Positions 1-64,000 of a stretch of 64,000 nucleotides of DNA are shown one piece after another. The notes under the pieces were generated by a model, which saw nothing but the letters and a program-made list of their open reading frames with translations, was not told the origin of the DNA and made no database searches. Position 1 is the first letter of the stretch, and each line of letters begins with the position of its first letter. The stretch is taken from NCBI GenBank assembly GCA_963803975.1, contig CAWDOY010000054.1:127607-191606 (forward strand), given 5' to 3'. The DNA comes from an uncultured delta proteobacterium (GTDB taxonomy: Bacteria > Desulfobacterota > WTBG01 > CAIYCZ01). Both the position numbers and the translations under genes were made by a program.

Positions 1-1000
1 GTTTCCCAATGAGGTGTATGTGTTTACCCCCAAGGGTGCGGTGTTTGAATTTCCTGCCGGCTCAACACCGGTTGATTTTGCCTATCGCATTCACTCGGAA
101 ATCGGCCACCGCTGCGTCGGCGCAAAAGTGAACGGCAAGCTGGTGCCCCTGAAATACCAGCTCAAAAGCGGGGATGTACTGGAGATACTGACCCTGCCCA
201 GTCATCACCCCAGCAAGGACTGGCTCAAGTTTGTCAAAACCTCCCGCGCCAAAACAAAAATCAACCAGTGGATACGTTCTCAGGAGCGTGAGTCAAGCGT
301 TGCCCTGGGCCGGGAGATCTGTGAACGGGAGCTTGCCCGGCATGAGATCAGCTTCGCAAAAATAGTGCGCGCGGGGGAATTGCTTAAAATTGCGCGGCGC
401 GAAAACATCCGGTCTGTTGATGATTTGCTGGAAGCGATTGGCCGCGGCGGGATAAAGGCAAAGCACATCCTCAATAAGCTGCTGCCAAAGGAGCTGCAGG
501 AGGAAAAAGCCCGGGACGTAAAAACACAGAAACCGGCAAAAACAGGCGCGCAGCAGGGAAATGCCGGCGTGCGCATTCGCGGCGTGGATGACATTATGGT
601 GCGCTTCGGGAAATGCTGCACCCCGCTGCCCGGCGAGAAAATAATGGGCTACATTACCCGGGGCCGGGGCATGACGGTGCATGCGGTTAACTGCCCGTAC
701 ATTGAATCTGCAGATGCCGAGAGAAAGATTGAAGCAGAATGGGACCCCTCATGCCGGATCATCACCCCGGTGAGCATCGAGGTGATGTGCGTTGATCATA
801 AAGGGCTGCTGGCGGATATTACCTCATCGATCGCGGCTGCAGAAGCCAATATCCGCAATGCGCGGGTCGTCACCACCACCGATAAGAAAGGCATCAATAT
901 TTTTGAGATTGAAGTAAGCGACCTCAAACACTTAAACGCGGTGATGAGGTCGATTGAGAAGATAAAAGGGGTGCTGAGTGTTGCGCGGCTCAGGCTTTGA
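1..1000 (+). CDS. relA: RelA/SpoT (p)ppGpp synthetase/hydrolase, C-terminal part (TGS, ZFD, ACT); 5' end lies outside the window
   Basis: VYVFTPKG, TPVDFAYRIHSEIGHRCVGAKVNG (TGS), KCCTPLPGE..GYITRGRG..VHAVNC, C-terminal ACT domain. Confidence 0.95.
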   Translation, partial: FPNEVYVFTPKGAVFEFPAGSTPVDFAYRIHSEIGHRCVGAKVNGKLVPLKYQLKSGDVLEILTLPSHHPSKDWLKFVKTSRAKTKINQWIRSQERESSVALGREICERELARHEISFAKIVRAGELLKIARRENIRSVDDLLEAIGRGGIKAKHILNKLLPKELQEEKARDVKTQKPAKTGAQQGNAGVRIRGVDDIMVRFGKCCTPLPGEKIMGYITRGRGMTVHAVNCPYIESADAERKIEAEWDPSCRIITPVSIEVMCVDHKGLLADITSSIAAAEANIRNARVVTTTDKKGINIFEIEVSDLKHLNAVMRSIEKIKGVLSVARLRL

Positions 1001-1225
1001 TTATATTTCAGCAGACACGGCTGCTTTTATCTGTACCGGCTTTACCACACAGCCTGACCTGATGCACCGGGTGCACACGGTGATGCGTTTTATCATGCCG
1101 CTCGGGCTGATGCTTCTCACTTTCTGAACATTCGGTTTCCAGACTTTTTTGCTCTTGTTATGGGCGTGGCTGATGCTGTAGCCGACCTGTCTTCCCTTGC
1201 CACAGATACTGCATACGTTGCTCAT
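1001..1225 (-). CDS. rpmB: 50S ribosomal protein L28 (Zn-binding type)
   Basis: MSNVCSICGK...SHAHNKSKKVWKPNVQ...VCTRCIRSG; GGAGG RBS. Confidence 0.95.
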   Translation of the reverse strand: MSNVCSICGKGRQVGYSISHAHNKSKKVWKPNVQKVRSISPSGMIKRITVCTRCIRSGCVVKPVQIKAAVSAEI

Positions 1226-1424
1226 GTATTACTACCTCCTGTTACCAAAGAGTTTTCTTCGGACTTGTTTCTCTTATTAACCTGTGATATTGACTAAACC
1301 AAAAAAATAATTTTTATATTTAACATAATAGACAGCCTTAATCAATATAAAAATTAACAGAACTTTCCCCAAAATTAAGGCATAGAAAACCAACAAACGG
1401 CATGACCGAAGTAAAAAAGTGCAT

Positions 1425-1515
1425 AGGGTAAGAGGCTAAAAGGCGAATAGGTTAAAGGGTGGTACTAAACCCGAGTCACTGGTCACGAGTCACTAACCCC
1501 GAGTCCCTACTCCCT
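1425..1515. repeat. Degenerate short tandem repeats (AGGCTAAA-like and GAGTCAC-like units)
   Basis: agggtaagaggctaaaaggcgaataggttaaaggg ... gagtcactggtcacgagtcactaaccccgagtccct. Confidence 0.5.
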
Positions 1516-1609
1516 GCGCTCCAGCAATTACAGCACTATAAATTTTGGGGAAAGTTCTGAAAAATTAAAAGGGCTTTATAAGCGTCTTTATCATAGCGGA
1601 GAGATCAAC

Positions 1610-2731
1610 ATGTACTGTGTAATCATGGCCGGCGGAAAAGGCTCCCGGTTCTGGCCCCGGAGCAGGTCAGCACTGCCAAAACAGCTCCTTGATATTTTCA
1701 GCGACAGGACCATGCTCCAGGAGACCGTGCAGCGCATCGGGGGCCTGATTCCTGCCGAGCGAATCGTTATTGTTACCGGCAGGGAGCATGCTGAAGCAAT
1801 ATACCAGCAGCTGCCGGAAATTCCCCGTGAAAATATTCTTATTGAACCAATCGGCCGCAATACCGCACCGTGTATCTGTCTGGCAGCACTGTGGGTAGAA
1901 AAGAAGGAGCCGGGAGCGGTCATGGCAGTGCTTCCTGCTGACCATTATATCGGCAACCCGCAGGCATTCTGCCACTGCCTGGAGTCAGCTATAGATGCGG
2001 CACAGCAGCTTGACGCCCTGGTCACGGTCGGTATCACGCCCCGCAGTCCTGAAACCGGGTACGGCTATATTCAATACGGCGAAGAAACCGGCACCTACAG
2101 GGGACTGGCCGTCTACCGGGTGCAGCAGTTCCACGAAAAGCCCGTGCTGGCAAAAGCCCGGGAGTTTTTAGCGCAGGGAAATTTTCTGTGGAACAGCGGC
2201 ATGTTTATCTGGAAGGCGGCAACCATCCTCGAAGAAATAAAATCCTGTCTGCCGGAGATGTACAACACGCTGGCAGCGGTTGTGCCTGACCTGGGCACTG
2301 CGCAGGCACAGCTGGCAGTTGATGTGGCATATCAGACCATTGAGGGGATTTCCATTGACTATGGCGTCATGGAGAAGAGCACCAGGGCCGTTATTCTGAA
2401 AGGTGATTTTGGCTGGAGCGACGTGGGCAGCTGGTCGGCAATTTATGATATATCGGGTAAAGACGCGCAGGAAAATGTGGTGAGCGGCGACGTTATTGCC
2501 GTGGATGCGCGCGGGAGTTTAATCTGCTCGCCGAAGAAACTAACCGCTATAGTCGGGCTTGACAATATAATAGTCGTCGAAACAGAGGACGCGCTTCTGG
2601 TGTGCGCCAAAGACAAGGCCCAGGAGGTGAAGAAAGTGGTTGATATACTGGAGCAGCAGGGAAGAAAAGGAATACTTATAAAACAGGGTCCAAGGGTTCA
2701 AGGATTCAAGGGTTCGAGTGTTTTTTATTAA
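1610..2731 (+). CDS. manC: Mannose-1-phosphate guanylyltransferase; true stop probably about 2681 (GRKEYL*) with a 1-nt indel
   Basis: VIMAGGKGSRFWPRSR..PKQ, EPIGRNTAP, PETGYGYI, WNSGMF, SIDYGVME, WSDVGSW. Confidence 0.92.
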   Translation: MYCVIMAGGKGSRFWPRSRSALPKQLLDIFSDRTMLQETVQRIGGLIPAERIVIVTGREHAEAIYQQLPEIPRENILIEPIGRNTAPCICLAALWVEKKEPGAVMAVLPADHYIGNPQAFCHCLESAIDAAQQLDALVTVGITPRSPETGYGYIQYGEETGTYRGLAVYRVQQFHEKPVLAKAREFLAQGNFLWNSGMFIWKAATILEEIKSCLPEMYNTLAAVVPDLGTAQAQLAVDVAYQTIEGISIDYGVMEKSTRAVILKGDFGWSDVGSWSAIYDISGKDAQENVVSGDVIAVDARGSLICSPKKLTAIVGLDNIIVVETEDALLVCAKDKAQEVKKVVDILEQQGRKGILIKQGPRVQGFKGSSVFY

Positions 2732-2781
2732 GGATTTTGTTCGGACACTTGACCCCTCGGCCCCATGAACCCTCGCACCCT
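2685..2781. repeat. Octamer (AGGGTTCA-like) tandem repeat plus its inverted copy, forming a long hairpin
   Basis: agggtccaagggttcaaggattcaagggttcgagtg ... cacttgacccctcggccccatgaaccctcgcaccct. Confidence 0.75.
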
Positions 2782-2793
2782 AAGGAATACATT

Positions 2794-4144
2794 GTGAATG
2801 AGCAGATCTTCCGAGAATATGATATTCGCGGCGTGGTGGGCGTTGACTTGACACCGGAGGTGGTGGAAAATCTTGGCCGGGCTATCGGCACGTATCTGAT
2901 ACGAAACAATGTCACGGAAATGACGCTGGGAAGAGACTGCCGGCTCTCATCTGACAGCCTTAACGACGAGCTTTGCCGGGGCCTTCTTGCCACCGGGATC
3001 AATGTCATTGATATCGGCGTGTGCCATACGCCGCTGCTGTACTTTTCCCTTTTTCATCTGGACAAGAACGGCGGCGTGATGATAACCGGCAGCCACAACC
3101 CGCCTGAGTTCAACGGCTTCAAGGTGTGTCTGGGGAAAGCAACCATCTACGGCGAGGAAATAAAGGCGCTGGAAAAGCTGATCCGGGCGCAGGACTTTGA
3201 GGAGGGCGCGGGCAATTATTCTACTCAGGATGTGCTGCAGGCGTACTGGAACCGGATCGCAGGCGACATAAAACTTGCAAGAAAGCTGAAGATTGTTGTG
3301 GACGCCGGAAACGGCACCGGCGGCCGGGCGGCAGTGCCGCTCCTGCGGCGTTTGGGCGTTGAAGTCATTGAGCTCTACTGCGACATGGACGGCAACTTCC
3401 CGAACCATCACCCTGACCCCACGGTGCCGGAATACTTAAAAGACCTCATCGAAACAGTGAAACGGGAGAAAGCAGCCGCGGGCATCGGCTTTGACGGTGA
3501 CGCGGACCGCATCGGCGTGGTGGACGAGCAGGGCTCTATCATCTGGGGCGACCACCTGATGATACTGTTTGCCCGGGAGGTTCTGAAAGAAGTGCCGGGC
3601 GCGACGTTTCTTTCCGAGGTAAAAGCATCGCAGAACTTTTATAATGATATTAATCAGCGGGGCGGCAGGGCCATCATGGGGAAGACCGGCCACTCGCTCA
3701 TGAAGGCAAAGATGAAAGAGGAGCACGCGCTGGTTGCCGGGGAGGTGAGCGGCCACATGTTTTTTGCCCACCGCTATTACGGCTTTGATGACGCGATCTA
3801 TGCTGCCTGCCGCTTGCTTGAGATCATTTCCCGGAGCGACAAGACGCTGAGCGGTCTTTTAAGCGATGTGCCGAAGACCTGGACGACCCCTGAAATCCGC
3901 GTTGACTGCCCGGATGAGAAGAAGTTTAGCCGTCGTAGAAAAGATACGGAAAATATTCCAGAAGAAATACCAAATCATTGACATTGACGGCGCGCGCATT
4001 CTCATGAGCGGCGGCTGGGGCCTGGTGCGCGCATCAAACACGCAGCCGGTGCTGGTCTTGCGGTTTGAAGCGGATTCAGAACAGCGGCTTGCAGAACTTA
4101 AAAAAGAAGTGTCATCGGTGGTTGAACGGATTATCGCGGAATAG
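2794..4144 (+). CDS. Phosphomannomutase/phosphoglucomutase (AlgC type), frameshift near 3930
   Basis: IFREYDIRG, ITGSHNP (catalytic Ser), FDGDADR, GEVSGH; C-terminal GWGLVRASNTQPVLVLRFEA in another frame. Confidence 0.92.
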
Positions 4145-4229
4145 TTGTGAGCAGTGCATTGACGAGGTAAAACTTTTCGCTTGGGGTTTCCTGATGAAAG
4201 AAATAGAATCACTAAAATGAGGAGGTAAA

Positions 4230-4463
4230 TTATGCCAGCAATTTTCTAAATTCCTCAACAGTTATCCCCAAGTCCGAAATGATAGCAGCGAGGGTTTTTC
4301 TTTTGACCGTTACGGCCGGATGTTTTGGGATGATTACGCGGCGTTTATCAGATTGTCTTTTATAAACAGCGTGACTCGTTCCTGACTGGCGGGAAAATTC
4401 AAAACCCAGTTTTTTTGCAGCCCGTATAACATCTTTTGCAGTTACAGCAGGGAAGCGCGGCAT
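4230..4463 (-). CDS. hicA: HicA-family toxin (mRNA interferase)
   Basis: 77 aa, basic, LGFEFSRQSGTSHAVY..VIIPKH..TLAAIISDLG. Confidence 0.85.
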   Translation of the reverse strand: MPRFPAVTAKDVIRAAKKLGFEFSRQSGTSHAVYKRQSDKRRVIIPKHPAVTVKRKTLAAIISDLGITVEEFRKLLA

Positions 4464-4690
4464 CAGACAGCAACCTTTACCGTGGTTACAGAAACATCAC
4501 CGGAAGGGATTTTTTCCCTGTCTTCAAGATAGTCTTCAATCATAGCCTTGATGGCGGATTTAATTTCAGATAATGTTTCTTCATAGGTTTCACCCTGCAC
4601 ATGGCATCCGGGAATGGATGGGCATGTAGCAAAATATCCGCCTTCTTTGCACGGTTCTATGGCTACCGTGAATGAGTATTCTTTTTTCAT
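4463..4690 (-). CDS. hicB: HicB-family antitoxin (short form, no DNA-binding domain)
   Basis: EGGYFATCPSIPGCHVQGETYEE; stop overlaps hicA start. Confidence 0.88.
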   Translation of the reverse strand: MKKEYSFTVAIEPCKEGGYFATCPSIPGCHVQGETYEETLSEIKSAIKAMIEDYLEDREKIPSGDVSVTTVKVAV

Positions 4691-4715
4691 AAGTATCCCT
4701 TAAATGAAGTTGCGA

Positions 4716-4754
4716 TATACATAAAGTATAGTGATGAGGGTTGAAGATAGTCAA
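4716..4754 (-). promoter_or_regulatory. Sigma70-like promoter of hicBA with an overlapping palindrome
   Basis: Minus strand TTGACT-18-TATACT; TATAC-N5-GTATA inverted repeat at 4716-4730. Confidence 0.55.
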
Positions 4755-4772
4755 TAGAAAAAATTATCTATC

Positions 4773-7589
4773 TTACAGCACCTTTTTCAGATATTCCCCG
4801 GTGTAAGATTTTTTTACCCTGCTAATTTCCTCAGGCGTGCCGCAGGCAACCATATGTCCCCCCCGCTCCCCGCCTTCAGGGCCCAGATCAATGATATGAT
4901 CGGCGGTCTTGATAACTTCCATGTTATGCTCAATCACAATCACCGTGTTGCCGCGGTCAACGAGGCTGTTCAGCACTTCAAGCAGCTTGTGGATGTCGGC
5001 GAAATGAAGGCCGGTGGTCGGCTCGTCAAGTATGTACAGGGTTCTGCCGGTGCCCCGCTTGCTCAGCTCGCGCGAGAGCTTCACCCGCTGCGCCTCACCG
5101 CCGGAGAGCGTTGTCGCCTGCTGGCCGAGGGTGATATAGTCAAGGCCCACATCGCTTAAGGTCTGCAGTTTGGCGCGCAGCGACGGGATGTTTTCAAAAA
5201 AGTCAAGCGCCTGCTGCACGGTCATCTCCAGTACACCTGAAATATTTTTGCCGCGGTAGCGCACCTCAAGCGTTTCCCGGTTGTAGCGCTTTCCTCCGCA
5301 CACATCGCAGGTAACAAAGATGTCGGGGAGAAAGTGCATCTCTATCTTCACCACGCCGTCTCCCTGGCAGGCCTCGCAGCGGCCGCCCTTCACGTTAAAG
5401 CTGTAGCGGCCCGGCTTGTAGCCGCGCATCTTTGACTCAGGCAGCAGGGCAAAGAGGTCGCGGATGTCGGTGAAAACGCCGGTATAGGTGGCCGGGTTGG
5501 AGCGGGGCGTCCTGCCGATGGGTGACTGGTCAATGTTTATGACCTTATCGATAAATTCCGTGCCGGAAATTTTTTTGTGCGCGCCGGCATGCTCTTTACT
5601 GCGGTACAGGCGCTGGGCAAGCGCTGGATAGAGGGTATCGATAATAAGGCTGCTTTTGCCTGAGCCGGAAACCCCGGTGACGCAGATGAAAAGCCCCAGC
5701 GGAAAGGTTACGTCAATCTGCTTCAGATTATTTTCCGCGGCCTGCTTTATTACGAGCTCTTTCCCGTCAGACTTCCTGCGGCAGGCAGGAACCGGGATTG
5801 ATCGTGCGCCGGACAAATACTGCCCGGTGAGCGATTTTTTGTTTTTAATAATCTCCCGCGGTGTTCCCGTAGCCACCACCTCACCGCCGGTGATTCCCGC
5901 GCCCGGCCCCATGTCTATAATGTGATCGGATTCGCGGATGGTCTGCTCATCGTGTTCAACAACAATGACCGTGTTGCCGAGATCGCGCAGGCGCTTGAGC
6001 GTGGCAATGAGGCGCGCGGTATCGCGGGCATGCAGGCCGATGCTTGGCTCATCAAGCACGTACAGGACGCCGGACAGGCCGGAGCCGATCTGGGTTGCCA
6101 GCCGGATGCGCTGCGACTCGCCTCCCGACAGGGTGGCCGCGGTCCGGTCAAGGCTGAGATAATCAACCCCGACATTGGAGAGAAAGGTAAGCCGCTCTTT
6201 AATCTCTTTTAACAGCGGCGCGGCAATCTCCCCGTCCCGCCGCGACAGCTTCAGCCGGGAGATGAACGCAAGCGATTCCTCAACCGTCATGGAGATGAAA
6301 TCGTGAATCGAGGTGTTGTTTATTTTAATATGCAGGCTTTCCCGGCGCAAGCGTTTGCCCCCGCAATCAGGGCAGGGGAGCTGGTTCATGTAGACTTCAA
6401 TCTCTTCCCGTATGGCATCTGAGTTTGTTGCCCGGTAGCGGCGCTCAAGATTGCCGATCACCCCTTCAAATGATTTTTTAAACTCAAAATGGCGCTCGCC
6501 GTCCTTGTAGAGAAACGGTACTTTTTCACCTTTTGAGCCGTAGAGGAGCACGTCGCGGACGGTCTTCGGCAGGTTCTTAAACGGCGCTGCCAGATCAAAG
6601 CGGAAGTGGCGGGAGAGCGCCTCAAGCATCTGTTTAAAAAAGGACGACTCACGCCGCGCCCAGGGAACGATGGCGCCGTCTTTAAGAGAAAGGCCCGGAT
6701 CAGCAACAATGAGGTCAGGGTCAAAGACCATTTTAGCGCCCAGGCCCAGGCAGGCAGGGCATGCGCCGTAGGGGCTGTTAAAGGAAAACGTCCGGGGTGA
6801 AATCTCCGGGTAGCTCACCCCGCAGTCAACGCAGGCTGAGCGCTCATTTAAAAAGAACTCTTCCGCGTCTGCCGGCGCAACCAGGACCATGCCCTGGCCG
6901 AGCTGCGCGGCGGTCTGCAGGGAATCAGCAAGGCGCTTTTCAATGCCGTCTTTTACTACCAGGCGGTCAATGACCGCTTCGATTGAGTGGGTGATGTTTT
7001 TATCAAGATGAAGAGCTGTGGGGAGCTCATGGATGGTGCCGTCAATGCGCACGCGGACAAAACCGTCCTTCTGCAGCTGCTCCAGCTCTTTTTTAAACTC
7101 GCCTTTCCTGCCGCGCACCAGGGGCGAGAAGATGATGAGCCTGGTGCCGGATGGCAGGCTCATGATCCGGTCCACCATCTCCTGGATGGTCTGGGAACTG
7201 ATCTCTTTTCCGCACTGATAGCAGAAGGGCTTTCCTGCCCGGGCAAAGAGCACCCGCAAATAGTCATACACTTCGGTGATGGTGCCGACGGTTGAGCGCG
7301 GGTTTTTGCTGACTGATTTCTGCTCAACCGAGATGGCCGGGGAGAGGCCTTCGATGGATTCGACCTCGGGCTTCTGCATCTGCTCCAAAAACTGGCGCGC
7401 ATACGCTGACAGGGACTCCACGTAGCGACGCTGGCCTTCGGCATAGATGGTATCAAAGGCGAGCGATGATTTACCGGAGCCGCTCAAACCGGTGATAACC
7501 ACGAGCCGGTTCTTCGGGATCTCAAGCGAGATGTTCTTCAGGTTGTGGACTTTTGCGCCACGGATAATAATTTTGTCATGCTGCGGCAT
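4773..7589 (-). CDS. uvrA: Excinuclease ABC subunit A
   Basis: [23 protein letters not shown], two ABC domains, Zn fingers, [11 protein letters not shown]. Confidence 0.98.
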
Positions 7590-7624
7590 GCTTATTTTTT
7601 TCTTTGATTCAGAGGGTGTCCTGA

Positions 7625-7652
7625 TTGACAAACAGATACCGTATTATATAAT
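7625..7652 (+). promoter_or_regulatory. Consensus sigma70 promoter for the GAF/HD-GYP gene
   Basis: TTGACA-16 nt-TATAAT, 31 nt upstream of ATG 7684. Confidence 0.65.
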
Positions 7653-7683
7653 CCTTTTCAAGCAAGAACAAAAGAGAGAAGAG

Positions 7684-8757
7684 ATGCTTGACGAGCAACA
7701 GAAGCTGAAAAGAATCATCGCTTTCGGGCTTGAGATCACCCATATTAAAGACCTTGATCTCATCCTGGAGCGGATTCTTGCAGAGGCGCGCCAGCTGGTG
7801 AATGCCGACGCCGGCTCCATATATATCAAGGACAATGACCTGCTGCACTTCACCTGCACCCAGAATGCAACCCTGCAGAAGCAGCTGTCCCCCGGCAGGA
7901 AACTGATCTATGCAACCTTCACCATTCCGGTTGATAACAATTCCATAGCGGGATATGTGGCAGCTGCCGGCACGCACCTGAATATTGAAGACGTAGGCAG
8001 CCTGCCTGCTGCGGTGCCGTATTCATTCAACAGGCAGTACGATGTGCTCTCAGGCTATCACACCCGGTCTGTTCTCGCCATTCCTCTGAAAACACCCCGT
8101 GACGACACGGTCGGGGTACTGCAGCTCATCAACGCCCTGAATGAAAACAATCAGGTCACCCCCTTCTCCGGGGCTGATGAGCCGCTGATCAACAGCTTTG
8201 GCAATTATGCCGCCACTGCCATTGAACGGGCTCAGATGACCCGCTCGATTATCCTGCGGATGATTCGCATGGCAGAGCTGCGTGACCCGGAGGAGACGGG
8301 CGGCCATGTAAACCGGGTCGCCTCCTATGCCATGGAAATCTATGAAACGTGGGCGCTTACAAAGGGGATGCCGCTGCATGAGATTGAGCGCAATAAGGAT
8401 GTTCTGCGGATGGCAGCCATGCTCCACGATGTGGGAAAAATTGCTATTTCCGATACCATCCTGAAAAAGCCCGACCGCCTTGACAGCGGCGAATTTGCAA
8501 CCATGAAGCAGCATGCCCGCCTGGGAGCCCGGCTCTTTTCCGATAAGAATTCAGATTTTGACGAGGCCGCGTACCTGGTGGCATTGACCCATCATGAACG
8601 CTGGGACGGCGGCGGGTATCCCGGGCATATCAATCCTGCCGGCACCCCTGATTTTTCACGGGACTGGCCTTGCCGCGCTGCTGCCATGCGGCTGGCAATG
8701 GTGATGGCTTGGATAAGGCTTGATGGATTGGCAATGCCTTTTCCGGCGATATCATAG
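7684..8757 (+). CDS. GAF + HD-GYP c-di-GMP phosphodiesterase, apparently truncated just after GYP (about 8650)
   Basis: GAF domain; [31 protein letters not shown]; the usual downstream ADVYDAL..R.YK motif is absent. Confidence 0.8.
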
Positions 8758-9681
8758 GCAGTGCCGTGGTCAACCGAGGTCCTGATGATGGGCAGGCCGA
8801 GGGTAATGTTGACCCCGTCTTCAAAGTGCAGAAGCTTCAGCGGGATAAGCCCCTGATCATGGTACATGCAGACCACTGCGTCATAACGACCCTGCGCGGC
8901 ATAGTAAAAGAGCGTATCAGCAGGATACGGACCTGAGACATTGACGCCCCGGTGCTGCGCCTGCGGTGATGGCCGGTAGTATTGTCTCCGCTTCTTCACC
9001 GCCGAACATGCCTTCCTCTCCCGCGTGCGGGTTGAGAGACGCAACAGCAATCCGCGGAGCGGGCAGGCTGAAATAGTTCTTCAGCCCCTCAGCGGTGATG
9101 AGCACGGTGTTCAAAATTTTTTCCCGGCTCAGGAGCCGGGGCACCTGGCTTACGGCGCAGTGAATGGTCACCAGCACCACGCGCAGTTTCTCCCCCGCGA
9201 GCATCATCACCACATCCTGCGTATCGGTGAGCCGGGCCAGCATCTCCGTGTGGCCGGGATACGGGTAGCCGCCCTCCTGCAGAGATTTTTTATTTATGGG
9301 CCCGGTCACCATGGCATCGATTTCACGGCACATGGCCATGGCAGCAGCCCGGACAATATACGCTCCCATGGCAGTGCCGGTCTCTTTGTCCGGGTGACCG
9401 TAGCGCAGCGTATCCGGATTAAGGCGCGAGAGGGAAAAGATATCAAGGGTCCCGAAGGTGAACGCAGCCTGCCGCAGGTCTTCAATGACGTGGATGGCGA
9501 GCGGGGAATGGAGGGCTTTTTTTTCTTTTTCCAAAACTGCCGTGTCTCCCAGAACAAACGGCCGGCAGCAACGATATACGTCCTCGCACGACAGCGCCTT
9601 AATCACCACTTCAGGCCCGATGCCGACGGGATCGCCCATGGTGATGCCGATGAGCGGAAGAGCATGCGCGGCGGTATTCAT
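8592..9681 (-). CDS. pdxA: 4-hydroxythreonine-4-phosphate dehydrogenase, frameshift near 8960
   Basis: [59 protein letters not shown] in the second frame. Confidence 0.93.
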
Positions 9682-9684
9682 GTA

Positions 9685-10068
9685 TTACCCCTTTTTATAC
9701 ACAGCCTCTTCCTCAAACATCTTTTCTCCCACGAGTGCCAGGCCGCCGGATTCCCATTTGCGGTAGAAGCAGCTCCGGTAGCCGGTGTGGCAGGCGGCAA
9801 CGATCTGCTCCACCTTCATGAGCACGCAGTCCGCATCACAGTCAATAAAGACTTCTTTTACCTGCTGGGTGTGGCCGGAGCTTTCGCCTTTCATCCAGTA
9901 CTTCTGGCGGGACCTGCTCCAGAAGTGGGTTTTACCGGTCTCAAGGGTGGTCTTGAGAGATTCCCGGTTCATGTAGGCGACCATCAGCACTTCACTATTC
10001 TGCCAGTCCTGGATGATGACCGGTACCAGGCCCTGGCTGTCATACTTGATTTGATCAAACAGTTCCAT
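9685..10068 (-). CDS. hisI: Phosphoribosyl-AMP cyclohydrolase
   Basis: [29 protein letters not shown]. Confidence 0.96.
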
Positions 10069-10091
10069 TTTTCTCGTCCAACCTTTCTAAG

Positions 10092-10185
10092 AGGGTCCCA
10101 GGGGCCGAGGGTTCAAGGGTTCCAGCGTAGAAGTATTATTACTTTATTCCACTTGACCCCTTGAATCCTTGAACCCTAGAACCCT
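10092..10185. repeat. Octamer tandem repeat plus inverted copy (same family as 2685-2781)
   Basis: agggtcccaggggccgagggttcaagggttccag ... cttgaccccttgaatccttgaaccctagaaccct. Confidence 0.75.
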
Positions 10186-10963
10186 TTTTTTAGTTTCTCA
10201 CCGCCACTCCCTTTGCCTGCAAGGTACTCTTTTACTTCTTTTACGCTGTACTGCCGGTAGTGAAAAATTGAGGCGGCAAGCACTGCGTCCGCCTCGCCGT
10301 CAGCGAGCGCCGCAAAGAGGTGCTCCATGTTGCCTGCCCCGCCTGAGGCAATAACCGGTATCGTGGTCGCGCGGGATATAGCACGGGTCAGCGGGATATC
10401 ATAGCCGTCCTGGGTGCCGTCGCAGTCCATGCTGGTGAGAAGAATTTCTCCTGCCCCGTGCTGCTCCATACGCTGAGCCCATTCCACGGCATCAATGCCG
10501 GTCGGAGTTCTGCCGCCATGGATGAAGACCTCCCACGCAAGCTGGTCTCCCCTGCCCGCGCGCGCTGTTTAGCGTCTATGGCGACCACGATGCACTGGCT
10601 GCCGAATTTTTCTGCCGCCTGCTTGACAAAAGACTGGTCCTTTACCGCTGCCGTGTTGATGGACACCTTATCCGCGCCGGCATTGAGCAGGTTGCGTATA
10701 TCGTCAAGGGTCCTGATGCCGCCGCCGACCGTGAGCGGCATGAAGACCTCGCTTGCCGTGCGCTGCACCACGTCAAGGATGATATTGCGGCGCTCATGGG
10801 ATGCGGTGATATCAAGAAACACCAGCTCGTCAGCCCGCTCTGTGTCGTAGAACTTGGCGTTTTCAACCGGGTCTCCGGCATCCTGCAGGTTTATGAAATT
10901 GACGCCCTTTACCACCCTGCCGTCTTTAACGTCAAGGCATGGTATGATTCTTTTTGCCAGCAT
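10176..10963 (-). CDS. hisF: Imidazole glycerol phosphate synthase cyclase subunit, frameshifted (about 10490-10550 and probably near the 3' end)
   Basis: [44 protein letters not shown]. Confidence 0.95.
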
Positions 10964-11009
10964 GATTGAACTTCTGCCTCTGTGCCTGCCCCGAGCAGTG
11001 CCGAGGGGC

Positions 11010-11744
11010 CTATTGCCTTTTGCCTTCAGCTATTCTGATACACTCCCGCAGATCAAGGTTCCCGGTATAGAGTGCCCTGCCGATAATGACGCCGCTGACG
11101 CCGAACTGCTCGACGGTGAGCAGCGCTTCAATATCCTCTATCCGCGATACGCCGCCTGACGCGATGACCGGAATGTGCGTGGACCGGGCAAGCAGTGCGG
11201 TACTCTCAATGTTCGGGCCGGTGAGCATGCCATCGCGCTTTATATCAGTAAAAACAATTGCTGCCAGGGGCAGATGCTCTATCTTTTTAACGAGGTCTAC
11301 GACGCTCATCGCGGTCTTTTCCGTCCAGCCCTGGACGCACACCATGCCGTCAGTGGCATCAATGCCGACAATGATTCTCCCCGGCCAGGCCCGGCAGCTC
11401 TCCTCAAGAAAGCGAGGGTCTTTAATGGCGGCGGTGCCAAGTATCACCCGGTCTATGCCGCAGGAAAAATATTCTTTAATGGTTTCAATGTCGCGTATGC
11501 CGCCGCCCAGCTGCACGGGAACCGATACCGCGGAGACTATTGCGTTAATAGCGTCCCTGTTTTTAGGCTGCCCGGAGACTGCGCCATCCAGATCAACCAC
11601 GTGAATTCTTTTGGCGCCCATCCCCTGCCAGGTTTTTGCCATCTCAGCCGGGTTTTCAGAATAGACCGTGGCCCGGTCCATGTCACCCTGACTTAAGCGC
11701 ACACACTGCCCGCCCTTCAGATCAATTGCCGGTATAATAATCAT
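11010..11744 (-). CDS. hisA: ProFAR isomerase
   Basis: [42 protein letters not shown]. Confidence 0.97.
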
Positions 11745-11907
11745 AGATGACTTTCATGCAGCGCTTATGTATACATTAAAACCTAAACAGTGACAACTCA
11801 AAACTCCTGAGGGTCGAACCACCGAAAACGACTGATTTCCTGAGTCGAGTTATTTTTCCATTTTCGGATGAATGAGCCTCAGGCACCGAATCCCTGATTC
11901 CCGGTCC

Positions 11908-12571
11908 CTAATCCCCGGCTACGGTCTCTGCAAAACGCCTGAGAACCTGCAGCCCCAGCAGCTGGCTCTTTTCCGGATGAAACTGAAAAGCAACTATATT
12001 GTCTTTCCAGATGCTTGAGGTGAACTCAACGCCGTAGCGCGTGGTTGCCGCAGCCACGTCCCGGTCCTGCGGCACGACATAGTAGGAGTGGACGAAGTAG
12101 AAATATGATTCATCCGGGATGCCTTCAAGGCACGGAGGCCGCCTTTTTATGCTGATGGTATTCCAGCCCATGTGGGGGATTTTCAAGCGCGCGGGATTTC
12201 CGCCTGAAGAGCCCTGCTGCTCCACCATGCGGTCAGGGAAGCGGACCACACGGCCCTTAATGATATCAAGGCCGGGGGTGATGCCGAATTCCTCGCTTTC
12301 GGAAAAAAGAATCTGCAGGCCCAGGCAGAGCCCCAGGAACGGCTTTCCTGCCTGAATGGATTTGACCAGAGGCGTGTATCAGGTTGAGCGCATCAAGGTT
12401 TTTCAGGCAGTCTCTGAAAGCGCCCACGCCGGGCAGCACCAGGGCCCGGGCGTCGCGCACCTCCTGCGGAGTGCGGATGATGCGCGCTTCGTAGCCGGTC
12501 TTTTCAAATGCCTTCTGCACGCTGCGCAGGTTACCCATCCCGTAGTCAATGATACTGATTATACTGCCCAC
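11908..12571 (-). CDS. hisH: Imidazole glycerol phosphate synthase glutaminase subunit, frameshifted
   Basis: IIDYGMGNLRSV, LPGVGAF; IPHMGWN, YFVHSY, QFHPEKS. Confidence 0.94.
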
Positions 12572-12574
12572 CTG

Positions 12575-13162
12575 CTACAGCGTTCCTTTCGTCGAGGGCA
12601 CGCCGCTAACCCGCTGGTCAATCTGGGTGGCTTCGTCGAGAGAGCGCGCGAATGCCTTGAAGATGGCCTCAATGATATGGTGATAATTTTTACCGCGCAG
12701 CACATTGATGTGCAGGGTGGTGCCGCTCTTATTCACAAAGGCCTGAAAGAATTCCTCGACCAGCTCAAGGTCAAAGGTTCCGGTTTTGCCTTTCAGCGGC
12801 GGAACATTGAATATCAGAAACGGCCGTCCGCTGATGTCAAGCGCCACCTGCGCCAGAGATTCATCCATAGGTACGGTTTTATCACCATAGCGCCTGATAT
12901 TGCGCTTGCCGCCGAGCGCCTTGAGCACTGCCTCGCCAAGGCAGATGCCGGTATCCTCCACCGTATGGTGCAGGTCTATGTGGGTGTCCCCCTGCGCCTT
13001 GATGGTGAGATCAAACAGCCCGTGCTTTGCCGTCAGCTCCAGCATGTGATTGAGAAAGGGGGCCGGGGTTGCGATGCGGTAGGCGCCTGAACCGTCAATG
13101 TTCAGGCGCACCGTGATGTCGGTCTCAGATGTTTTTCTCTTTATGGTTGCTGTCCGTTTCAT
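12575..13162 (-). CDS. hisB: Imidazoleglycerol-phosphate dehydratase
   Basis: [41 protein letters not shown]. Confidence 0.97.
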
Positions 13163-13245
13163 TAAAGTCTCCGCTGATGTGCGCTGCATGATAGTGCAGC
13201 CTATTGTAGCACCGGTGTTTCAGCTGTTTCAAGAATTTTTCCCGA

Positions 13246-13518
13246 TCAGCTCTTGGGGGCTTTTTTCTGCGCCTTGGCCTGAGCCTTTAAGGCTTTTTTA
13301 TCAGCTTTAAAACATTGCTGAGCGCCGGTAATGGCAGGTTCACTCTGCTTCATGTCAGCCGGCTTGAGCGGCTCAACCGCAGTGCCTGCAGCGTCCCGAA
13401 GTTTCCTTTTTTTAAAATAATCTACTATATGGGTGCTGAAGGATTTTCCAAACTGGCCAATAAACCCTGCCAGTAGCACTATGACAATCCATTTCAGTGC
13501 TTCAAGAAACGTATCCAT
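13246..13518 (-). CDS. Hypothetical small protein with an N-terminal transmembrane segment
   Basis: LKWIVIVLLAGFIGQFGKS followed by a Lys/Ala-rich tail. Confidence 0.6.
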   Translation of the reverse strand: MDTFLEALKWIVIVLLAGFIGQFGKSFSTHIVDYFKKRKLRDAAGTAVEPLKPADMKQSEPAITGAQQCFKADKKALKAQAKAQKKAPKS

Positions 13519-13654
13519 TGTCCATAGTTATTGCTGAAAAGAGCTTTAACTTCAAGCTATTTCTCTCTCATTTTATACTTGTCTATTTATCATGATTCAA
13601 ATATCTTTACGGTAAGATGTAGGGCGCTACAAACAGTACGAATTGACTGGCACG

Positions 13655-14299
13655 ATGGCATTAGACAGCTTTTTTTATGTTGCAACGCGAATAAGAACAT
13701 TCTTTTCACCCGCCATAAAAAAATTACTTCCTGAATTTCTGGCCGCAGCGCTGCGAACCCGGGCGAATCAGCTCATTGGCCCTGCAGCTCTTTATATGCT
13801 GCTGTCAGATCTGAGCACCATCCCCTCCATCAAGCTTCCGCCCGGCTATCATTCTGCTGCTCTTTCTCCCGGACATGAAATCGATTATATCGGGGTAATG
13901 CGCCGGTCTCTGGTGGCAGAGGCTGACATGGAATGGTTCTGCAGAACCTTCAGCAATGACGCGCAATATAATCCGGATAATTTGCTGCTCATCTATGAAG
14001 ACACCACACCAATAGCTGCGGCAGCAGCCTGGCAGACGCTGTTGGGGTCAAAGAAGACGGGCCTTGTGCATATGGTCGGCGTTGACAGGAAGTATCAGGG
14101 CCGGGGTTTGGGGAGAGTCATAACGCTGCTGGTTCTGCGCCGGCTGAAAGAACGCGGGTTTCATAGCGTGATGGCAGCTACCGAGGATTTCCGCATACCG
14201 GCGCTTAGCCTCTATCTGTCTCTCGGGTTCAAACCGGTATGCAGGAACAGGCTGGACGCACTGAGATGGAAAAAGGTTTTGAGCCGGATACCGGTATAG
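13655..14299 (+). CDS. GNAT-family N-acetyltransferase
   Basis: VHMVGVDRKYQGRGLG acetyl-CoA motif; ALSLYLSLGF. Confidence 0.8.
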   Translation: MALDSFFYVATRIRTFFSPAIKKLLPEFLAAALRTRANQLIGPAALYMLLSDLSTIPSIKLPPGYHSAALSPGHEIDYIGVMRRSLVAEADMEWFCRTFSNDAQYNPDNLLLIYEDTTPIAAAAAWQTLLGSKKTGLVHMVGVDRKYQGRGLGRVITLLVLRRLKERGFHSVMAATEDFRIPALSLYLSLGFKPVCRNRLDALRWKKVLSRIPV

Positions 14300-14512
14300 C
14301 CGGGAAATCGGCCTTGTTATTGCTGTGACCGGCCGGATTCCTGTGGGAGTTTCCGCCGCGCAGCCTGAACGAGAGCAGCTGCTGGTAACGGGGACCATTA
14401 AAACTACCAAACACGTAAAAGCGTTTTTGCAGGCAGCAAGCGTCAGGATACTTCCGTAGTAATTATGATCTTTGTGCCTTCTTGTGCCTTCTGCCTGTTG
14501 CCTTTTCCTTCC

Positions 14513-16036
14513 CTACCTCGCCGTTCCACCCCTCTTCTGCACCACAGCTTCTATGGGTCCATGGAAGATATTGTTATCCTGCAGGTCAGTGTTCTCCAGC
14601 CGGTAAAAACAGGCATTCCCTTCTTTCATCGTGTCATCAACATATTCGTAAGATGCCCCATCTGCCGCGGAGCCGCGCGCGGGAATGATCTGGGAATTAA
14701 TTTTAATGTAGGTGCCGTTGGCCGCCTCAGCGCGGTAGATGTTGAAGCCGGCATTGCCGGGTTCCGCTCTGGTGCTCCACCGCAGCGCCACGTGACTGTT
14801 CCCGGGCAGGGCGGAGAAGTTCTTAAGCTCAGTCAGCGGCGCCCGGGACGTTAAGCAGTACAGGCCCCCGGCTCCCCCGCACATGCTGTACACATAGAGG
14901 CTTTCGTCATCGCCGATGGTGATATGTTCAAAGGAACTGGTGGGCACACAGAGGCTGTCCAGCTTCCAGCGCTCAGTGCCGCTCGCGCTGTAACTGTACA
15001 GGGCAAAGGGCTCGGCGGTTGCAAAGTAGATATTATCCTGGGCATCCGCAACAATGGCAGCCTGGATGTAGCCCGGCACGGTTATCTCCCAGCGCGGCTG
15101 GCCCTCCAGGTCATAAGAGGCCACGCGGTCATAATCTCCCGGGGCTTCTTTGGGCGCGTAGATTATACCGCTGTCGGTAACAGCAATGCTGGTGGGCTGG
15201 TTTTTATGATGTCCTTCCCTGCTCCACTTGAGAGAGCCGTCAGGATTTATAGCCAGCAGGGTTCCGTTGCTGACGGCCAAAATGGTTCCATTGGGAGCAG
15301 CGCAGCGCAGCTCTGCTGCGGGATAGGACCAGACCGTTTTCCAGAATTCCTTGCCGGTTCCGGGGTCGCTCGCTATCTGCTGCGCGTCAATCACGTGCGG
15401 GTCGCTGCCCCGGCTGCATTGCTGGCGATATACCAGCGAGTCGTCGCCGCTGTCGGGAATTGTGTCAGGATAAAACGTGCAGTAGCCGGGCCACACAGCA
15501 GCGCCGTCACGGTCGTATATCTGTTCCTGGAAATGAATTAATCCCCCGGCAAGGCTAACGCCGAAACCGCCGTTCCAGTAATTCGCTTTGCCCTCCCATT
15601 CTTTGGAACCCATGCTGTTAAGACCTGCCTTTTTCCCGAAGCAGCCGCCGTCATGCACATAGACATGATTCTGTTCGTCCAGGGCAAATTTGTGACACAC
15701 ATCAGGATATGACCAGAGAAGCGACCCATTGTTGTCATAGTGCAGCAGCGCGTTTCCACGCGCATCATAACGATAGATCCCATCCGGGGTTGTGTAGGCT
15801 GAGCCCCACTGCGTGCCGGGTATCACCCATTTTATGACCGGCTTTGTGACGGGACCGGTGCCGGATGACTGGGCGGTATGCTGCGGGTTGTTGCCCTGCA
15901 TGGACCAGCAGGGCAGGGACTTGGCGCTCACCTCGGCAACATAGCTTACCGCAGCAAGCACTGTTATAAGCAGACCTGCCGTTATGCCGCGCAAAAGTTT
16001 TGAGAATGAATTAGGTGACAGTGATTTTTGCCTCAT
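14513..16036 (-). CDS. Secreted PQQ/BamB-like beta-propeller protein with a C-terminal Fn3-like module
   Basis: Signal peptide; WSMQGNNPQHT; repeats AINPDGSLKW, YDLEGQPRW, SASGTERW; C-terminal W.T..E..NAGFNIYRA..YEYVD. Confidence 0.7.
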   Translation of the reverse strand: MRQKSLSPNSFSKLLRGITAGLLITVLAAVSYVAEVSAKSLPCWSMQGNNPQHTAQSSGTGPVTKPVIKWVIPGTQWGSAYTTPDGIYRYDARGNALLHYDNNGSLLWSYPDVCHKFALDEQNHVYVHDGGCFGKKAGLNSMGSKEWEGKANYWNGGFGVSLAGGLIHFQEQIYDRDGAAVWPGYCTFYPDTIPDSGDDSLVYRQQCSRGSDPHVIDAQQIASDPGTGKEFWKTVWSYPAAELRCAAPNGTILAVSNGTLLAINPDGSLKWSREGHHKNQPTSIAVTDSGIIYAPKEAPGDYDRVASYDLEGQPRWEITVPGYIQAAIVADAQDNIYFATAEPFALYSYSASGTERWKLDSLCVPTSSFEHITIGDDESLYVYSMCGGAGGLYCLTSRAPLTELKNFSALPGNSHVALRWSTRAEPGNAGFNIYRAEAANGTYIKINSQIIPARGSAADGASYEYVDDTMKEGNACFYRLENTDLQDNNIFHGPIEAVVQKRGGTAR

Positions 16037-16063
16037 TCAGCAAGATTGTAAGATTGAATTACA

Positions 16064-16102
16064 AAATAAAAAACCCCCGCCAGCACGCAGGCTGACAGAG
16101 GT
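16064..16102 (-). terminator. Intrinsic terminator in the leader upstream of the beta-propeller gene
   Basis: Minus strand cctctgtcagc-ctgcgt-gctggcggggg followed by ttttttatttt. Confidence 0.6.
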
Positions 16103-16187
16103 TCTGGTAATTACAAAAAATTATGATTATTATGCTGAAGGCTGGCTATTGATGATGCCACGGGAATAATCCCCTGATTTCCAAATA

Positions 16188-16216
16188 ATCATATAAAAAA
16201 ACAAATAATAAGTCAA
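16188..16216 (-). promoter_or_regulatory. Sigma70-like promoter
   Basis: Minus strand TTGACT-17 nt-TATGAT. Confidence 0.6.
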
Positions 16217-16379
16217 TAACTCATGTTGATTGATGTATTGAAATTAAATTGGCAATTATTGAATTTATTTTTATTATTTTATATCCTATGAAAGAATTAG
16301 TTTTGACTACCTGCTTCTCTTCATGTAAATAATAGCTATAATATAACAAGAAAATATAGTGACAGGGAGGAGTAGCTTT

Positions 16380-17138
16380 ATGGACAATATAATGAGAACA
16401 GCAAATCCGGCGTTAAACGATAAAACGTTCACAGGGCTCGAGTATTCCGGGGCGCGAGATAATGTGATGACCATACAGGGCACGGTAAATAAGACCGGTG
16501 TACTGCTTGCCCTGGTTTTAATAGCGGCAGCATGGGTGTGGAAGATGTTTTTCGAGAGCGGCAACCCGGCGGCAGTAACACCTTGGATGATCGGGGGAGC
16601 CATTGGCGGGTTTGTTGTCGCCCTGGTGACGGTATTTAAAAAAGAGTGGGCGGGAGCGACTGCTCCGGTGTACGCGGTGCTGGAAGGATTATTTCTTGGC
16701 GGAACCTCCGCCATCTTTGAAGCGCGCTTTCCGGGGATTGTGATTCAGGCAGTCGGACTTACCTTCGGCACCCTGTTCTGCCTTCTGATTGCTTACAGAT
16801 CAGGGCTCATAAAGGCGACAGAAAATTTCAAGCTGGGCGTTGTGGCCGCAACCGGCGGGATCGCGCTGATGTATTTTATCACCATGATCCTGGGCTTCTT
16901 CGGTGTCAGCGTGCCCTTCATTCAGGGCAGCAGTCCCCTCAGCATCGGTATCAGTGTTTTTATCGTGATAATTGCCGCGCTGAACCTGGTGCTTGATTTT
17001 GATTTCATTGAAAACGGCTCCGCTGCGGGCGCACCCAAATACATGGAGTGGTATGCCGCCTTCGGCCTGATGGTCACCCTGATATGGCTCTACATCGAGA
17101 TTTTGCGGCTGCTGAGCAAGTTACGGTCGCGGGATTAG
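16380..17138 (+). CDS. Bax inhibitor-1/YccA family membrane protein
   Basis: MRTANPAL, MTIQGTVNKT, NLVLDFDFIE, EWYAAFGLMVTLIWLYIEILRLL. Confidence 0.9.
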   Translation: MDNIMRTANPALNDKTFTGLEYSGARDNVMTIQGTVNKTGVLLALVLIAAAWVWKMFFESGNPAAVTPWMIGGAIGGFVVALVTVFKKEWAGATAPVYAVLEGLFLGGTSAIFEARFPGIVIQAVGLTFGTLFCLLIAYRSGLIKATENFKLGVVAATGGIALMYFITMILGFFGVSVPFIQGSSPLSIGISVFIVIIAALNLVLDFDFIENGSAAGAPKYMEWYAAFGLMVTLIWLYIEILRLLSKLRSRD

Positions 17139-17201
17139 GAATGCGTTGAGCGAAAAAGAGGGCAGCGCCCTATAAAAAGAGTACTCAATGCGGTTCATTA
17201 T

Positions 17202-17429
17202 TTATAAGAGTTTTTTAAATTCTTCTGTTTCGAGACGGGCTTGTTTTAAAATGTGGGCAAGAGTTGAACGCTTGATCGGTCGGCGAGTTGGGACAGTTAA
17301 CTTGAGGACTTCTGTTGCGGTATGTTTCTGCAGTCGGATGTGGCTTCCTTTTTGTCGTACTACTACCCAGCCATCCCGCTGCAATGCCCTGATAACTTGT
17401 TCGTAATTGACGCTGGGTACTTTTGTCAT
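17202..17429 (-). CDS. hicA: HicA-family toxin
   Basis: ALQRDGWVVVRQKGSHIRL..LTVP..TLAHILKQA. Confidence 0.88.
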   Translation of the reverse strand: MTKVPSVNYEQVIRALQRDGWVVVRQKGSHIRLQKHTATEVLKLTVPTRRPIKRSTLAHILKQARLETEEFKKLL

Positions 17430-17635
17430 ACTGCCAGTTCAATCACTTCAGCCTTTGGAAGAGACAACAGGTCATCTTCAACCGGCTCAAGATACAGCTC
17501 AATGGCTTCTTTAATATTTGCCAGGGCTTGTTCACGGGTATCCCCCTCGCTGATACAACCGGGAAGGCTTGGCACTAATGCTGTAAAACCACCTTCATCA
17601 CTCGGCTCTAATACTATTTTAAGCTTCATCACCAA
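17426..17635 (-). CDS. hicB: HicB-family antitoxin (short form)
   Basis: EPSDEGGFTALVPSLPGCISEGDTREQALANIKEAIELYL. Confidence 0.9.
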   Translation of the reverse strand: MVMKLKIVLEPSDEGGFTALVPSLPGCISEGDTREQALANIKEAIELYLEPVEDDLLSLPKAEVIELAV

Positions 17636-17661
17636 CCACCCGTTTTCTTGTTGAGTTTGAG

Positions 17662-17739
<78 letters not shown>

Positions 17740-17841
17740 ATCAAAAAGAAAAATTCTAAACACGAAATTCTAATGCCCAAAACCTACAGAGCAGGTGAAG
17801 AAGAAAGTACCATAAGTCAGCGATAAAGGCAACGCTTCTAT

Positions 17842-17993
17842 CAGGCTGTTGAAAAACACCCATCTGCTGCGTTGCGCTCACCCATCGTCATTGCGACGTA
17901 CTGGAAAGTACGCCTCATTCCTGCAGGATTTCGCGCGCCTTGCATCTGGATGTTTTTGACCAGCCTGGAAAAGACTACTTTTTCAACAGACTG
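17842..17993. mobile_element. MITE-like element, copy 1
   Basis: Terminal IRs CAGGCTGTTGAAAAA / TTTTTCAACAGACTG; 4-bp direct repeat CTAT on both flanks. Confidence 0.75.
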
Positions 17994-18600
17994 CTATTGG
18001 CTGACCATGCCCAGAAAATCCGGGAGGATTTTGCGAAGCTCATGCAGGGCCCGCGCCCGGTGACTGATTCTATTTTTCTGCTCAGGCTCCATCTCGGCAA
18101 AGGTGAGCCCTGATGCAGGGTCTAAAAAGACCGGGTCATAGCCGAAACCGTTATGCCCGCGCGGCTCATCAATGATCACGCCCCGGTATTCTCCGGTGAC
18201 CACCTTCTCCGTTCCCGATGGGCTGACAATCGCAAGCACGCAGCAAAAGCGCGCACCGCGGTTTTCAGGCGCTAACCCCTGCAGCTTCCGCAGCAGCTTT
18301 TTATAATTTTCCCTGTCACTGGCTCTGTCTCCGGCATAGCGGGCAGAATAAATGCCGGGATGTCCGGAGAGAGCAGTCAACTTCCAGCCCTGAATCATCA
18401 GCAATAGTTACCAGGCCGGTGTGAGCGCAGATGGCGCGGGCTTTTTTCAGGGCGTTTTCTGCAAAACTCTCCCCGTCTTCTACCACAGCAGGGTGTTCAG
18501 AGAAATCCTTAAGAGAAAGAAGCTCCACGTCAAAGCCCTGCAGCAGGTCCTTCAGTTCCCTGAGTTTATTCTGATTCGTCGTGGCGATAACGATTTTCAT
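17994..18600 (-). CDS. rdgB: XTP/dITP diphosphatase (RdgB/HAM1), frameshift near 18380
   Basis: MKIVIATTNQNKLRE, ENALKKA, ADDSGLEVD; PGIYSARY, GFGYDPVF, KNRISHRARA. Confidence 0.93.
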
Positions 18601-18910
18601 GGTTTTAAAAAGGCACAAGGCAACAGGCACAAAGGCACAGAGGTTGGAAGAAGTGCTGCGTTTGGAGTAATTTGGTTTTTCGTACTTCCACGTTTCAGTT
18701 TCCGTGTTTTCTTGCGAGCTGCGAGTCACGGGCCACCGGGCACTGTTCACCCGTCCTCCGCCCGCCTTCCGAAGCACGCTTCGTGCGGAGGGCAGGTAGC
18801 ACCGAAAAGTGTGGCCAGACCAAATTCAAACGTATACTTCGCAATCACCGATACGTTTTTTTTCAACACTGCGGAGGGTGGACGAATCCCGAGTCCCGAT
18901 CCACGACGCA

Positions 18911-19701
18911 CTACATGGGTATTTCAGGCTGAATCACGATGCGGCTGATATTCAGGTCTTTAACATCAGGCGGCAGCTTCATGTTTTTAAAGAACAGGGT
19001 ATTGCCCTTGCGCGTAAGGGGCACTGGTCATTACCGGGTTATTCAGGTAGAAGGTATATTTCTGGCACTCCTGGTGGCAGGGAAAGACACCGATTACCCC
19101 CTTCTTCTCCGGGAGGTCACAGTTTGCAACCAGGCAGAAGCGGGTGGTGGAGACATAGGCAAACGGAATGTAGAGGGAGAGCTTCAGATCAGGCGGCGCG
19201 CCGCCCAGATCAAGACCCTGCAAAGGATTATCAAGCTCTACCCGGGTAATGTTATTTTCCTGCAAAAACCGCTGATAGACCGGCACCCCGAGGTTGGTGC
19301 TTTTCAGGTGCTGCAGAGGCCCCGGAGGGAAGCTTATCAAGGACATTGGCAATGCGCGGGCCCCGCTTGAGCTTGGTGAGGAGTCTTCCCTGCACCGGTT
19401 CAAGGCGCGGGAACTGCTGCCTGATGATGCGCAGGACCCCCCAGTCATTAAACACCACCTCGGTTCCATCGGGAAGAACTGCAAGCAGCCGTTCAACAGC
19501 GCGAATACCGGCGTCGGTGACATACGGCGTGACCAGGGTGAACGGCAAGCCCCCGGTCAAGCACGCTCTTCATCATCCGGCAAGCGTTTCCGGGCCCGGC
19601 AGGAGCCGCTCACAGAACTCGTTGCCGAAATAGACCCGCTGGTAGTCGGCAGTAAGGTATTTTAAATTTTTCTGTTTTGCAATGAAAAGGGCGCGTTCCA
19701 T
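18911..19701 (-). CDS. Hypothetical Cys-containing protein, possibly U32-peptidase related; several frameshifts
   Basis: Joined frames: MERALFI..RVYFGNEFCERLLP / FTLVTPYVTD..EVVFNDWG..GRLLTK / YVSTTRFC..C..EC / KGNTLF..RIVIQPEIPM*. Confidence 0.55.
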
Positions 19702-19800
19702 GATTTTAAACGTGAAAAGAGAAAAGTAGAAAGTGAAACATAGGATCAATATTATAGATTTTCATGACACGTAATGGGATACTATGCAACAGCGCGGGAT

Positions 19801-19843
19801 AAAAAATATGGTCAGAAACAGCTCTGTCTCTGACCATATTTTT
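19801..19843. terminator. Inverted repeat; probable terminator downstream of the SnoaL gene
   Basis: aaaaatatggtcaga ... tctgaccatattttt. Confidence 0.65.
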
Positions 19844-19868
19844 GAATACTGTCAATAGTGCTGCCTGC

Positions 19869-20348
19869 TTATTTCAAGCCGCACAGCTTATCATCTTTCC
19901 AGCCCTGCTTGATGTCCGCGGCATAGAACAGTTTCAGCGTCATATGGCTCATTTTCCATTTTCCATTTTCCTTGCGGTATTTGTCAAACTCAAGCCCTGA
20001 CAGAAAAATATCTTTGCCGTTTGCCATGGAGCTGGTCTGCCAGAGATAAAACACGCCTTCTGCTTCTGTGTCGCTTAAGATTTTAATGCGCGGCTGCAGG
20101 AAGAAGTGCACGCCGAAGAGCAGCGTATTTTTTGCGCCGTCGAAAAAGTTACACACTTCATCGATTCCCACATACTTTCCAAAACCTTCTTTCTCTCCAT
20201 CCCACACCGCATCCTTGGTGAAGAGGTCTCTCATGCGCTTGGGATTGTACAGATCGTCGCAGGCATCCGCATATTCAGCTTTTAACTGCTTGATGGCTTC
20301 GATATCTTCCAGTCTCTGTACACGTTTTGCGAGTTCATTGATGTCCAT
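19869..20348 (-). CDS. NTF2/SnoaL-like fold protein (LinA/BaiE-like dehydratase family)
   Basis: RVQRLEDIEAIKQLKAEYADACD, LFTKDAVWD, H..PRI, DKYRKENGKWK. Confidence 0.8.
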   Translation of the reverse strand: MDINELAKRVQRLEDIEAIKQLKAEYADACDDLYNPKRMRDLFTKDAVWDGEKEGFGKYVGIDEVCNFFDGAKNTLLFGVHFFLQPRIKILSDTEAEGVFYLWQTSSMANGKDIFLSGLEFDKYRKENGKWKMSHMTLKLFYAADIKQGWKDDKLCGLK

Positions 20349-20412
20349 CTCGGTCCTCCTTTGGTGTTTTTGGTTATGAATAACTCGTATCCTCGCGGGA
20401 TAAACTCTTACT

Positions 20413-20430
20413 ACTGGTTATCTAACCAGT
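20413..20430. promoter_or_regulatory. Perfect palindrome, candidate operator upstream of the SnoaL gene
   Basis: ACTGGTTA-TC-TAACCAGT. Confidence 0.5.
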
Positions 20431-20543
20431 TGCTAGCATATTTCTGGTAACCAACAAAAAATACTCTACTTTTCTCCCCGGTACTTGTCAATAGAAAAGA
20501 GCAGCAGGCGCTGAACAGGACGCACGAATCACGAAAGCCCCCC

Positions 20544-20783
20544 CTATTTTATAGGGTTGAACTTTGTCATGGTGAGGGCTGTCGCCGCCAGCTTAAAGAT
20601 ATATTCTATAAATTTAACCATCGTCTCGCTCACGCCCCAGAAAAAGAAGAGGAATCCGATCAGCAGAAAAATATTCGCCCAGATCCGCTTCAGCATGCCG
20701 GGAGAATTTTTGATAATAAAGTAGGAATTTATCATCAGGGTGAGCCCGACAGATAAGAGAATTACAATTACATACTTGGACAT
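20544..20783 (-). CDS. Hypothetical small membrane protein (2 TM)
   Basis: Two hydrophobic stretches; AGGAG RBS. Confidence 0.55.
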   Translation of the reverse strand: MSKYVIVILLSVGLTLMINSYFIIKNSPGMLKRIWANIFLLIGFLFFFWGVSETMVKFIEYIFKLAATALTMTKFNPIK

Positions 20784-20840
20784 CGCTCTTCTCCTGCGGG
20801 AAGGTAGTGCCGGATGCTGCGGGCAGCGTGCTCCGTTGCG

Positions 20841-21101
20841 TTAAGACAAAAGCTCGGGTTCACACAAAAGCTCTGAATTTACCGCAACCTGTCCGCAGTT
20901 TTTGCATTTATAGCGTAGGGTATGGACTTTATTCTGACAGAACTTCGGCGTGTTGACGGATTTGCTGCCGCACCAGTCTGCCCTGGTCCCCTTTCCCTGC
21001 ATTTTGCAAATACCGTCGTGACTGAGAGATACCGCACCGCAGTTGGCACAGATGAAGGCCGGCGTACTCTTGTGAGCAGGTAGATGCTTTTTCGTGGTCA
21101 T
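20841..21101 (-). CDS. Small Cys-rich protein
   Basis: CANCG..IC and CKNCG..LC halves plus two further Cys; AAGGAG RBS. Confidence 0.65.
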   Translation of the reverse strand: MTTKKHLPAHKSTPAFICANCGAVSLSHDGICKMQGKGTRADWCGSKSVNTPKFCQNKVHTLRYKCKNCGQVAVNSELLCEPELLS

Positions 21102-21335
21102 GAGTCAGGTCTCCTTGCACAGTGACTGATGGTCATTGGTCATTTTTGATATATACGGAACTGCACAGTTAGTCAAGCAGTCATAGACCGTGCTTTAACT
21201 TCAAACTTAAAGGCACCAGAACCTGCCGTTTTGTTAACAGCATGTTTATTTTATCTTTTTTTGTCTTTAATCCCTTAAGTGAAGGAAATAATAACCGATT
21301 TTATATATGTGCATTATTTTTAAGGAGAAGAGGCG

Positions 21336-21464
21336 ATGAATAACTTAATTGACAAGACTCTGTTCTGGCTTAAAATAAACGAAGAGTCGATTCTTAATTT
21401 CTTAGCCTATGTCGTTGCTCCGCTGCTGGTTGTGGTGATACTGTCCTGGCTCAGCTTTTCCTGA
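21336..21464 (+). CDS. 42-aa single-TM microprotein (not in the ORF track)
   Basis: AAGGAG RBS; MNNLIDKTLFWLKINEESILNFLAYVVAPLLVVVILSWLSFS. Confidence 0.5.
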   Translation: MNNLIDKTLFWLKINEESILNFLAYVVAPLLVVVILSWLSFS

Positions 21465-21711
21465 GAGCGCGACGTCTATTCAGGTTATTTTCATAGGTAC
21501 GGGAGGCCGTTCCCTCAAACAGATAGCCCCTGTATTCGTCCAGCCATATTGCCAACCTCTATTTTCCTGGCATTCAAAAACCGCTGTTTTTTTTACGCTG
21601 TCCTTGCTGCAACCCGTTTACAGAAAGTGCTTCTCTGCAGACAGAGCTTTGTGGTATTTAGCTGCAAAGGGTTTTAATTGAGATACAACACTTCAACGGT
21701 AACTCCCCGGC

Positions 21712-22797
21712 ATGATAAAACGGATTAAAAAGCTGTGGCGTCTCCTTGATGCTGAAACAGACGGCATGCTCATCACCAGCCCGGAAAATGTCCGCTATCT
21801 GTGCGGCTTCTCCGGCACCGAAGGCATTGTTCTGCTCACGCGCAGGGAAGGGTTCTTCCTCACTGACGGGCGATACACGATCCAGGCGCAGCAGCAGGTT
21901 AAGCAGCTCACGGTTATTACCTTCAGGGAGAAGTTCAGGGAGCTTGGCCGCCTCATCAAAAAGCTTCACCTCAGGGCGCTTGGCTTTGAAGCCCGCCATG
22001 TAACCGTTGCAGAACTGCATGATCTGGAAAAAGAAACCCAGCTGGTAACGCTGAAACCCTGCACTGATGTTTTAGACCGGCTGCGTATGGTTAAAGATGC
22101 CGCCGAGATAGCCCTGCTGCGAAAGGCTGCACGCATTGCAGCACAAAGTCTGCAGGAGGTTATGCCGCTTATCAGGCCGGGTATCCGGGAGCTTGATGTT
22201 GCCTGCGAGCTTGAATATCGCATGAAAAAAAACGGTGGGGACGGGCCTGCGTTTCAGCCCATTGTTGCATCCGGATACCGGGCAGCATTGCCGCACGGCG
22301 TGGCTTCGCTGAAAAAAATTGCCGCAGGCGATGTGGTGGTAATTGATTACGGGACGGTTTACCGGGGTTACGCATCGGATGAGACGTGTACGGTTTTCGT
22401 CGGGAAGCCCACCGCCCGGCAGAAAAAGATTTACAGCATTGTTTTGGAGGCCCATGACCGAGCCATTGCCGCGCTCAGACCGGGGAAAACGCTGAAAACC
22501 ATTGATGCTGCAGCGCGCGGCTATATTGAGCAGCAGGGCTTTAAGAAGTATTTCAATCACGGCACTGGCCACGGCGTTGGCCTGGCAGTACACGAGCCTC
22601 CCCGCGTTTCCTATCTTGCAGAGGGAGCGGCAGTTGCGGGAATGGTCGTGACTATTGAACCCGGCATCTATATCCCGGGCTGGGGCGGGGTGCGCATTGA
22701 GGATACGGTGGTGGTGCGGGACCGGGGGTGCGAAATCATCACCCCCGCGATAAGCGCTTCACGTGCGTTGCATGACCAGGGTAAGGGAAAAGCATAA
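21712..22797 (+). CDS. Xaa-Pro aminopeptidase (M24B)
   Basis: TDGRY, ALPHG, D.G..Y..D.T.T, HGTGHGVGLAVHE, TIEPGIY..GGVRIED. Confidence 0.93.
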   Translation: MIKRIKKLWRLLDAETDGMLITSPENVRYLCGFSGTEGIVLLTRREGFFLTDGRYTIQAQQQVKQLTVITFREKFRELGRLIKKLHLRALGFEARHVTVAELHDLEKETQLVTLKPCTDVLDRLRMVKDAAEIALLRKAARIAAQSLQEVMPLIRPGIRELDVACELEYRMKKNGGDGPAFQPIVASGYRAALPHGVASLKKIAAGDVVVIDYGTVYRGYASDETCTVFVGKPTARQKKIYSIVLEAHDRAIAALRPGKTLKTIDAAARGYIEQQGFKKYFNHGTGHGVGLAVHEPPRVSYLAEGAAVAGMVVTIEPGIYIPGWGGVRIEDTVVVRDRGCEIITPAISASRALHDQGKGKA

Positions 22798-22929
22798 AAC
22801 TTTTGCCACCCCTTTCTGTATTTGACATTTCCGGTATATTGATATAAATAGACCCCAAGCAATCGCTTCGAGATTTTTTCTACAGCAGCCAAAAAACACT
22901 GCTACGTTGTAACCTGCAAGCAGGAATAA

Positions 22930-24078
22930 ATGGGTACTCTTATGCGCGTGCTGGTTGTTGATGATGAACTGGGCATCAGGGAAGGGTGTCGACGTACACT
23001 GACGGCACAGGAATTCGAGGTTGAGGTAGCAGAGAACGGCCCGGCAGGGCTTGCCCGGCTTCGGGAAGGTCACTTTGATCTTCTGCTTCTGGATGCCATG
23101 ATGCCCGGCATGAGCGGCCTTGAGGTGCTGCAGCACGCCCGCAAAATTGCCCCGGATCTCATCTGCATACTTATTACCGGCTATGCTACGGTTGAGCTTG
23201 CGGTGCAGGCAATGCGTGAAGGCGCTCAGGATTTTGTTGCCAAGCCGTTTACCCCGGAGCTGCTGCTGCGCGTTATTAACCGGGAGCTGGAGCGGCTGCG
23301 CCTCAAGCGTGAAGCAGAGCGGGCCGTGCTGCTTGAAGAGCAGAACCGGGAACTTTCGCGTGTCACGGCAGAGATGTCGAAGCTGGCTGCGATTGAAAGC
23401 CGCTTCATGCTGACCATGGTCCACGTCCTGCGGGCGCCGGTTGCGGTGCTGCAGAACTCCCTGCAGCTTATCCGCAAAGGGTACGTGCCGGATGAAGGGC
23501 AGCCGGCATTTCTTGAACGCGCCGAGCAGCGGGCCGGTGAGCTGCTCACCATCCTTGATGATGTGCTGCTGCTCTCTCAGCTCAAGCAGGACCTGCATAA
23601 GCACCGCACCGAAACAGTCTCTGTAGCAGGCGTTCTGGAAACGGTTGCTGCCGGCCTTGAGGAAGAGGCCGATGAGCGCCAGATCGAGCTCTGCGTCGAG
23701 ATCTCCGATTCCCCCGCCCTTGTAGCACAGACGGAACACATCAGAGCCCTGTGGCTGAACCTGCTCTCAAATGCCGTGCGCTATACCCCTGCTGGAGGAC
23801 GTATTACCATACAACTTAACGCTGACGTAAACCGGAAACAGATCATCGGCTCGGTTTCTGATACCGGTATCGGGGTGGCAACCGAGGAGATTCCGCGCAT
23901 CTTTGAAGAGTTCTACCGCACGGAAGCAGCCCGGGCCATGCAGGAAACCGGAACCGGACTGGGGTTGCCTATTGTTCAGCAGATTGTGACCATGTACGGG
24001 GGCACCCTTGAGATTGAATCTGTCGTTAGCCGGGGCAGCACCTTTCGCTTCATGCTGCCGGTTTCTTTAGAACCGTAG
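22930..24078 (+). CDS. Hybrid REC-histidine kinase
   Basis: VLVVDDE..LLDAMMPG; H-box HVLRAP; NLLSNAVRYT, DTGIG, GTGLGL. Confidence 0.88.
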   Translation: MGTLMRVLVVDDELGIREGCRRTLTAQEFEVEVAENGPAGLARLREGHFDLLLLDAMMPGMSGLEVLQHARKIAPDLICILITGYATVELAVQAMREGAQDFVAKPFTPELLLRVINRELERLRLKREAERAVLLEEQNRELSRVTAEMSKLAAIESRFMLTMVHVLRAPVAVLQNSLQLIRKGYVPDEGQPAFLERAEQRAGELLTILDDVLLLSQLKQDLHKHRTETVSVAGVLETVAAGLEEEADERQIELCVEISDSPALVAQTEHIRALWLNLLSNAVRYTPAGGRITIQLNADVNRKQIIGSVSDTGIGVATEEIPRIFEEFYRTEAARAMQETGTGLGLPIVQQIVTMYGGTLEIESVVSRGSTFRFMLPVSLEP

Positions 24079-24087
24079 TATACCGGT

Positions 24088-26064
24088 ATGAAAAAAATAG
24101 TAAGAAAACTGTTCGGCGGGCGGCTGCAGATTGTCCTGATAGCCTCCTTTTCCGTTATCGCCGGCCTGACCGTGGGTCTCAATACGCTGGTTACCTCGCG
24201 GGTTATACAGGATTACCTTGCTGCGGCTGAGGATGACCTGGTGGCCCGCGATATGGACCTGGCGAAAGCTTTTTACCGGCTGAAACTCGATGAAATAGCT
24301 GCCATAAGCCACCGTCTGGCCCTTGACCAGTGGGTGATCGAGAGTTTTAACGCAGCTGCTCAGGGCAATACGGCAGCCATGCGCATCATTGACCAGCAGA
24401 TCACCAATAAAATTGCCGTGCTGGCCCTGGGCGGCACGCACCTCATAGCTCTCCTTGACACACAGGGAAATATTATCACGGGGCGGGTTCTGTCATCGAC
24501 CGGAGAACTGTCACAGCCGATCCTGAAAGGCAACTGGTCGCGCCTGCCCATTGTCCAGGAAGTTCTTGCCCGTAAACAGCCGCTCGCAGCAACAGAAATA
24601 ATTCCCGCCGTATTGCTCTCAGAGGTCAGGCTGGACCGGCAGGCCTCTATTGCGCTTATTGAGACCCCGCTCGCGGCCCCGGAGCCGTTTGACAGCCGCG
24701 AGGGAACGGCAGGCCTGGCAATGACCGGCGCGTATCCCTTGCGGGACAGGGATGGCCGGGCGTGCGGGGCAGTGCTGTCCGCGTATCTGTTTAATAATGA
24801 TTTTACTCTGGTTGACCGCATCAAGGAGGTTGCCGGCATCGACACGGTTACCATTTTTTTCGGTGACCTGCGCGTGTCAACCAATGTTATGACCGAACAG
24901 GGCAGGCGTGCCGTGGGAACGCGGGTCTCACAATCAGTGCGCGACGTGGTGCTGAATCAAAGCAGTACCTATGTCGGCCGTGCCTACGTCGTAAATGAAT
25001 GGTTTATAACGCGCTATGAGCCCCTGCTCGATCATCTGGGACAGGTGGTGGGCATGCTCTATGTCGGTGCCCGCGAATCATCGTTTTTGCGGCTGGTGCA
25101 TAATTTCAACAAGCGCGTTGCCATTATTGCCTTTATCTGTATTCTGCTCGCCGGTATTATTGCGGTGCCGATTGCCCGGTTTATCACCCGCCCCATTGAT
25201 CAGCTGGTGAAGGCCAACCGCCGTCTGGCAGACGGCGATATGACGGTGCGCGTGGAAGCCCCCGGAGAGGGCGAGCTTGCCATGCTCAGCCGGTCATTTA
25301 ACACCATGGTGGAAACTCTGTACCGGACGCAGCAGGAGCTCCTGCACAAGGAGAACCTGGCCTCAGTCGGCCAGCTTGCCGCAGGTGTGGCCCATGAAAT
25401 CAACAACCCGCTGGGAACCATCCTGCTGTTTGCTGAAGTTATGAATAAGGAGATTGCCGCAGATGACCCGCGCCGGGAAGATCTCAAGATGATTATCAGT
25501 GAAACCATCCGCTGCCGGAAAATAGTATCTGATCTCCTGAATTTTGCCCGGCAGCAGGAAGTGCTGGCGCAGGAATGCGATATTCACGATCTTATCGAGC
25601 AGGTCATTGAGGGGATTTCCCTTAAGGCAAGTTTTAAGAAGGTGACCGTTCTTCGCCAGTTCAGTCCGCAGCTGCCGGCCATTGAGGCTGACCAGGCGCA
25701 GCTGATGCAGGTGTTTGTCAACCTGCTTGACAATGCTGTTGATGCCATGCCCGCAGGCGGCACCATCACCATACGCACCCGCCTTATAGACAGTCAGCGC
25801 CTGGAGGTGATGATATCTGATACCGGATGCGGCATATCTGAAGAGAATCTGGGCAAGCTCTTTACCCCCTTTTTCACCACCAAGCCCGTGGGCAAGGGCA
25901 CCGGGCTGGGCCTGTCAATTGTCTATGGCATTATCAAAACGCACCGGGGACAGATCACGGTCAGCAGTCAGCTCGGCCAGGGAACCACTTTTACGGTCAT
26001 ACTCCCGGTGATGCTTTCGCAGCAGCACCTGCCGCCGGCCTCCTCTTCCGCATTTACCGTATAG
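24088..26064 (+). CDS. Membrane sensor histidine kinase (Cache, HAMP, HisKA, HATPase)
   Basis: 2 TM; TIFFGDLRVSTNV..RAVGT (Cache); AGVAHEINNPL; FFTTKPVGKGTGLGL. Confidence 0.92.
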   Translation: MKKIVRKLFGGRLQIVLIASFSVIAGLTVGLNTLVTSRVIQDYLAAAEDDLVARDMDLAKAFYRLKLDEIAAISHRLALDQWVIESFNAAAQGNTAAMRIIDQQITNKIAVLALGGTHLIALLDTQGNIITGRVLSSTGELSQPILKGNWSRLPIVQEVLARKQPLAATEIIPAVLLSEVRLDRQASIALIETPLAAPEPFDSREGTAGLAMTGAYPLRDRDGRACGAVLSAYLFNNDFTLVDRIKEVAGIDTVTIFFGDLRVSTNVMTEQGRRAVGTRVSQSVRDVVLNQSSTYVGRAYVVNEWFITRYEPLLDHLGQVVGMLYVGARESSFLRLVHNFNKRVAIIAFICILLAGIIAVPIARFITRPIDQLVKANRRLADGDMTVRVEAPGEGELAMLSRSFNTMVETLYRTQQELLHKENLASVGQLAAGVAHEINNPLGTILLFAEVMNKEIAADDPRREDLKMIISETIRCRKIVSDLLNFARQQEVLAQECDIHDLIEQVIEGISLKASFKKVTVLRQFSPQLPAIEADQAQLMQVFVNLLDNAVDAMPAGGTITIRTRLIDSQRLEVMISDTGCGISEENLGKLFTPFFTTKPVGKGTGLGLSIVYGIIKTHRGQITVSSQLGQGTTFTVILPVMLSQQHLPPASSSAFTV

Positions 26065-26083
26065 CAGGCGGAGCGGATTCTGC

Positions 26084-27256
26084 ATGGAACTCAAAGCTAA
26101 AATTCTGATTATTGATGATGATGAAGCCCTTCATAAAGTCTGCCGCGGTGTTCTGGAGCGGCACGGTTTTTTTATTGAATCAGCTTTCACCTTGCACGAC
26201 GGACTGCAGAAGGTCCGGGAGCAGTCATTTGACCTGGTACTGCTTGACCTCATGATGCCTGATGGCCAGGGCATAGACATTATTGCCCCGCTGCGCGAGC
26301 AGGACCCGGAGCTTGTGAGCGTGGTCATGACTGGGTACGCGACGGTTGAGCGTGCGGTGGAGGCAATGAAGGCCGGAGCTGTTAATTTTCTCGCCAAGCC
26401 CTTTTCAACTGACCTGCTCCTGCTGGCGGTCAATCAGGCGCTTGAAAAACGGCAGCTTTCCCGTGATGTGAAACGGCTGCGGGATTTTGAGCAGGATGTA
26501 GCGCAGCTGTGGTCAGTCGCCCGGGGAGGGCTTGATGAATTTAATCAATTCGATAAGGATTTCATCGGGCCGGCAGCGTTCAGACTCACTATTGCCCATG
26601 AATTCAGGGCGCCTATCACCGCCCTGCTCAGCTTTCTCATTCTGCTTCGCAAAGGCTACGTTCCCCCTGACCAGCAGAAGAAGATCCTTGATAATGCCAT
26701 GAAGCGGGCCCAGGACATGCTCGACCTGGTGGATGATCTTATGAACTTATCATCTGCCCGGGAAGAGATATCCGTGACACACTGCACGGTACATAACCTG
26801 GCGGATGATCTGGAGAAAGTAGCTCCAACGCTTAAGGCGCAGGCGCAGGAGAAGGGGATCTCGGTCAGTCTTGTACTTCAGGAGAGACCGGTCGTGAATA
26901 CCAACCCAAGGCTTATGGACCAGCTCTGGACCAACCTTATATCCAATGCCATTAAATATACTCTTGCGGGAGGCTCTGTGCAGGTTATCCTTGAGAAAGA
27001 GCAGGGATGGGCAGTTGGCACGGTTAAAGACACCGGCATCGGCATGTCAGCAAAAGAACAGGAACTGATTTTTCATGAGTTCTACCGGGCCCCCCGGGCA
27101 AAAGAAATGGAGCGGCACGGAACCGGTCTGGGGCTGTCGTTTGTCAAGCGGATCATTGACGGCTATGGCGGGAGTGTTACCGTGGAATCAGAAACAGGGC
27201 GGGGCAGCGCTTTTAGGTTCAGGCTGCCGCTGCATGCAAAGCACCAGGAAATATAA
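26084..27256 (+). CDS. Hybrid REC-histidine kinase
   Basis: ILIIDDD..LLDLMMPDG; AHEFRAP; NLISNAIKYT; GTGLGL. Confidence 0.9.
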   Translation: MELKAKILIIDDDEALHKVCRGVLERHGFFIESAFTLHDGLQKVREQSFDLVLLDLMMPDGQGIDIIAPLREQDPELVSVVMTGYATVERAVEAMKAGAVNFLAKPFSTDLLLLAVNQALEKRQLSRDVKRLRDFEQDVAQLWSVARGGLDEFNQFDKDFIGPAAFRLTIAHEFRAPITALLSFLILLRKGYVPPDQQKKILDNAMKRAQDMLDLVDDLMNLSSAREEISVTHCTVHNLADDLEKVAPTLKAQAQEKGISVSLVLQERPVVNTNPRLMDQLWTNLISNAIKYTLAGGSVQVILEKEQGWAVGTVKDTGIGMSAKEQELIFHEFYRAPRAKEMERHGTGLGLSFVKRIIDGYGGSVTVESETGRGSAFRFRLPLHAKHQEI

Positions 27257-27276
27257 TAAAAATAAGCATGCACCCG

Positions 27277-27684
27277 TCAGCCCCGTGCTGCGGGGTGCGC
27301 CTGCGAAAGCATCTCTCTGACACGCTCAAGCAGCACATCAGGATCTATGGGTTTATTGAGCCACTCTGAGTCGGGAATGTAGTCGTGGCTGGGCATTTCT
27401 CCCTGGGCTCGGGCGCTGGTGAGTGAGGTGACCATAATGACGGGAATGTGCTGCAGGGCTTTATCTTCAGCCATTTTCCGGCGCACATCGAGCCCCTCCA
27501 CAATATAAGCCATCATAATATCAAGAATCACCAGGTCAGGTTCTTCCATGCGCATGACCGTCAGCCCCTGCTCACCGTTGGCAGCAGTGACCACCCGGTA
27601 CTGCTGTGACTCAAGAATCATCCGGGTTATATTGACAAAGTCCCGGTCATCATCAACCACAAGTATTGTTGCCTGCTCAGCCAT
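27277..27684 (-). CDS. Single-domain response regulator
   Basis: ILVVDDD, PDLVILDIMM, IPVIMVTS, KP. Confidence 0.88.
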   Translation of the reverse strand: MAEQATILVVDDDRDFVNITRMILESQQYRVVTAANGEQGLTVMRMEEPDLVILDIMMAYIVEGLDVRRKMAEDKALQHIPVIMVTSLTSARAQGEMPSHDYIPDSEWLNKPIDPDVLLERVREMLSQAHPAARG

Positions 27685-27853
27685 ATGCAATCTCCTGATG
27701 GTGAATGTATGCTGCATATCTGATACACAATAACTATAACCAAGCCTGCCGTATTTTCCAAGAAATTTTTAACATGCGCGGAAATTCTGCCGGATTCAAA
27801 GCAGATATATCCGGTACCTATACCATAGTGTGGCTCATTATTTTAATTTCTAA

Positions 27854-27960
27854 CAGGCTGTTGAAAAACGTAAAGCACGCCTCATTCCTCAGGATTTCGC
27901 GCGCCTTGCATCTTGATGTTTTTGACCAGCCGGTGAGAAAACTACTTTTTCAACAACCTG
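27854..27960. mobile_element. MITE-like element, copy 2 (internally deleted)
   Basis: CAGGCTGTTGAAAAA / TTTTTCAACAACCTG; 4-bp direct repeat CTAA on both flanks; core shared with 17842-17993. Confidence 0.75.
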
Positions 27961-28054
27961 CTAATTGCTTCTTGTTCTCTTGTTTGTATATGTTATATAA
28001 TTTTACGGGAAAAGCGTATCATGGTATAGCCGAAATAATCAAACAGAAGGTTCC

Positions 28055-28999
28055 ATGAATCTTCTAGTCGACAGCCTCAGCCTTAAAGAAACCACGATCT
28101 ACAGTTTTCCCTACACCGTGCTCACCAGACGCAGCGAGCCTATCATTATCAAGCCGGTTGATGACAAGACCTGCCCGCAGCTCATGAACATGTATCTTCA
28201 TGCGGTGCCGCGCAATTCCTTTGATGGACTGCCGCCCATCAGAGATGACCGGTGCCGCGCCTGGGTGCAGGGCATGGTCGAGCGGGGGGTCAACCTGGTC
28301 GCCCTATCTATTGGAACGGGCGTGGTGGGCCATGCGGCGCTGTTCCCCATCAGCGAGAAAGTAAGCGAGATGCTGCTGGTGGTTGACCCAAAATACCAGA
28401 ATCTGAGCATTGGAACGCAGCTCACGCGCTGCATTATTCAGCTTGCCAATGAATTATGCCTTGAGAAAATCTGGCTCTACGGGGAGATGAAGGACCAGAA
28501 TGCCAAGCATGTGTATAAGAAATGCGGCTTTGAGTACCTGAGCCCTCATTATATTGAGGAAGTGGAAATGGTCTTTGACCTCAAACGCTACCAGAAGACC
28601 CTGGACGTGAAGGTCAGCCAGATCATGAACAAGAATGTGGTGACCCTGGACCGGAACAGCTCCTGCCTTGAGGCGCTGGATATATTCATCAGGAATAATT
28701 TCGGCGCCCTGCCGGTTATTGATGAAGAGAACCGCGTAATCGGGATACTGTCGGAGACAGACCTGGTTATAGAAACCAACCTCAATCTCAGGGTGGGCGA
28801 CATCCTGACCATGGAAGTGGTCACCGTCCATGAGGGCTCAAATATTGAAAAGCTGATCAGGCTCTTTCAGTCAATGCGGCTGCGCTGCATTCCGGTGATA
28901 AATGACGAGAAAAAGCTGGTCGGGATTGTCGGCAGAAAAGATATTCTGAGCTATTACTACTTAAAATTCAGGTTAGGCCTTGACTTTAAAGATGCTTAA
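28055..28999 (+). CDS. GNAT + tandem CBS domain protein
   Basis: VDPKYQNLSIGT..AKHVYKKCGF; VSQIMNKNVVT..LPVID..VIGILSETD; IPVINDEKKLVGIVGRKD. Confidence 0.8.
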   Translation: MNLLVDSLSLKETTIYSFPYTVLTRRSEPIIIKPVDDKTCPQLMNMYLHAVPRNSFDGLPPIRDDRCRAWVQGMVERGVNLVALSIGTGVVGHAALFPISEKVSEMLLVVDPKYQNLSIGTQLTRCIIQLANELCLEKIWLYGEMKDQNAKHVYKKCGFEYLSPHYIEEVEMVFDLKRYQKTLDVKVSQIMNKNVVTLDRNSSCLEALDIFIRNNFGALPVIDEENRVIGILSETDLVIETNLNLRVGDILTMEVVTVHEGSNIEKLIRLFQSMRLRCIPVINDEKKLVGIVGRKDILSYYYLKFRLGLDFKDA

Positions 29000-29433
29000 G
29001 AAAACACTCCCCAGGTGAGACGGTTTTTTTAATTATAAAAATTTTGTTAAAAAATAAATCGCCTTGACAAGAAAAATACCCTGTGATACACCCAAACATC
29101 CGTCATTGGGGACGGAAACAGCAGCGTGTTTTTGGTAATTTAGCACGTCTCACGTACGTACTCACCTCTTTCGTAGAATAAAAATTATTATATATCAGCT
29201 GTATTCCGCAGTCTGGTAATGACTGTGTGCCGGTTTTTTCCGGCGCGCTGCAGTTGACTATTGCTATGCGCGAGAGCCGATAAGCGCGGCACTACACCGG
29301 TGCAGTGCTATGCCCGGAAATTATTCCCCGGGCAGCAGAAGAAGAACGTCACACAGAAAAGAGTTTCTCCGCGGTATCTCCGGACAGATAGAAGCTGTTT
29401 GTAGCTCAGTTCATATTAATTAAGGAGGACACT

Positions 29434-31197
29434 ATGCCCTACGATGCAACGAAAATGGCCGACTGGCAGATTTCAGAAGCTGCAGAAGAAAAGATGCCTA
29501 CCCCGGATCAATGGCGTGAAAAGCTTGGCTTGCAGAAAGATGAAGTTATCCCCATGGGGAAGCTGGCAAAGCTTGATTTTTTGAAAATCATCGAGCGCCT
29601 GAAAGACAAGCCTGATGGTAAATATATCGAGGTTACCGCAATTACCCCCACACCGCTCGGGGAAGGTAAAAGCACCACCTCGGTAGGATTAATCGAGGGG
29701 CTCGGGCAGCGGAAGAAAAACGTCGGCGGCTGCCTTCGCCAGCCTTCCGGCGGGCCGACCATGAACGTGAAAGGCACTGCTGCCGGCGGCGGCAACGCGC
29801 TTCTCATTCCCATGACCGAGTTTTCCCTGGGCCTGACCGGTGATATCAACAACATCATGAATGCCCATAACCTGGCGATGGTGGCGCTCACCGCCCGTAT
29901 GCAGCATGAGCGCAACTACAATGACGAGCAGCTGCAGCGGCTCACCAAGATGCGCCGGCTTGACGTTGACCCCACCCGGGTGGAGATGGGCTGGATTATA
30001 GACTTCTGCGCCCAGAGCCTGAGAAACATCGTGATCGGGCTTGGCGGCCGTCAGGACGGTTACACCATGCAGTCAAAATTCGGCATTGCCGTGGGCTCCG
30101 AGTGCATGGCCATGCTTTCCATAGTAAAGGACCTTGCAGATTTGCGGCAGCGGCTGGATAAAATAACGGTCGCCTATGACAAGGGCGGAAAACCGGTAAC
30201 GACCGGGGACCTTGAAGTGGGCGGCGCCATGTGCGCCTTCATGCGCGATACCATCAATCCGACGCTTATGAGCACCGCGGAATATCAGCCGTGCATGGTG
30301 CACGCGGGCCCCTTTGCCAATATTGCCGTGGGCCAGTCATCAATCATCGCCGACCGCATCGGCCTGAAGATGTTTGATTACCATGTGACTGAAAGCGGCT
30401 TTGCCGCGGACATCGGCTTTGAAAAGTTCTGGAACGTGAAGTGCCGCTTCAGCGGGTTAAAACCGCACGTTTCGGTTCTGACCACAACTATTCGGGCCCT
30501 CAAGATGCACGGCGGCGGCCCCAAGGTAGTCGCCGGCATAGCGCTTCCCGAAGAATACACGAAAGAGAATCTGGCCCTGCTGGAAAAGGGACTGGCAAAC
30601 ATGATTCACCACATCAACACCATCCGCAAGTCAGGCATCAACCCGGTGGTCTGCATCAACACCTTCCATACTGATACCAGGGAAGAGATTGAAATGGTAA
30701 AGAAGGCGGCAGAAGCAGCAGGCGCCCGCTGTGCCAAATCCACGCACTGGGCGCAGGGCGGGGAAGGCGCGGTAGAGCTGGCCGATGCGGTCATTGATGC
30801 CTGCAATGACAAGAATGACTTCAAGTTCCTTTACCCGAAAGAAATGAAGCTGCGCGACCGGGTGGCACTCATTGCAAAAGAGGTCTATGGCGCTGATGGT
30901 GTGTCGTGGTCTGCAGAGGCGGAAGCCAAGGCAAAGAACTTTGAAAAAGATCCGCAGTTTGACGACTATGCCACCATGATGGTTAAGACCCATCTGAGCC
31001 TCACCCACGATCCCGCGCTGAAGGGCGTGCCCAAAGGCTGGACGCTGCCCATCCGGGATGTGCTCATTTATTCAGGGGCCCAGTTTCTCTGCCCGTGCGC
31101 GGGCACCATCAGCCTGATGCCGGGCACCAGCTCAAATCCGGCCTTCCGGCGCATTGACGTGGATGTGAAGACCGGAAAAGTGAGCGGTCTGTTTTAA
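29434..31197 (+). CDS. fhs: Formate-tetrahydrofolate ligase
   Basis: [44 protein letters not shown]. Confidence 0.97.
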
Positions 31198-31296
31198 ACA
31201 AGCCGCTGTCAGCACGCATCAATAAATGCATGCAGGGTCAGAATTCAGACAGTTTTTATTCTGGATTCTGATTCCTGATTTTTGTATGCTGTGATA

Positions 31297-33277
31297 ATGG
31301 AAAAAATAACCATCACCTTTCTTCCCGCAAATAAGACGCTGCAGGAACAGAAGGGCAGCAACCTGCTGGCCCTGGCGGTTGAGGCAGGCATCTACATCAC
31401 TGCCGCATGCGGCGGGGTCGGCGCCTGCGGCAAGTGCCGGGTGCTTATCCAGTCAGGAGAGGTGGATTGCCGGGACTGCAGCCAGGTTCCTCCTGAGGAG
31501 TTTGCCAAAGGGTACCGCCTTGCCTGCCAGTCATATGTTTTAAGCGATGCCACCATCCTGGTCCCGCCGGAACTGCATCCGCCGGAGGCAATCGGCAGCA
31601 CTGCCGCACCCTGCAAGCCGGCCCACCGGCAGGCAGTATCCCAGGAGCTGGAGCACCTGGTAAGCGGTGCCTGGTACAACCCGGCCCTGAAAAAATTCAC
31701 CGTTACCCTTGACCCGCCCACCATCGCCGATAATGTCAGCGACCTGTCGCGGCTGCTGCGGGCTTTGAAAAAACAGCACAACCTGGAAAGTATCTCCATT
31801 GATTTTGCGCTCCTGAAAAAACTGCCGCACCTGGTGCGCGCTGCTGGCTGGGAAGCCACGGTAACCATAGTGCAGACCAGAATGGAGTCACAGCTGGGCG
31901 AGCACCAGCTGCGCGGCTCCCGGCGCCCCAAGATGATAGCGGTTGAAGCGGGCAACACCTGCGACCGGCACTACTCCATTGTGCTTGACATCGGGACCAC
32001 GTCGCTGTGGGGCCAGCTCGTTGACCTGAACCGCCGGGAGAGTTTGGCCCAGGCCTCGGAATATAACCCGCAGATCCGCTTCGGTGATGATGTCATAACC
32101 CGCATCATCCATTCCCAGCGGCCCGGGGGGCTCGGGCAGCTGCAGGAGGCGGTTGTCGGCGGGCTGAATAAGATTGTACAGCGAGCTCATAGAGAAGGCC
32201 GGGGTGGAAAAGCGCCACGTGTCCCATGTCACTGCTGCCGGCAACACCATCATGACGCACCTGTTGGCAGGGCTTGACCCCAAATACATCCGCGAAGCAC
32301 CCTATACGCCGGTGGCCGCGTTTATTCCGCCGCTGCGGGCCGTGCGGCTCGGGCTTGACGTGGACGAGCATGTGTATGTCTACACCTTCCCTTCTGTTGC
32401 CAGCTATGTCGGCGGCGATATTGTGTCGGGCGTTCTGGGCTCGGGTATGTACCAGAGAGCAGAGCTCACCCTCTACATTGATATCGGCACCAACGGGGAA
32501 ATCGTGGTGGGCAACCAGGACTGGCTCATGACCGCTTCCTGCTCGGCAGGCCCTGCGTTTGAGGGCGGCGGGCTCTGCTGCGGCATGCGCGCCATGACCG
32601 GCGCCATTGAAGGGTTTAAGATCAATCCCCGGACCTGCGAGCCGATGCTTCTGACCATAGGAAAGGCAAAACCAACGGGCATCTGCGGGTCAGGGGCGAT
32701 AAACATACTTGCCGAATTTCTTCTCTACGGCGTCATTGATCAGAACGGGAAATTTAACAGTACCGGTAAAACCAAACGGCTGCGCCAGGGCGCGGACGGC
32801 ATGGAATATGTGCTATCCTATAAAGAAGATACAGGGCAGGACCACGATATCGTGATTACCGAAGCAGACATTGATAATATTATCCGCGCCAAGTCTGCCA
32901 TGTTTGCCGGGTATCAGTCGCTGCTCGGGAAAGCAGGGCTTGCGTTTTCCGACCTGGAACGGGTAATCATTGCCGGCGCCTTCGGGGATTTTATCAACCT
33001 GGAGAATGCCATCACCATCGGTTTGCTGCCGGAGCTTGCGCTTGACCGCTATACCTTCATCGGCAACGGCTCGCTGCTGGGCGCAAAGCTTATATCGCTG
33101 TCGAGCGAGCTGCTGGATGATGCGGAGCGCGTTGCGCGCAAGATGACCAACATTGAGCTGAGCGAAGACCATGCCTTCATGGATAATTATATGGCCGGCC
33201 TGTTTCTGCCGCACACGGATGCGGGCCTGTTTCCTGAAACGCTGGCGCGCACAGCTGCTACGGTAAAATGCAGTTAA
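31297..33277 (+). CDS. acsV: Corrinoid reductive activator (RACo/AcsV; 2Fe-2S + ASKHA), frameshift near 32185
   Basis: CGGVGACGKC..LAC; DIGTTS; YVGGDIVSG; DIGTNGE; SAGPAFEG; GICGSG. Confidence 0.88.
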
Positions 33278-33299
33278 TCACAGAGCACGGAGCAGGGCA

Positions 33300-34052
33300 T
33301 TGACCAGGATAGTTGCTGTTGCCGGAAAAGGCGGCACCGGAAAAACCACCATTGCCGGGCTGCTGGTCCGCTATCTGCAGGCGAGCGGCAGGACCCCGGT
33401 GCTTGCGGTGGATGCGGACCCTGACGCCAATCTGGCCGGGGCGCTCGGTATGACAGCGGAAAAAACGATCGGCGGCGCGCGGGAGGATTTTTTCCAAAGC
33501 AAGGGCGATATTCCCGCCGGTATTCCCAAGGAAGCATATCTTGAGGTGAAGCTCCATGAGACGGTCGTTGAGGGGAAAAATGTAGACCTGCTGGTTATGG
33601 GCAGGCCTGAGGGCGCGGGCTGCTACTGCTATATAAATAATTCACTGAGAAAGTATCTGGAAGTTCTGGCGAAAAATTATCCGTATGTCATAATAGATAA
33701 TGAAGCGGGACTTGAGCACCTGAGCAGGCGCACGACCCAGGATGTTGATATCTTGCTGGTGGTTTCAGATTATTCAGCCAATGGGGTGCGCGCGGCAAAA
33801 CGCATTGGAGAGCTGGCTGATGAACTCCATCTGCGGGTGGGGGCGCGGCATCTTATTATAAACGGCGCCCCGGCAACACTGGCCCCGCATTTTGCCGAGG
33901 AAGTGGAGCGGGCCGGCATCCCGGTGGCGGGCATTGTTCCGGTGGATGAACTGCTGCCGCAGTATGAACGGGAAGAGAAGCCGTTGACGGCGCTTCCCGA
34001 CAGTTCTGCTGCAGTACAATCCATGCAGCACATAGCACAAAAATTATTTTAA
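33300..34052 (+). CDS. cooC: CooC/AcsF nickel-insertion ATPase
   Basis: GKGGTGKTT, VDADP, EGAGCYC, DNEAGLEHLSR. Confidence 0.92.
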   Translation: MTRIVAVAGKGGTGKTTIAGLLVRYLQASGRTPVLAVDADPDANLAGALGMTAEKTIGGAREDFFQSKGDIPAGIPKEAYLEVKLHETVVEGKNVDLLVMGRPEGAGCYCYINNSLRKYLEVLAKNYPYVIIDNEAGLEHLSRRTTQDVDILLVVSDYSANGVRAAKRIGELADELHLRVGARHLIINGAPATLAPHFAEEVERAGIPVAGIVPVDELLPQYEREEKPLTALPDSSAAVQSMQHIAQKLF

Positions 34053-34111
34053 ATTAAACAGACCGCGGGGCCGCGGATAGCCATGCTCTGTGGCGATGAG
34101 CGGAGGGCGTC

Positions 34112-35077
34112 ATGACAGCAAAGATTATCAGCGGGACAGAGATTGCAGCGCAGATACGCGAGGAGATCAAAGCCGAGGTTGTGCGCCTCAAAGAGCAGCA
34201 CCGGGTGGTGCCGGGGCTGGTAACGATCCTGGTGGGCCAGAATCCGGCATCGGTCAGCTATGTGACGGCAAAGCAGAACACCGCCCACGATCTTAATTTC
34301 TATTCCCTGCAGGACAGCCAGCCGGAGGATATCTCGGAGGAAAAGCTGCTGCAGCTGATTGCTGCCTACAACCGGGACCCGAAAATCCACGGCATCCTGG
34401 TGCAGCTGCCGCTGCCCAAACACATAGATGAAAAAAAGATTTTAAATGCCCTCGATCCGGACAAGGATGTTGACGGCTTCCACCCGGTCAACGTGGGCCG
34501 GCTGATGATCGGCGGCAGGGAGGCGAAATTTCTGCCCTGCACCCCGGCCGGCATCCAGCAGCTCATTGTCAGGTCAGGGGTGACGGTGGACGGCGCCGAG
34601 GTGGTGGTGGTCGGCCGCTCAAATATTGTCGGCAAACCCATCGCCAACATCCTGCTGCAGAAAGCCCCCGGCGCTAATGCCACGGTTACGGTTGCCCACA
34701 CGGGAACTAAAGACCTCGCCGGTCACTGCAAGCGCGCTGACATCCTGGTGGTGGCAGCCGGTGTGCCGGGGCTGGTGAAGCCTGAGTGGATAAAGCCCGG
34801 CGCGTGCGTCATCGATGTGGGGGTGAACCGGGTCGGTGAGAAGATAAGCGAGAAGACCGGAAAAAAGATTGCCATCCTGCGCGGCGATGTTGACTTTGAT
34901 GCGGCCAAAGAGATTGCCGGCTCCATTACACCGGTGCCGGGCGGCGTCGGGCCCATGACCATCACCATGCTCATGGCCAACACGGTTAAAGCGGCAAAGT
35001 TTGCCGCGGGAATTGAATGTATTCACAAGGCAATCAGCGTTCAAGCGATAAAAGCTCAAGCAGGCTCTTTCACCTGA
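34112..35077 (+). CDS. folD: Methylene-THF dehydrogenase/methenyl-THF cyclohydrolase
   Basis: GILVQLPLP, KDVDGFHP, PCTP, GRSNIVGKP, TPVPGGVGPMT. Confidence 0.97.
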   Translation: MTAKIISGTEIAAQIREEIKAEVVRLKEQHRVVPGLVTILVGQNPASVSYVTAKQNTAHDLNFYSLQDSQPEDISEEKLLQLIAAYNRDPKIHGILVQLPLPKHIDEKKILNALDPDKDVDGFHPVNVGRLMIGGREAKFLPCTPAGIQQLIVRSGVTVDGAEVVVVGRSNIVGKPIANILLQKAPGANATVTVAHTGTKDLAGHCKRADILVVAAGVPGLVKPEWIKPGACVIDVGVNRVGEKISEKTGKKIAILRGDVDFDAAKEIAGSITPVPGGVGPMTITMLMANTVKAAKFAAGIECIHKAISVQAIKAQAGSFT

Positions 35078-35117
35078 CGCCTGTCAGCCTATTAATTGAT
35101 TATCAGGGAGGTGAACT

Positions 35118-36634
35118 ATGCCAGTAGAGTTTCCAAAGCAGCAGTACACGGGAACCATCAGGGAAATTAATCTCGGGAAAGGGGACAAGCAGTTACTGGT
35201 AGGCGGGGAGACCGCGTACCCGTTCTATACCTTTGAAGGCACCATGCCCCATGCGCCAAAGATTGCCATCCAGGTGCTTGATTACGCGCCGGATGACTGG
35301 GCAGAAGCATGTCTTGAGCCCTACCGTGACGTGCTGGGCGACCCGGTCGCCTGGGCGCGCAAAGCCCAGGATGAATACGGCGCGGACATGATCCAGCTGT
35401 GGCTGAAGAGCACTGATCCCAACGGGTTGAACCGGCCCGCGGATGAGGCAGCACAGACAGCAAAAGCAGTGGCGTCTGCAGTATCGGTTCCCGTGATTGT
35501 ATGGGGCTGCGCCAACGCGGACAAGGATGCAGAGGTGCTGAAGAAGGTTGCCGAGGCCTGCGCGGGCCTAAATATCATCATCGGCCCGGTTGTTGAAGCC
35601 AATCACCGGCAGCTGGGCGCGCAGGCGCTGGCGTATAACCTCACCATCGTGGCCAATACCCCGATTGATATCAACCTGGCAAAGCAGCTCAATATCCTGC
35701 TCAGCAACGTGGGCGTAGGCCTGGATAAAATCATTATTGACCCGACCACCGGCGGCCTGGGCTACGGCCTTGAGTACACCTTCTCGGTCATGGAGCGCAT
35801 CCGGCAGGCAGCGCTCACCCAGAATGATGACAAGCTGCAGTGCCCGTTCATGTGCAACTTTGCCGACGAGGTGTGGAAGACCAAAGAGGCAAAGATGCCC
35901 TCTGACCCGAAAATGGGCGATGCCCGGCAGCGCGGCATCCTCATGGAAGCGATCACCGCGGTGACCGTGCTGATGGCCGGGGCAGACATTCTGGTCATGC
36001 GCCATCCGGATGCAATCCAGCAGGTGCGCGACTACGTGGCTGAGCTGGGCGGGTTTGAGCAGCCCAAAGCGGCGAAGCGCGCTGTCCCTGAGACCCGGGC
36101 AGCTGTTGCAGCAGAAGCCCCGGCCGGCATAGCTGCTTCAAATATCGCCGAATCTTTAAAAGAAGGCGCGCTGTGCAAGATCGTCCAGATCATGGATTTA
36201 CCCATGAACCTTGCGCCGGGCTATGCTGTTGCTCTTATTAAGGCCCTGGACAAGGAGGATCTGGGAGAGGGACTGGTGCTGATGACCAGGGGTGCAGCCT
36301 CAGCCGCAGCAGGGTGCCGCGGCCCAGCCTGCAGCGCAGTCCGGGGCAGCCAAGGGGCCGGAAGTAAAAGAGGAATTCAAGCCGAGCCGCACCTGGATGC
36401 CCCTCCAGGACACGGTGGGCGATTATCAGTACCAGCTTGAGGAAAAAGCTGATTTTGCCGGGCATCCGGTAAAGCTTATTAAGGACAATTATGATAAGGG
36501 CGTACCGACCGGAAAAGAAGACTGGCGCAGCATAGAAGAGGACCGCGCGGAAATGCTCAAGCAGGTTAAAGACCAGCCTGCGCTACTGGTACTCGGAAAG
36601 TTACGGCAGTGAAAAGCGGAAGAAACCAGCATAA
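35118..36634 (+). CDS. acsD: Corrinoid Fe-S protein small subunit with a long C-terminal extension (frameshifts about 36310 and 36570)
   Basis: VGGETAYPFY.FEG, PIDINLAKQLN, DPTTGGLGYGLEY..MERIR, AGADILVMRHP. Confidence 0.9.
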
Positions 36635-36641
36635 CCTAATT

Positions 36642-36737
36642 AAAACTCTAAATACTAAGCACTAAATTCTAAACAGGCAGTTTTGAAATTTGAATTTAGG
36701 ATTTGTTTAGGATTTCGATATTCGAATTTAGAAATTT
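36642..36737. repeat. AT-rich heptamer tandem plus inverted repeat
   Basis: aaactctaaatactaagcactaaattctaaac ... tttgaatttaggatttgtttaggatttcgatattcgaatttag. Confidence 0.65.
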
Positions 36738-36756
36738 ACCATGGAGGTAACATGCA

Positions 36757-38749
36757 ATGGCACAAAAACAGGATAAGGATACAGCAAAAGAAAAAGCGCC
36801 GGAGAAGCTGTTAAGCGTATGCGATGCTTCGCTGCATATGATCGGCAAAGCCCGCAAAGAGGGCATCTCAACTGCCTTTGACCGGGCGGAAGCCATGAAG
36901 GCCTGCCCGATCGGCGCGGACGGCAGCTGCTGCAAGAACTGCGCGATGGGCCCCTGCCGCGTTCCCGCCACCAAGAAGGGTGAGGAGCCCGACAAGGTCG
37001 GCGTGTGCGGCGCGACCCCGGCCACCATTGCCGCCCGGAACTTTGCGCGCATGGTTGCTGCCGGCTCTTCAGCCCACTGCGACCATGCCCGCGGTGTTGC
37101 CGAGGTGTTTCTGCTGGCAGCCAAGGGGAAAATTCCCGGCTACGGCATAAAGGATGTGCAGAAGCTGCTGCAGCTGGGCATGGATTTCGGCCTTGAGGTG
37201 GAAAAGATGAACCTCAAAGATATCGCCATCAAAGTCGGCGAGCTGCTGTTCGGCTGAATTCGGCAAGCAGTCAGGAGACCTGGTGTTCACCAAGCGCGCG
37301 CCGCTCAAACGGCAGGAGCTGTGGCGCAAGAACGACCTGATGCCGCGCGGCATAGACCGCGAGATCGTGGACCTGATGCACCGCACGCACATGGGCGTTG
37401 ACCAGGACTACCGCAACCTTATTACCCAGGCAGGCACGGGCGGCGCTGGTCGACGGCTGGGGCGGATCCATGATCGCCACCGAGCTGCAGGACATCATGT
37501 TCGGCACGCCGGTGCCCATTACCGGCACCATCAACCTCGGCGTGCTCAAGGAGGACGAAGTGAACATCATCGTGCACGGCCACGACCCGCTGATCGTCGG
37601 AGATGGTCGTGGTTGCCTGCCAGGACCCGGAAATGAAGGCGCTGGCAAAGTCCAAGGGTGCCAAGGGCATTAACCTTGCCGGCATGTGCTGCACGGCCAA
37701 CGAGGTGCTGATGCGCCACGGCATCCCCATTGCGGGAAACTTTCTGCAGCAGGAGCTTGCCATCATCACCGGCGTGGTGGATGCCATGGTGGTTGATGTG
37801 CAGTGCGAGATGCAGTCCATTCATCAGGTTGCCGAGTGCTTCCACACGGAAGTTATCACCACCTCGCCCAAAGGCAAAGATCGAAGGCGCCACGCATATT
37901 GAGTTTGATGAGCATGACGCCATCAATTCGGCAAAGAAAATTGTTGCGGCGGCAATTGCGCAACTTCCCGCACCGCAAGGGCAAGGCGGATATTCCCAAA
38001 GAAACCAGCCACATGGTGGTCGGGTTTTCCCATGAGACCATCAACTATCTTCTGGGCGGCTCGTTCCGCGCATCCTACCGGCCGCTGAATGATAATATTA
38101 TCAACGGCCGCATCCGCGGCATCGCCGGTGTGGTTGGCTGCAACAATGCGCGCACCGTGCATGACCAGGCGCATCTGGTGCTCATAAAAGAGCTTATTAA
38201 AAATGATGTCATCGTGCTCACCACCGGCTGCAGCGCCATGGCCTGCGGCAAAGCAGGACTGCTGGTGCCGGAAGCAGCGCAAAGTACTGCGGTGCAGGCC
38301 TGGCGGAAGTGTGCGAGACGGTCGGCATCCCGCCGGTGCTGCACATGGGCTCCTGCGTTGACAACAGCCGGATCCTCATCGCAGCAACCGCAGTGGTGAA
38401 GGAAGGCGGGCTCGGCGACGACATCTCCGACCTGCCGGCAGCAGGATGCGCTCCCGAGTGGATGAGTGAAAAGGCTATCGCCATCGGCCATTACTTTGTC
38501 GCCTCCGGGGTCTACACCATATTCGGCGTCACCTTCCCGACCACCGGCAGCAAGATGGTCACTGACTACCTGTTCCAGGAACTGGAAGAGAAGTGGGGCG
38601 GCATGTGGGAGTTTGCCAAAGACCCCATGGAAATGGCCAGAAAGATGATCGCGCATATTGACAAGAAGCGAAAAGCCCTCGGCATTGACAAGGCCCGCGA
38701 ACGGGTGCTCTTTGATATGGAAATGCGCCGGGAACTGGACGCAGTATAG
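36757..38749 (+). CDS. cooS: Ni-CO dehydrogenase catalytic subunit (about 6 frameshifts)
   Basis: CPIGADGSCCKNCAMGPC, CGAT, HCDH, HGHDP, GMCCTANE, DVQC, VGCNN, TGCSA, HMGSCVDN, EWMSEKA. Confidence 0.93.
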
Positions 38750-38753
38750 AAAC

Positions 38754-38836
38754 AAGTACCGAGTGCTGAGACACGAGTACTGAGTAGCAGTAAACCGCTC
38801 AGTCACCCAGTCACTCAGCACTCAGAACTCAGTACT
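38754..38836. repeat. Heptamer (GAGTACT/CTCAGCA-like) tandem plus inverted repeat
   Basis: aagtaccgagtgctgagacacgagtactgagt ... ctcagtcacccagtcactcagcactcagaactcagtactt. Confidence 0.7.
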
Positions 38837-38861
38837 TATTTATAGACAGGAGGTACCAACA

Positions 38862-41067
38862 GTGTCAAAAATCATAGCATCTGCAGCTATTCGAGGAGCC
38901 CATAAGATAGCAGCGCGCGTGGAAAAAAAGTATGCAGAGGTCTTGCAGAAGTACGGGCCTGAAAAGGAGATCGGGTTCCCCGATACCGCGTATTACCTGC
39001 CGATTATTTACGCCATGCTCGGCATCCCGGTAAAGAACCTGGGAGACTGCCAGCTGGTGTTTCAGCGGGCGCGCAGGCTTCTTCCTCCCCCGGTGCATGA
39101 AAAAACGCATCTGCCCTATCTTGCTCCGGCGCTTGATGCCGGCATGGCAACGCTTTTTTATGAGGAGATTGAAGAAGCGATCCGCTACCTCGAGCAGCCT
39201 GATTTTTACCTGCGGGGTGAAGAAGTGACTGATGACAACATCTGGCTGGGAGCGGCCAACGACGTCATTATGAGAAAGCGCGGCGTTGAGTTTGTGGACG
39301 GCACTGCCCCCGGATTTGCCGCGGTGGTCGGCGCGGCCCCGGACAAGGAGACCGCGGCCAAGATTGCCCATGAGCTGCAGCTGAAAAATTTATACGTCTT
39401 TATGGGCGCGGAGAACAATGGCGTCCGATTTTCCCAGCAACTGGTGGAGGCTGATGTCCAGATCGGATGGAACACGCGCCTGGTATCCTTCGGCCCTGAC
39501 GTGTCAGCCTGCGTATTTGCCCTTGGCTTTGCGTCACGCGCGGCCATGGCCTTCGGCGGCGTTGCGCCGGGAGACTTCAGGAAAAACCTCATTTACAATA
39601 AGGACCGCATCTTTGCCTTTGTGCTGGCGCTCGGGTTTGTCTCTGATGAGTGGTATGCCAATGCAGCGGGTGCCATCAATTACGGGTTCCCGGTCATTGC
39701 CGATACGCCCATTCCCGAAGTGCTTCCCACCGGCATCTGCACCTATGAGCACGTGGTATCCAATATTCCCCATGACCAGATGGTAGCCAAGGCCATTGAG
39801 GTGCGCGGCCTGAAAGTTACGCGTGACCGAGGTTCCGATACCGCTGGCCTACGGCCCGGCCTTTGAAGGAGAGCGGGTGCGCGGTGAGGATATCTGCCTT
39901 GAGTGCGGCGGCGGCAGGACCCAGATGGTTGAATTTTCAACGCTGAAGCGCATGGATGAAGTGGAGGACGGCAAGATTGAAATCGTCGGTCCGGATATTA
40001 CTGATGTTCCGGTCGGCTCGAAACTTCCCCTTGCTATTTATGTCGGCGTTGCCGGCCGCCAGATGCAGGAAGATTTTCTCCCCATCCTGGAACGGCAGAT
40101 ACACCACCTGGTCAACTACGCCCAGGGGCTCATGCACATCGGGCAGCGCGATATCGCCTGGGTGCGCATAGCAAAGCAGGCTGTGGAAAAGGGCTTCTCG
40201 CTGAAGCACATCGGAACCATCCTGCATGCCATGTACCACAAGGACTTCGGCAAAATTGTGGACAAGGTGCAGGTGACCATATACACCGAGCAGGAAAAGG
40301 TCATGGAAGTGCTGAAAGAAGCCCGCGACACCTTTAAGAAGCGCGATGAACGGATCGCCGACCTTGCCGACGAGAGCGAAAACACCTTCTACTCCTGCAC
40401 CCTGTGCCAGTCCTTTGCCCCGTCGCACGTGTGCGTGGTAACGCCCGAGCGCACCGGGCTGTGCGGCGCCTACAACTGGCTTGACTGCAAGGCTGCCTTT
40501 GAGATCAACCCCACCGGCCCCAACCAGCCCATAGAAAAGGGCGCGGTTCTTGAAGACCGGCTCGGCCAGTGGGAAGGGGTGAGCGGCTTTGTCAAGCAGG
40601 CCTCCCGCGGCAAAGTGGAGGTGGTGAGCGCCTACAGCATTCTCACCAACCCCATGACCTCATGCGGCTGCTTTGAGTGCATTGCTGCCGTGCTTGATAA
40701 ATGTAACGGCGTCATGACCGTGGACCGGGACTACCGGGGCGAAACTCCCTGCGGCATGAAGTTTACGACCCTTGCCGGCTCTGTGGGAGGCGGCGCGGTT
40801 ACCCCCGGCTTTGTGGGACACAGCAAGCACTTTATCGGTTCCAAGAAATTTATTCGCGCCGAGGGCGGCATCAAGCGCCTGGTCTGGATGCCCAAACAGC
40901 TCAAGGAAGATCTGCGGGAAAAGCTCAATGAGCAGGGCAAACTGCTGGGCATTGAAAATATCGCGGACAAAATCGCTGATGAGACCGTGGGCATTACCCA
41001 GGAGGAAATCCTTCCCTTCCTGAAGGAGAAAGAACATCCGGCCCTCACCATGGAGCCGCTGGTTTAG
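38862..41067 (+). CDS. acsB: Acetyl-CoA synthase, frameshift near 39820
   Basis: FPDTAYYLP, FYSCTLCQSFAP.HVC..CGA, PMTSCGCFEC, GG..TPGF. Confidence 0.96.
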
Positions 41068-41191
41068 ACAGAAGGGGTAAAGCGGTCAGCAGTCAGTTAT
41101 TCAAGGGGCCAAGTGATGGCGAAAACTGACCTTGAACCCTGGAACCGCATGAGTCCTTGAACACCTTATATTCTATAGAGGAGATTGAATA

Positions 41192-42542
41192 ATGGCCCTA
41201 TCCGGAATGGACATCTTTAAACTGCTGCCGAAGACTAACTGCCAGGAGTGCGGTGTTCCCACCTGCCTGGCCTTTGCCATGAAGCTTGCAGCAGGCCAGG
41301 CAGAGCTTGCCTCCTGCCCGTATGTGTCCGAGGATGCGCGGGCAAAGCTCGAGGAGGCATCGGCTCCGCCGATCCGGCCGGTAACCATCGGCTCCGGCGA
41401 GGCGGCGCTCAAGGTGGGCGGCGAGAACGTTATTTTCCGGCATGAAAAGACTTTTGTCAACAAGCCGGGCATCGCGCTGCTTTTAACCGATGCCATGGAC
41501 GACGCGCAGCTTGACGAAAAGCTCAAGCGCTTCAAAGAGCTGCAGTATGAGCGCGTGGGCCTGACGCTGAAAGCTGACTGCGTTGCGCTCAAGGAGACAG
41601 CAAACGACGGGAAGAAGTTTTCCGCGCTGGTGGAGAAGGCAAAGAGAGCGGGTGCTTTAAACCTGATCCTGATGAGCGAGAAGCCGGAGATACTCGCCGC
41701 GGCAGTTGCCGCGTGCAAAGAGCTGCGGCCGCTCCTGTACGCTGCCTGCAACGGCAACGCCGAGGCCCTGGGCAAGCTGGCAAAAGAGAACTCCTGCCCG
41801 CTCGCGGTAAAGGGAAAAAATCTGGATGAGATTGCGGAGATGACGAATAAGCTTACCGCCCTGGGGCTCAAGGACCTGGTCATTGATACCGGCGCCCGCC
41901 AGCTGAGACGGCTGTTTCAGGACCACGTGGCGCTGCGCAGGGCGGCGCTCACCAATAAATTCCGGCCGCTGGGGTATCCCACCATCGTCTTTCCCTGCGA
42001 GATGACCGATGACCCGCTGAAAGAGGCGCTCATTGCTTCAACCTTTGTCCCCAAGTATGGCGGCATCCTGGTGATGTCTGATCTCACCGGGCAGAACCTT
42101 TTTCCCGCTGACGGTGCAGCGCATGAATATCTACACTGACCCGCAGCGGCCCATGGCAACGAGCGAGGGCATTTATGAGATAAACAACCCGGATGAGAAC
42201 TCACCGGTTATTATCACCAGCAACTTCTCCCTTACCTACTTTATCGTGTCAGGGGAAGTGGAGTCGAGCAGGGTGCCCACCTGGATGCTCATAAAAGATA
42301 CCGAGGGACTATCGGTCCTCACGGCCTGGGCAGCCGGAAAATTTGTGGCTGACGCGATTGCGCCGTTTGTCAAGAAGTGCGGCATCGCGGACAAGGTAAA
42401 ACACCGCACCCTGGTGATACCCGGCGCTGCCGCGAGCATCAGCGGCGAGCTTGACGAGGAGCTTCCGGACTGGACGATTCGCATCGGGCCGCGGGAAGCA
42501 GCGCACCTCACGCCATTTTTAAAGAACTGGAAAGCGGAGTAG
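41192..42542 (+). CDS. acsC: Corrinoid Fe-S protein large subunit, frameshift near 42105
   Basis: LPKTNCQECGVPTCLAFA..CP, RHEKTF, IYTDPQRP, SNFSLTY, GLSVLTAWAAGKF. Confidence 0.96.
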
Positions 42543-42545
42543 CAT

Positions 42546-42638
42546 GAATGTCAGAAATGCCAAAGCTCAAATGTCAAAATATTTGAACTTTGTAATTTGG
42601 ATTTTATTTGGCATTTTGATTTTTAAATTTGAAATTTC
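42546..42638. repeat. AT-rich heptamer tandem plus inverted repeat
   Basis: gaatgtcagaaatgccaaagctcaaatgtcaaa ... tttgaactttgtaatttggattttatttggcattttgatttttaaatttgaaattt. Confidence 0.6.
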
Positions 42639-42656
42639 AATACGGAGGGAATCCAT

Positions 42657-43544
42657 ATGATTGCAACTATTGCTGAGAGCATTAACATAATGTCCAAGAC
42701 CATCGGGCCGGCCATGAAGGAAAAGAATGCCAAGCCGATCCAGGAGATGGCCATAGCCGAGGCCGCGGCCGGTGCGACCTTTCTTGACGTGAATATCGGG
42801 CCGGCGCGCAAGGGCGGCGCTGAGATGATGGAGTGGCTGGTGAAAACCATCCACGAGGTGGTGGCTCTGCCCCTGTCCCTTGACACCACCAACATCGAGG
42901 CAATGGAGGCAGGTTTGAAAGCTCACAAAAAAGGCGGCAGGCCCCTGGTCAACTCCGTCTCCTGCCAGCCGGACCGGCTTGAGCCGGGCCTTGAGCTGGT
43001 GAAAAAATATAACGCGCTCATGGTCGGGCTGCTCTGGGGCGCTGACGGCATGCCGCGCGACGCCAACGAGCGGGCAGCGCTGGCGGTGGATATTATCTAC
43101 AAGGCAAATGAAAAGGGCATCCCCAATGAGGATATTTTCATTGACCCGATCGCAACGCCGGTGAGCGGCGAGATCAACCAGGTGCTTGCCTGCACCGAGT
43201 TCCTCGGCATGCTGCAGGACATCGGCCCGGGGTGCAAATCAACGGTCGGGCTTTCCAATGTCTCAAACGGTGCCCCTGCGGAGCTGCGGCCCTTTTTAAA
43301 CCGGCCGTATATGCTGATGCTGCACAAGCAGGGGCTCTACTCGGCCATTGTTGATGCCTATGATAAAGAGATCATGGCGCTTGCCAAAGGGGAGATGCCG
43401 GAGATCTATCAGCTGGTGTGCACGGTGATGGACGGGCAGCCTGTTGACATGGCCGCTCTTTCGAAAAAGGAACAGCAGTACGTGAAGACGGTCAATGTGC
43501 TCATGGGCAAAAACCTCTATTCTCACTCATGGCTTGAGATATAG
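42657..43544 (+). CDS. acsE: Methyl-THF:corrinoid Fe-S protein methyltransferase
   Basis: IAESINIMSK, LDVNIGP, LSLDTTN, VNS, FIDP, GLSNVSNG. Confidence 0.92.
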   Translation: MIATIAESINIMSKTIGPAMKEKNAKPIQEMAIAEAAAGATFLDVNIGPARKGGAEMMEWLVKTIHEVVALPLSLDTTNIEAMEAGLKAHKKGGRPLVNSVSCQPDRLEPGLELVKKYNALMVGLLWGADGMPRDANERAALAVDIIYKANEKGIPNEDIFIDPIATPVSGEINQVLACTEFLGMLQDIGPGCKSTVGLSNVSNGAPAELRPFLNRPYMLMLHKQGLYSAIVDAYDKEIMALAKGEMPEIYQLVCTVMDGQPVDMAALSKKEQQYVKTVNVLMGKNLYSHSWLEI

Positions 43545-43582
43545 CGGTTATCCGTAGCTCGGCTGCAGCCGACAGAGCAAGC

Positions 43583-43635
43583 AAAGAGGGCCGGATTGTC
43601 TCATGGGTTATATTCAGTCACGGCTCTCTTTTTTT
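43583..43635 (+). terminator. Intrinsic terminator after acsE
   Basis: aagagggccg ... cggctctctt followed by a T run. Confidence 0.6.
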
Positions 43636-43744
43636 AATGTTATGGACATCACCGGCATAATTTGTTAATGCAACTACCGGCCTGCATTTTTCTGTCGTAC
43701 GAGGAGAGGTTCTCCGCACTTTTTATTGTCAGGGATGAGCTGCT

Positions 43745-44419
43745 ATGTATGAATTAGCCCGCGGCCCGCTGATGTGGGCTGCTACGGTTATTTTCCTGTC
43801 AGGGATCATATACCGTTCCATCCAGCTGTATCTGCTCACCAGGAAAAAAGAGCGCGTTCTTTTTTCCGCTGCTCCGGTAAAGCCGAAAGAGCGCACCCCC
43901 GAGGAGCGCAAGATGGATTTGATTGTTGCCGTCAGGAATTCGCTGCTCGGCACCCATCCCATCATGGCCATCATCTCAACAGTTTTTCACACCTTTATAT
44001 TTATTATCCCCATTTTTCTCCTGGGCCACAACCTTCTGCTATATGAGTCATGGGGAATCTCTCTCTTCAGCCTTCCTGACGGGCTCTGTGACACGCTGAC
44101 CGCGGTATTCGTGCTGATCGGGCTTTTTTTCCTGCTGCGCCGCATGATCGTGCCCCAGGTGCGCATCATCAGCACGGCGTATGATTATCTGGTGCTGGTC
44201 ATTACCGTCGCGCCGTTTCTTACCGGCTTTTTCGCCTACCACCAGTGGTTTGATTACAAGACCGTCATTACCATCCACATGCTGGTGGGCGAGCTCATGC
44301 TCATTGCCATTCCGTTCACCAAGATCGGTCACATGATCTTTTTCTTTTTTGTGAGAATTCTTATCGGCAGCGAGCACAGCTTCTGGCGCGGCAACAGGGC
44401 GTGGCAGGGCAAAGTATAA
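43745..44419 (+). CDS. NarI-type membrane cytochrome b (HmcE/TmcC/DsrM-like)
   Basis: About 5 TM; His pairs FHTFIFIIPIFLLGH and IHMLVGELMLIAIPFTKIGH; FFLLRR, PFLTGF. Confidence 0.8.
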   Translation: MYELARGPLMWAATVIFLSGIIYRSIQLYLLTRKKERVLFSAAPVKPKERTPEERKMDLIVAVRNSLLGTHPIMAIISTVFHTFIFIIPIFLLGHNLLLYESWGISLFSLPDGLCDTLTAVFVLIGLFFLLRRMIVPQVRIISTAYDYLVLVITVAPFLTGFFAYHQWFDYKTVITIHMLVGELMLIAIPFTKIGHMIFFFFVRILIGSEHSFWRGNRAWQGKV

Positions 44420-44450
44420 ATAATTGTTTATCTGACAAAAGGACGGATTC

Positions 44451-44879
44451 GTGCCTTCAGGACGCAATAAACCGGTAGATACTGAAAAAATAAAAGCAAC
44501 GCTTGAGCAGAACAGGGGAAAGATAAAGCTCTCCCGGGCAGCGTGCGCCAGCTGCAGCCTGTGCGCCGAGAGCTGTTTTCTCTACCGGGGCAATAACCGC
44601 GATCCCCGCTACATGCCGTCCTATAAATGGCTCAGCTCTCTCGGTAAAATCTACAAGAAGCGGGGCAACGTGGACCGGGACTTCCTGGAAAAGACCCGGG
44701 AGAATATCTGGAAGAACTGCGTTCTGTGCATGCGCTGCTACTGCCCCTTCGGCATTGATATTCCCGGCCTGATCGGGCTGGCCCGGAGCATCTACCGCTC
44801 CCAGGGCATTTACGGGATCTATCCCTACACGACCGGCGCACCGGAGGCAGACAATGCCGGCGAGGACAGCGGAAAGTAG
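44451..44879 (+). CDS. Short 2x[4Fe-4S] protein resembling the N-terminal domain of HmcF/TmcB/DsrK (HdrC-like), with no CCG domain
   Basis: CASCSLCAESC..YMPSYK; CVLCMRCYCPFGIDIP; ends at 142 aa. Confidence 0.75.
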   Translation: MPSGRNKPVDTEKIKATLEQNRGKIKLSRAACASCSLCAESCFLYRGNNRDPRYMPSYKWLSSLGKIYKKRGNVDRDFLEKTRENIWKNCVLCMRCYCPFGIDIPGLIGLARSIYRSQGIYGIYPYTTGAPEADNAGEDSGK

Positions 44880-44929
44880 CAGGCGCGGCTGTTTAACAAC
44901 ACAACCATGAACGGTAATGGAGCACGGCA

Positions 44930-45613
44930 ATGGTTATCGCAGAAGTAAAACCAATAGCAGAAATAATGGAATTAATCAGACCGTATAAAAAGGTTTTAAA
45001 TACCGGGTGCGGGGGCTGTGTCGCGGTCTGCCTGGGCGGGGGCCAGAAAGAGGTGGATACGCTCAACACCCGGATTGAACTGACCTGCCGGGAGCAGAAG
45101 ATTCCCCTTGAGATCAGCGGCTTTACGGTGGAGCGCCAGTGCGACATGCAGTTTAACGCCGAGCTTGACCAGATGGTGGGGCCGTATGATGCGCTGCTCT
45201 CCATGGCCTGCGGAGCCGGCATCCAGTTTCTTGCCGAGCGCTATCCGACTAAGCCGGTACTGCCCGCAGTGAACACCACCTTTGTCGGCGTCAACAAAGA
45301 AATCGGCTGGTACGAAGAGCGCTGCCAGTCCTGCGGCGACTGCGTGCTGGGCGTAACCGGCGGCATCTGCCCGGTCACCATGTGCGCCAAGTCCCTGTTC
45401 AACGGCCCCTGCGGCGGCCCCCAGGACGGCCACTGCGAGGTGGACAAGGATACGCCCTGCGCCTGGATACAGATCCATGACCGGCTGAAAGCCCAGGGCA
45501 GGCTGGAAAATATCCTGAAGGTATTCCCCGCGCGCGAGTGGCAGAACCAGGTTCAGGGCAAGCTGCTGCTGGAGGAGTACCGGAGCAGGTATGTAAAGGA
45601 AGCAAAAAGGTAG
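44930..45613 (+). CDS. metV: MetV (MTHFR-associated Cys-rich subunit), copy 1
   Basis: GCGGCVAVC.GGG, ERQC, ACGAG, CQSCGDC..TGGICP..CAKSLFNGPCGG..CE..CAW. Confidence 0.9.
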   Translation: MVIAEVKPIAEIMELIRPYKKVLNTGCGGCVAVCLGGGQKEVDTLNTRIELTCREQKIPLEISGFTVERQCDMQFNAELDQMVGPYDALLSMACGAGIQFLAERYPTKPVLPAVNTTFVGVNKEIGWYEERCQSCGDCVLGVTGGICPVTMCAKSLFNGPCGGPQDGHCEVDKDTPCAWIQIHDRLKAQGRLENILKVFPAREWQNQVQGKLLLEEYRSRYVKEAKR

Positions 45614-45718
45614 ATATGATAACAAGAGGACTGAAGATGCAGGAACGAAGCACGATGGCAAATAGCTGTCAGTGTGCTTTATCTACTGCGTGCTACGATC
45701 ACGAGGGAAGCAAGTATT

Positions 45719-46648
45719 ATGAAAGCAGGAAGCAATTTAGAAAAGGTTCTCAGTGCCGGGCATTTCGCGGTGACCGGCGAGCTCGGGCCGCCCCGCGGCG
45801 CTGACGCTGCCGCGGTCAGGGAAAAGACCCAGTACCTGAAAGGCATGGTTGACGCTGTCAACATCACCGACAACCAGACCGCTGTGGTCAGGATGGCGAG
45901 CTGGGCGGCATCCCTCATCCTCATCCAGGAGGGGCTTGAGCCGAACTACCAGATGGTGTGCCGGGACCGGAACCGGCTGGCGATGCAGGCCGACGTCCTC
46001 GGCGCCTATGCTCTCGGCATCAAAAACATGCTCTGCCTGTCAGGGGACCATCAGAAGTTCGGTGACCACCCTAAAAGCAAAAAAGTGTTTGACATAGATT
46101 CCATGCAGCTCATCAGCATGGTGAAGAAGATGCGGGATGAAAAAAAATTCCAGGGCGGGGAAGAGATAACCGTGCCGCCGCAGATGTTCATCGGCGCAGC
46201 GGAAAACCCGTTCGGCGAGCCCTATGAATTCAGGGTGCTGCGGCTTGCAAAAAAGATAGAAGCAGGCGCGGACTTCATCCAGACCCAGTGCATTTATAAT
46301 ATGGACCGGTTCCGAACCTGGGTCAGGCAGTCGGTGGACATGGGACTTACGGAAAAGATTTATATCCTGGCGGGGGTCACCCCCTTCAAGAGCGTGGGCA
46401 TGGCAAAGTACATGCAGAAAAATGTGCCGGGCCTTGATGTTCCCGACGCGCTGATAAAGCGCCTCGAAGGCGTTGACAAGAAGGACCAGGCCAAAGAGGG
46501 CATTGCCATGTGCTGCGAGCAGATCCAGGAATTCAGGGAAATGAAAGGCGTGGCCGGCGTGCACATTATGGCCATTGAGTGGGAAAAGCGGGTCCCGGAG
46601 ATTGTGGAGAAGGCCAAGCTTCTGCCGCGGCCGAAGATGGAAGGGTAA
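45719..46648 (+). CDS. metF: Methylene-THF reductase MetF, copy 1
   Basis: FAVTGELGPP, NITDNQ, CRDRNRLAMQ, CLSGDH, GADFIQTQ, GVHIMA. Confidence 0.92.
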   Translation: MKAGSNLEKVLSAGHFAVTGELGPPRGADAAAVREKTQYLKGMVDAVNITDNQTAVVRMASWAASLILIQEGLEPNYQMVCRDRNRLAMQADVLGAYALGIKNMLCLSGDHQKFGDHPKSKKVFDIDSMQLISMVKKMRDEKKFQGGEEITVPPQMFIGAAENPFGEPYEFRVLRLAKKIEAGADFIQTQCIYNMDRFRTWVRQSVDMGLTEKIYILAGVTPFKSVGMAKYMQKNVPGLDVPDALIKRLEGVDKKDQAKEGIAMCCEQIQEFREMKGVAGVHIMAIEWEKRVPEIVEKAKLLPRPKMEG

Positions 46649-46799
46649 AGGATTCAAGGGTCCAAGGGGTCAAGCCGGGGTGGACAGTGCGAGGCCGATA
46701 ACGAGTCTTGAGACACTGTTCACGAGCCCATAACCCCCATGCGCTCAATGAGTCATCAATATAAAATTTGGGAAAGTCCAGTAACAAAACCTTTTGAAC

Positions 46800-48637
46800 A
46801 TGAATAAAAAGCTGCTGACAATTTTCCTGTTATTTTGTTGTCTGCTCTGCAGCCTGATAATCCGGGATGCAGGTGCGCTGCAGAGAAGAATGCAGCCTCT
46901 GCGCAGAAACCGCCTCTCGGCCAGGACCTCCACGCTGCGATACTGGCAGGGGACGTTTACCCCGCTGAACAGCCGATCTATGTTTCAATTTCAGCGGTGT
47001 TTCAGGATCTGAAGCGGCCCCCGGTCAGATTTTATCATGACCGGCACGCCCGGGCTCTCGGGGCTGATGGCTGCGAGGCATGCCATCCCCGGGATGCTGC
47101 CGGGAAAATTATCTACAGCTTTCCCATCAAAGAAAACACCCGGTCAGCAGAGACGCTGATGAACTCCTATCACAATGCCTGCATCGGCTGCCACAATAAG
47201 CGCAGGATTGAGGGGAAGTCTTCCGGCGCGGTAACCTGCGGGGAATGCCACGCCGAGGTTACGGGTTATCACAGCATTGAATACCTGCCGCGCATGCCTG
47301 AGTATTATGAGCCGCTGCGCGACACCTATCACCGCGACTGCATCGCCTGCCACAAGGACCCGGCCAAAACAGCCCATGATGCAACAAAGCTTGACTGGAA
47401 AAGTTTCTACATCAGGGAAAACTACCGGCTTGAGACTTCATGGCCGAAAGTGGTGATGGACTATAAGCTTCACTACCGGCATGAGCAGGCGCTGGAAAGA
47501 AAATGCGAGCTCTGCCACCGCACCCCCAGCGGGGAGGAAGGCATAATGGTATATGTAAAGGGCACCGAGTCCTCGTGCCGCGACTGCCATAAAGATAAGG
47601 ACGCGGACAACCAGCTCTCCTACCGGCACCTGTCTCATGACGAATGCATCGGCTGCCACCTTGAGCGGCACCAGGAAAAGAAAAAGGCCGGGCCGTTTTA
47701 CTGCAGCGAATGCCATACCGGTATTGAGAGCAGCACTGAAGAGCTGCTCTACATCCCCCGCGAGGAGCGCAATCAGCCGCAGCAGGTGCTCATTGCAGAC
47801 GCGGGAGCGCGGATGCAGGGCGTGCCCTTTGACCACCAGCTCCACGAGTTACAGACCACCACCTGCCAGGCATGCCACCATGACACGCTGGAGAAGTGCA
47901 GCGCCTGCCACACGCAGCAGGGGAGCCTTGAGGGTGACTGGGTGCCCCTGGCAGAGGCGTATCACGAGAGAACTTCTTCCTGGAGCTGTGTCGGCTGCCA
48001 TGAGACGAAGAAGCAGGCGCCGGACTGCGCCGGATGCCACAGCCAGATGAAGCCCGAGCTGAGCGAGTCATCATGCCTGACCTGTCACAGCGGCTCACTG
48101 GAAGCGGTCAGCGGCTTTGTTCCGCTGCCGGACACAACCCTTCCTGACATGGAAGAGCTGTCCGGAGAGCTTGCGTTTACGCTCGCTGGATTTACCTGGC
48201 TGCGGCTTGAAATGCCGAAGATCAGCGCTCCTGAAGCACTGCTGCCGGACAAGACGCAGGAGAAGCTGCAGGTCGCGCTGCTGGAAAAATCCTATGACCC
48301 GTCGGAATTCCCACACCTGAAAATTTTAAAAAAGCTGACTGATATTTCCAACAACAACAAGCTGTCCCGCTATTACCATGCAGAAGAGACCACCCTGTGC
48401 GCGGGCTGCCATCACCTGGGGCCGCTTGAGGTGAAGAAGACTCCGCCAGCGTGCAGCTCCTGCCACACCCGCAAGAATGTCCCGGAGAAACAGACCCCGA
48501 CCCTGCTGGGCGCCTATCACCGCCAGTGCCTGGGCTGTCACAAGGCAATGGGCGGGGAGGAGAAGGAAAAACCCCAGACCTGCGTTGGGTGCCACAAGGA
48601 GAAACCTGCCGCGGCAGCGCAGGCAGCGGCCCGGTAG
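46800..48637 (+). CDS. hmcA: High-molecular-weight multiheme cytochrome c3-family protein (HmcA-like), 17 CxxCH; frameshift after the signal peptide (about 46880)
   Basis: Signal peptide MNKKLLTIFLLF.. in an adjacent frame; RPPVRFYHDRH, VPFDHQLH and EFPHLKI cytochrome c3-type segments; 17 CxxCH counted by eye. Confidence 0.85.
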
Positions 48638-48653
48638 GACCGGGAACACATCT

Positions 48654-49583
48654 ATGATACACACCAGACGCACATTTTTAAAACAGTTCTCTGGAACCGC
48701 CGGAATGCTCCTGCTGGGAAGCAGGGCGCGGGCCGAGGATCCCTCTTCTCAGGACCGCACCGATGGTTTCGGGGTGCTGGTGGACACAACCCTGTGCGTC
48801 GGCTGCCGGAGCTGTGAGCAGGCCTGCAGCGAGGTGAATACGGACCTGCCCCGCAAGACCCTCGCGCATTTCAAGGATCTATCGATACTGGAAGAGAAGC
48901 GCCGGATGGATTTTTCCACCTACACGGTGGTGAACCGCTATTATAATACTATACCGGAAGCAGACCAGCAGCCGGTGTTTGCAAAATTCCAGTGCATGCA
49001 TTGCCTGCGGCCGGCCTGTAAGTCCGCCTGCATCGTGGGCGCCTTCAGCAGCGAGTCAACCGGCGCGGTGCAGTACGACTCCTGGAAGTGCATCGGCTGC
49101 CGCTACTGCATGGCGGCATGCCCGTTTCAGGTGCCGGCCTATGAGTACCGCAACGCGTTCACCCCGAAGGTGCGGAAGTGCACCTTCTGTCAGCCGCGCA
49201 TCAGTGCCGGAGAACTGCCGGCCTGCGTGCAGGCATGTCCCATGGAGGTTATGACCTTTGGCCCGCGGGAAGAGCTGCTCAGTGATGCGCGGGCAAAGCT
49301 TGCCGCCCATCCTGAACGCTATGTCCAGCACATTTACGGGGAGAGTGAAGTGGGCGGGACCTCCTGGCTCTACCTGTCGAGCATCCCGTTCGAGCAGATC
49401 GGGCTGCCCAAACTCGGCTATCACCCGACGCCGGGCTATACCGAGCCCATCCAGCACGCGATCTTTAAATATTTCCTGCCGCCGCTCGGGCTCTATTCGC
49501 TGCTCGGCGGCCTCATGTGGTTTTTCAACAAGCGGCAGAAAAAAACTGAGACACCCGATTTCAGGGGACTGCACACATCATGA
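48654..49583 (+). CDS. hmcB: Tat-exported 4x[4Fe-4S] protein with a C-terminal TM (HmcB/HybA-like)
   Basis: TRRTFLK Tat motif; CVGCRSCEQAC, CMHC..PAC..AC, CIGCRYCMAACP, KCTFC..PACVQACP; IYGESEVGGTSWLYL. Confidence 0.85.
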   Translation: MIHTRRTFLKQFSGTAGMLLLGSRARAEDPSSQDRTDGFGVLVDTTLCVGCRSCEQACSEVNTDLPRKTLAHFKDLSILEEKRRMDFSTYTVVNRYYNTIPEADQQPVFAKFQCMHCLRPACKSACIVGAFSSESTGAVQYDSWKCIGCRYCMAACPFQVPAYEYRNAFTPKVRKCTFCQPRISAGELPACVQACPMEVMTFGPREELLSDARAKLAAHPERYVQHIYGESEVGGTSWLYLSSIPFEQIGLPKLGYHPTPGYTEPIQHAIFKYFLPPLGLYSLLGGLMWFFNKRQKKTETPDFRGLHTS

Positions 49584-50800
49584 GCGCTCATGAAAACGCT
49601 GCTCCAATTGACACGCCGTTTTTCACCAGGGGCGTACTGCTTCTCTGCGCGGTCATGGTGACCGGAATCGGCTTCGGGCTGTACCGCATGCTGTTCAGCC
49701 TGGCGGCGGTCACCAACCTGAATGACCAGTATCCCCTGGGCCTGTGGATCGGCATTGACGTGGCAAGCGGCGTGGCACTTGCTGCCGGCGGCTTCACCAC
49801 CGGCGCCCTGGTCTATATTTTCAACCGCGAGCATTTCCACGCCATAATCCGCCCGGCGCTGCTCACCGCGATGTTCGGCTACACCTTTGTGGCCATCGGG
49901 CTGTTATTTGACCTTGGCCGCTGGTACAATGTCTGGCACCCGGTCATCCCCTTCATGTGGCAGGGAAATTCGGTGCTGTTTGAAGTGGGCATCTGCGTGG
50001 TAATATATTTAAACGTGCTCTACATCGAGTTTGTCCCCATTGTCACTGAGCGGTTTATCGGCAGGGTGAACCTGCCCGGGTTCCTCGCGCGGCTGAATGA
50101 TCCGGTGGATTTGCTGCTCAGGTTCATGGATTATTTTCTGGGGAAAATAATGTTTCTGTTTATCATTGCCGGCGTGGTGCTGTCGTGCCTGCATCAGTCA
50201 TCCCTGGGCACGCTCATGGTGATTGCCCCGTACAAGCTGCACCCGCTCTACTTTTCGCTCCTGTCGCCGCTGTTCTTTCTTTCATCAGCCATGGCCGTGG
50301 GATTCCCCATGGTGATATTCGAGTCATTGCTTGCAGCGCGCTCCTTCGGCCGCAAGCCGGAGATGCATGTCCTCACGCCGCTGGCCCGCTACATTCCCTG
50401 GATCATGGGGATTTACATTGCCCTGAAAATCGGCGACATGCTGTACCGCGGCACCTATGTGTATCTCTTTGAAAACACGCTGCCGGTCGGCATGTTCTGG
50501 ATTGAATTCGGGCTGCTGACAATGCTGCCGTTCTTTCTGTTTTTATCTCCCGATGTCAGGCGCTCGCCCGGCTGGCTGTTTACCGCAGCGCTCATGTATA
50601 TCTGCGGCGTCATCCTGAACCGCAGCACGGTCTTCTTTATTGCCTATCAGCCCGTATATGGTGAAAATGCCTATATCCCAGCTCTTGGAGAATTTGCCCT
50701 CACCATCGGCCTGATCGCTGCCCTGATGATTGTCTATCGTATTTTTGTTACGCTCTTGCCGGTGCTCCCGCTGAAAGATGCTGAACATGGTGGGCATTAA
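49580..50800 (+). CDS. hmcC: NrfD/HybB-family membrane subunit (HmcC-like)
   Basis: TNLNDQYPLGLWIGIDV..GVALAAGGF, RPALLT, DLGR, SVLFEV, LHQSSLG. Confidence 0.88.
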   Translation: MSAHENAAPIDTPFFTRGVLLLCAVMVTGIGFGLYRMLFSLAAVTNLNDQYPLGLWIGIDVASGVALAAGGFTTGALVYIFNREHFHAIIRPALLTAMFGYTFVAIGLLFDLGRWYNVWHPVIPFMWQGNSVLFEVGICVVIYLNVLYIEFVPIVTERFIGRVNLPGFLARLNDPVDLLLRFMDYFLGKIMFLFIIAGVVLSCLHQSSLGTLMVIAPYKLHPLYFSLLSPLFFLSSAMAVGFPMVIFESLLAARSFGRKPEMHVLTPLARYIPWIMGIYIALKIGDMLYRGTYVYLFENTLPVGMFWIEFGLLTMLPFFLFLSPDVRRSPGWLFTAALMYICGVILNRSTVFFIAYQPVYGENAYIPALGEFALTIGLIAALMIVYRIFVTLLPVLPLKDAEHGGH

Positions 50801-51016
50801 TTAAGAGGCCGCACGCTCCTTCCCGCATACCTGTCCTGTTTTACCCGGAAACCCTGCCATCTCGACATGAAATACCTGCATGCGCTCATTGTAAAATATA
50901 TGTAAATTTGCCTGCGGGTCTCTTTTATTTTATTTTCTAAAGTGTTATAGAGTATTGGTCTTGCTCATTGCGCCAGACCGCGCGTGAGAAAAAATGTGAA
51001 AGAACGGATAGTTGCT

Positions 51017-52928
51017 ATGGTACCAAAGATTGAACACGGAAAGAAGATAACTGCCGCGGTGCTGGTTGTTGGTGCCGGCATTGCAGGCATGCAGGCGGCG
51101 CTGGACCTGGCAGAAGCGGGTTTTAAAGTCTATCTGGTGGAGAATGAAGCGCCCGGCCGGAAGCGGTCAGCCAAAGGCGGCGCTGCCGCGCGTGGTTTTC
51201 TTTGCAGCATCTCTTCAAAGCTGCTCGCGGTACAACTGAACAATAATATAGAGCTGATTGAAAAAGCCCGCATTGAAGGCATAGACGGCGTTGCGGGGAA
51301 TTTTCAGGTATTGCTCGGCAGTGCAGCGCCTTCATCGGTCAAAGACAAAGCCGCTGCAACAAAAAAGAACGCGGCTGAAAAACTGCGCAGCATCGCAGCG
51401 GGAGCAGTCATTTTTGCACCGGGATTTAATTCTCTGGCAGCGCCATCAGGATACGATTTTCAAGCAGAGCTGCAGGCGCATGCTGAAAAGCATGGTTTCA
51501 GCATCGCTGGTACAACGATGATAACGGAAAAAGAGCAGCTTCCCCTTGCTACCTCACGGCCGGGTATTTTTGCGGCCGGCGGAAGCGGGGCGCCTGCGGT
51601 CAGGGACGCTCTCATCCAAGGCAGCTGCGCCGCAGCACTGGCCGCGGAACTGCTTTCCCCGGCTCGCGGCGCGCTGGTACGCGAAAAAAAATATCCCGCG
51701 GAAATGAGCGTTGCGGCAGACGAGCCCTCCATCGGCATTTTTATCTGCAGGCATATGCTGTCCGTGAAAAAGGCAGCTGAAGGTATTATTGCGGGCGCAC
51801 AGAAGATGAGCGCGGTGGTTCATGCTGAAGCGCTGCCGGAACTCTGCTCGCTGGCAAGTCTACAAGCGGGTGCAGGAGGCCATTGAAGAACAGGGCCTCA
51901 ACCGGGTGGTCGCCGTAACCTGCAACCCGGAAGCGCATGCACCGCTCTACCAGGAAGCCCTGGCTGAGGCAGGACTTAACCGCTATCTGCTGGAGATGCC
52001 GGACCGTGTATCCGCGGGGCACGCTTTGGATGTTCTTCGTATGGCGGTTGCCCGAACGCGGAAGCTTGAGCCGCTTAAAGAAGTAACAAGCGACGTGGTG
52101 CAGAGCGGGCTGGTCATCGGCAGCGGGGTGTCGGCGTTGACCGCTGCGCTTTCACTTGCCAACCAGGGCTTTGAGATTTACCTGGTGGAGCAGGGACCGT
52201 CTGATGGTTCTGACGCAGCGCGCAGCCTGCAGAAGAAGGTTGCAGGGCAGAATAAGATAAAAATATTTTCTCATGCACTCATAACCAGTTTTGCCGGCCA
52301 TCCGGGAAGCTATGTCACGACTATTACGGTGAACGGGGCGGCAGAGGTACTCAAGCACGGCATTGTCATTATCGAGACGAGCCAGGCGCGTGATACGCTT
52401 GCCGCGCTCTTGAAAATTCCCGTGGCGGCAGACGGCAGCTATGTGCAGCCGTCTGCATTGCAACCGCTTGACCTTGCCTGCGGCGGCATGTTCGCCTGCG
52501 GCAACGGGGATGTGAGTAATAGCATTATTCAGGGACTTGCGGCAGCAGCGCGCGCGGCAACAATTCTTGCAAAGCGGGAGCTGGTGCTCAGCAGCATTGT
52601 CGCCGTGGTAGATCCAGAACGCTGTGTAGCCTGCCTCACCTGCGTCCGGGAGTGCCCCTACCATGCGCCGGCAATTTCAGAGGAGCGGGTTTCCTTCATT
52701 GAACCTGCTGAATGCCGGGGCTGCGGAATCTGCGTCAGCGCGTGCCCGCGCAGGGCCATAGAGCTTAAGCATTGCACTGACGAACAGATACTGGCGGAAC
52801 TTGCGGCTTGCATGGATGCCGGAACTGCTGATATTCAATCTGAAACTCAGGAACTCACGATAGAGAAAATAAAAACTTTCCTGATTTTTGAGTTCCAGAT
52901 TATAATTATATTCTTTGAGAAAACATAG
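51017..52928 (+). CDS. Degenerate HdrA-like flavoprotein (two Rossmann modules plus C-terminal ferredoxin), frameshift near 51860
   Basis: VLVVGAGIAGMQAALDLA; TSRPGIFAAG; IGIFIC; LNRVVAVTC.P; GLNRYLLE; CVACLTCVRECP/CRGCGICVSACP. Confidence 0.7.
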
Positions 52929-52992
52929 AGAAAATCTCTGTGTGCTCTGTGGTTAAGTATTGATAAGACCTCCGGAGCTGAATGGAGATTTC

Positions 52993-53410
52993 ATGAAAAA
53001 ATTTGAACCGACTGTTATCGCATTTTCCTGCATGTTCTGCGCAGGCTGCGAACCGGCAGATGCCAAACCTGAAAAGTCAATGAAGGCTGCGCAGCTGAGG
53101 GTTATACGCCTTCACTGCCTGGGAAAAATTAATTCCATGCATGTGCTCAAAGCTTTTGAAAACGGGGCTGACGCGGTGCTGGTGGCGGGAGGTGCGTGCC
53201 GGTTTATGGAAGGCCTGGCAGTTGCGCAGAAACAGATCGAGTATACCCGGAAGCTTCTTGAAGAGCTTGGCATCGAGCCGCAGCGGCTGGAGCTGGCGGC
53301 CGGTGAGCCGGACAGCGGGAAGCACATTTACCGAAGCTGCGGAAGGAATTATAAAGCGGGTTCGCGCATTGGGCCCAAACCCGCTCATGAAGGCGAAAAA
53401 AGCAGCATAA
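52993..53410 (+). CDS. mvhD: MvhD/FlpD-like [2Fe-2S] protein, divergent, frameshift near 53310
   Basis: FEPTVIAFSC, RVIRLHCLGKI, AFENGADAVLVAG, LLEELGIEPQRL; LGPNPL in the second frame. Confidence 0.78.
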
Positions 53411-53585
53411 AAGCTGGTAGCCTCAGAGCTCACAGAGGATACTCAGTGAACTCAATAAATATTTGAGCAGAATGTTTCACTAAGGAACACATTTTCAGAG
53501 ACGGCTGAGCGGTTGTAAACAGTATTTTAATTATTTTACACAGAATTCTCAGTGCTCTCGGTGGTTCTACAAGGGAGAAGTAATC

Positions 53586-54254
53586 ATGATAGTTGCCCAG
53601 CGAAAAGGCATAGAAGAAGTGAAAAAGATGGTGGAGGGGAAATCCCGGATCCTGATAGCCGGCTGCGGAACCTGCGTTGCGGTGTGCATGGCGGGCGGCG
53701 AGCGCGAGGTAAGCATTCTGGCGAGCATGCTGCGCATGGCAGTGAAGCTTGACAGCGGCAGGGACATTGAGGTCGCCGAGATAACCATGGAGCGCCAGTG
53801 CGACCGGGAGTTCATAGAGCCCTTTGACAAGCAGATGAGGGAATACGACGCGGTCATCTCCACTGCCTGCGGTATCGGCGTCCAGTTTCTCGCGGATTTT
53901 CTTGGGGATATACCGGTGGTGCCCGGCGTGAATACAAAGTTTTTAGGCTCCAATGAAGGCGGCGGCACCTGGTTTGAGCGCTGCAGGGCATGCGGGGAGT
54001 GCGTGCTGGGAGAAACAGGCGGCATCTGCCCCATTACCATCTGCGCAAAGAACCTGCTCAACGGGCCGTGCGGCGGCACCAACAAGGGCAAGTGCGAGGT
54101 TGACAAGGACAAGGACTGCGCCTGGACCCTCATCTACCGGCGTCTGGAAAAGCTTGGCGCGCTTGACAATATCCGGAAGATATTTCCGCCGAAAAATTAT
54201 CACGCGCAGACGCACCCGTCACGAATGATTCATGAAGCGTACAAAAAGGATTAG
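53586..54254 (+). CDS. metV: MetV, copy 2
   Basis: GCGTCVAVCMAGG, ERQC, ACGIG, CRACGEC..GGICP..CAKNLLNGPCGG..CE..CAW. Confidence 0.9.
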   Translation: MIVAQRKGIEEVKKMVEGKSRILIAGCGTCVAVCMAGGEREVSILASMLRMAVKLDSGRDIEVAEITMERQCDREFIEPFDKQMREYDAVISTACGIGVQFLADFLGDIPVVPGVNTKFLGSNEGGGTWFERCRACGECVLGETGGICPITICAKNLLNGPCGGTNKGKCEVDKDKDCAWTLIYRRLEKLGALDNIRKIFPPKNYHAQTHPSRMIHEAYKKD

Positions 54255-54272
54255 ATAAAGGGTTTTAATTAT

Positions 54273-54397
54273 ACGACACAGTAAAAAGATCCAGAGGCAA
54301 GGCGCGCAAATCCGAGGGAATGAGGCGTATCTAAACGATACGCTGCAATGACTGAGGATGCAGCGGAACGCGGCATATGGACTTTTTACAAAGTCGT
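54273..54397. mobile_element. MITE-like element, copy 3 (inverted orientation, different terminal IRs)
   Basis: IR acgacacagtaaaaag / ctttttacaaagtcgt; reverse complement contains cgcctcattcc..ggatttgcgcgccttgcctctggatctttt, shared with copies 1 and 2. Confidence 0.65.
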
Positions 54398-54414
54398 CAG
54401 GAAGAGGAAAAGAA

Positions 54415-55314
54415 ATGACTGAAACGAGTAAACTGAAACAGGCCTTTGCATCAGGAAAGTTTGTGGTATCAGGTGAGGTCGGGCCTCCCAAGGGCACCAA
54501 TATTGACGAGATGCTGCAGCACATTGACCTGCTGAAAGACAAGGTTGACGCGCTCAATGTCACCGACAACCAGAGTTCAGTGATGCGCATCTCATCGCTT
54601 GCCGTGTGCAAGCTCATCAAGGAGCACGGCGGCGAACCCATCCTGCAGCTGACCTGCAGGGACCGGAACCGGCTGGCGCTGCAGTCAGAGCTGCTCAGCG
54701 CAAGCATTCTGGGCGTTAACAATGTGCTGTGCCTGACCGGTGATTACATTACCATCGGCGACCATGCCGAGGCCAAGCCGGTGTTTGACCTTGATTCGGT
54801 CCAGCTGATCCAAGCGCTGCGGCAGATGGAAAAGGGAAAAGACCTGGCTGGCAATGACCTGCAGGGATCGCCGCAGTTTTTCGCGGGTGCGGTGGTGACG
54901 CCGGAGGCAGACCCCATTGAGCCGCAGCTGCTCAAGTTTGAAAAAAAGGTGAAGGTCGGGGCCGAGTTTTTTCAGACCCAGGCCATCTATGATATAGGGA
55001 ATTTCAAAAAGTTCATGCAGTACGCACGGCAGTTCAAGGTGAAGATCATGGCGGGTATTGTGCTGCTCACGTCAGCGGGAATGGCCCGGTATATGAATGA
55101 GAACGTACCGGGGATTTTTGTGCCGCAGGAGCTGATTGATGAGATGGCCGGCGCAGGAAAAGGAAAGGCCCTGGAAAAGGGTATTGAAATTGCCGGCCGC
55201 ATGATTAAGCAGCTGAAACAGGAAAACATCTGTGACGGCGTGCACATCATGGCCATCGGCAAGGAAGCGGTTATCCCGGACATCCTCTCGGCAGCGGGGC
55301 TGAACGGCGCATAA
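54415..55314 (+). CDS. metF: Methylene-THF reductase MetF, copy 2
   Basis: FVVSGEVGPPKG, NVTDNQ, CRDRNRLALQ, CLTGD, GAEFFQTQ, GVHIMA. Confidence 0.92.
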   Translation: MTETSKLKQAFASGKFVVSGEVGPPKGTNIDEMLQHIDLLKDKVDALNVTDNQSSVMRISSLAVCKLIKEHGGEPILQLTCRDRNRLALQSELLSASILGVNNVLCLTGDYITIGDHAEAKPVFDLDSVQLIQALRQMEKGKDLAGNDLQGSPQFFAGAVVTPEADPIEPQLLKFEKKVKVGAEFFQTQAIYDIGNFKKFMQYARQFKVKIMAGIVLLTSAGMARYMNENVPGIFVPQELIDEMAGAGKGKALEKGIEIAGRMIKQLKQENICDGVHIMAIGKEAVIPDILSAAGLNGA

Positions 55315-55324
55315 GGGGGACGCG

Positions 55325-55377
55325 GTTCGACTGAGCCACTCGGCCTTGAGCTCGTGGCCGAAAGGCTCGCCGAAGTC
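55325..55377. repeat. REP-like palindromic element after metF2
   Basis: ggttcgactgagcc actcggcc ttgagctcgt ggccgaa aggctcgccgaagtc; nested hairpin. Confidence 0.45.
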
Positions 55378-55698
55378 AGATTTTCAGGATATTCGCAGAA
55401 AACTATTAGCTCTGATTTTTAATCCAGTAACACACAACAAGCAAAGAAGCCATCACTGGTGATATCGTGATGGCTTTTCTGTTATTGTTTTCTCTTTTCA
55501 CCTTCCACTTTCCACTTTTCATTTCAGTTTTTCTTTGTGCCTGCTGCCTATGGGTCTTCTTAATAATTTCTTGACTCTCCTTTCCCTCAGATATATATGC
55601 TGTGCTTATATAATTCATAGGTGTGCTGCTTATTAATAAAGCAAGCGTGGCTTTATTTCAGCATCTTCCTATAAGACAATTTGAATGTTATGGAAAAT

Positions 55699-57075
55699 CA
55701 GATTTGTCCAAAAACGGATTTAAATTGAAAAAGTCCTCCCAATAGGGCACGGTAGTTTTGACAAGACAAACCAAACCCACAAAGGAGGACCGACTATATG
55801 ATAAGACATGCCAGCTTGTTTAGTCAACTGATTGCTTTGTTTAATCGTCATCAGTTTTATAGCCTGGTGGCTCAGCATAAAGCCGAACGGTATGCAAAAG
55901 AATTTAATTCTTGGGATCAGTTTGTTGCCATGCTGTTCTGTCAACTTGCTCAAGCAAAAAGTATCAGAGAAATATGCGGCGGCCTTGCCTGTTGTATAGG
56001 TAAACTGCGTCATTTGGGAATGCAGACAGCCCCTAAAAAGTCGACCCTTTCCTATGCCAACGCCCAACGACCGTGGCAGATGTATAAGGACTTGTTCTAT
56101 CAAACCCTTGCTACCTGCAAAACAGCCGCCCCCGGTAAGCACAAATTCAGATTCAACAACAGACTGCTCTCCCTTGACAGTAGCACCATATCATTATGCT
56201 TGACGCTGTTTCCATGGGCAAAATTTCGCCGGACAAAAGGCGCCGTTAAACTGCATCTGTTGCTTGACCATGACGGCTATCTGCCCACCTATGCCTATAT
56301 CTCCAATGGCAAAAAACATGATGTTACCGTTGCCCGTACCGTGCCCCTTGCCGCAGGGTCTATTGTGGCCATGGACCGGGGATACAATGATTATAAACTG
56401 TTTGCCTCCTGGACAGCACAAGGCATTTTCTTTGTTACACGGCTCAAAGACAATGCTGATTATGCGGTTGTTTCATCCAATGCTGTTCCCCAAAACCGGA
56501 ACATACTATCGGATCAACTTATCCATTTCACTGGATTCTATGCCCAAAAGGACTGCCCCCACATCCTTCGCAGAGTTGTCGCCTGGGACGAAGAAAAACA
56601 GCAGGCAATCGTTCTGCTTACCAATCACCTTGCGTTTGGTTCAACGACGATCTCAGCAATTTACAAAGACCGGTGGCAAATTGAACTGTTTTTTAAAGCT
56701 CTGAAACAAAATCTGAAAATAAAAACGTTTGTCGGTACTACGGACAATGCTTTGTATATTCAAATTTGGACAGCACTGATTGCAATACTGCTGATTAAAT
56801 ACCTTCAGTTCAAGTCAAAGTTCGATTGGTCGCTGTCAAATCTGGTAGCCTTTCTCAGGTGGAACCTGTTTACCTATCGCGACTTATGGCAATGGATTGA
56901 CAGTCCGTTTGATGTGTTACCCTGGGAACCTCAATCTGTCCAACTGCAATTGCCTTTGGCCGTTTGTGGACAGCATTAAGTGGATAACCTGAAATGCAAA
57001 ACCATCGTTCTCTCTTATTGTTACTCGGGTTTTGAGGTGTTATGCCTCTTTTAAGGTTTATCTTGGACAGTAATG
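55699..57075 (+). mobile_element. IS4-family insertion sequence
   Basis: Imperfect IRs cagatttgtccaaaaa / tatcttggacagtaatg around the transposase; no flanking direct repeat. Confidence 0.75.
55798..56979 (+). CDS. IS4-family DDE transposase (DUF4372 N-terminus)
   Basis: LDSSTI, KLHLLLD, MDRGY, IYKDRWQIELFFKALKQ (YREK motif). Confidence 0.93.
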   Translation: MIRHASLFSQLIALFNRHQFYSLVAQHKAERYAKEFNSWDQFVAMLFCQLAQAKSIREICGGLACCIGKLRHLGMQTAPKKSTLSYANAQRPWQMYKDLFYQTLATCKTAAPGKHKFRFNNRLLSLDSSTISLCLTLFPWAKFRRTKGAVKLHLLLDHDGYLPTYAYISNGKKHDVTVARTVPLAAGSIVAMDRGYNDYKLFASWTAQGIFFVTRLKDNADYAVVSSNAVPQNRNILSDQLIHFTGFYAQKDCPHILRRVVAWDEEKQQAIVLLTNHLAFGSTTISAIYKDRWQIELFFKALKQNLKIKTFVGTTDNALYIQIWTALIAILLIKYLQFKSKFDWSLSNLVAFLRWNLFTYRDLWQWIDSPFDVLPWEPQSVQLQLPLAVCGQH

Positions 57076-57117
57076 ACTGTCAATAATGTCCTCAAGATAA
57101 AGCCTTTCACGCCTCAT
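57076..57117 (-). pseudogene. 5' stub (14 codons) of a HEPN/DUF86 (HepT) toxin cut by IS4
   Basis: MRRERLYLEDIIDS; ATGA overlap with the MNT stop. Confidence 0.65.
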
Positions 57118-57407
57118 ACGTATACTACCTCTTTAAGAATCATGTCCTTCAGTTGAGGGCGTATTGCGGTTCTTTCAATAAGATCAATTTTCTCTTGCAA
57201 AATCTTCTCAAGATACCCTTCCATCTCGAGGAAGGAGAAAAGATCAGGAAGTTCATAAAAATCAACTACAATGTCTATGTCACTCGTTGGGCTCATTGAA
57301 CCTTTGGCACAGGAACCAAAGACCCCCAGTTCTTTAACATTATACTTTTCCTTCAGCTCTGCCTGGTGTTCTTTAAGCAGTTTTTTAATGTCTTTTAATG
57401 ACTTCAT
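57114..57407 (-). CDS. Minimal nucleotidyltransferase (MNT/MntA antitoxin)
   Basis: LGVFGS.AKG..SDIDIVVDF; KIDL..AIRPQLKDMILKE. Confidence 0.88.
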   Translation of the reverse strand: MKSLKDIKKLLKEHQAELKEKYNVKELGVFGSCAKGSMSPTSDIDIVVDFYELPDLFSFLEMEGYLEKILQEKIDLIERTAIRPQLKDMILKEVVYV

Positions 57408-57895
57408 TCCCGGTCTCCTCAATAATTATTTAGCATATCAAACATATCACTTTTGAAAAAATGCCTCAATGCTTCTTTGCGTTCAATATGATTTTCAAGA
57501 GATCTTTTTTTAATCAAAACAGCGACCGTTTTAAATAATTCTATCCGGTCTTTACCAGGAGAGTTGTGGCGTCGGAAGAGAAAGCGGTGATTAGATATTC
57601 AGTTGCGTAATGAGCAGCAAGCCCCCTCCCTGCTTATAAGCATTGCATATATAGCTGAAAGGAAAGAGAGTCAAGAACTAAGTAGGCAACAGGCAGGAAG
57701 GCAAGAGGCATAAGCATAAGGCCCCTCGACCCTGCTCGGGACAGGCACAGAAATAAACAGTCACAGAGGCATGAAAAAATGCTGAGTGCGGGGTTCGGAG
57801 GCGAGTGCTGAGTGAATTTATAGCAGAGCATTCTGCTTCCTTGCTATATGCAACCGTTGGTGCTATTGTTAAAACTATTATAGGAGGTAACGCCA

Positions 57896-58177
57896 ATGCC
57901 TAAAATTCCAAATATTGTTCCAATTACCGATCTCCGCCAGGATGCAACAGCAATCGTAAAACGTGTGGCTAAATCGCGGGAGCCTCTCATTATTACACAG
58001 AGGGGCCGGGCTACCGCTGTGATGGTCAGCATAAAGGACTATGAACATTCCCAGCATGAACTTGAGCTTTTGCGGCTCCTTGCCCGCGGAGAGAGGGAAA
58101 TCGAAGCGGGCAAAGGCTATGACCTTGACGCGGTTCTCGCGGAGGCCGACATCTTATTACAAGAGCTGCAACGGTGA
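57896..58177 (+). CDS. Phd/YefM-family antitoxin
   Basis: IVPITDLRQ..EPLIITQRGRATAVMVS..YE; AGGAGG RBS. Confidence 0.88.
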   Translation: MPKIPNIVPITDLRQDATAIVKRVAKSREPLIITQRGRATAVMVSIKDYEHSQHELELLRLLARGEREIEAGKGYDLDAVLAEADILLQELQR

Positions 58178-58479
58178 AAGTCCGTTTTACTCCCTCTGCC
58201 CGCACCCAGTTCCTTGCTGCCATCGCTTATATATATCGCGAGAATCCAGTGGCAGCGATTGCCTTCCGGCGCAAGGCAGAAAAGGTACTGTCGAGACTCC
58301 GGAAGTTTCCCACATCCGGCAGGACATTGCCGGAATTTCCAGACCTTCCCTTTCGAGAGGTTATCATCGCCCCATATCGGTTTTTCTACCGCGCAAAGGG
58401 GAAAGTTGTGTGGATTGTGGCTGTATGGCATAGTGCCCAGCTTCCGAAAGATCCGAATGAAACCGAAGGCACCTCATAA
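58174..58479 (+). CDS. RelE/ParE-family toxin
   Basis: KVRFTPSA..YI..NPVAA..L.KFPTSGR..PE..REVIIAPYRFFY..VWH. Confidence 0.85.
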   Translation: MKVRFTPSARTQFLAAIAYIYRENPVAAIAFRRKAEKVLSRLRKFPTSGRTLPEFPDLPFREVIIAPYRFFYRAKGKVVWIVAVWHSAQLPKDPNETEGTS

Positions 58480-58496
58480 AATTCATTATAGATGCA

Positions 58497-58539
58497 AAGG
58501 AGCCATCACCGCATAAGCGAGGATGGCTCCTTTTATTTT
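58497..58539 (+). terminator. Intrinsic terminator after the RelE gene
   Basis: aaggagccatc ... gatggctcctt followed by ttatttt. Confidence 0.7.
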
Positions 58540-58560
58540 GTGCGCCAGGCATGGCGCGTG
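58540..58560 (+). other. Probable 5' remnant of a group IIC intron
   Basis: GTGCGCCAGGCATGGCGCG starts immediately after the terminator T run. Confidence 0.5.
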
Positions 58561-58677
58561 GTGCGTAAGCGCCATCCGATCAGCTGTGGTGGCCAGTCTT
58601 CCCTGAGATCATCCAAATTAGAAAACGGGGGCAGATTTTACATGAAGACCGCATTGTCTTTTAGATAGCAAGTAATA

Positions 58678-58986
58678 TTAGCGGCGGGCAACTATCCGCT
58701 CACTTGAGCGGCCTGTCGAATGCTTTTTAGGATTTGATTTCAACGGATATTTTTCAGGAGATTCGATGTTGTCAATTTCCAAATCAATATCCAATTCGGG
58801 CCAGTACAAATGATATCCATGGAGTAATTGGACATTGTGTATTGCACGTATTGTTTGATCCTTGAAGTACGGGAAGGCTTTATAACTGAGAAAGTATTCC
58901 CGTTCTTTTACAAAAATCCATATCCCCAAAGGGGTTATATTTTCAACGCTTGCTGAAATGTTCGTGCCACGCTTTGATAATTTCAT
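58678..58986 (-). CDS. DUF2442 protein
   Basis: SVENITPLGIWI..EYFLSY..FPYF..HLYWPELDIDL..PEKYPL. Confidence 0.8.
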   Translation of the reverse strand: MKLSKRGTNISASVENITPLGIWIFVKEREYFLSYKAFPYFKDQTIRAIHNVQLLHGYHLYWPELDIDLEIDNIESPEKYPLKSNPKKHSTGRSSERIVARR

Positions 58987-59185
58987 TTTTGTGTTCCTCG
59001 ACGATTTTTTGAATCTCATGTAGCCTTCTTTGATTCAATCCATGATATACTGCCAAGGCTAACAGAGGCTCAAGCCAGAACTTAGCTTCGCCATCTGCGC
59101 ATGTTATATGCACATGAATTCTCTCCTCTTCATTAGATAAGAAATAAAATCTATATCCCTTTATTCTGAGTATTGTTGGGCTCAT
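58943..59185 (-). CDS. DUF4160 protein
   Basis: MSPTILRIKGYRFYFLSNEE..HVH..EAKFWLEP..AWHEHF. Confidence 0.82.
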   Translation of the reverse strand: MSPTILRIKGYRFYFLSNEEERIHVHITCADGEAKFWLEPLLALAVYHGLNQRRLHEIQKIVEEHKNEIIKAWHEHFSKR

Positions 59186-59409
59186 TTAACCTATTTAAAA
59201 CACTTCGTTACTTTTTGCAATTAATAACTTTGAAAAGTCAGGTTTGGGAGAGATAGGGGTCCCAATGGTGATGGCTTTTTAATTAGAGGTTGCGGTTACC
59301 CCCCAATTTTTAACCGTCAGTTATTATTGCGCGGATGCCTTATTATAGTGTATAAAGGCTCTGTGTATAAAAATTAACTGCATATATAACTATAGAGGGA
59401 GGTCTGTGT

Positions 59410-60024
59410 ATGAAAGTCATGGCCATCGTGGGCAGCCCGCGCAGGGGCGGCAATACAGAACTGCTCGTTGACCGGGTCATTGAAGGCTGCAGGAGCAGGG
59501 GCAACGCTGAGATTGAAAAGGTGTTTATAGCTGACCGGAACATTCAGTACTGCAGCGGCTGCCTGACCTGTACCTTCCCGCCGCCGGGCACCGGGAAATG
59601 CGTGCTCCGGGATGACATGGATATTCTTATTGAGCAGGTCAGGGAAAGCGATGCGTTTATCTTCGGCACGCCCAACCACATGCGCACGGTGAGTGCGCCG
59701 CTGCTCAACTTCCTGGCCCGGATGCTGCCGCTGTTGCGCTATGAGATTGAATATGATGTTGCGGGGAACATGATCGGCGCCACCGGCGTATCAAAAATCC
59801 AGGACAAGAAGGCGGCCATGGTCATAAGCCAGGGCGACCCGTTTTTTTCGTCCCCGCTGGTGCACATGGTCCTGGAGCGGAACTTAAGGGACTTCAAGCT
59901 GAAGCTGGTGGGCGACGTTATCAGCCTGGGGAACCTGCAGAAGCAGGATGTCGCGGGAAGAGCAGAAGATTTAAAGGCAGCTTTTGAGCTCGGGGTGAAG
60001 ATGGTAACGTGGAGCGGGTTTTAA
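59410..60024 (+). CDS. Iron-sulfur flavoprotein / NADPH-FMN reductase (flavodoxin fold)
   Basis: IVGSPRRGGNT; CSGCLTC..C..DDM; FGTP. Confidence 0.85.
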   Translation: MKVMAIVGSPRRGGNTELLVDRVIEGCRSRGNAEIEKVFIADRNIQYCSGCLTCTFPPPGTGKCVLRDDMDILIEQVRESDAFIFGTPNHMRTVSAPLLNFLARMLPLLRYEIEYDVAGNMIGATGVSKIQDKKAAMVISQGDPFFSSPLVHMVLERNLRDFKLKLVGDVISLGNLQKQDVAGRAEDLKAAFELGVKMVTWSGF

Positions 60025-60083
60025 CGCCTGCGCCTGTTATGCGCGGGCGGATAGAGAAAAAAACACTGCCCGCTATCCTTTAC

Positions 60084-60113
60084 TTGACATCCGCAGGTAT
60101 TTTTTTCTATAGT
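60084..60113 (+). promoter_or_regulatory. Sigma70-like promoter
   Basis: TTGACA-18 nt-TATAGT upstream of GGAGG RBS and ATG 60155. Confidence 0.55.
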
Positions 60114-60154
60114 TGCACCAGTTGGAATAATGTTAAAAAACCAGGGGAGGAATT

Positions 60155-61051
60155 ATGAAAAAGTTTTTTAAAGTTGTTGGTATCATTCTATTACTTATTA
60201 TTGTTGTAGCGGGGATATTTATCGCAACCTATCAGCCAAAACAGTATTCAGACTTCGGTGTGTACGCAAACCTGCGCAGTTTCACTATTTCACTGATGCA
60301 GGAGTACAAAATGACCGAGCGGCCCATAACCGGGGAATTCAAGGATTTTACCCTGGAGCTGGCGTTTCCCTACAGCAAGCTTTTTGGCGGCAGTTACCTG
60401 GGCATCCCGCTGGCGTCTTATGAGAGCGACCGCATAACAGCAGCCACCATAAGCCAGTTTGAAGTCCCCCCGAAGTCAGGCTACTGCCGGGACTTTACCT
60501 TTAACCTGCGGCCGCGCTTTGAATTCAAGGCGCCCATTATGCACATTGATTTCATGAAGCCGTCGCCGGGACTGCCCGGCCTCTGCAGCATGGACTTTTT
60601 TGACGTGGATCCGGAGAACATCAATCTTGAGGCCTTCTTTGGCCAGGACCTGGATGGCGTGAAAAGGGCGATGGAACTGGTCGAAAAATATCAGCGCACG
60701 GCCGAGCAGGGCCGGGGCAAAATCACCAAGTATCTCGATTCCTGGAAAACCAAATACCGCATGGAACTGCAGGAGCCGGTAACCGAGGATGAAGCCGTGC
60801 GGAAGAAGTATTATGAAACAGTGGGTGAAGCATTTAAATTATCGCTGACAGCGTATATGAAGAGCCTGTACCGGCTCCAGCCTGATCCCGGCTACGCAAA
60901 GCGGCATGAAGAAAAGACTCGGGCTTTTGTCCAGGCGCTCTATGACAAGGATTTCGCAGTCAACATGGGGAAGAAGATATTCAAAGACAAATTAAAGAAA
61001 TACTGGATAGACGGGTTCTGGACCGTAGAGATAGATATGAAAGAAAAATAA
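60155..61051 (+). CDS. Hypothetical membrane-anchored protein
   Basis: N-terminal TM; promoter, RBS and terminator present. Confidence 0.7.
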   Translation: MKKFFKVVGIILLLIIVVAGIFIATYQPKQYSDFGVYANLRSFTISLMQEYKMTERPITGEFKDFTLELAFPYSKLFGGSYLGIPLASYESDRITAATISQFEVPPKSGYCRDFTFNLRPRFEFKAPIMHIDFMKPSPGLPGLCSMDFFDVDPENINLEAFFGQDLDGVKRAMELVEKYQRTAEQGRGKITKYLDSWKTKYRMELQEPVTEDEAVRKKYYETVGEAFKLSLTAYMKSLYRLQPDPGYAKRHEEKTRAFVQALYDKDFAVNMGKKIFKDKLKKYWIDGFWTVEIDMKEK

Positions 61052-61082
61052 CACGGTACGCTTACGATAATCATACAATACC

Positions 61083-61124
61083 GGGGCCGGTTTCTGCTGC
61101 ATGAGGACCGGCCCCTTTTATTTT
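61083..61124 (+). terminator. Intrinsic terminator
   Basis: ggggccggt ... accggcccc followed by ttttatttt. Confidence 0.65.
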
Positions 61125-61255
61125 GCCCGACAAAAAAACAATTGAACCTTCTCCGGAAATCATTTTTAATACAGGATAAATTTTCGCGGGACATTCCCCG
61201 CGCTTCTTTAAGCAGGGAAGCGAACAACAGCTCAATTAAAGCACGGTATGTAAGG

Positions 61256-63304
61256 ATGCAGAAAAACAGAACAATAACTCCGGATGCTTACCGCGTGCTC
61301 ATCATTGTTTTGTGGGTGGGGATAGCCGGCGTTTTCATAAGAATCTGGGGATTATGGAACTATGCTTTTAATCCTGATGAGGTGATGCTTTCTTTTGTTG
61401 CTGATGCCAATAGCTTCAGTTCCCTGTGGGAGGGAATCAAGGGTCAGACCAATGCGCCCCTGATGTACGTGGTTCTCCACCTGCTCATTATGCTCAGCAA
61501 GAATGAGATGCTGCTGCGATGCATATCCCTTATCCCCGGCGCCGGGCTTATTTTTATCTTTTATCTCCTCGGGAAAAAAGTAAGCGGAACCGTATCCGGC
61601 ATTACCATGGCATTCCTGTGCGCATTTGGCTACGGCGCAGTCCAGATGTCACAGGTAGTACGGCCGTATAGCCTGCTGCTGCTGTTCCTGTCCGGAGCCC
61701 TCTATTTTTTTGTCTCCTGCCTGGAAAAACCGGAGAAAAAATATCTCTTTGGATATTCGCTCTGCATGCTCCTCGCGATAGCAACGCATTACCCTGCGGT
61801 TATGTTTTTTGCTGCTATCGGCTGCGTGTGGCTTCTACGATCGATTATAGAGAAAAAGCCGTCTGCAGAATATCGCAGCCTGATTATGGCGCATCTCCCC
61901 CCGCTTGCTCTGTTCTGCATTTTGTATTTTTTTCATATCTCGTACCATCTCGGCGGTGGCGGCGTATATGGAACAATAAAAGAAACATACCTGGCACCGC
62001 TTTTCCCGCAGACTTTCTCAGGGTTCATGAACAATACACGGGATTTTTTCGGGTATCTTTTTTTACCTCCTTACGCAACCCTGTCTGCGGTTTTATCCCT
62101 GCTGGGGATCATAGCTCTCTGGAACACGTCACGGAGGGTGCTTGCTGCGACGATAGTGCTGACTTTTGCTATTACAATTGTTTTCACCATCATCAAACTG
62201 TTTCCCTTTGGCGGATCACGGCATTCGATATATCTGTTTCCCATGGTCTGCCTGCTGGTGGGTGCCTCAGCCCAGTATGGATTTGATGCGGTGCGGCAAC
62301 AAGCCGAACGGTTCCTCCCGCAACTCACCAGTGGACGGGCCAGGGCCGGAATTGGCTGGGCGCTGGTGCTCATGGTTATGCTGTCTGTCGGCGCAGTAAC
62401 GTTCAAGATGAGACAGTGTGATTTTTTACGGCGGTATAAGGGGCCGGGAGAGTTTTCGGTAACGCGTGCTGATTATGATCGGATCATGGGCTATCTCGTT
62501 AATAAGAGAGAGCCACGCAGTGTTGTACTGACTAATTTGCAGACCTATCATTACCTCGCGTTTTTTAATAGTGATGAAGACCGTAATAAAAAAACTTATG
62601 TAGCATTCGTTTTTTATAAGTTTGCCTGGGAGGGATTGGACAGTTACCTGATATTTGTCTGGAAATTTGACAGCACCAGAATCATCAATGCGGCTTTGCG
62701 GGCATTAAAAGAGCATGCTGATTTGACACGGCTGTCAACTATATATCTGGTAAACATTGGCCGGGGAACAAGCATTGTAGAAACCTATCCCTGTTACAAA
62801 ACGATCATTAATAAGCAGCTTTTGTCAGAGAGCGGGTATGTGTACGCTCTGTCTCCGCAGGCAGTCTTGCGGGAGATTGATGCGGGGCGGTTTCGTAATA
62901 CCGCTGCTGCGACGCCACTGCCGGATAATGCCTTTAAAGCAGACCTGTCAGTTGAGCAGCCGCGCGATCCTTTCAGGGCAGACTCCACCGGAACTCTGCA
63001 CGTGCAGGTAAAGAACAGCAGTTCTTTTTTGTGGCCGGCAGAAGGCCCTGCTGACGGGAGCTACGGGATTTGTCTTGCCCATCATGTTCTTGACGCAAAG
63101 GGAAACAGAATAGCAGTTGACTGCAGCAGAACGCCTCTTCCCTTTGACCTTGGAGCTGGAATGCAGATTGAGATGCAGGTACCTGTTACCCTTCCTGCCC
63201 AGCCCGGGAAGTATTGTGTTGAGTTTGATATGGTGCAGGAAAAGGTTGCGTGGTTTGCGGCAAAGGGTTCCCAGCCGAAAAGAATATATATGCAGGTCAA
63301 GTGA
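61256..63304 (+). CDS. GT-C (PMT/ArnT-like) multi-TM glycosyltransferase with a C-terminal Ig-like domain
   Basis: R..G..FNPDE, PLMY, LRCIS, SQVVRPYSL; C-terminal VKNSS..WP..PGKY..DMVQE..WF. Confidence 0.7.
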   Translation: MQKNRTITPDAYRVLIIVLWVGIAGVFIRIWGLWNYAFNPDEVMLSFVADANSFSSLWEGIKGQTNAPLMYVVLHLLIMLSKNEMLLRCISLIPGAGLIFIFYLLGKKVSGTVSGITMAFLCAFGYGAVQMSQVVRPYSLLLLFLSGALYFFVSCLEKPEKKYLFGYSLCMLLAIATHYPAVMFFAAIGCVWLLRSIIEKKPSAEYRSLIMAHLPPLALFCILYFFHISYHLGGGGVYGTIKETYLAPLFPQTFSGFMNNTRDFFGYLFLPPYATLSAVLSLLGIIALWNTSRRVLAATIVLTFAITIVFTIIKLFPFGGSRHSIYLFPMVCLLVGASAQYGFDAVRQQAERFLPQLTSGRARAGIGWALVLMVMLSVGAVTFKMRQCDFLRRYKGPGEFSVTRADYDRIMGYLVNKREPRSVVLTNLQTYHYLAFFNSDEDRNKKTYVAFVFYKFAWEGLDSYLIFVWKFDSTRIINAALRALKEHADLTRLSTIYLVNIGRGTSIVETYPCYKTIINKQLLSESGYVYALSPQAVLREIDAGRFRNTAAATPLPDNAFKADLSVEQPRDPFRADSTGTLHVQVKNSSSFLWPAEGPADGSYGICLAHHVLDAKGNRIAVDCSRTPLPFDLGAGMQIEMQVPVTLPAQPGKYCVEFDMVQEKVAWFAAKGSQPKRIYMQVK

Positions 63305-63376
63305 TATGCGCAAACACTGCAGCAGGCTAAAGATAATAATTAAAAAACGCATGATTCCCATAGGGCTCTTACAATA

Positions 63377-64000
63377 ATGAAACAGCCAAGTCTGCCATTA
63401 CTGCCGGCCCATGATGAACAGTCACTCAAGGACTATTTTCAGGCAACAACCGCTAAACCAGTCTCACTCACCCTTACCGGCAACACGGTTTCAATGCTTT
63501 CAATCAGGGAAAGGGAAGCAGGTATTTCCATCAGGCTCCACCGGATGTTTTTAAATGCTGGTCCTGATGTGCTTGATGAGATATGCATCTTTATCAAAAG
63601 AAGAAAGAAGCCCATCTTAAAAGTGCGGGAATTCATTCTCCGGAACCAGGCATGCCTTGATGCACGGAAGCCGCGCTCACTCAACATTAAATCAACGGGC
63701 AGGTATTACAATCTGCTGGATCTGTTTACCGCATTAAACAGAGAGTATTTCAAAAGCAGCGTTACGTCAGCTATTACCTGGGGCAAACGCAGCCTCCGTC
63801 GCGCGGTGAGGAAAAGAAGGCTCGGCAGCTATCAGAGAGATAGAGACATCATACGCATAAATCCTGTTCTGGACAGCAGCACCGTGCCGCGCTATTTCGT
63901 CGAGTTTGTTATCTATCATGAAATGCTTCACGCTGCCGGAGTCGTTGAACCCTGCTATGGAAGGCAGCGCGTCCATTCAAAAGAATTTAAACGGCGAGAG
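63377..64000 (+). CDS. SprT-like zinc metalloprotease, runs off the window end (not in the ORF track)
   Basis: Open frame from ATG 63377: IRLHRMF..LNREYF..ITWG..LGSY..IRINPVLD..YHEMLH..HSKEF. Confidence 0.8.
   Translation, partial: MKQPSLPLLPAHDEQSLKDYFQATTAKPVSLTLTGNTVSMLSIREREAGISIRLHRMFLNAGPDVLDEICIFIKRRKKPILKVREFILRNQACLDARKPRSLNIKSTGRYYNLLDLFTALNREYFKSSVTSAITWGKRSLRRAVRKRRLGSYQRDRDIIRINPVLDSSTVPRYFVEFVIYHEMLHAAGVVEPCYGRQRVHSKEFKRRE

What the first reader, a model, noticed from the sequence alone, without database searches (positions are those of the whole stretch)
43745..50800. MetV-MetF embedded in an Hmc/Tmc-type transmembrane complex: candidate cytochrome-coupled methylene-THF reductase
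Seen: directly after acsE, seven co-oriented genes run in the order NarI-type cytochrome b, 142-aa 2x[4Fe-4S] protein, metV, metF, 17-CxxCH cytochrome c, Tat FeS protein, NrfD protein. Established: Desulfovibrio HmcABCDEF has HmcA (16 hemes), HmcB (FeS), HmcC (NrfD), HmcE (cytochrome b) and HmcF (FeS plus a CCG catalytic domain). Characterised MetVF enzymes partner with RnfC2 (Acetobacterium) or HdrABC-MvhD (Moorella). Inference: here the HmcF/TmcB equivalent is cut back to its ferredoxin domain and MetVF takes the place of the catalytic module. That would wire the methylene/methyl-THF couple (about -200 mV) across the membrane to the periplasmic cytochrome pool and possibly quinones. It could conserve energy in acetogenesis, or export or reverse-drive electrons during acetate oxidation. 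I know of no described Hmc-MetVF complex, but cannot search the literature.
Basis: partly seen in the sequence, partly recalled or inferred. Interest (0 to 1): 0.92.

Follow-up and report, generated by a model that had tools for sequence, protein, structure and literature searches.

The report
Quinone-wired methylene-THF reductase gene module
A key folate enzyme of the Wood-Ljungdahl carbon pathway (MetVF) is encoded here in one block with a complete electron wire across the cell membrane, and because this pairing recurs in many anaerobic bacteria it is a concrete, untested candidate for the long-proposed membrane link of that enzyme.

Summary
Observation confirmed. After acsE come a TmcC/HmcE-type cytochrome b, a 142-aa FeS protein, metV, metF, a 17-CxxCH HmcA, HmcB and an NrfD-type HmcC. 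The FeS gene is truly short: its stop lies 50 bp before metV, independent contigs bridge the junction without gaps, and short forms are one clade. The link is conserved and specific: metV flanks 19 of 20 short-FeS loci and 0 of 20 regions around full-length TmcB/HmcF; 58 module MetV form one clade against 19 Hdr-type MetV. The core (cytochrome b, short FeS, MetV, usually MetF) pairs with either a tetrahaem c3 or HmcABC; HmcABC was apparently recruited twice. Best reading: a DsrMKJOP-like chain with MetVF in place of the CCG domain, i.e. a methyl-THF:menaquinone oxidoreductase; direction is inferred. Physical coupling is untested. Seven literature searches found no description of the link; D. 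multivorans 'Tmc2' (127-aa TmcB2) is a partial precedent. The scan noted this module before on other DNA (16-haem form once, other forms seven times).

The parts
42657..43544 (+). acsE, methyl-THF:corrinoid FeS protein methyltransferase (context; makes or uses the substrate of MetVF)
   Evidence: PF00809; NF040758 190 bits
43581..43637 (+). Terminator-like hairpin with U-run between acsE and the module
   Evidence: -23.6 kcal/mol, z -3.56, 0 of 200 shuffles as stable; same hairpin in the same-genus relative, not uniformly present in the 13 other loci examined
43745..44419 (+). TmcC/HmcE-type (NarI family) membrane cytochrome b, 224 aa, two predicted haems
   Evidence: TmcC 193 bits, HmcE 174; H82, H95, H178, H196 invariant in 58 of 58 rows; profile hits NarI chains in PDB, E 2e-4
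44451..44879 (+). Stand-alone FeS adaptor, 142 aa: N-terminal ferredoxin domain of TmcB/HmcF without the CCG domains
   Evidence: HmcF positions 37-152 only; 8 invariant Cys; model resembles the FrdB/SdhB C-terminal domain and HdrC, Z 8.5-7.1; short forms one clade
44930..45613 (+). MetV (module-type clade), 227 aa
   Evidence: PF12225; 58 module MetV against 19 Hdr-type MetV, SH-aLRT 99; signature G29, Q39
45719..46648 (+). MetF, catalytic flavin subunit of methylene-THF reductase, 309 aa
   Evidence: PF02219 144 bits; PDB MTHFR hits E 8e-11
46800..48637 (+). HmcA-type periplasmic cytochrome c, 17 CxxCH = the 16 Hmc motifs plus one extra specific to this clade; frameshift near the start in this assembly
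   Evidence: HmcA 451 bits > 400; motif map: extra site in 9 of 9 group-A rows, 0 of 6 others
48654..49583 (+). HmcB/HybA-type Tat-exported FeS protein, 309 aa
   Evidence: HmcB 347, HybA 254 bits; twin-arginine start
49580..50800 (+). HmcC/HybB-type NrfD-family membrane protein, 406 aa, predicted quinone site and proton half-channel
   Evidence: HybB 336, HmcC 255 bits; keeps E. coli HybB D58, D109, S129, E133 and R89, Y99, E148, H184, R329 (residue lists from PMC8076601)
50984..53466 (+). Eroded hdrA-like (two frames) and mvhD-like genes (context)
   Evidence: 29-47% identity to parts of the 1487-aa HdrA of a same-family genome, against 85-86% for the neighbouring metV2/metF2
53586..55314 (+). 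Second, Hdr-type metV2-metF2 pair (context)
   Evidence: PF12225, PF02219; 44% and 40% identical to copy 1; groups with Hdr-linked MetV

Best explanation
The seven genes encode one membrane-spanning redox chain built like DsrMKJOP or Hmc, with MetVF in the place of the CCG disulfide-reducing domain: MetF (flavin) - MetV (FeS) - short FeS adaptor - two haems of the cytochrome b - periplasmic HmcA - HmcB - HmcC - menaquinone. [quoted passage not shown] In this host it most likely runs oxidatively, as a methyl-THF:menaquinone oxidoreductase (-200 to -74 mV, -24 kJ/mol). That removes the NAD-incompatible electrons of methyl-THF oxidation and hands them to the quinone pool and its periplasmic outlets. 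HmcA may also exchange electrons with soluble periplasmic carriers, so the chain is probably reversible. Shown here: the genes, the truncation, the conserved and specific linkage, the clades, the conserved cofactor and quinone-site residues. Inferred: physical assembly, order of carriers, quinone use and direction.
For: Linkage: metV in the gene run of 75 of 80 GTDB loci, metV or metF in 77 of 80, in at least five gene orders. Control: metV beside 19 of 20 short-FeS loci of a phylum sample (the 20th ends at the contig edge), beside 0 of 20 regions around full-length TmcB/HmcF. Reciprocal: the 30 best of 616 MetV matches are all module-linked, and in 17 of these 30 genomes it is the only MetV match. 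Module MetV is one clade. ACS found in 31 of 33 module genomes. Parental operon with full TmcB in the same slot. HmcC keeps 4 of 6 quinone-site and 10 of 13 N-side channel residues listed for HybB, including all five whose mutation impaired Hyd-2. Structural analogy: in DsrMKJOP quinol reacts at the NrfD subunit DsrP and electrons pass DsrO, DsrJ, DsrM, DsrK (bioRxiv 10.64898/2026.08.25.746951, passages and section 5). Host: mqnC over cut-off; no dsrA over cut-off, RnfD or ackA found in a 98% complete genome; many quinone-side outlets: Tat formate dehydrogenase with HybAB-like anchor, ACIII/Qrc-like genes with cbb3 oxidase, three cytochrome-FeS-NrfD modules, cytochromes with up to 28 CxxCH. 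The Hdr partner of the second metVF looks eroded.
Against: No biochemical or transcript-level evidence; contigs from RNA libraries cover the region but cannot show one transcript. MetF is not adjacent in 17 of 80 loci (some cut by contig ends) and in 3 of 20 phylum-sample loci with intact flanks. One relative has cytochrome b + short FeS after acsE with no metVF following (L036), one has a broken FeS gene beside intact metVF (L037), one has no cytochrome b gene upstream (L033). No MqnC match in 3 of 8 group-A genomes outside the class and 7 of 8 group-B genomes, and MenB not over cut-off in the 5 tested, so quinone coupling may not be general (completeness of those genomes not given). The HybB residues are also kept in ordinary HmcC and do not fix direction. 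The commoner c3 form has no NrfD subunit, so the core works without it. The cytochrome b's own quinone site could not be judged. Profiles were built from module members, which favours their ranking; kin are not independent.
Confidence: 0.6

Rival explanations
1. Same wiring, reductive use ('methylene-THF respiration'): periplasmic formate or H2 oxidation feeds HmcA or c3, electrons cross inward through the cytochrome b to methylene-THF, and two charges are separated per turnover. HmcBC is then a side branch to the quinone pool.
For: Formate or H2 to methylene-THF yields -45 or -41 kJ/mol, enough for two charges at 120-180 mV (23-35 kJ/mol) (H2 potential recalled). The host has Tat-type formate dehydrogenase genes and a soluble tetrahaem cytochrome. 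This is the scheme long proposed for cytochrome-containing acetogens (PMC8578096, passages). Tmc is described as carrying electrons inward (PMC5109826, passage).
Against: No ackA match in the host (other ATP-forming routes not tested). Tat hydrogenase small subunit over cut-off in only 5 of 17 class-level module genomes and not in the host. Many carriers are sulfate reducers of complete-oxidising lineages or Syntrophales-like, where the pathway is expected to run oxidatively (knowledge, recalled).
Confidence: 0.17
2. Same wiring, used for proton-motive-force-driven export: methyl-THF electrons move outward through the b haems helped by the membrane potential, reach about -300 to -350 mV in the periplasm, and go to formate dehydrogenase, hydrogenase or multihaem chains for a syntrophic partner, bypassing menaquinone.
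For: Methyl-THF oxidation is the known barrier of syntrophic acetate oxidation (PMC6895022, passages). The c3 form lacks any NrfD subunit (43 of 80 loci). Some HmcBC hosts show no menaquinone marker. The host has many multihaem cytochromes.
Against: In this clade HmcB and HmcC are kept in every locus long enough to show them, except one with a broken FeS gene, and HmcC keeps its quinone-site residues. MqnC-family matches in 16 of 17 class-level genomes.
Confidence: 0.13
3. Co-regulation only: a soluble type II MetVF (ferredoxin- or flavin-linked) sits inside an operon for a separate transmembrane complex that serves another cytoplasmic partner.
For: Purified MetVF enzymes were mostly soluble (PMC8760232, PMC8578096, passages). 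MetF is sometimes encoded elsewhere, and L036 keeps cytochrome b + FeS without metVF.
Against: The FeS protein has lost its catalytic domains exactly in the clade that travels with metV. The four genes stay together through at least five gene orders and across phyla. Module MetV carries its own signature residues.
Confidence: 0.1

Closest known systems
HmcABCDEF of Desulfovibrio vulgaris
   Same: 16-haem HmcA (passes the NCBIfam cut-off), HmcB-type FeS protein, NrfD-type HmcC, NarI-type cytochrome b, FeS domain homologous to the HmcF N-terminus.
   Different: No CCG domains, no hmcD seen, gene order E-F'-metV-metF-A-B-C, a 17th haem motif; HmcB and HmcC fall in a clade apart from three canonical Hmc loci, support 100/100; host has no dsrA match.
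TmcABCD; in particular 'Tmc2' (tmcA2B2C2) of Desulfococcus multivorans DSM 2059
   Same: The cytochrome b scores best as TmcC; the nearest full-length relatives of the short FeS are TmcB-like proteins in tmcC-B-A clusters. The supplement of PMC5109826 lists TmcB2 as 127 aa beside a 445-aa TmcB1, the size of the short form.
   Different: No TmcD and no CCG domains here; periplasmic partner is HmcABC, not a tetrahaem. The passages and table rows I saw do not link Tmc2 to MetV/MetF, and the text calls TmcB2 a 50-kDa protein. I did not compare the D. multivorans protein sequence.
DsrMKJOP (cryo-EM, bioRxiv 10.64898/2026.08.25.746951)
   Same: Same order of module types: NrfD protein - FeS protein - multihaem c - NarI-type dihaem - helical FeS domain - catalytic unit.
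   Different: The catalytic unit is MetVF, not the CCG domain of DsrK; substrate is a folate, not DsrC trisulfide; 17 haems instead of 3; thermodynamics favour the opposite direction (quinone reduction).
MetVF-type MTHFRs: type II (MetVF), type III (RnfC2-MetVF, Acetobacterium), type IV (HdrCBA-MvhD-MetVF, Moorella)
   Same: MetV and MetF subunits. The four types are set out in PMC8760232 (passages). A same-family genome has the type IV order acsE-hdrC-hdrB-hdrA-mvhD-metV-metF.
   Different: Partner is a dedicated integral membrane cytochrome chain; no RnfC2 or HdrCBA in the module; MetV is a separate clade.
Quinone-linked MTHFR proposed for Thermacetogenium phaeum
   Same: Proposed methyl-THF oxidation coupled to menaquinone; activity with AQDS and benzyl viologen in membranes (PMC6895022, passages).
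   Different: There the link is a hypothetical HdrABC bridge with no membrane subunit in the cluster; here the membrane subunits are encoded around metVF.

Membership tests
Hmc complex (HmcABCDEF) | Hexadecahaem HmcA | tested here: met
   NF045713 451 bits > 400; all 16 canonical motifs align, plus one extra
Hmc complex (HmcABCDEF) | HmcB and HmcC orthologues | tested here: inconclusive
   Homologous but below cut-offs (347 < 420; 255 < 550; HybB scores higher); separate clade from canonical Hmc
Hmc complex (HmcABCDEF) | HmcF with FeS and CCG domains (about 460 aa) | tested here: not met
   142 aa, positions 37-152 of 457 only; stop confirmed
Tmc complex (TmcABCD) | TmcC-type dihaem cytochrome b | tested here: inconclusive
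   Best hit TmcC 193 bits, below the 240 cut-off; four invariant His
Tmc complex (TmcABCD) | Full-length TmcB, TmcD and tetrahaem TmcA | tested here: not met
   TmcB N-terminus only; no TmcD match in the genome by tblastn; cytochrome is HmcA-type
MetVF-type MTHFR | Adjacent metV and metF with conserved Cys of MetV | tested here: met
   PF12225 and PF02219; 13 Cys invariant or nearly invariant
MetVF-type MTHFR | Methylene-THF reductase activity | not testable with these tools
   Needs an enzyme assay
Type III MTHFR (RnfC2-MetVF) | rnfC2 next to metVF | tested here: not met
   Neighbours are the FeS adaptor and HmcA; no RnfD match in the genome
Type IV MTHFR (HdrCBA-MvhD-MetVF) | hdrCBA-mvhD in the cluster, Hdr-type MetV | tested here: not met
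   Copy 1 MetV is outside the Hdr-type group. Copy 2 downstream is of this type, but lacks hdrC/hdrB and has an eroded hdrA
NrfD-family quinone-reactive subunit (HybB/QrcD/DsrP) | Quinone-site and proton-channel residues | tested here: met
   4 of 6, 10 of 13 and 4 of 6 HybB residues identical, two more conservative (lists from PMC8076601); sequence only
NarI-type quinol oxidase site in the cytochrome b | Open Q site near the periplasmic haem | tested here: inconclusive
   His spacing 13 against 10 in NarI; region did not align reliably

The most novel reading that the evidence does not exclude
A fifth type of methylene-THF reductase: a self-contained, DsrMKJOP-like membrane complex in which MetVF has replaced the CCG domain of TmcB, giving a direct methyl-THF:menaquinone (or :cytochrome c3) oxidoreductase. 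It arose once as a cytochrome b-FeS-MetV core, picked up HmcABC twice, spread across several phyla, and in this lineage is displacing the Hdr-type enzyme. It would be the first genetically defined, chemiosmotically coupled MTHFR step, usable in either direction of the Wood-Ljungdahl pathway.
Probability: 0.6. Interest if true: 0.9.

Novelty: new variant of a known kind. Interest (0 to 1): 0.8.

Why it matters
Whether the methylene-THF reductase step is coupled to the membrane has been open since 1977; a 2021 review says genome sequences gave no evidence for membrane localisation (PMC8578096, passage; PMC8760232). For acetate oxidisers the reverse question, where the -200 mV electrons of methyl-THF go, is equally open (PMC6895022). 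This module names the proteins for such a link. It occurs in 29 of 401 genomes sampled across the phylum and in records labelled Planctomycetota, Lentisphaerota, Myxococcota and Acidobacteriota. It gives simple tests: haem reduction by methyl-THF, quinone analogues, co-purification. A cultured sulfate reducer appears to carry the short-TmcB core under the name Tmc2, which offers a starting strain. If right, energy models of acetate oxidation and CO2 fixation in sediment anaerobes need a new coupling site.

Tried and rejected
Complex prediction (cytochrome b + short FeS + four 4Fe-4S + MetV as partner, each with a 58-row alignment): score 0.05 against a mark of 0.32, verdict 'no answer', controls not folded; not used for or against. 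The job had three proteins and a ligand, unlike the tool's calibration, and lacked MetF. PDB by sequence: no match for MetV or the short FeS. Foldseek: none at E <= 0.001 for either model. VIA-align gave only generic Rossmann-like matches for the MetV N-terminus, Z up to 9.4. Sigma-70 promoter and terminator scan: counts at chance level. Frameshift-artefact reading of the short FeS gene: rejected. 'MetF copy 1 is always Hmc-linked': rejected. RNA runs X19 and X20: contigs only, DNA carry-over not excluded, not used as expression evidence. NarI quinone-site comparison: alignment unreliable. Host class name: not obtained; record titles of the closest relatives are uninformative and the paper on three new Desulfobacterota classes did not settle it. 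Pereira et al. 2011 is not held. PMC13343851, PMC13416013, PMC2702500 and PMC10553843 gave no Tmc/Hmc-MetVF link in the passages returned. Rows not examined: 248 of the 328 GTDB relatives; 466 of 616 MetV matches were not listed; full-length controls were 20 regions that I chose among the next-best hits; the FeS tree kept 15 full-length rows after a 70% coverage filter.


Full report
Observation. The seven genes are present as described. They follow a Wood-Ljungdahl cluster (fhs, acsV, cooC, folD, acsD, cooS, acsB, acsC, acsE) and precede hdrA-like, mvhD-like and a second metV-metF pair. Gaps inside the block are 31, 50, 105, 151, 16 and -4 bp. The cytochrome b scores best as TmcC (193 bits, cut-off 240) and has four His invariant in 58 of 58 aligned rows. 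The 142-aa protein matches only the N-terminal part of HmcF/TmcB; it has eight invariant Cys, and its second motif is two residues shorter than in TmcB. Its model (mean pLDDT 83) resembles the helical FeS domain of FrdB/SdhB and HdrC, Z 8.5-7.1, which is near the level the tool calls common but is led by FeS proteins of one type. The large cytochrome passes the HmcA cut-off; 16 of its 17 CxxCH align with canonical HmcA and one is specific to its clade. The genome holds one copy of the cytochrome b, FeS and HmcA genes.

The short FeS gene is real. This assembly has several frameshifts, so an artefact had to be excluded. Only 50 bp lie between the stop and metV. Contigs from two other runs bridge that junction with no gaps. 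In a sample of 401 genomes of the phylum, the 29 best profile matches (180 bits or more) all lie in open frames of 134-201 aa, and the next 18 (153-135 bits) in frames of 441-515 aa. In 80 of 80 GTDB loci the frame ends within 90 residues of the second Cys motif. A tree of 109 rows puts the 94 short forms on one side against 15 full-length rows, SH-aLRT 100; it rests on 126 columns. A protein search limited to 71-273 residues found 1,233 clusters at E <= 0.001.

The link to MetVF is conserved and specific. Of 40 close relatives, 16 have an intact short FeS gene and one a broken one. metV follows in 15 of the 16; eight show the whole order through hmcC, six more agree up to a contig end, one lacks the cytochrome b gene upstream, and one (L036) has no metVF after the FeS gene. 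A GTDB scan confirmed 328 relatives and kept the best 80. In these, the run of neighbouring genes holds the cytochrome b in 76, metV in 75, metV or metF in 77, a tetrahaem c3 in 43 and a 16-haem cytochrome in 26; orders include c3-V-b-FeS-F, F-b-FeS-c3-V, F-b-FeS-V-A-B-C, V-b-FeS-c3 and the window's b-FeS-V-F-A-B-C. These loci overlap with the close relatives and are not independent. As a control, metV lay beside 19 of 20 short-FeS loci of the phylum sample and beside none of 20 regions around full-length TmcB/HmcF. In reverse, the 30 best of 616 MetV matches were all module-linked, and 17 of those 30 genomes gave no other MetV match at E <= 1e-40; the profile was built from module members, which favours this ranking. 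A tree separates 58 module MetV from 19 Hdr-type MetV, support 99, with G29 and Q39 as signature residues. MetF is less exclusive: 72-75% identical MetF occurs in Hdr-type clusters.

History of the module (inference from trees and gene order). The nearest full-length relatives sit in tmcC-tmcB-tmcA clusters without metVF. One genome of the same class has tmcD-tmcC-tmcB(442 aa)-hmcA-hmcB-hmcC, with TmcB, TmcC, TmcD and HmcA over their cut-offs. HmcB of the window's group (A) clusters with that hybrid, while a second group (B, eight loci) clusters with three canonical Hmc loci, 100/100. Groups A and B are also apart in the FeS and MetV trees. HmcABC therefore seems to have joined the core twice; the trees are midpoint-rooted and sparsely sampled. 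A same-family genome without the module has acsE-hdrC-hdrB-hdrA(1487 aa)-mvhD-metV-metF. In the window the module lies between acsE and that cluster, hdrC and hdrB are missing there, and hdrA is 29-47% identical in pieces while metV2 and metF2 are 85-86% identical. This looks like displacement of the Hdr-type enzyme.

How it most likely works. The parts line up with DsrMKJOP, where quinol reacts at the NrfD subunit and electrons pass through an FeS protein, a multihaem c, a NarI-type dihaem and the FeS domain of DsrK to a CCG site (bioRxiv 10.64898/2026.08.25.746951; passages and section 5 read, supplements closed). Here MetVF stands where the CCG domain was. HmcC keeps 4 of 6 quinone-site, 10 of 13 N-side and 4 of 6 P-side residues listed for E. 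coli HybB, among them D58, R89, Y99, E148 and H184 (lists from PMC8076601, passages); ordinary HmcC keeps most of them too. Methyl-THF (-200 mV) to menaquinone (-74 mV) gives -24 kJ/mol; the reverse needs a driving force (potentials from PMC8760232 and PMC8578096). The host has mqnC, no dsrA over cut-off, no RnfD and no ackA match at 98% completeness. It has several quinone-side outlets: a Tat formate dehydrogenase with HybAB-like anchor, ACIII/Qrc-like genes with a cbb3 oxidase, three cytochrome-FeS-NrfD modules and many multihaem cytochromes. That favours oxidative use. Among 17 class-level module genomes, dsrA was found in 1, an MqnC-family match in 16 (10 over cut-off) and a Tat hydrogenase small subunit over cut-off in 5; ACS was found in 31 of all 33 module genomes searched. 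Against a general quinone link: 10 of 16 genomes outside the class gave no MqnC match, and none of 5 tested had MenB over cut-off. Reductive use and proton-motive-force-driven export remain open rivals on the same wiring. A hairpin with a U-run between acsE and the cytochrome b gene (z -3.56) suggests the module can be its own transcription unit; none was found in the three internal gaps tested.

Comparison with what is known. Four MTHFR types are described; none has an integral membrane cytochrome (PMC8760232, passages). A cytochrome b- or quinone-linked MTHFR has been proposed for decades without a defined complex (PMC8578096, PMC6895022, passages). Seven full-text searches (listings, then passages of the likely papers) showed no description of a Tmc/Hmc-MetVF unit. 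The library lacks most subscription journals, and Pereira 2011 was not held, so a mention there cannot be excluded. A partial precedent exists: D. multivorans tmcA2B2C2, whose TmcB2 is 127 aa in the supplement, was treated as a second Tmc and not tied to MetVF in the passages and rows I saw (PMC5109826). The block is not an Hmc or Tmc complex (no CCG, no TmcD) and not a type III or IV MTHFR, but it works like a DsrMKJOP/Hmc chain with a new catalytic head.

Earlier notes of this scan. The same 16-haem arrangement was noted once on another genome (e1-2787206) and c3 or related forms seven times. I reached my reading before looking and use them as leads only.

Verdict. A real, widespread and apparently undescribed module. 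Wiring of MetVF to the membrane chain about 0.8-0.9 likely; the specific methyl-THF:menaquinone reading 0.6. New variant of a known kind; interest 0.8.

Noticed in passing
window 31282-42542: acsV, cooS, acsB and acsC are each split into two or more frames; for acsC independent contigs lack one base at 42107/42111, so these are probably assembly errors.
   Followed up: partly
window 50984-53466: hdrA-like and mvhD-like genes are far more diverged from a same-family genome than the neighbouring metV2-metF2, and hdrC/hdrB are missing; possible decay of a type IV MTHFR.
   Followed up: partly
window 35118-36440: AcsD is 440 aa here and about 500 aa in relatives, longer than the 312-position acetogen model; the C-terminal extension was not examined.
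   Followed up: no
window 55798-56979: IS4-family transposase right after metF2.
   Followed up: no
L056:8282-13376: Group-B locus with metF-cytochrome b-FeS-metV-hmcB-hmcC and no cytochrome c gene between them.
   Followed up: partly
L036:3853-7026: acsE-cytochrome b-short FeS followed by a DUF3786 gene, with no metVF after it.
   Followed up: partly
L053:10453-11016 and L072:10387-10968: A REP-associated tyrosine transposase-like frame sits between the short FeS gene and metV in one genus.
   Followed up: partly
L160:5593-11826: hdrA-mvhD-split HdrD-like (FeS + CCG)-metV-metF, with MetF 72% identical to the module's: MetVF of this lineage swaps partners.
   Followed up: no
L067:8279-20393 and similar Syntrophales-like loci: c3-type module flanked by two different metF genes and followed by a PAS histidine kinase and hdrC-hdrB-hdrA.
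   Followed up: partly
L184, L185, L189 (own genome, contigs C19 and C53): Large clusters of multihaem cytochrome genes (up to 28 CxxCH) beside cytochrome-FeS-NrfD modules in a genome with no dsrA match; possible extracellular electron transfer.
   Followed up: no
L189:2869-6290: AprA-like flavoprotein next to a ferredoxin-nitrite/sulfite reductase and cysK, both below dissimilatory cut-offs: probably assimilatory sulfate reduction.
   Followed up: no
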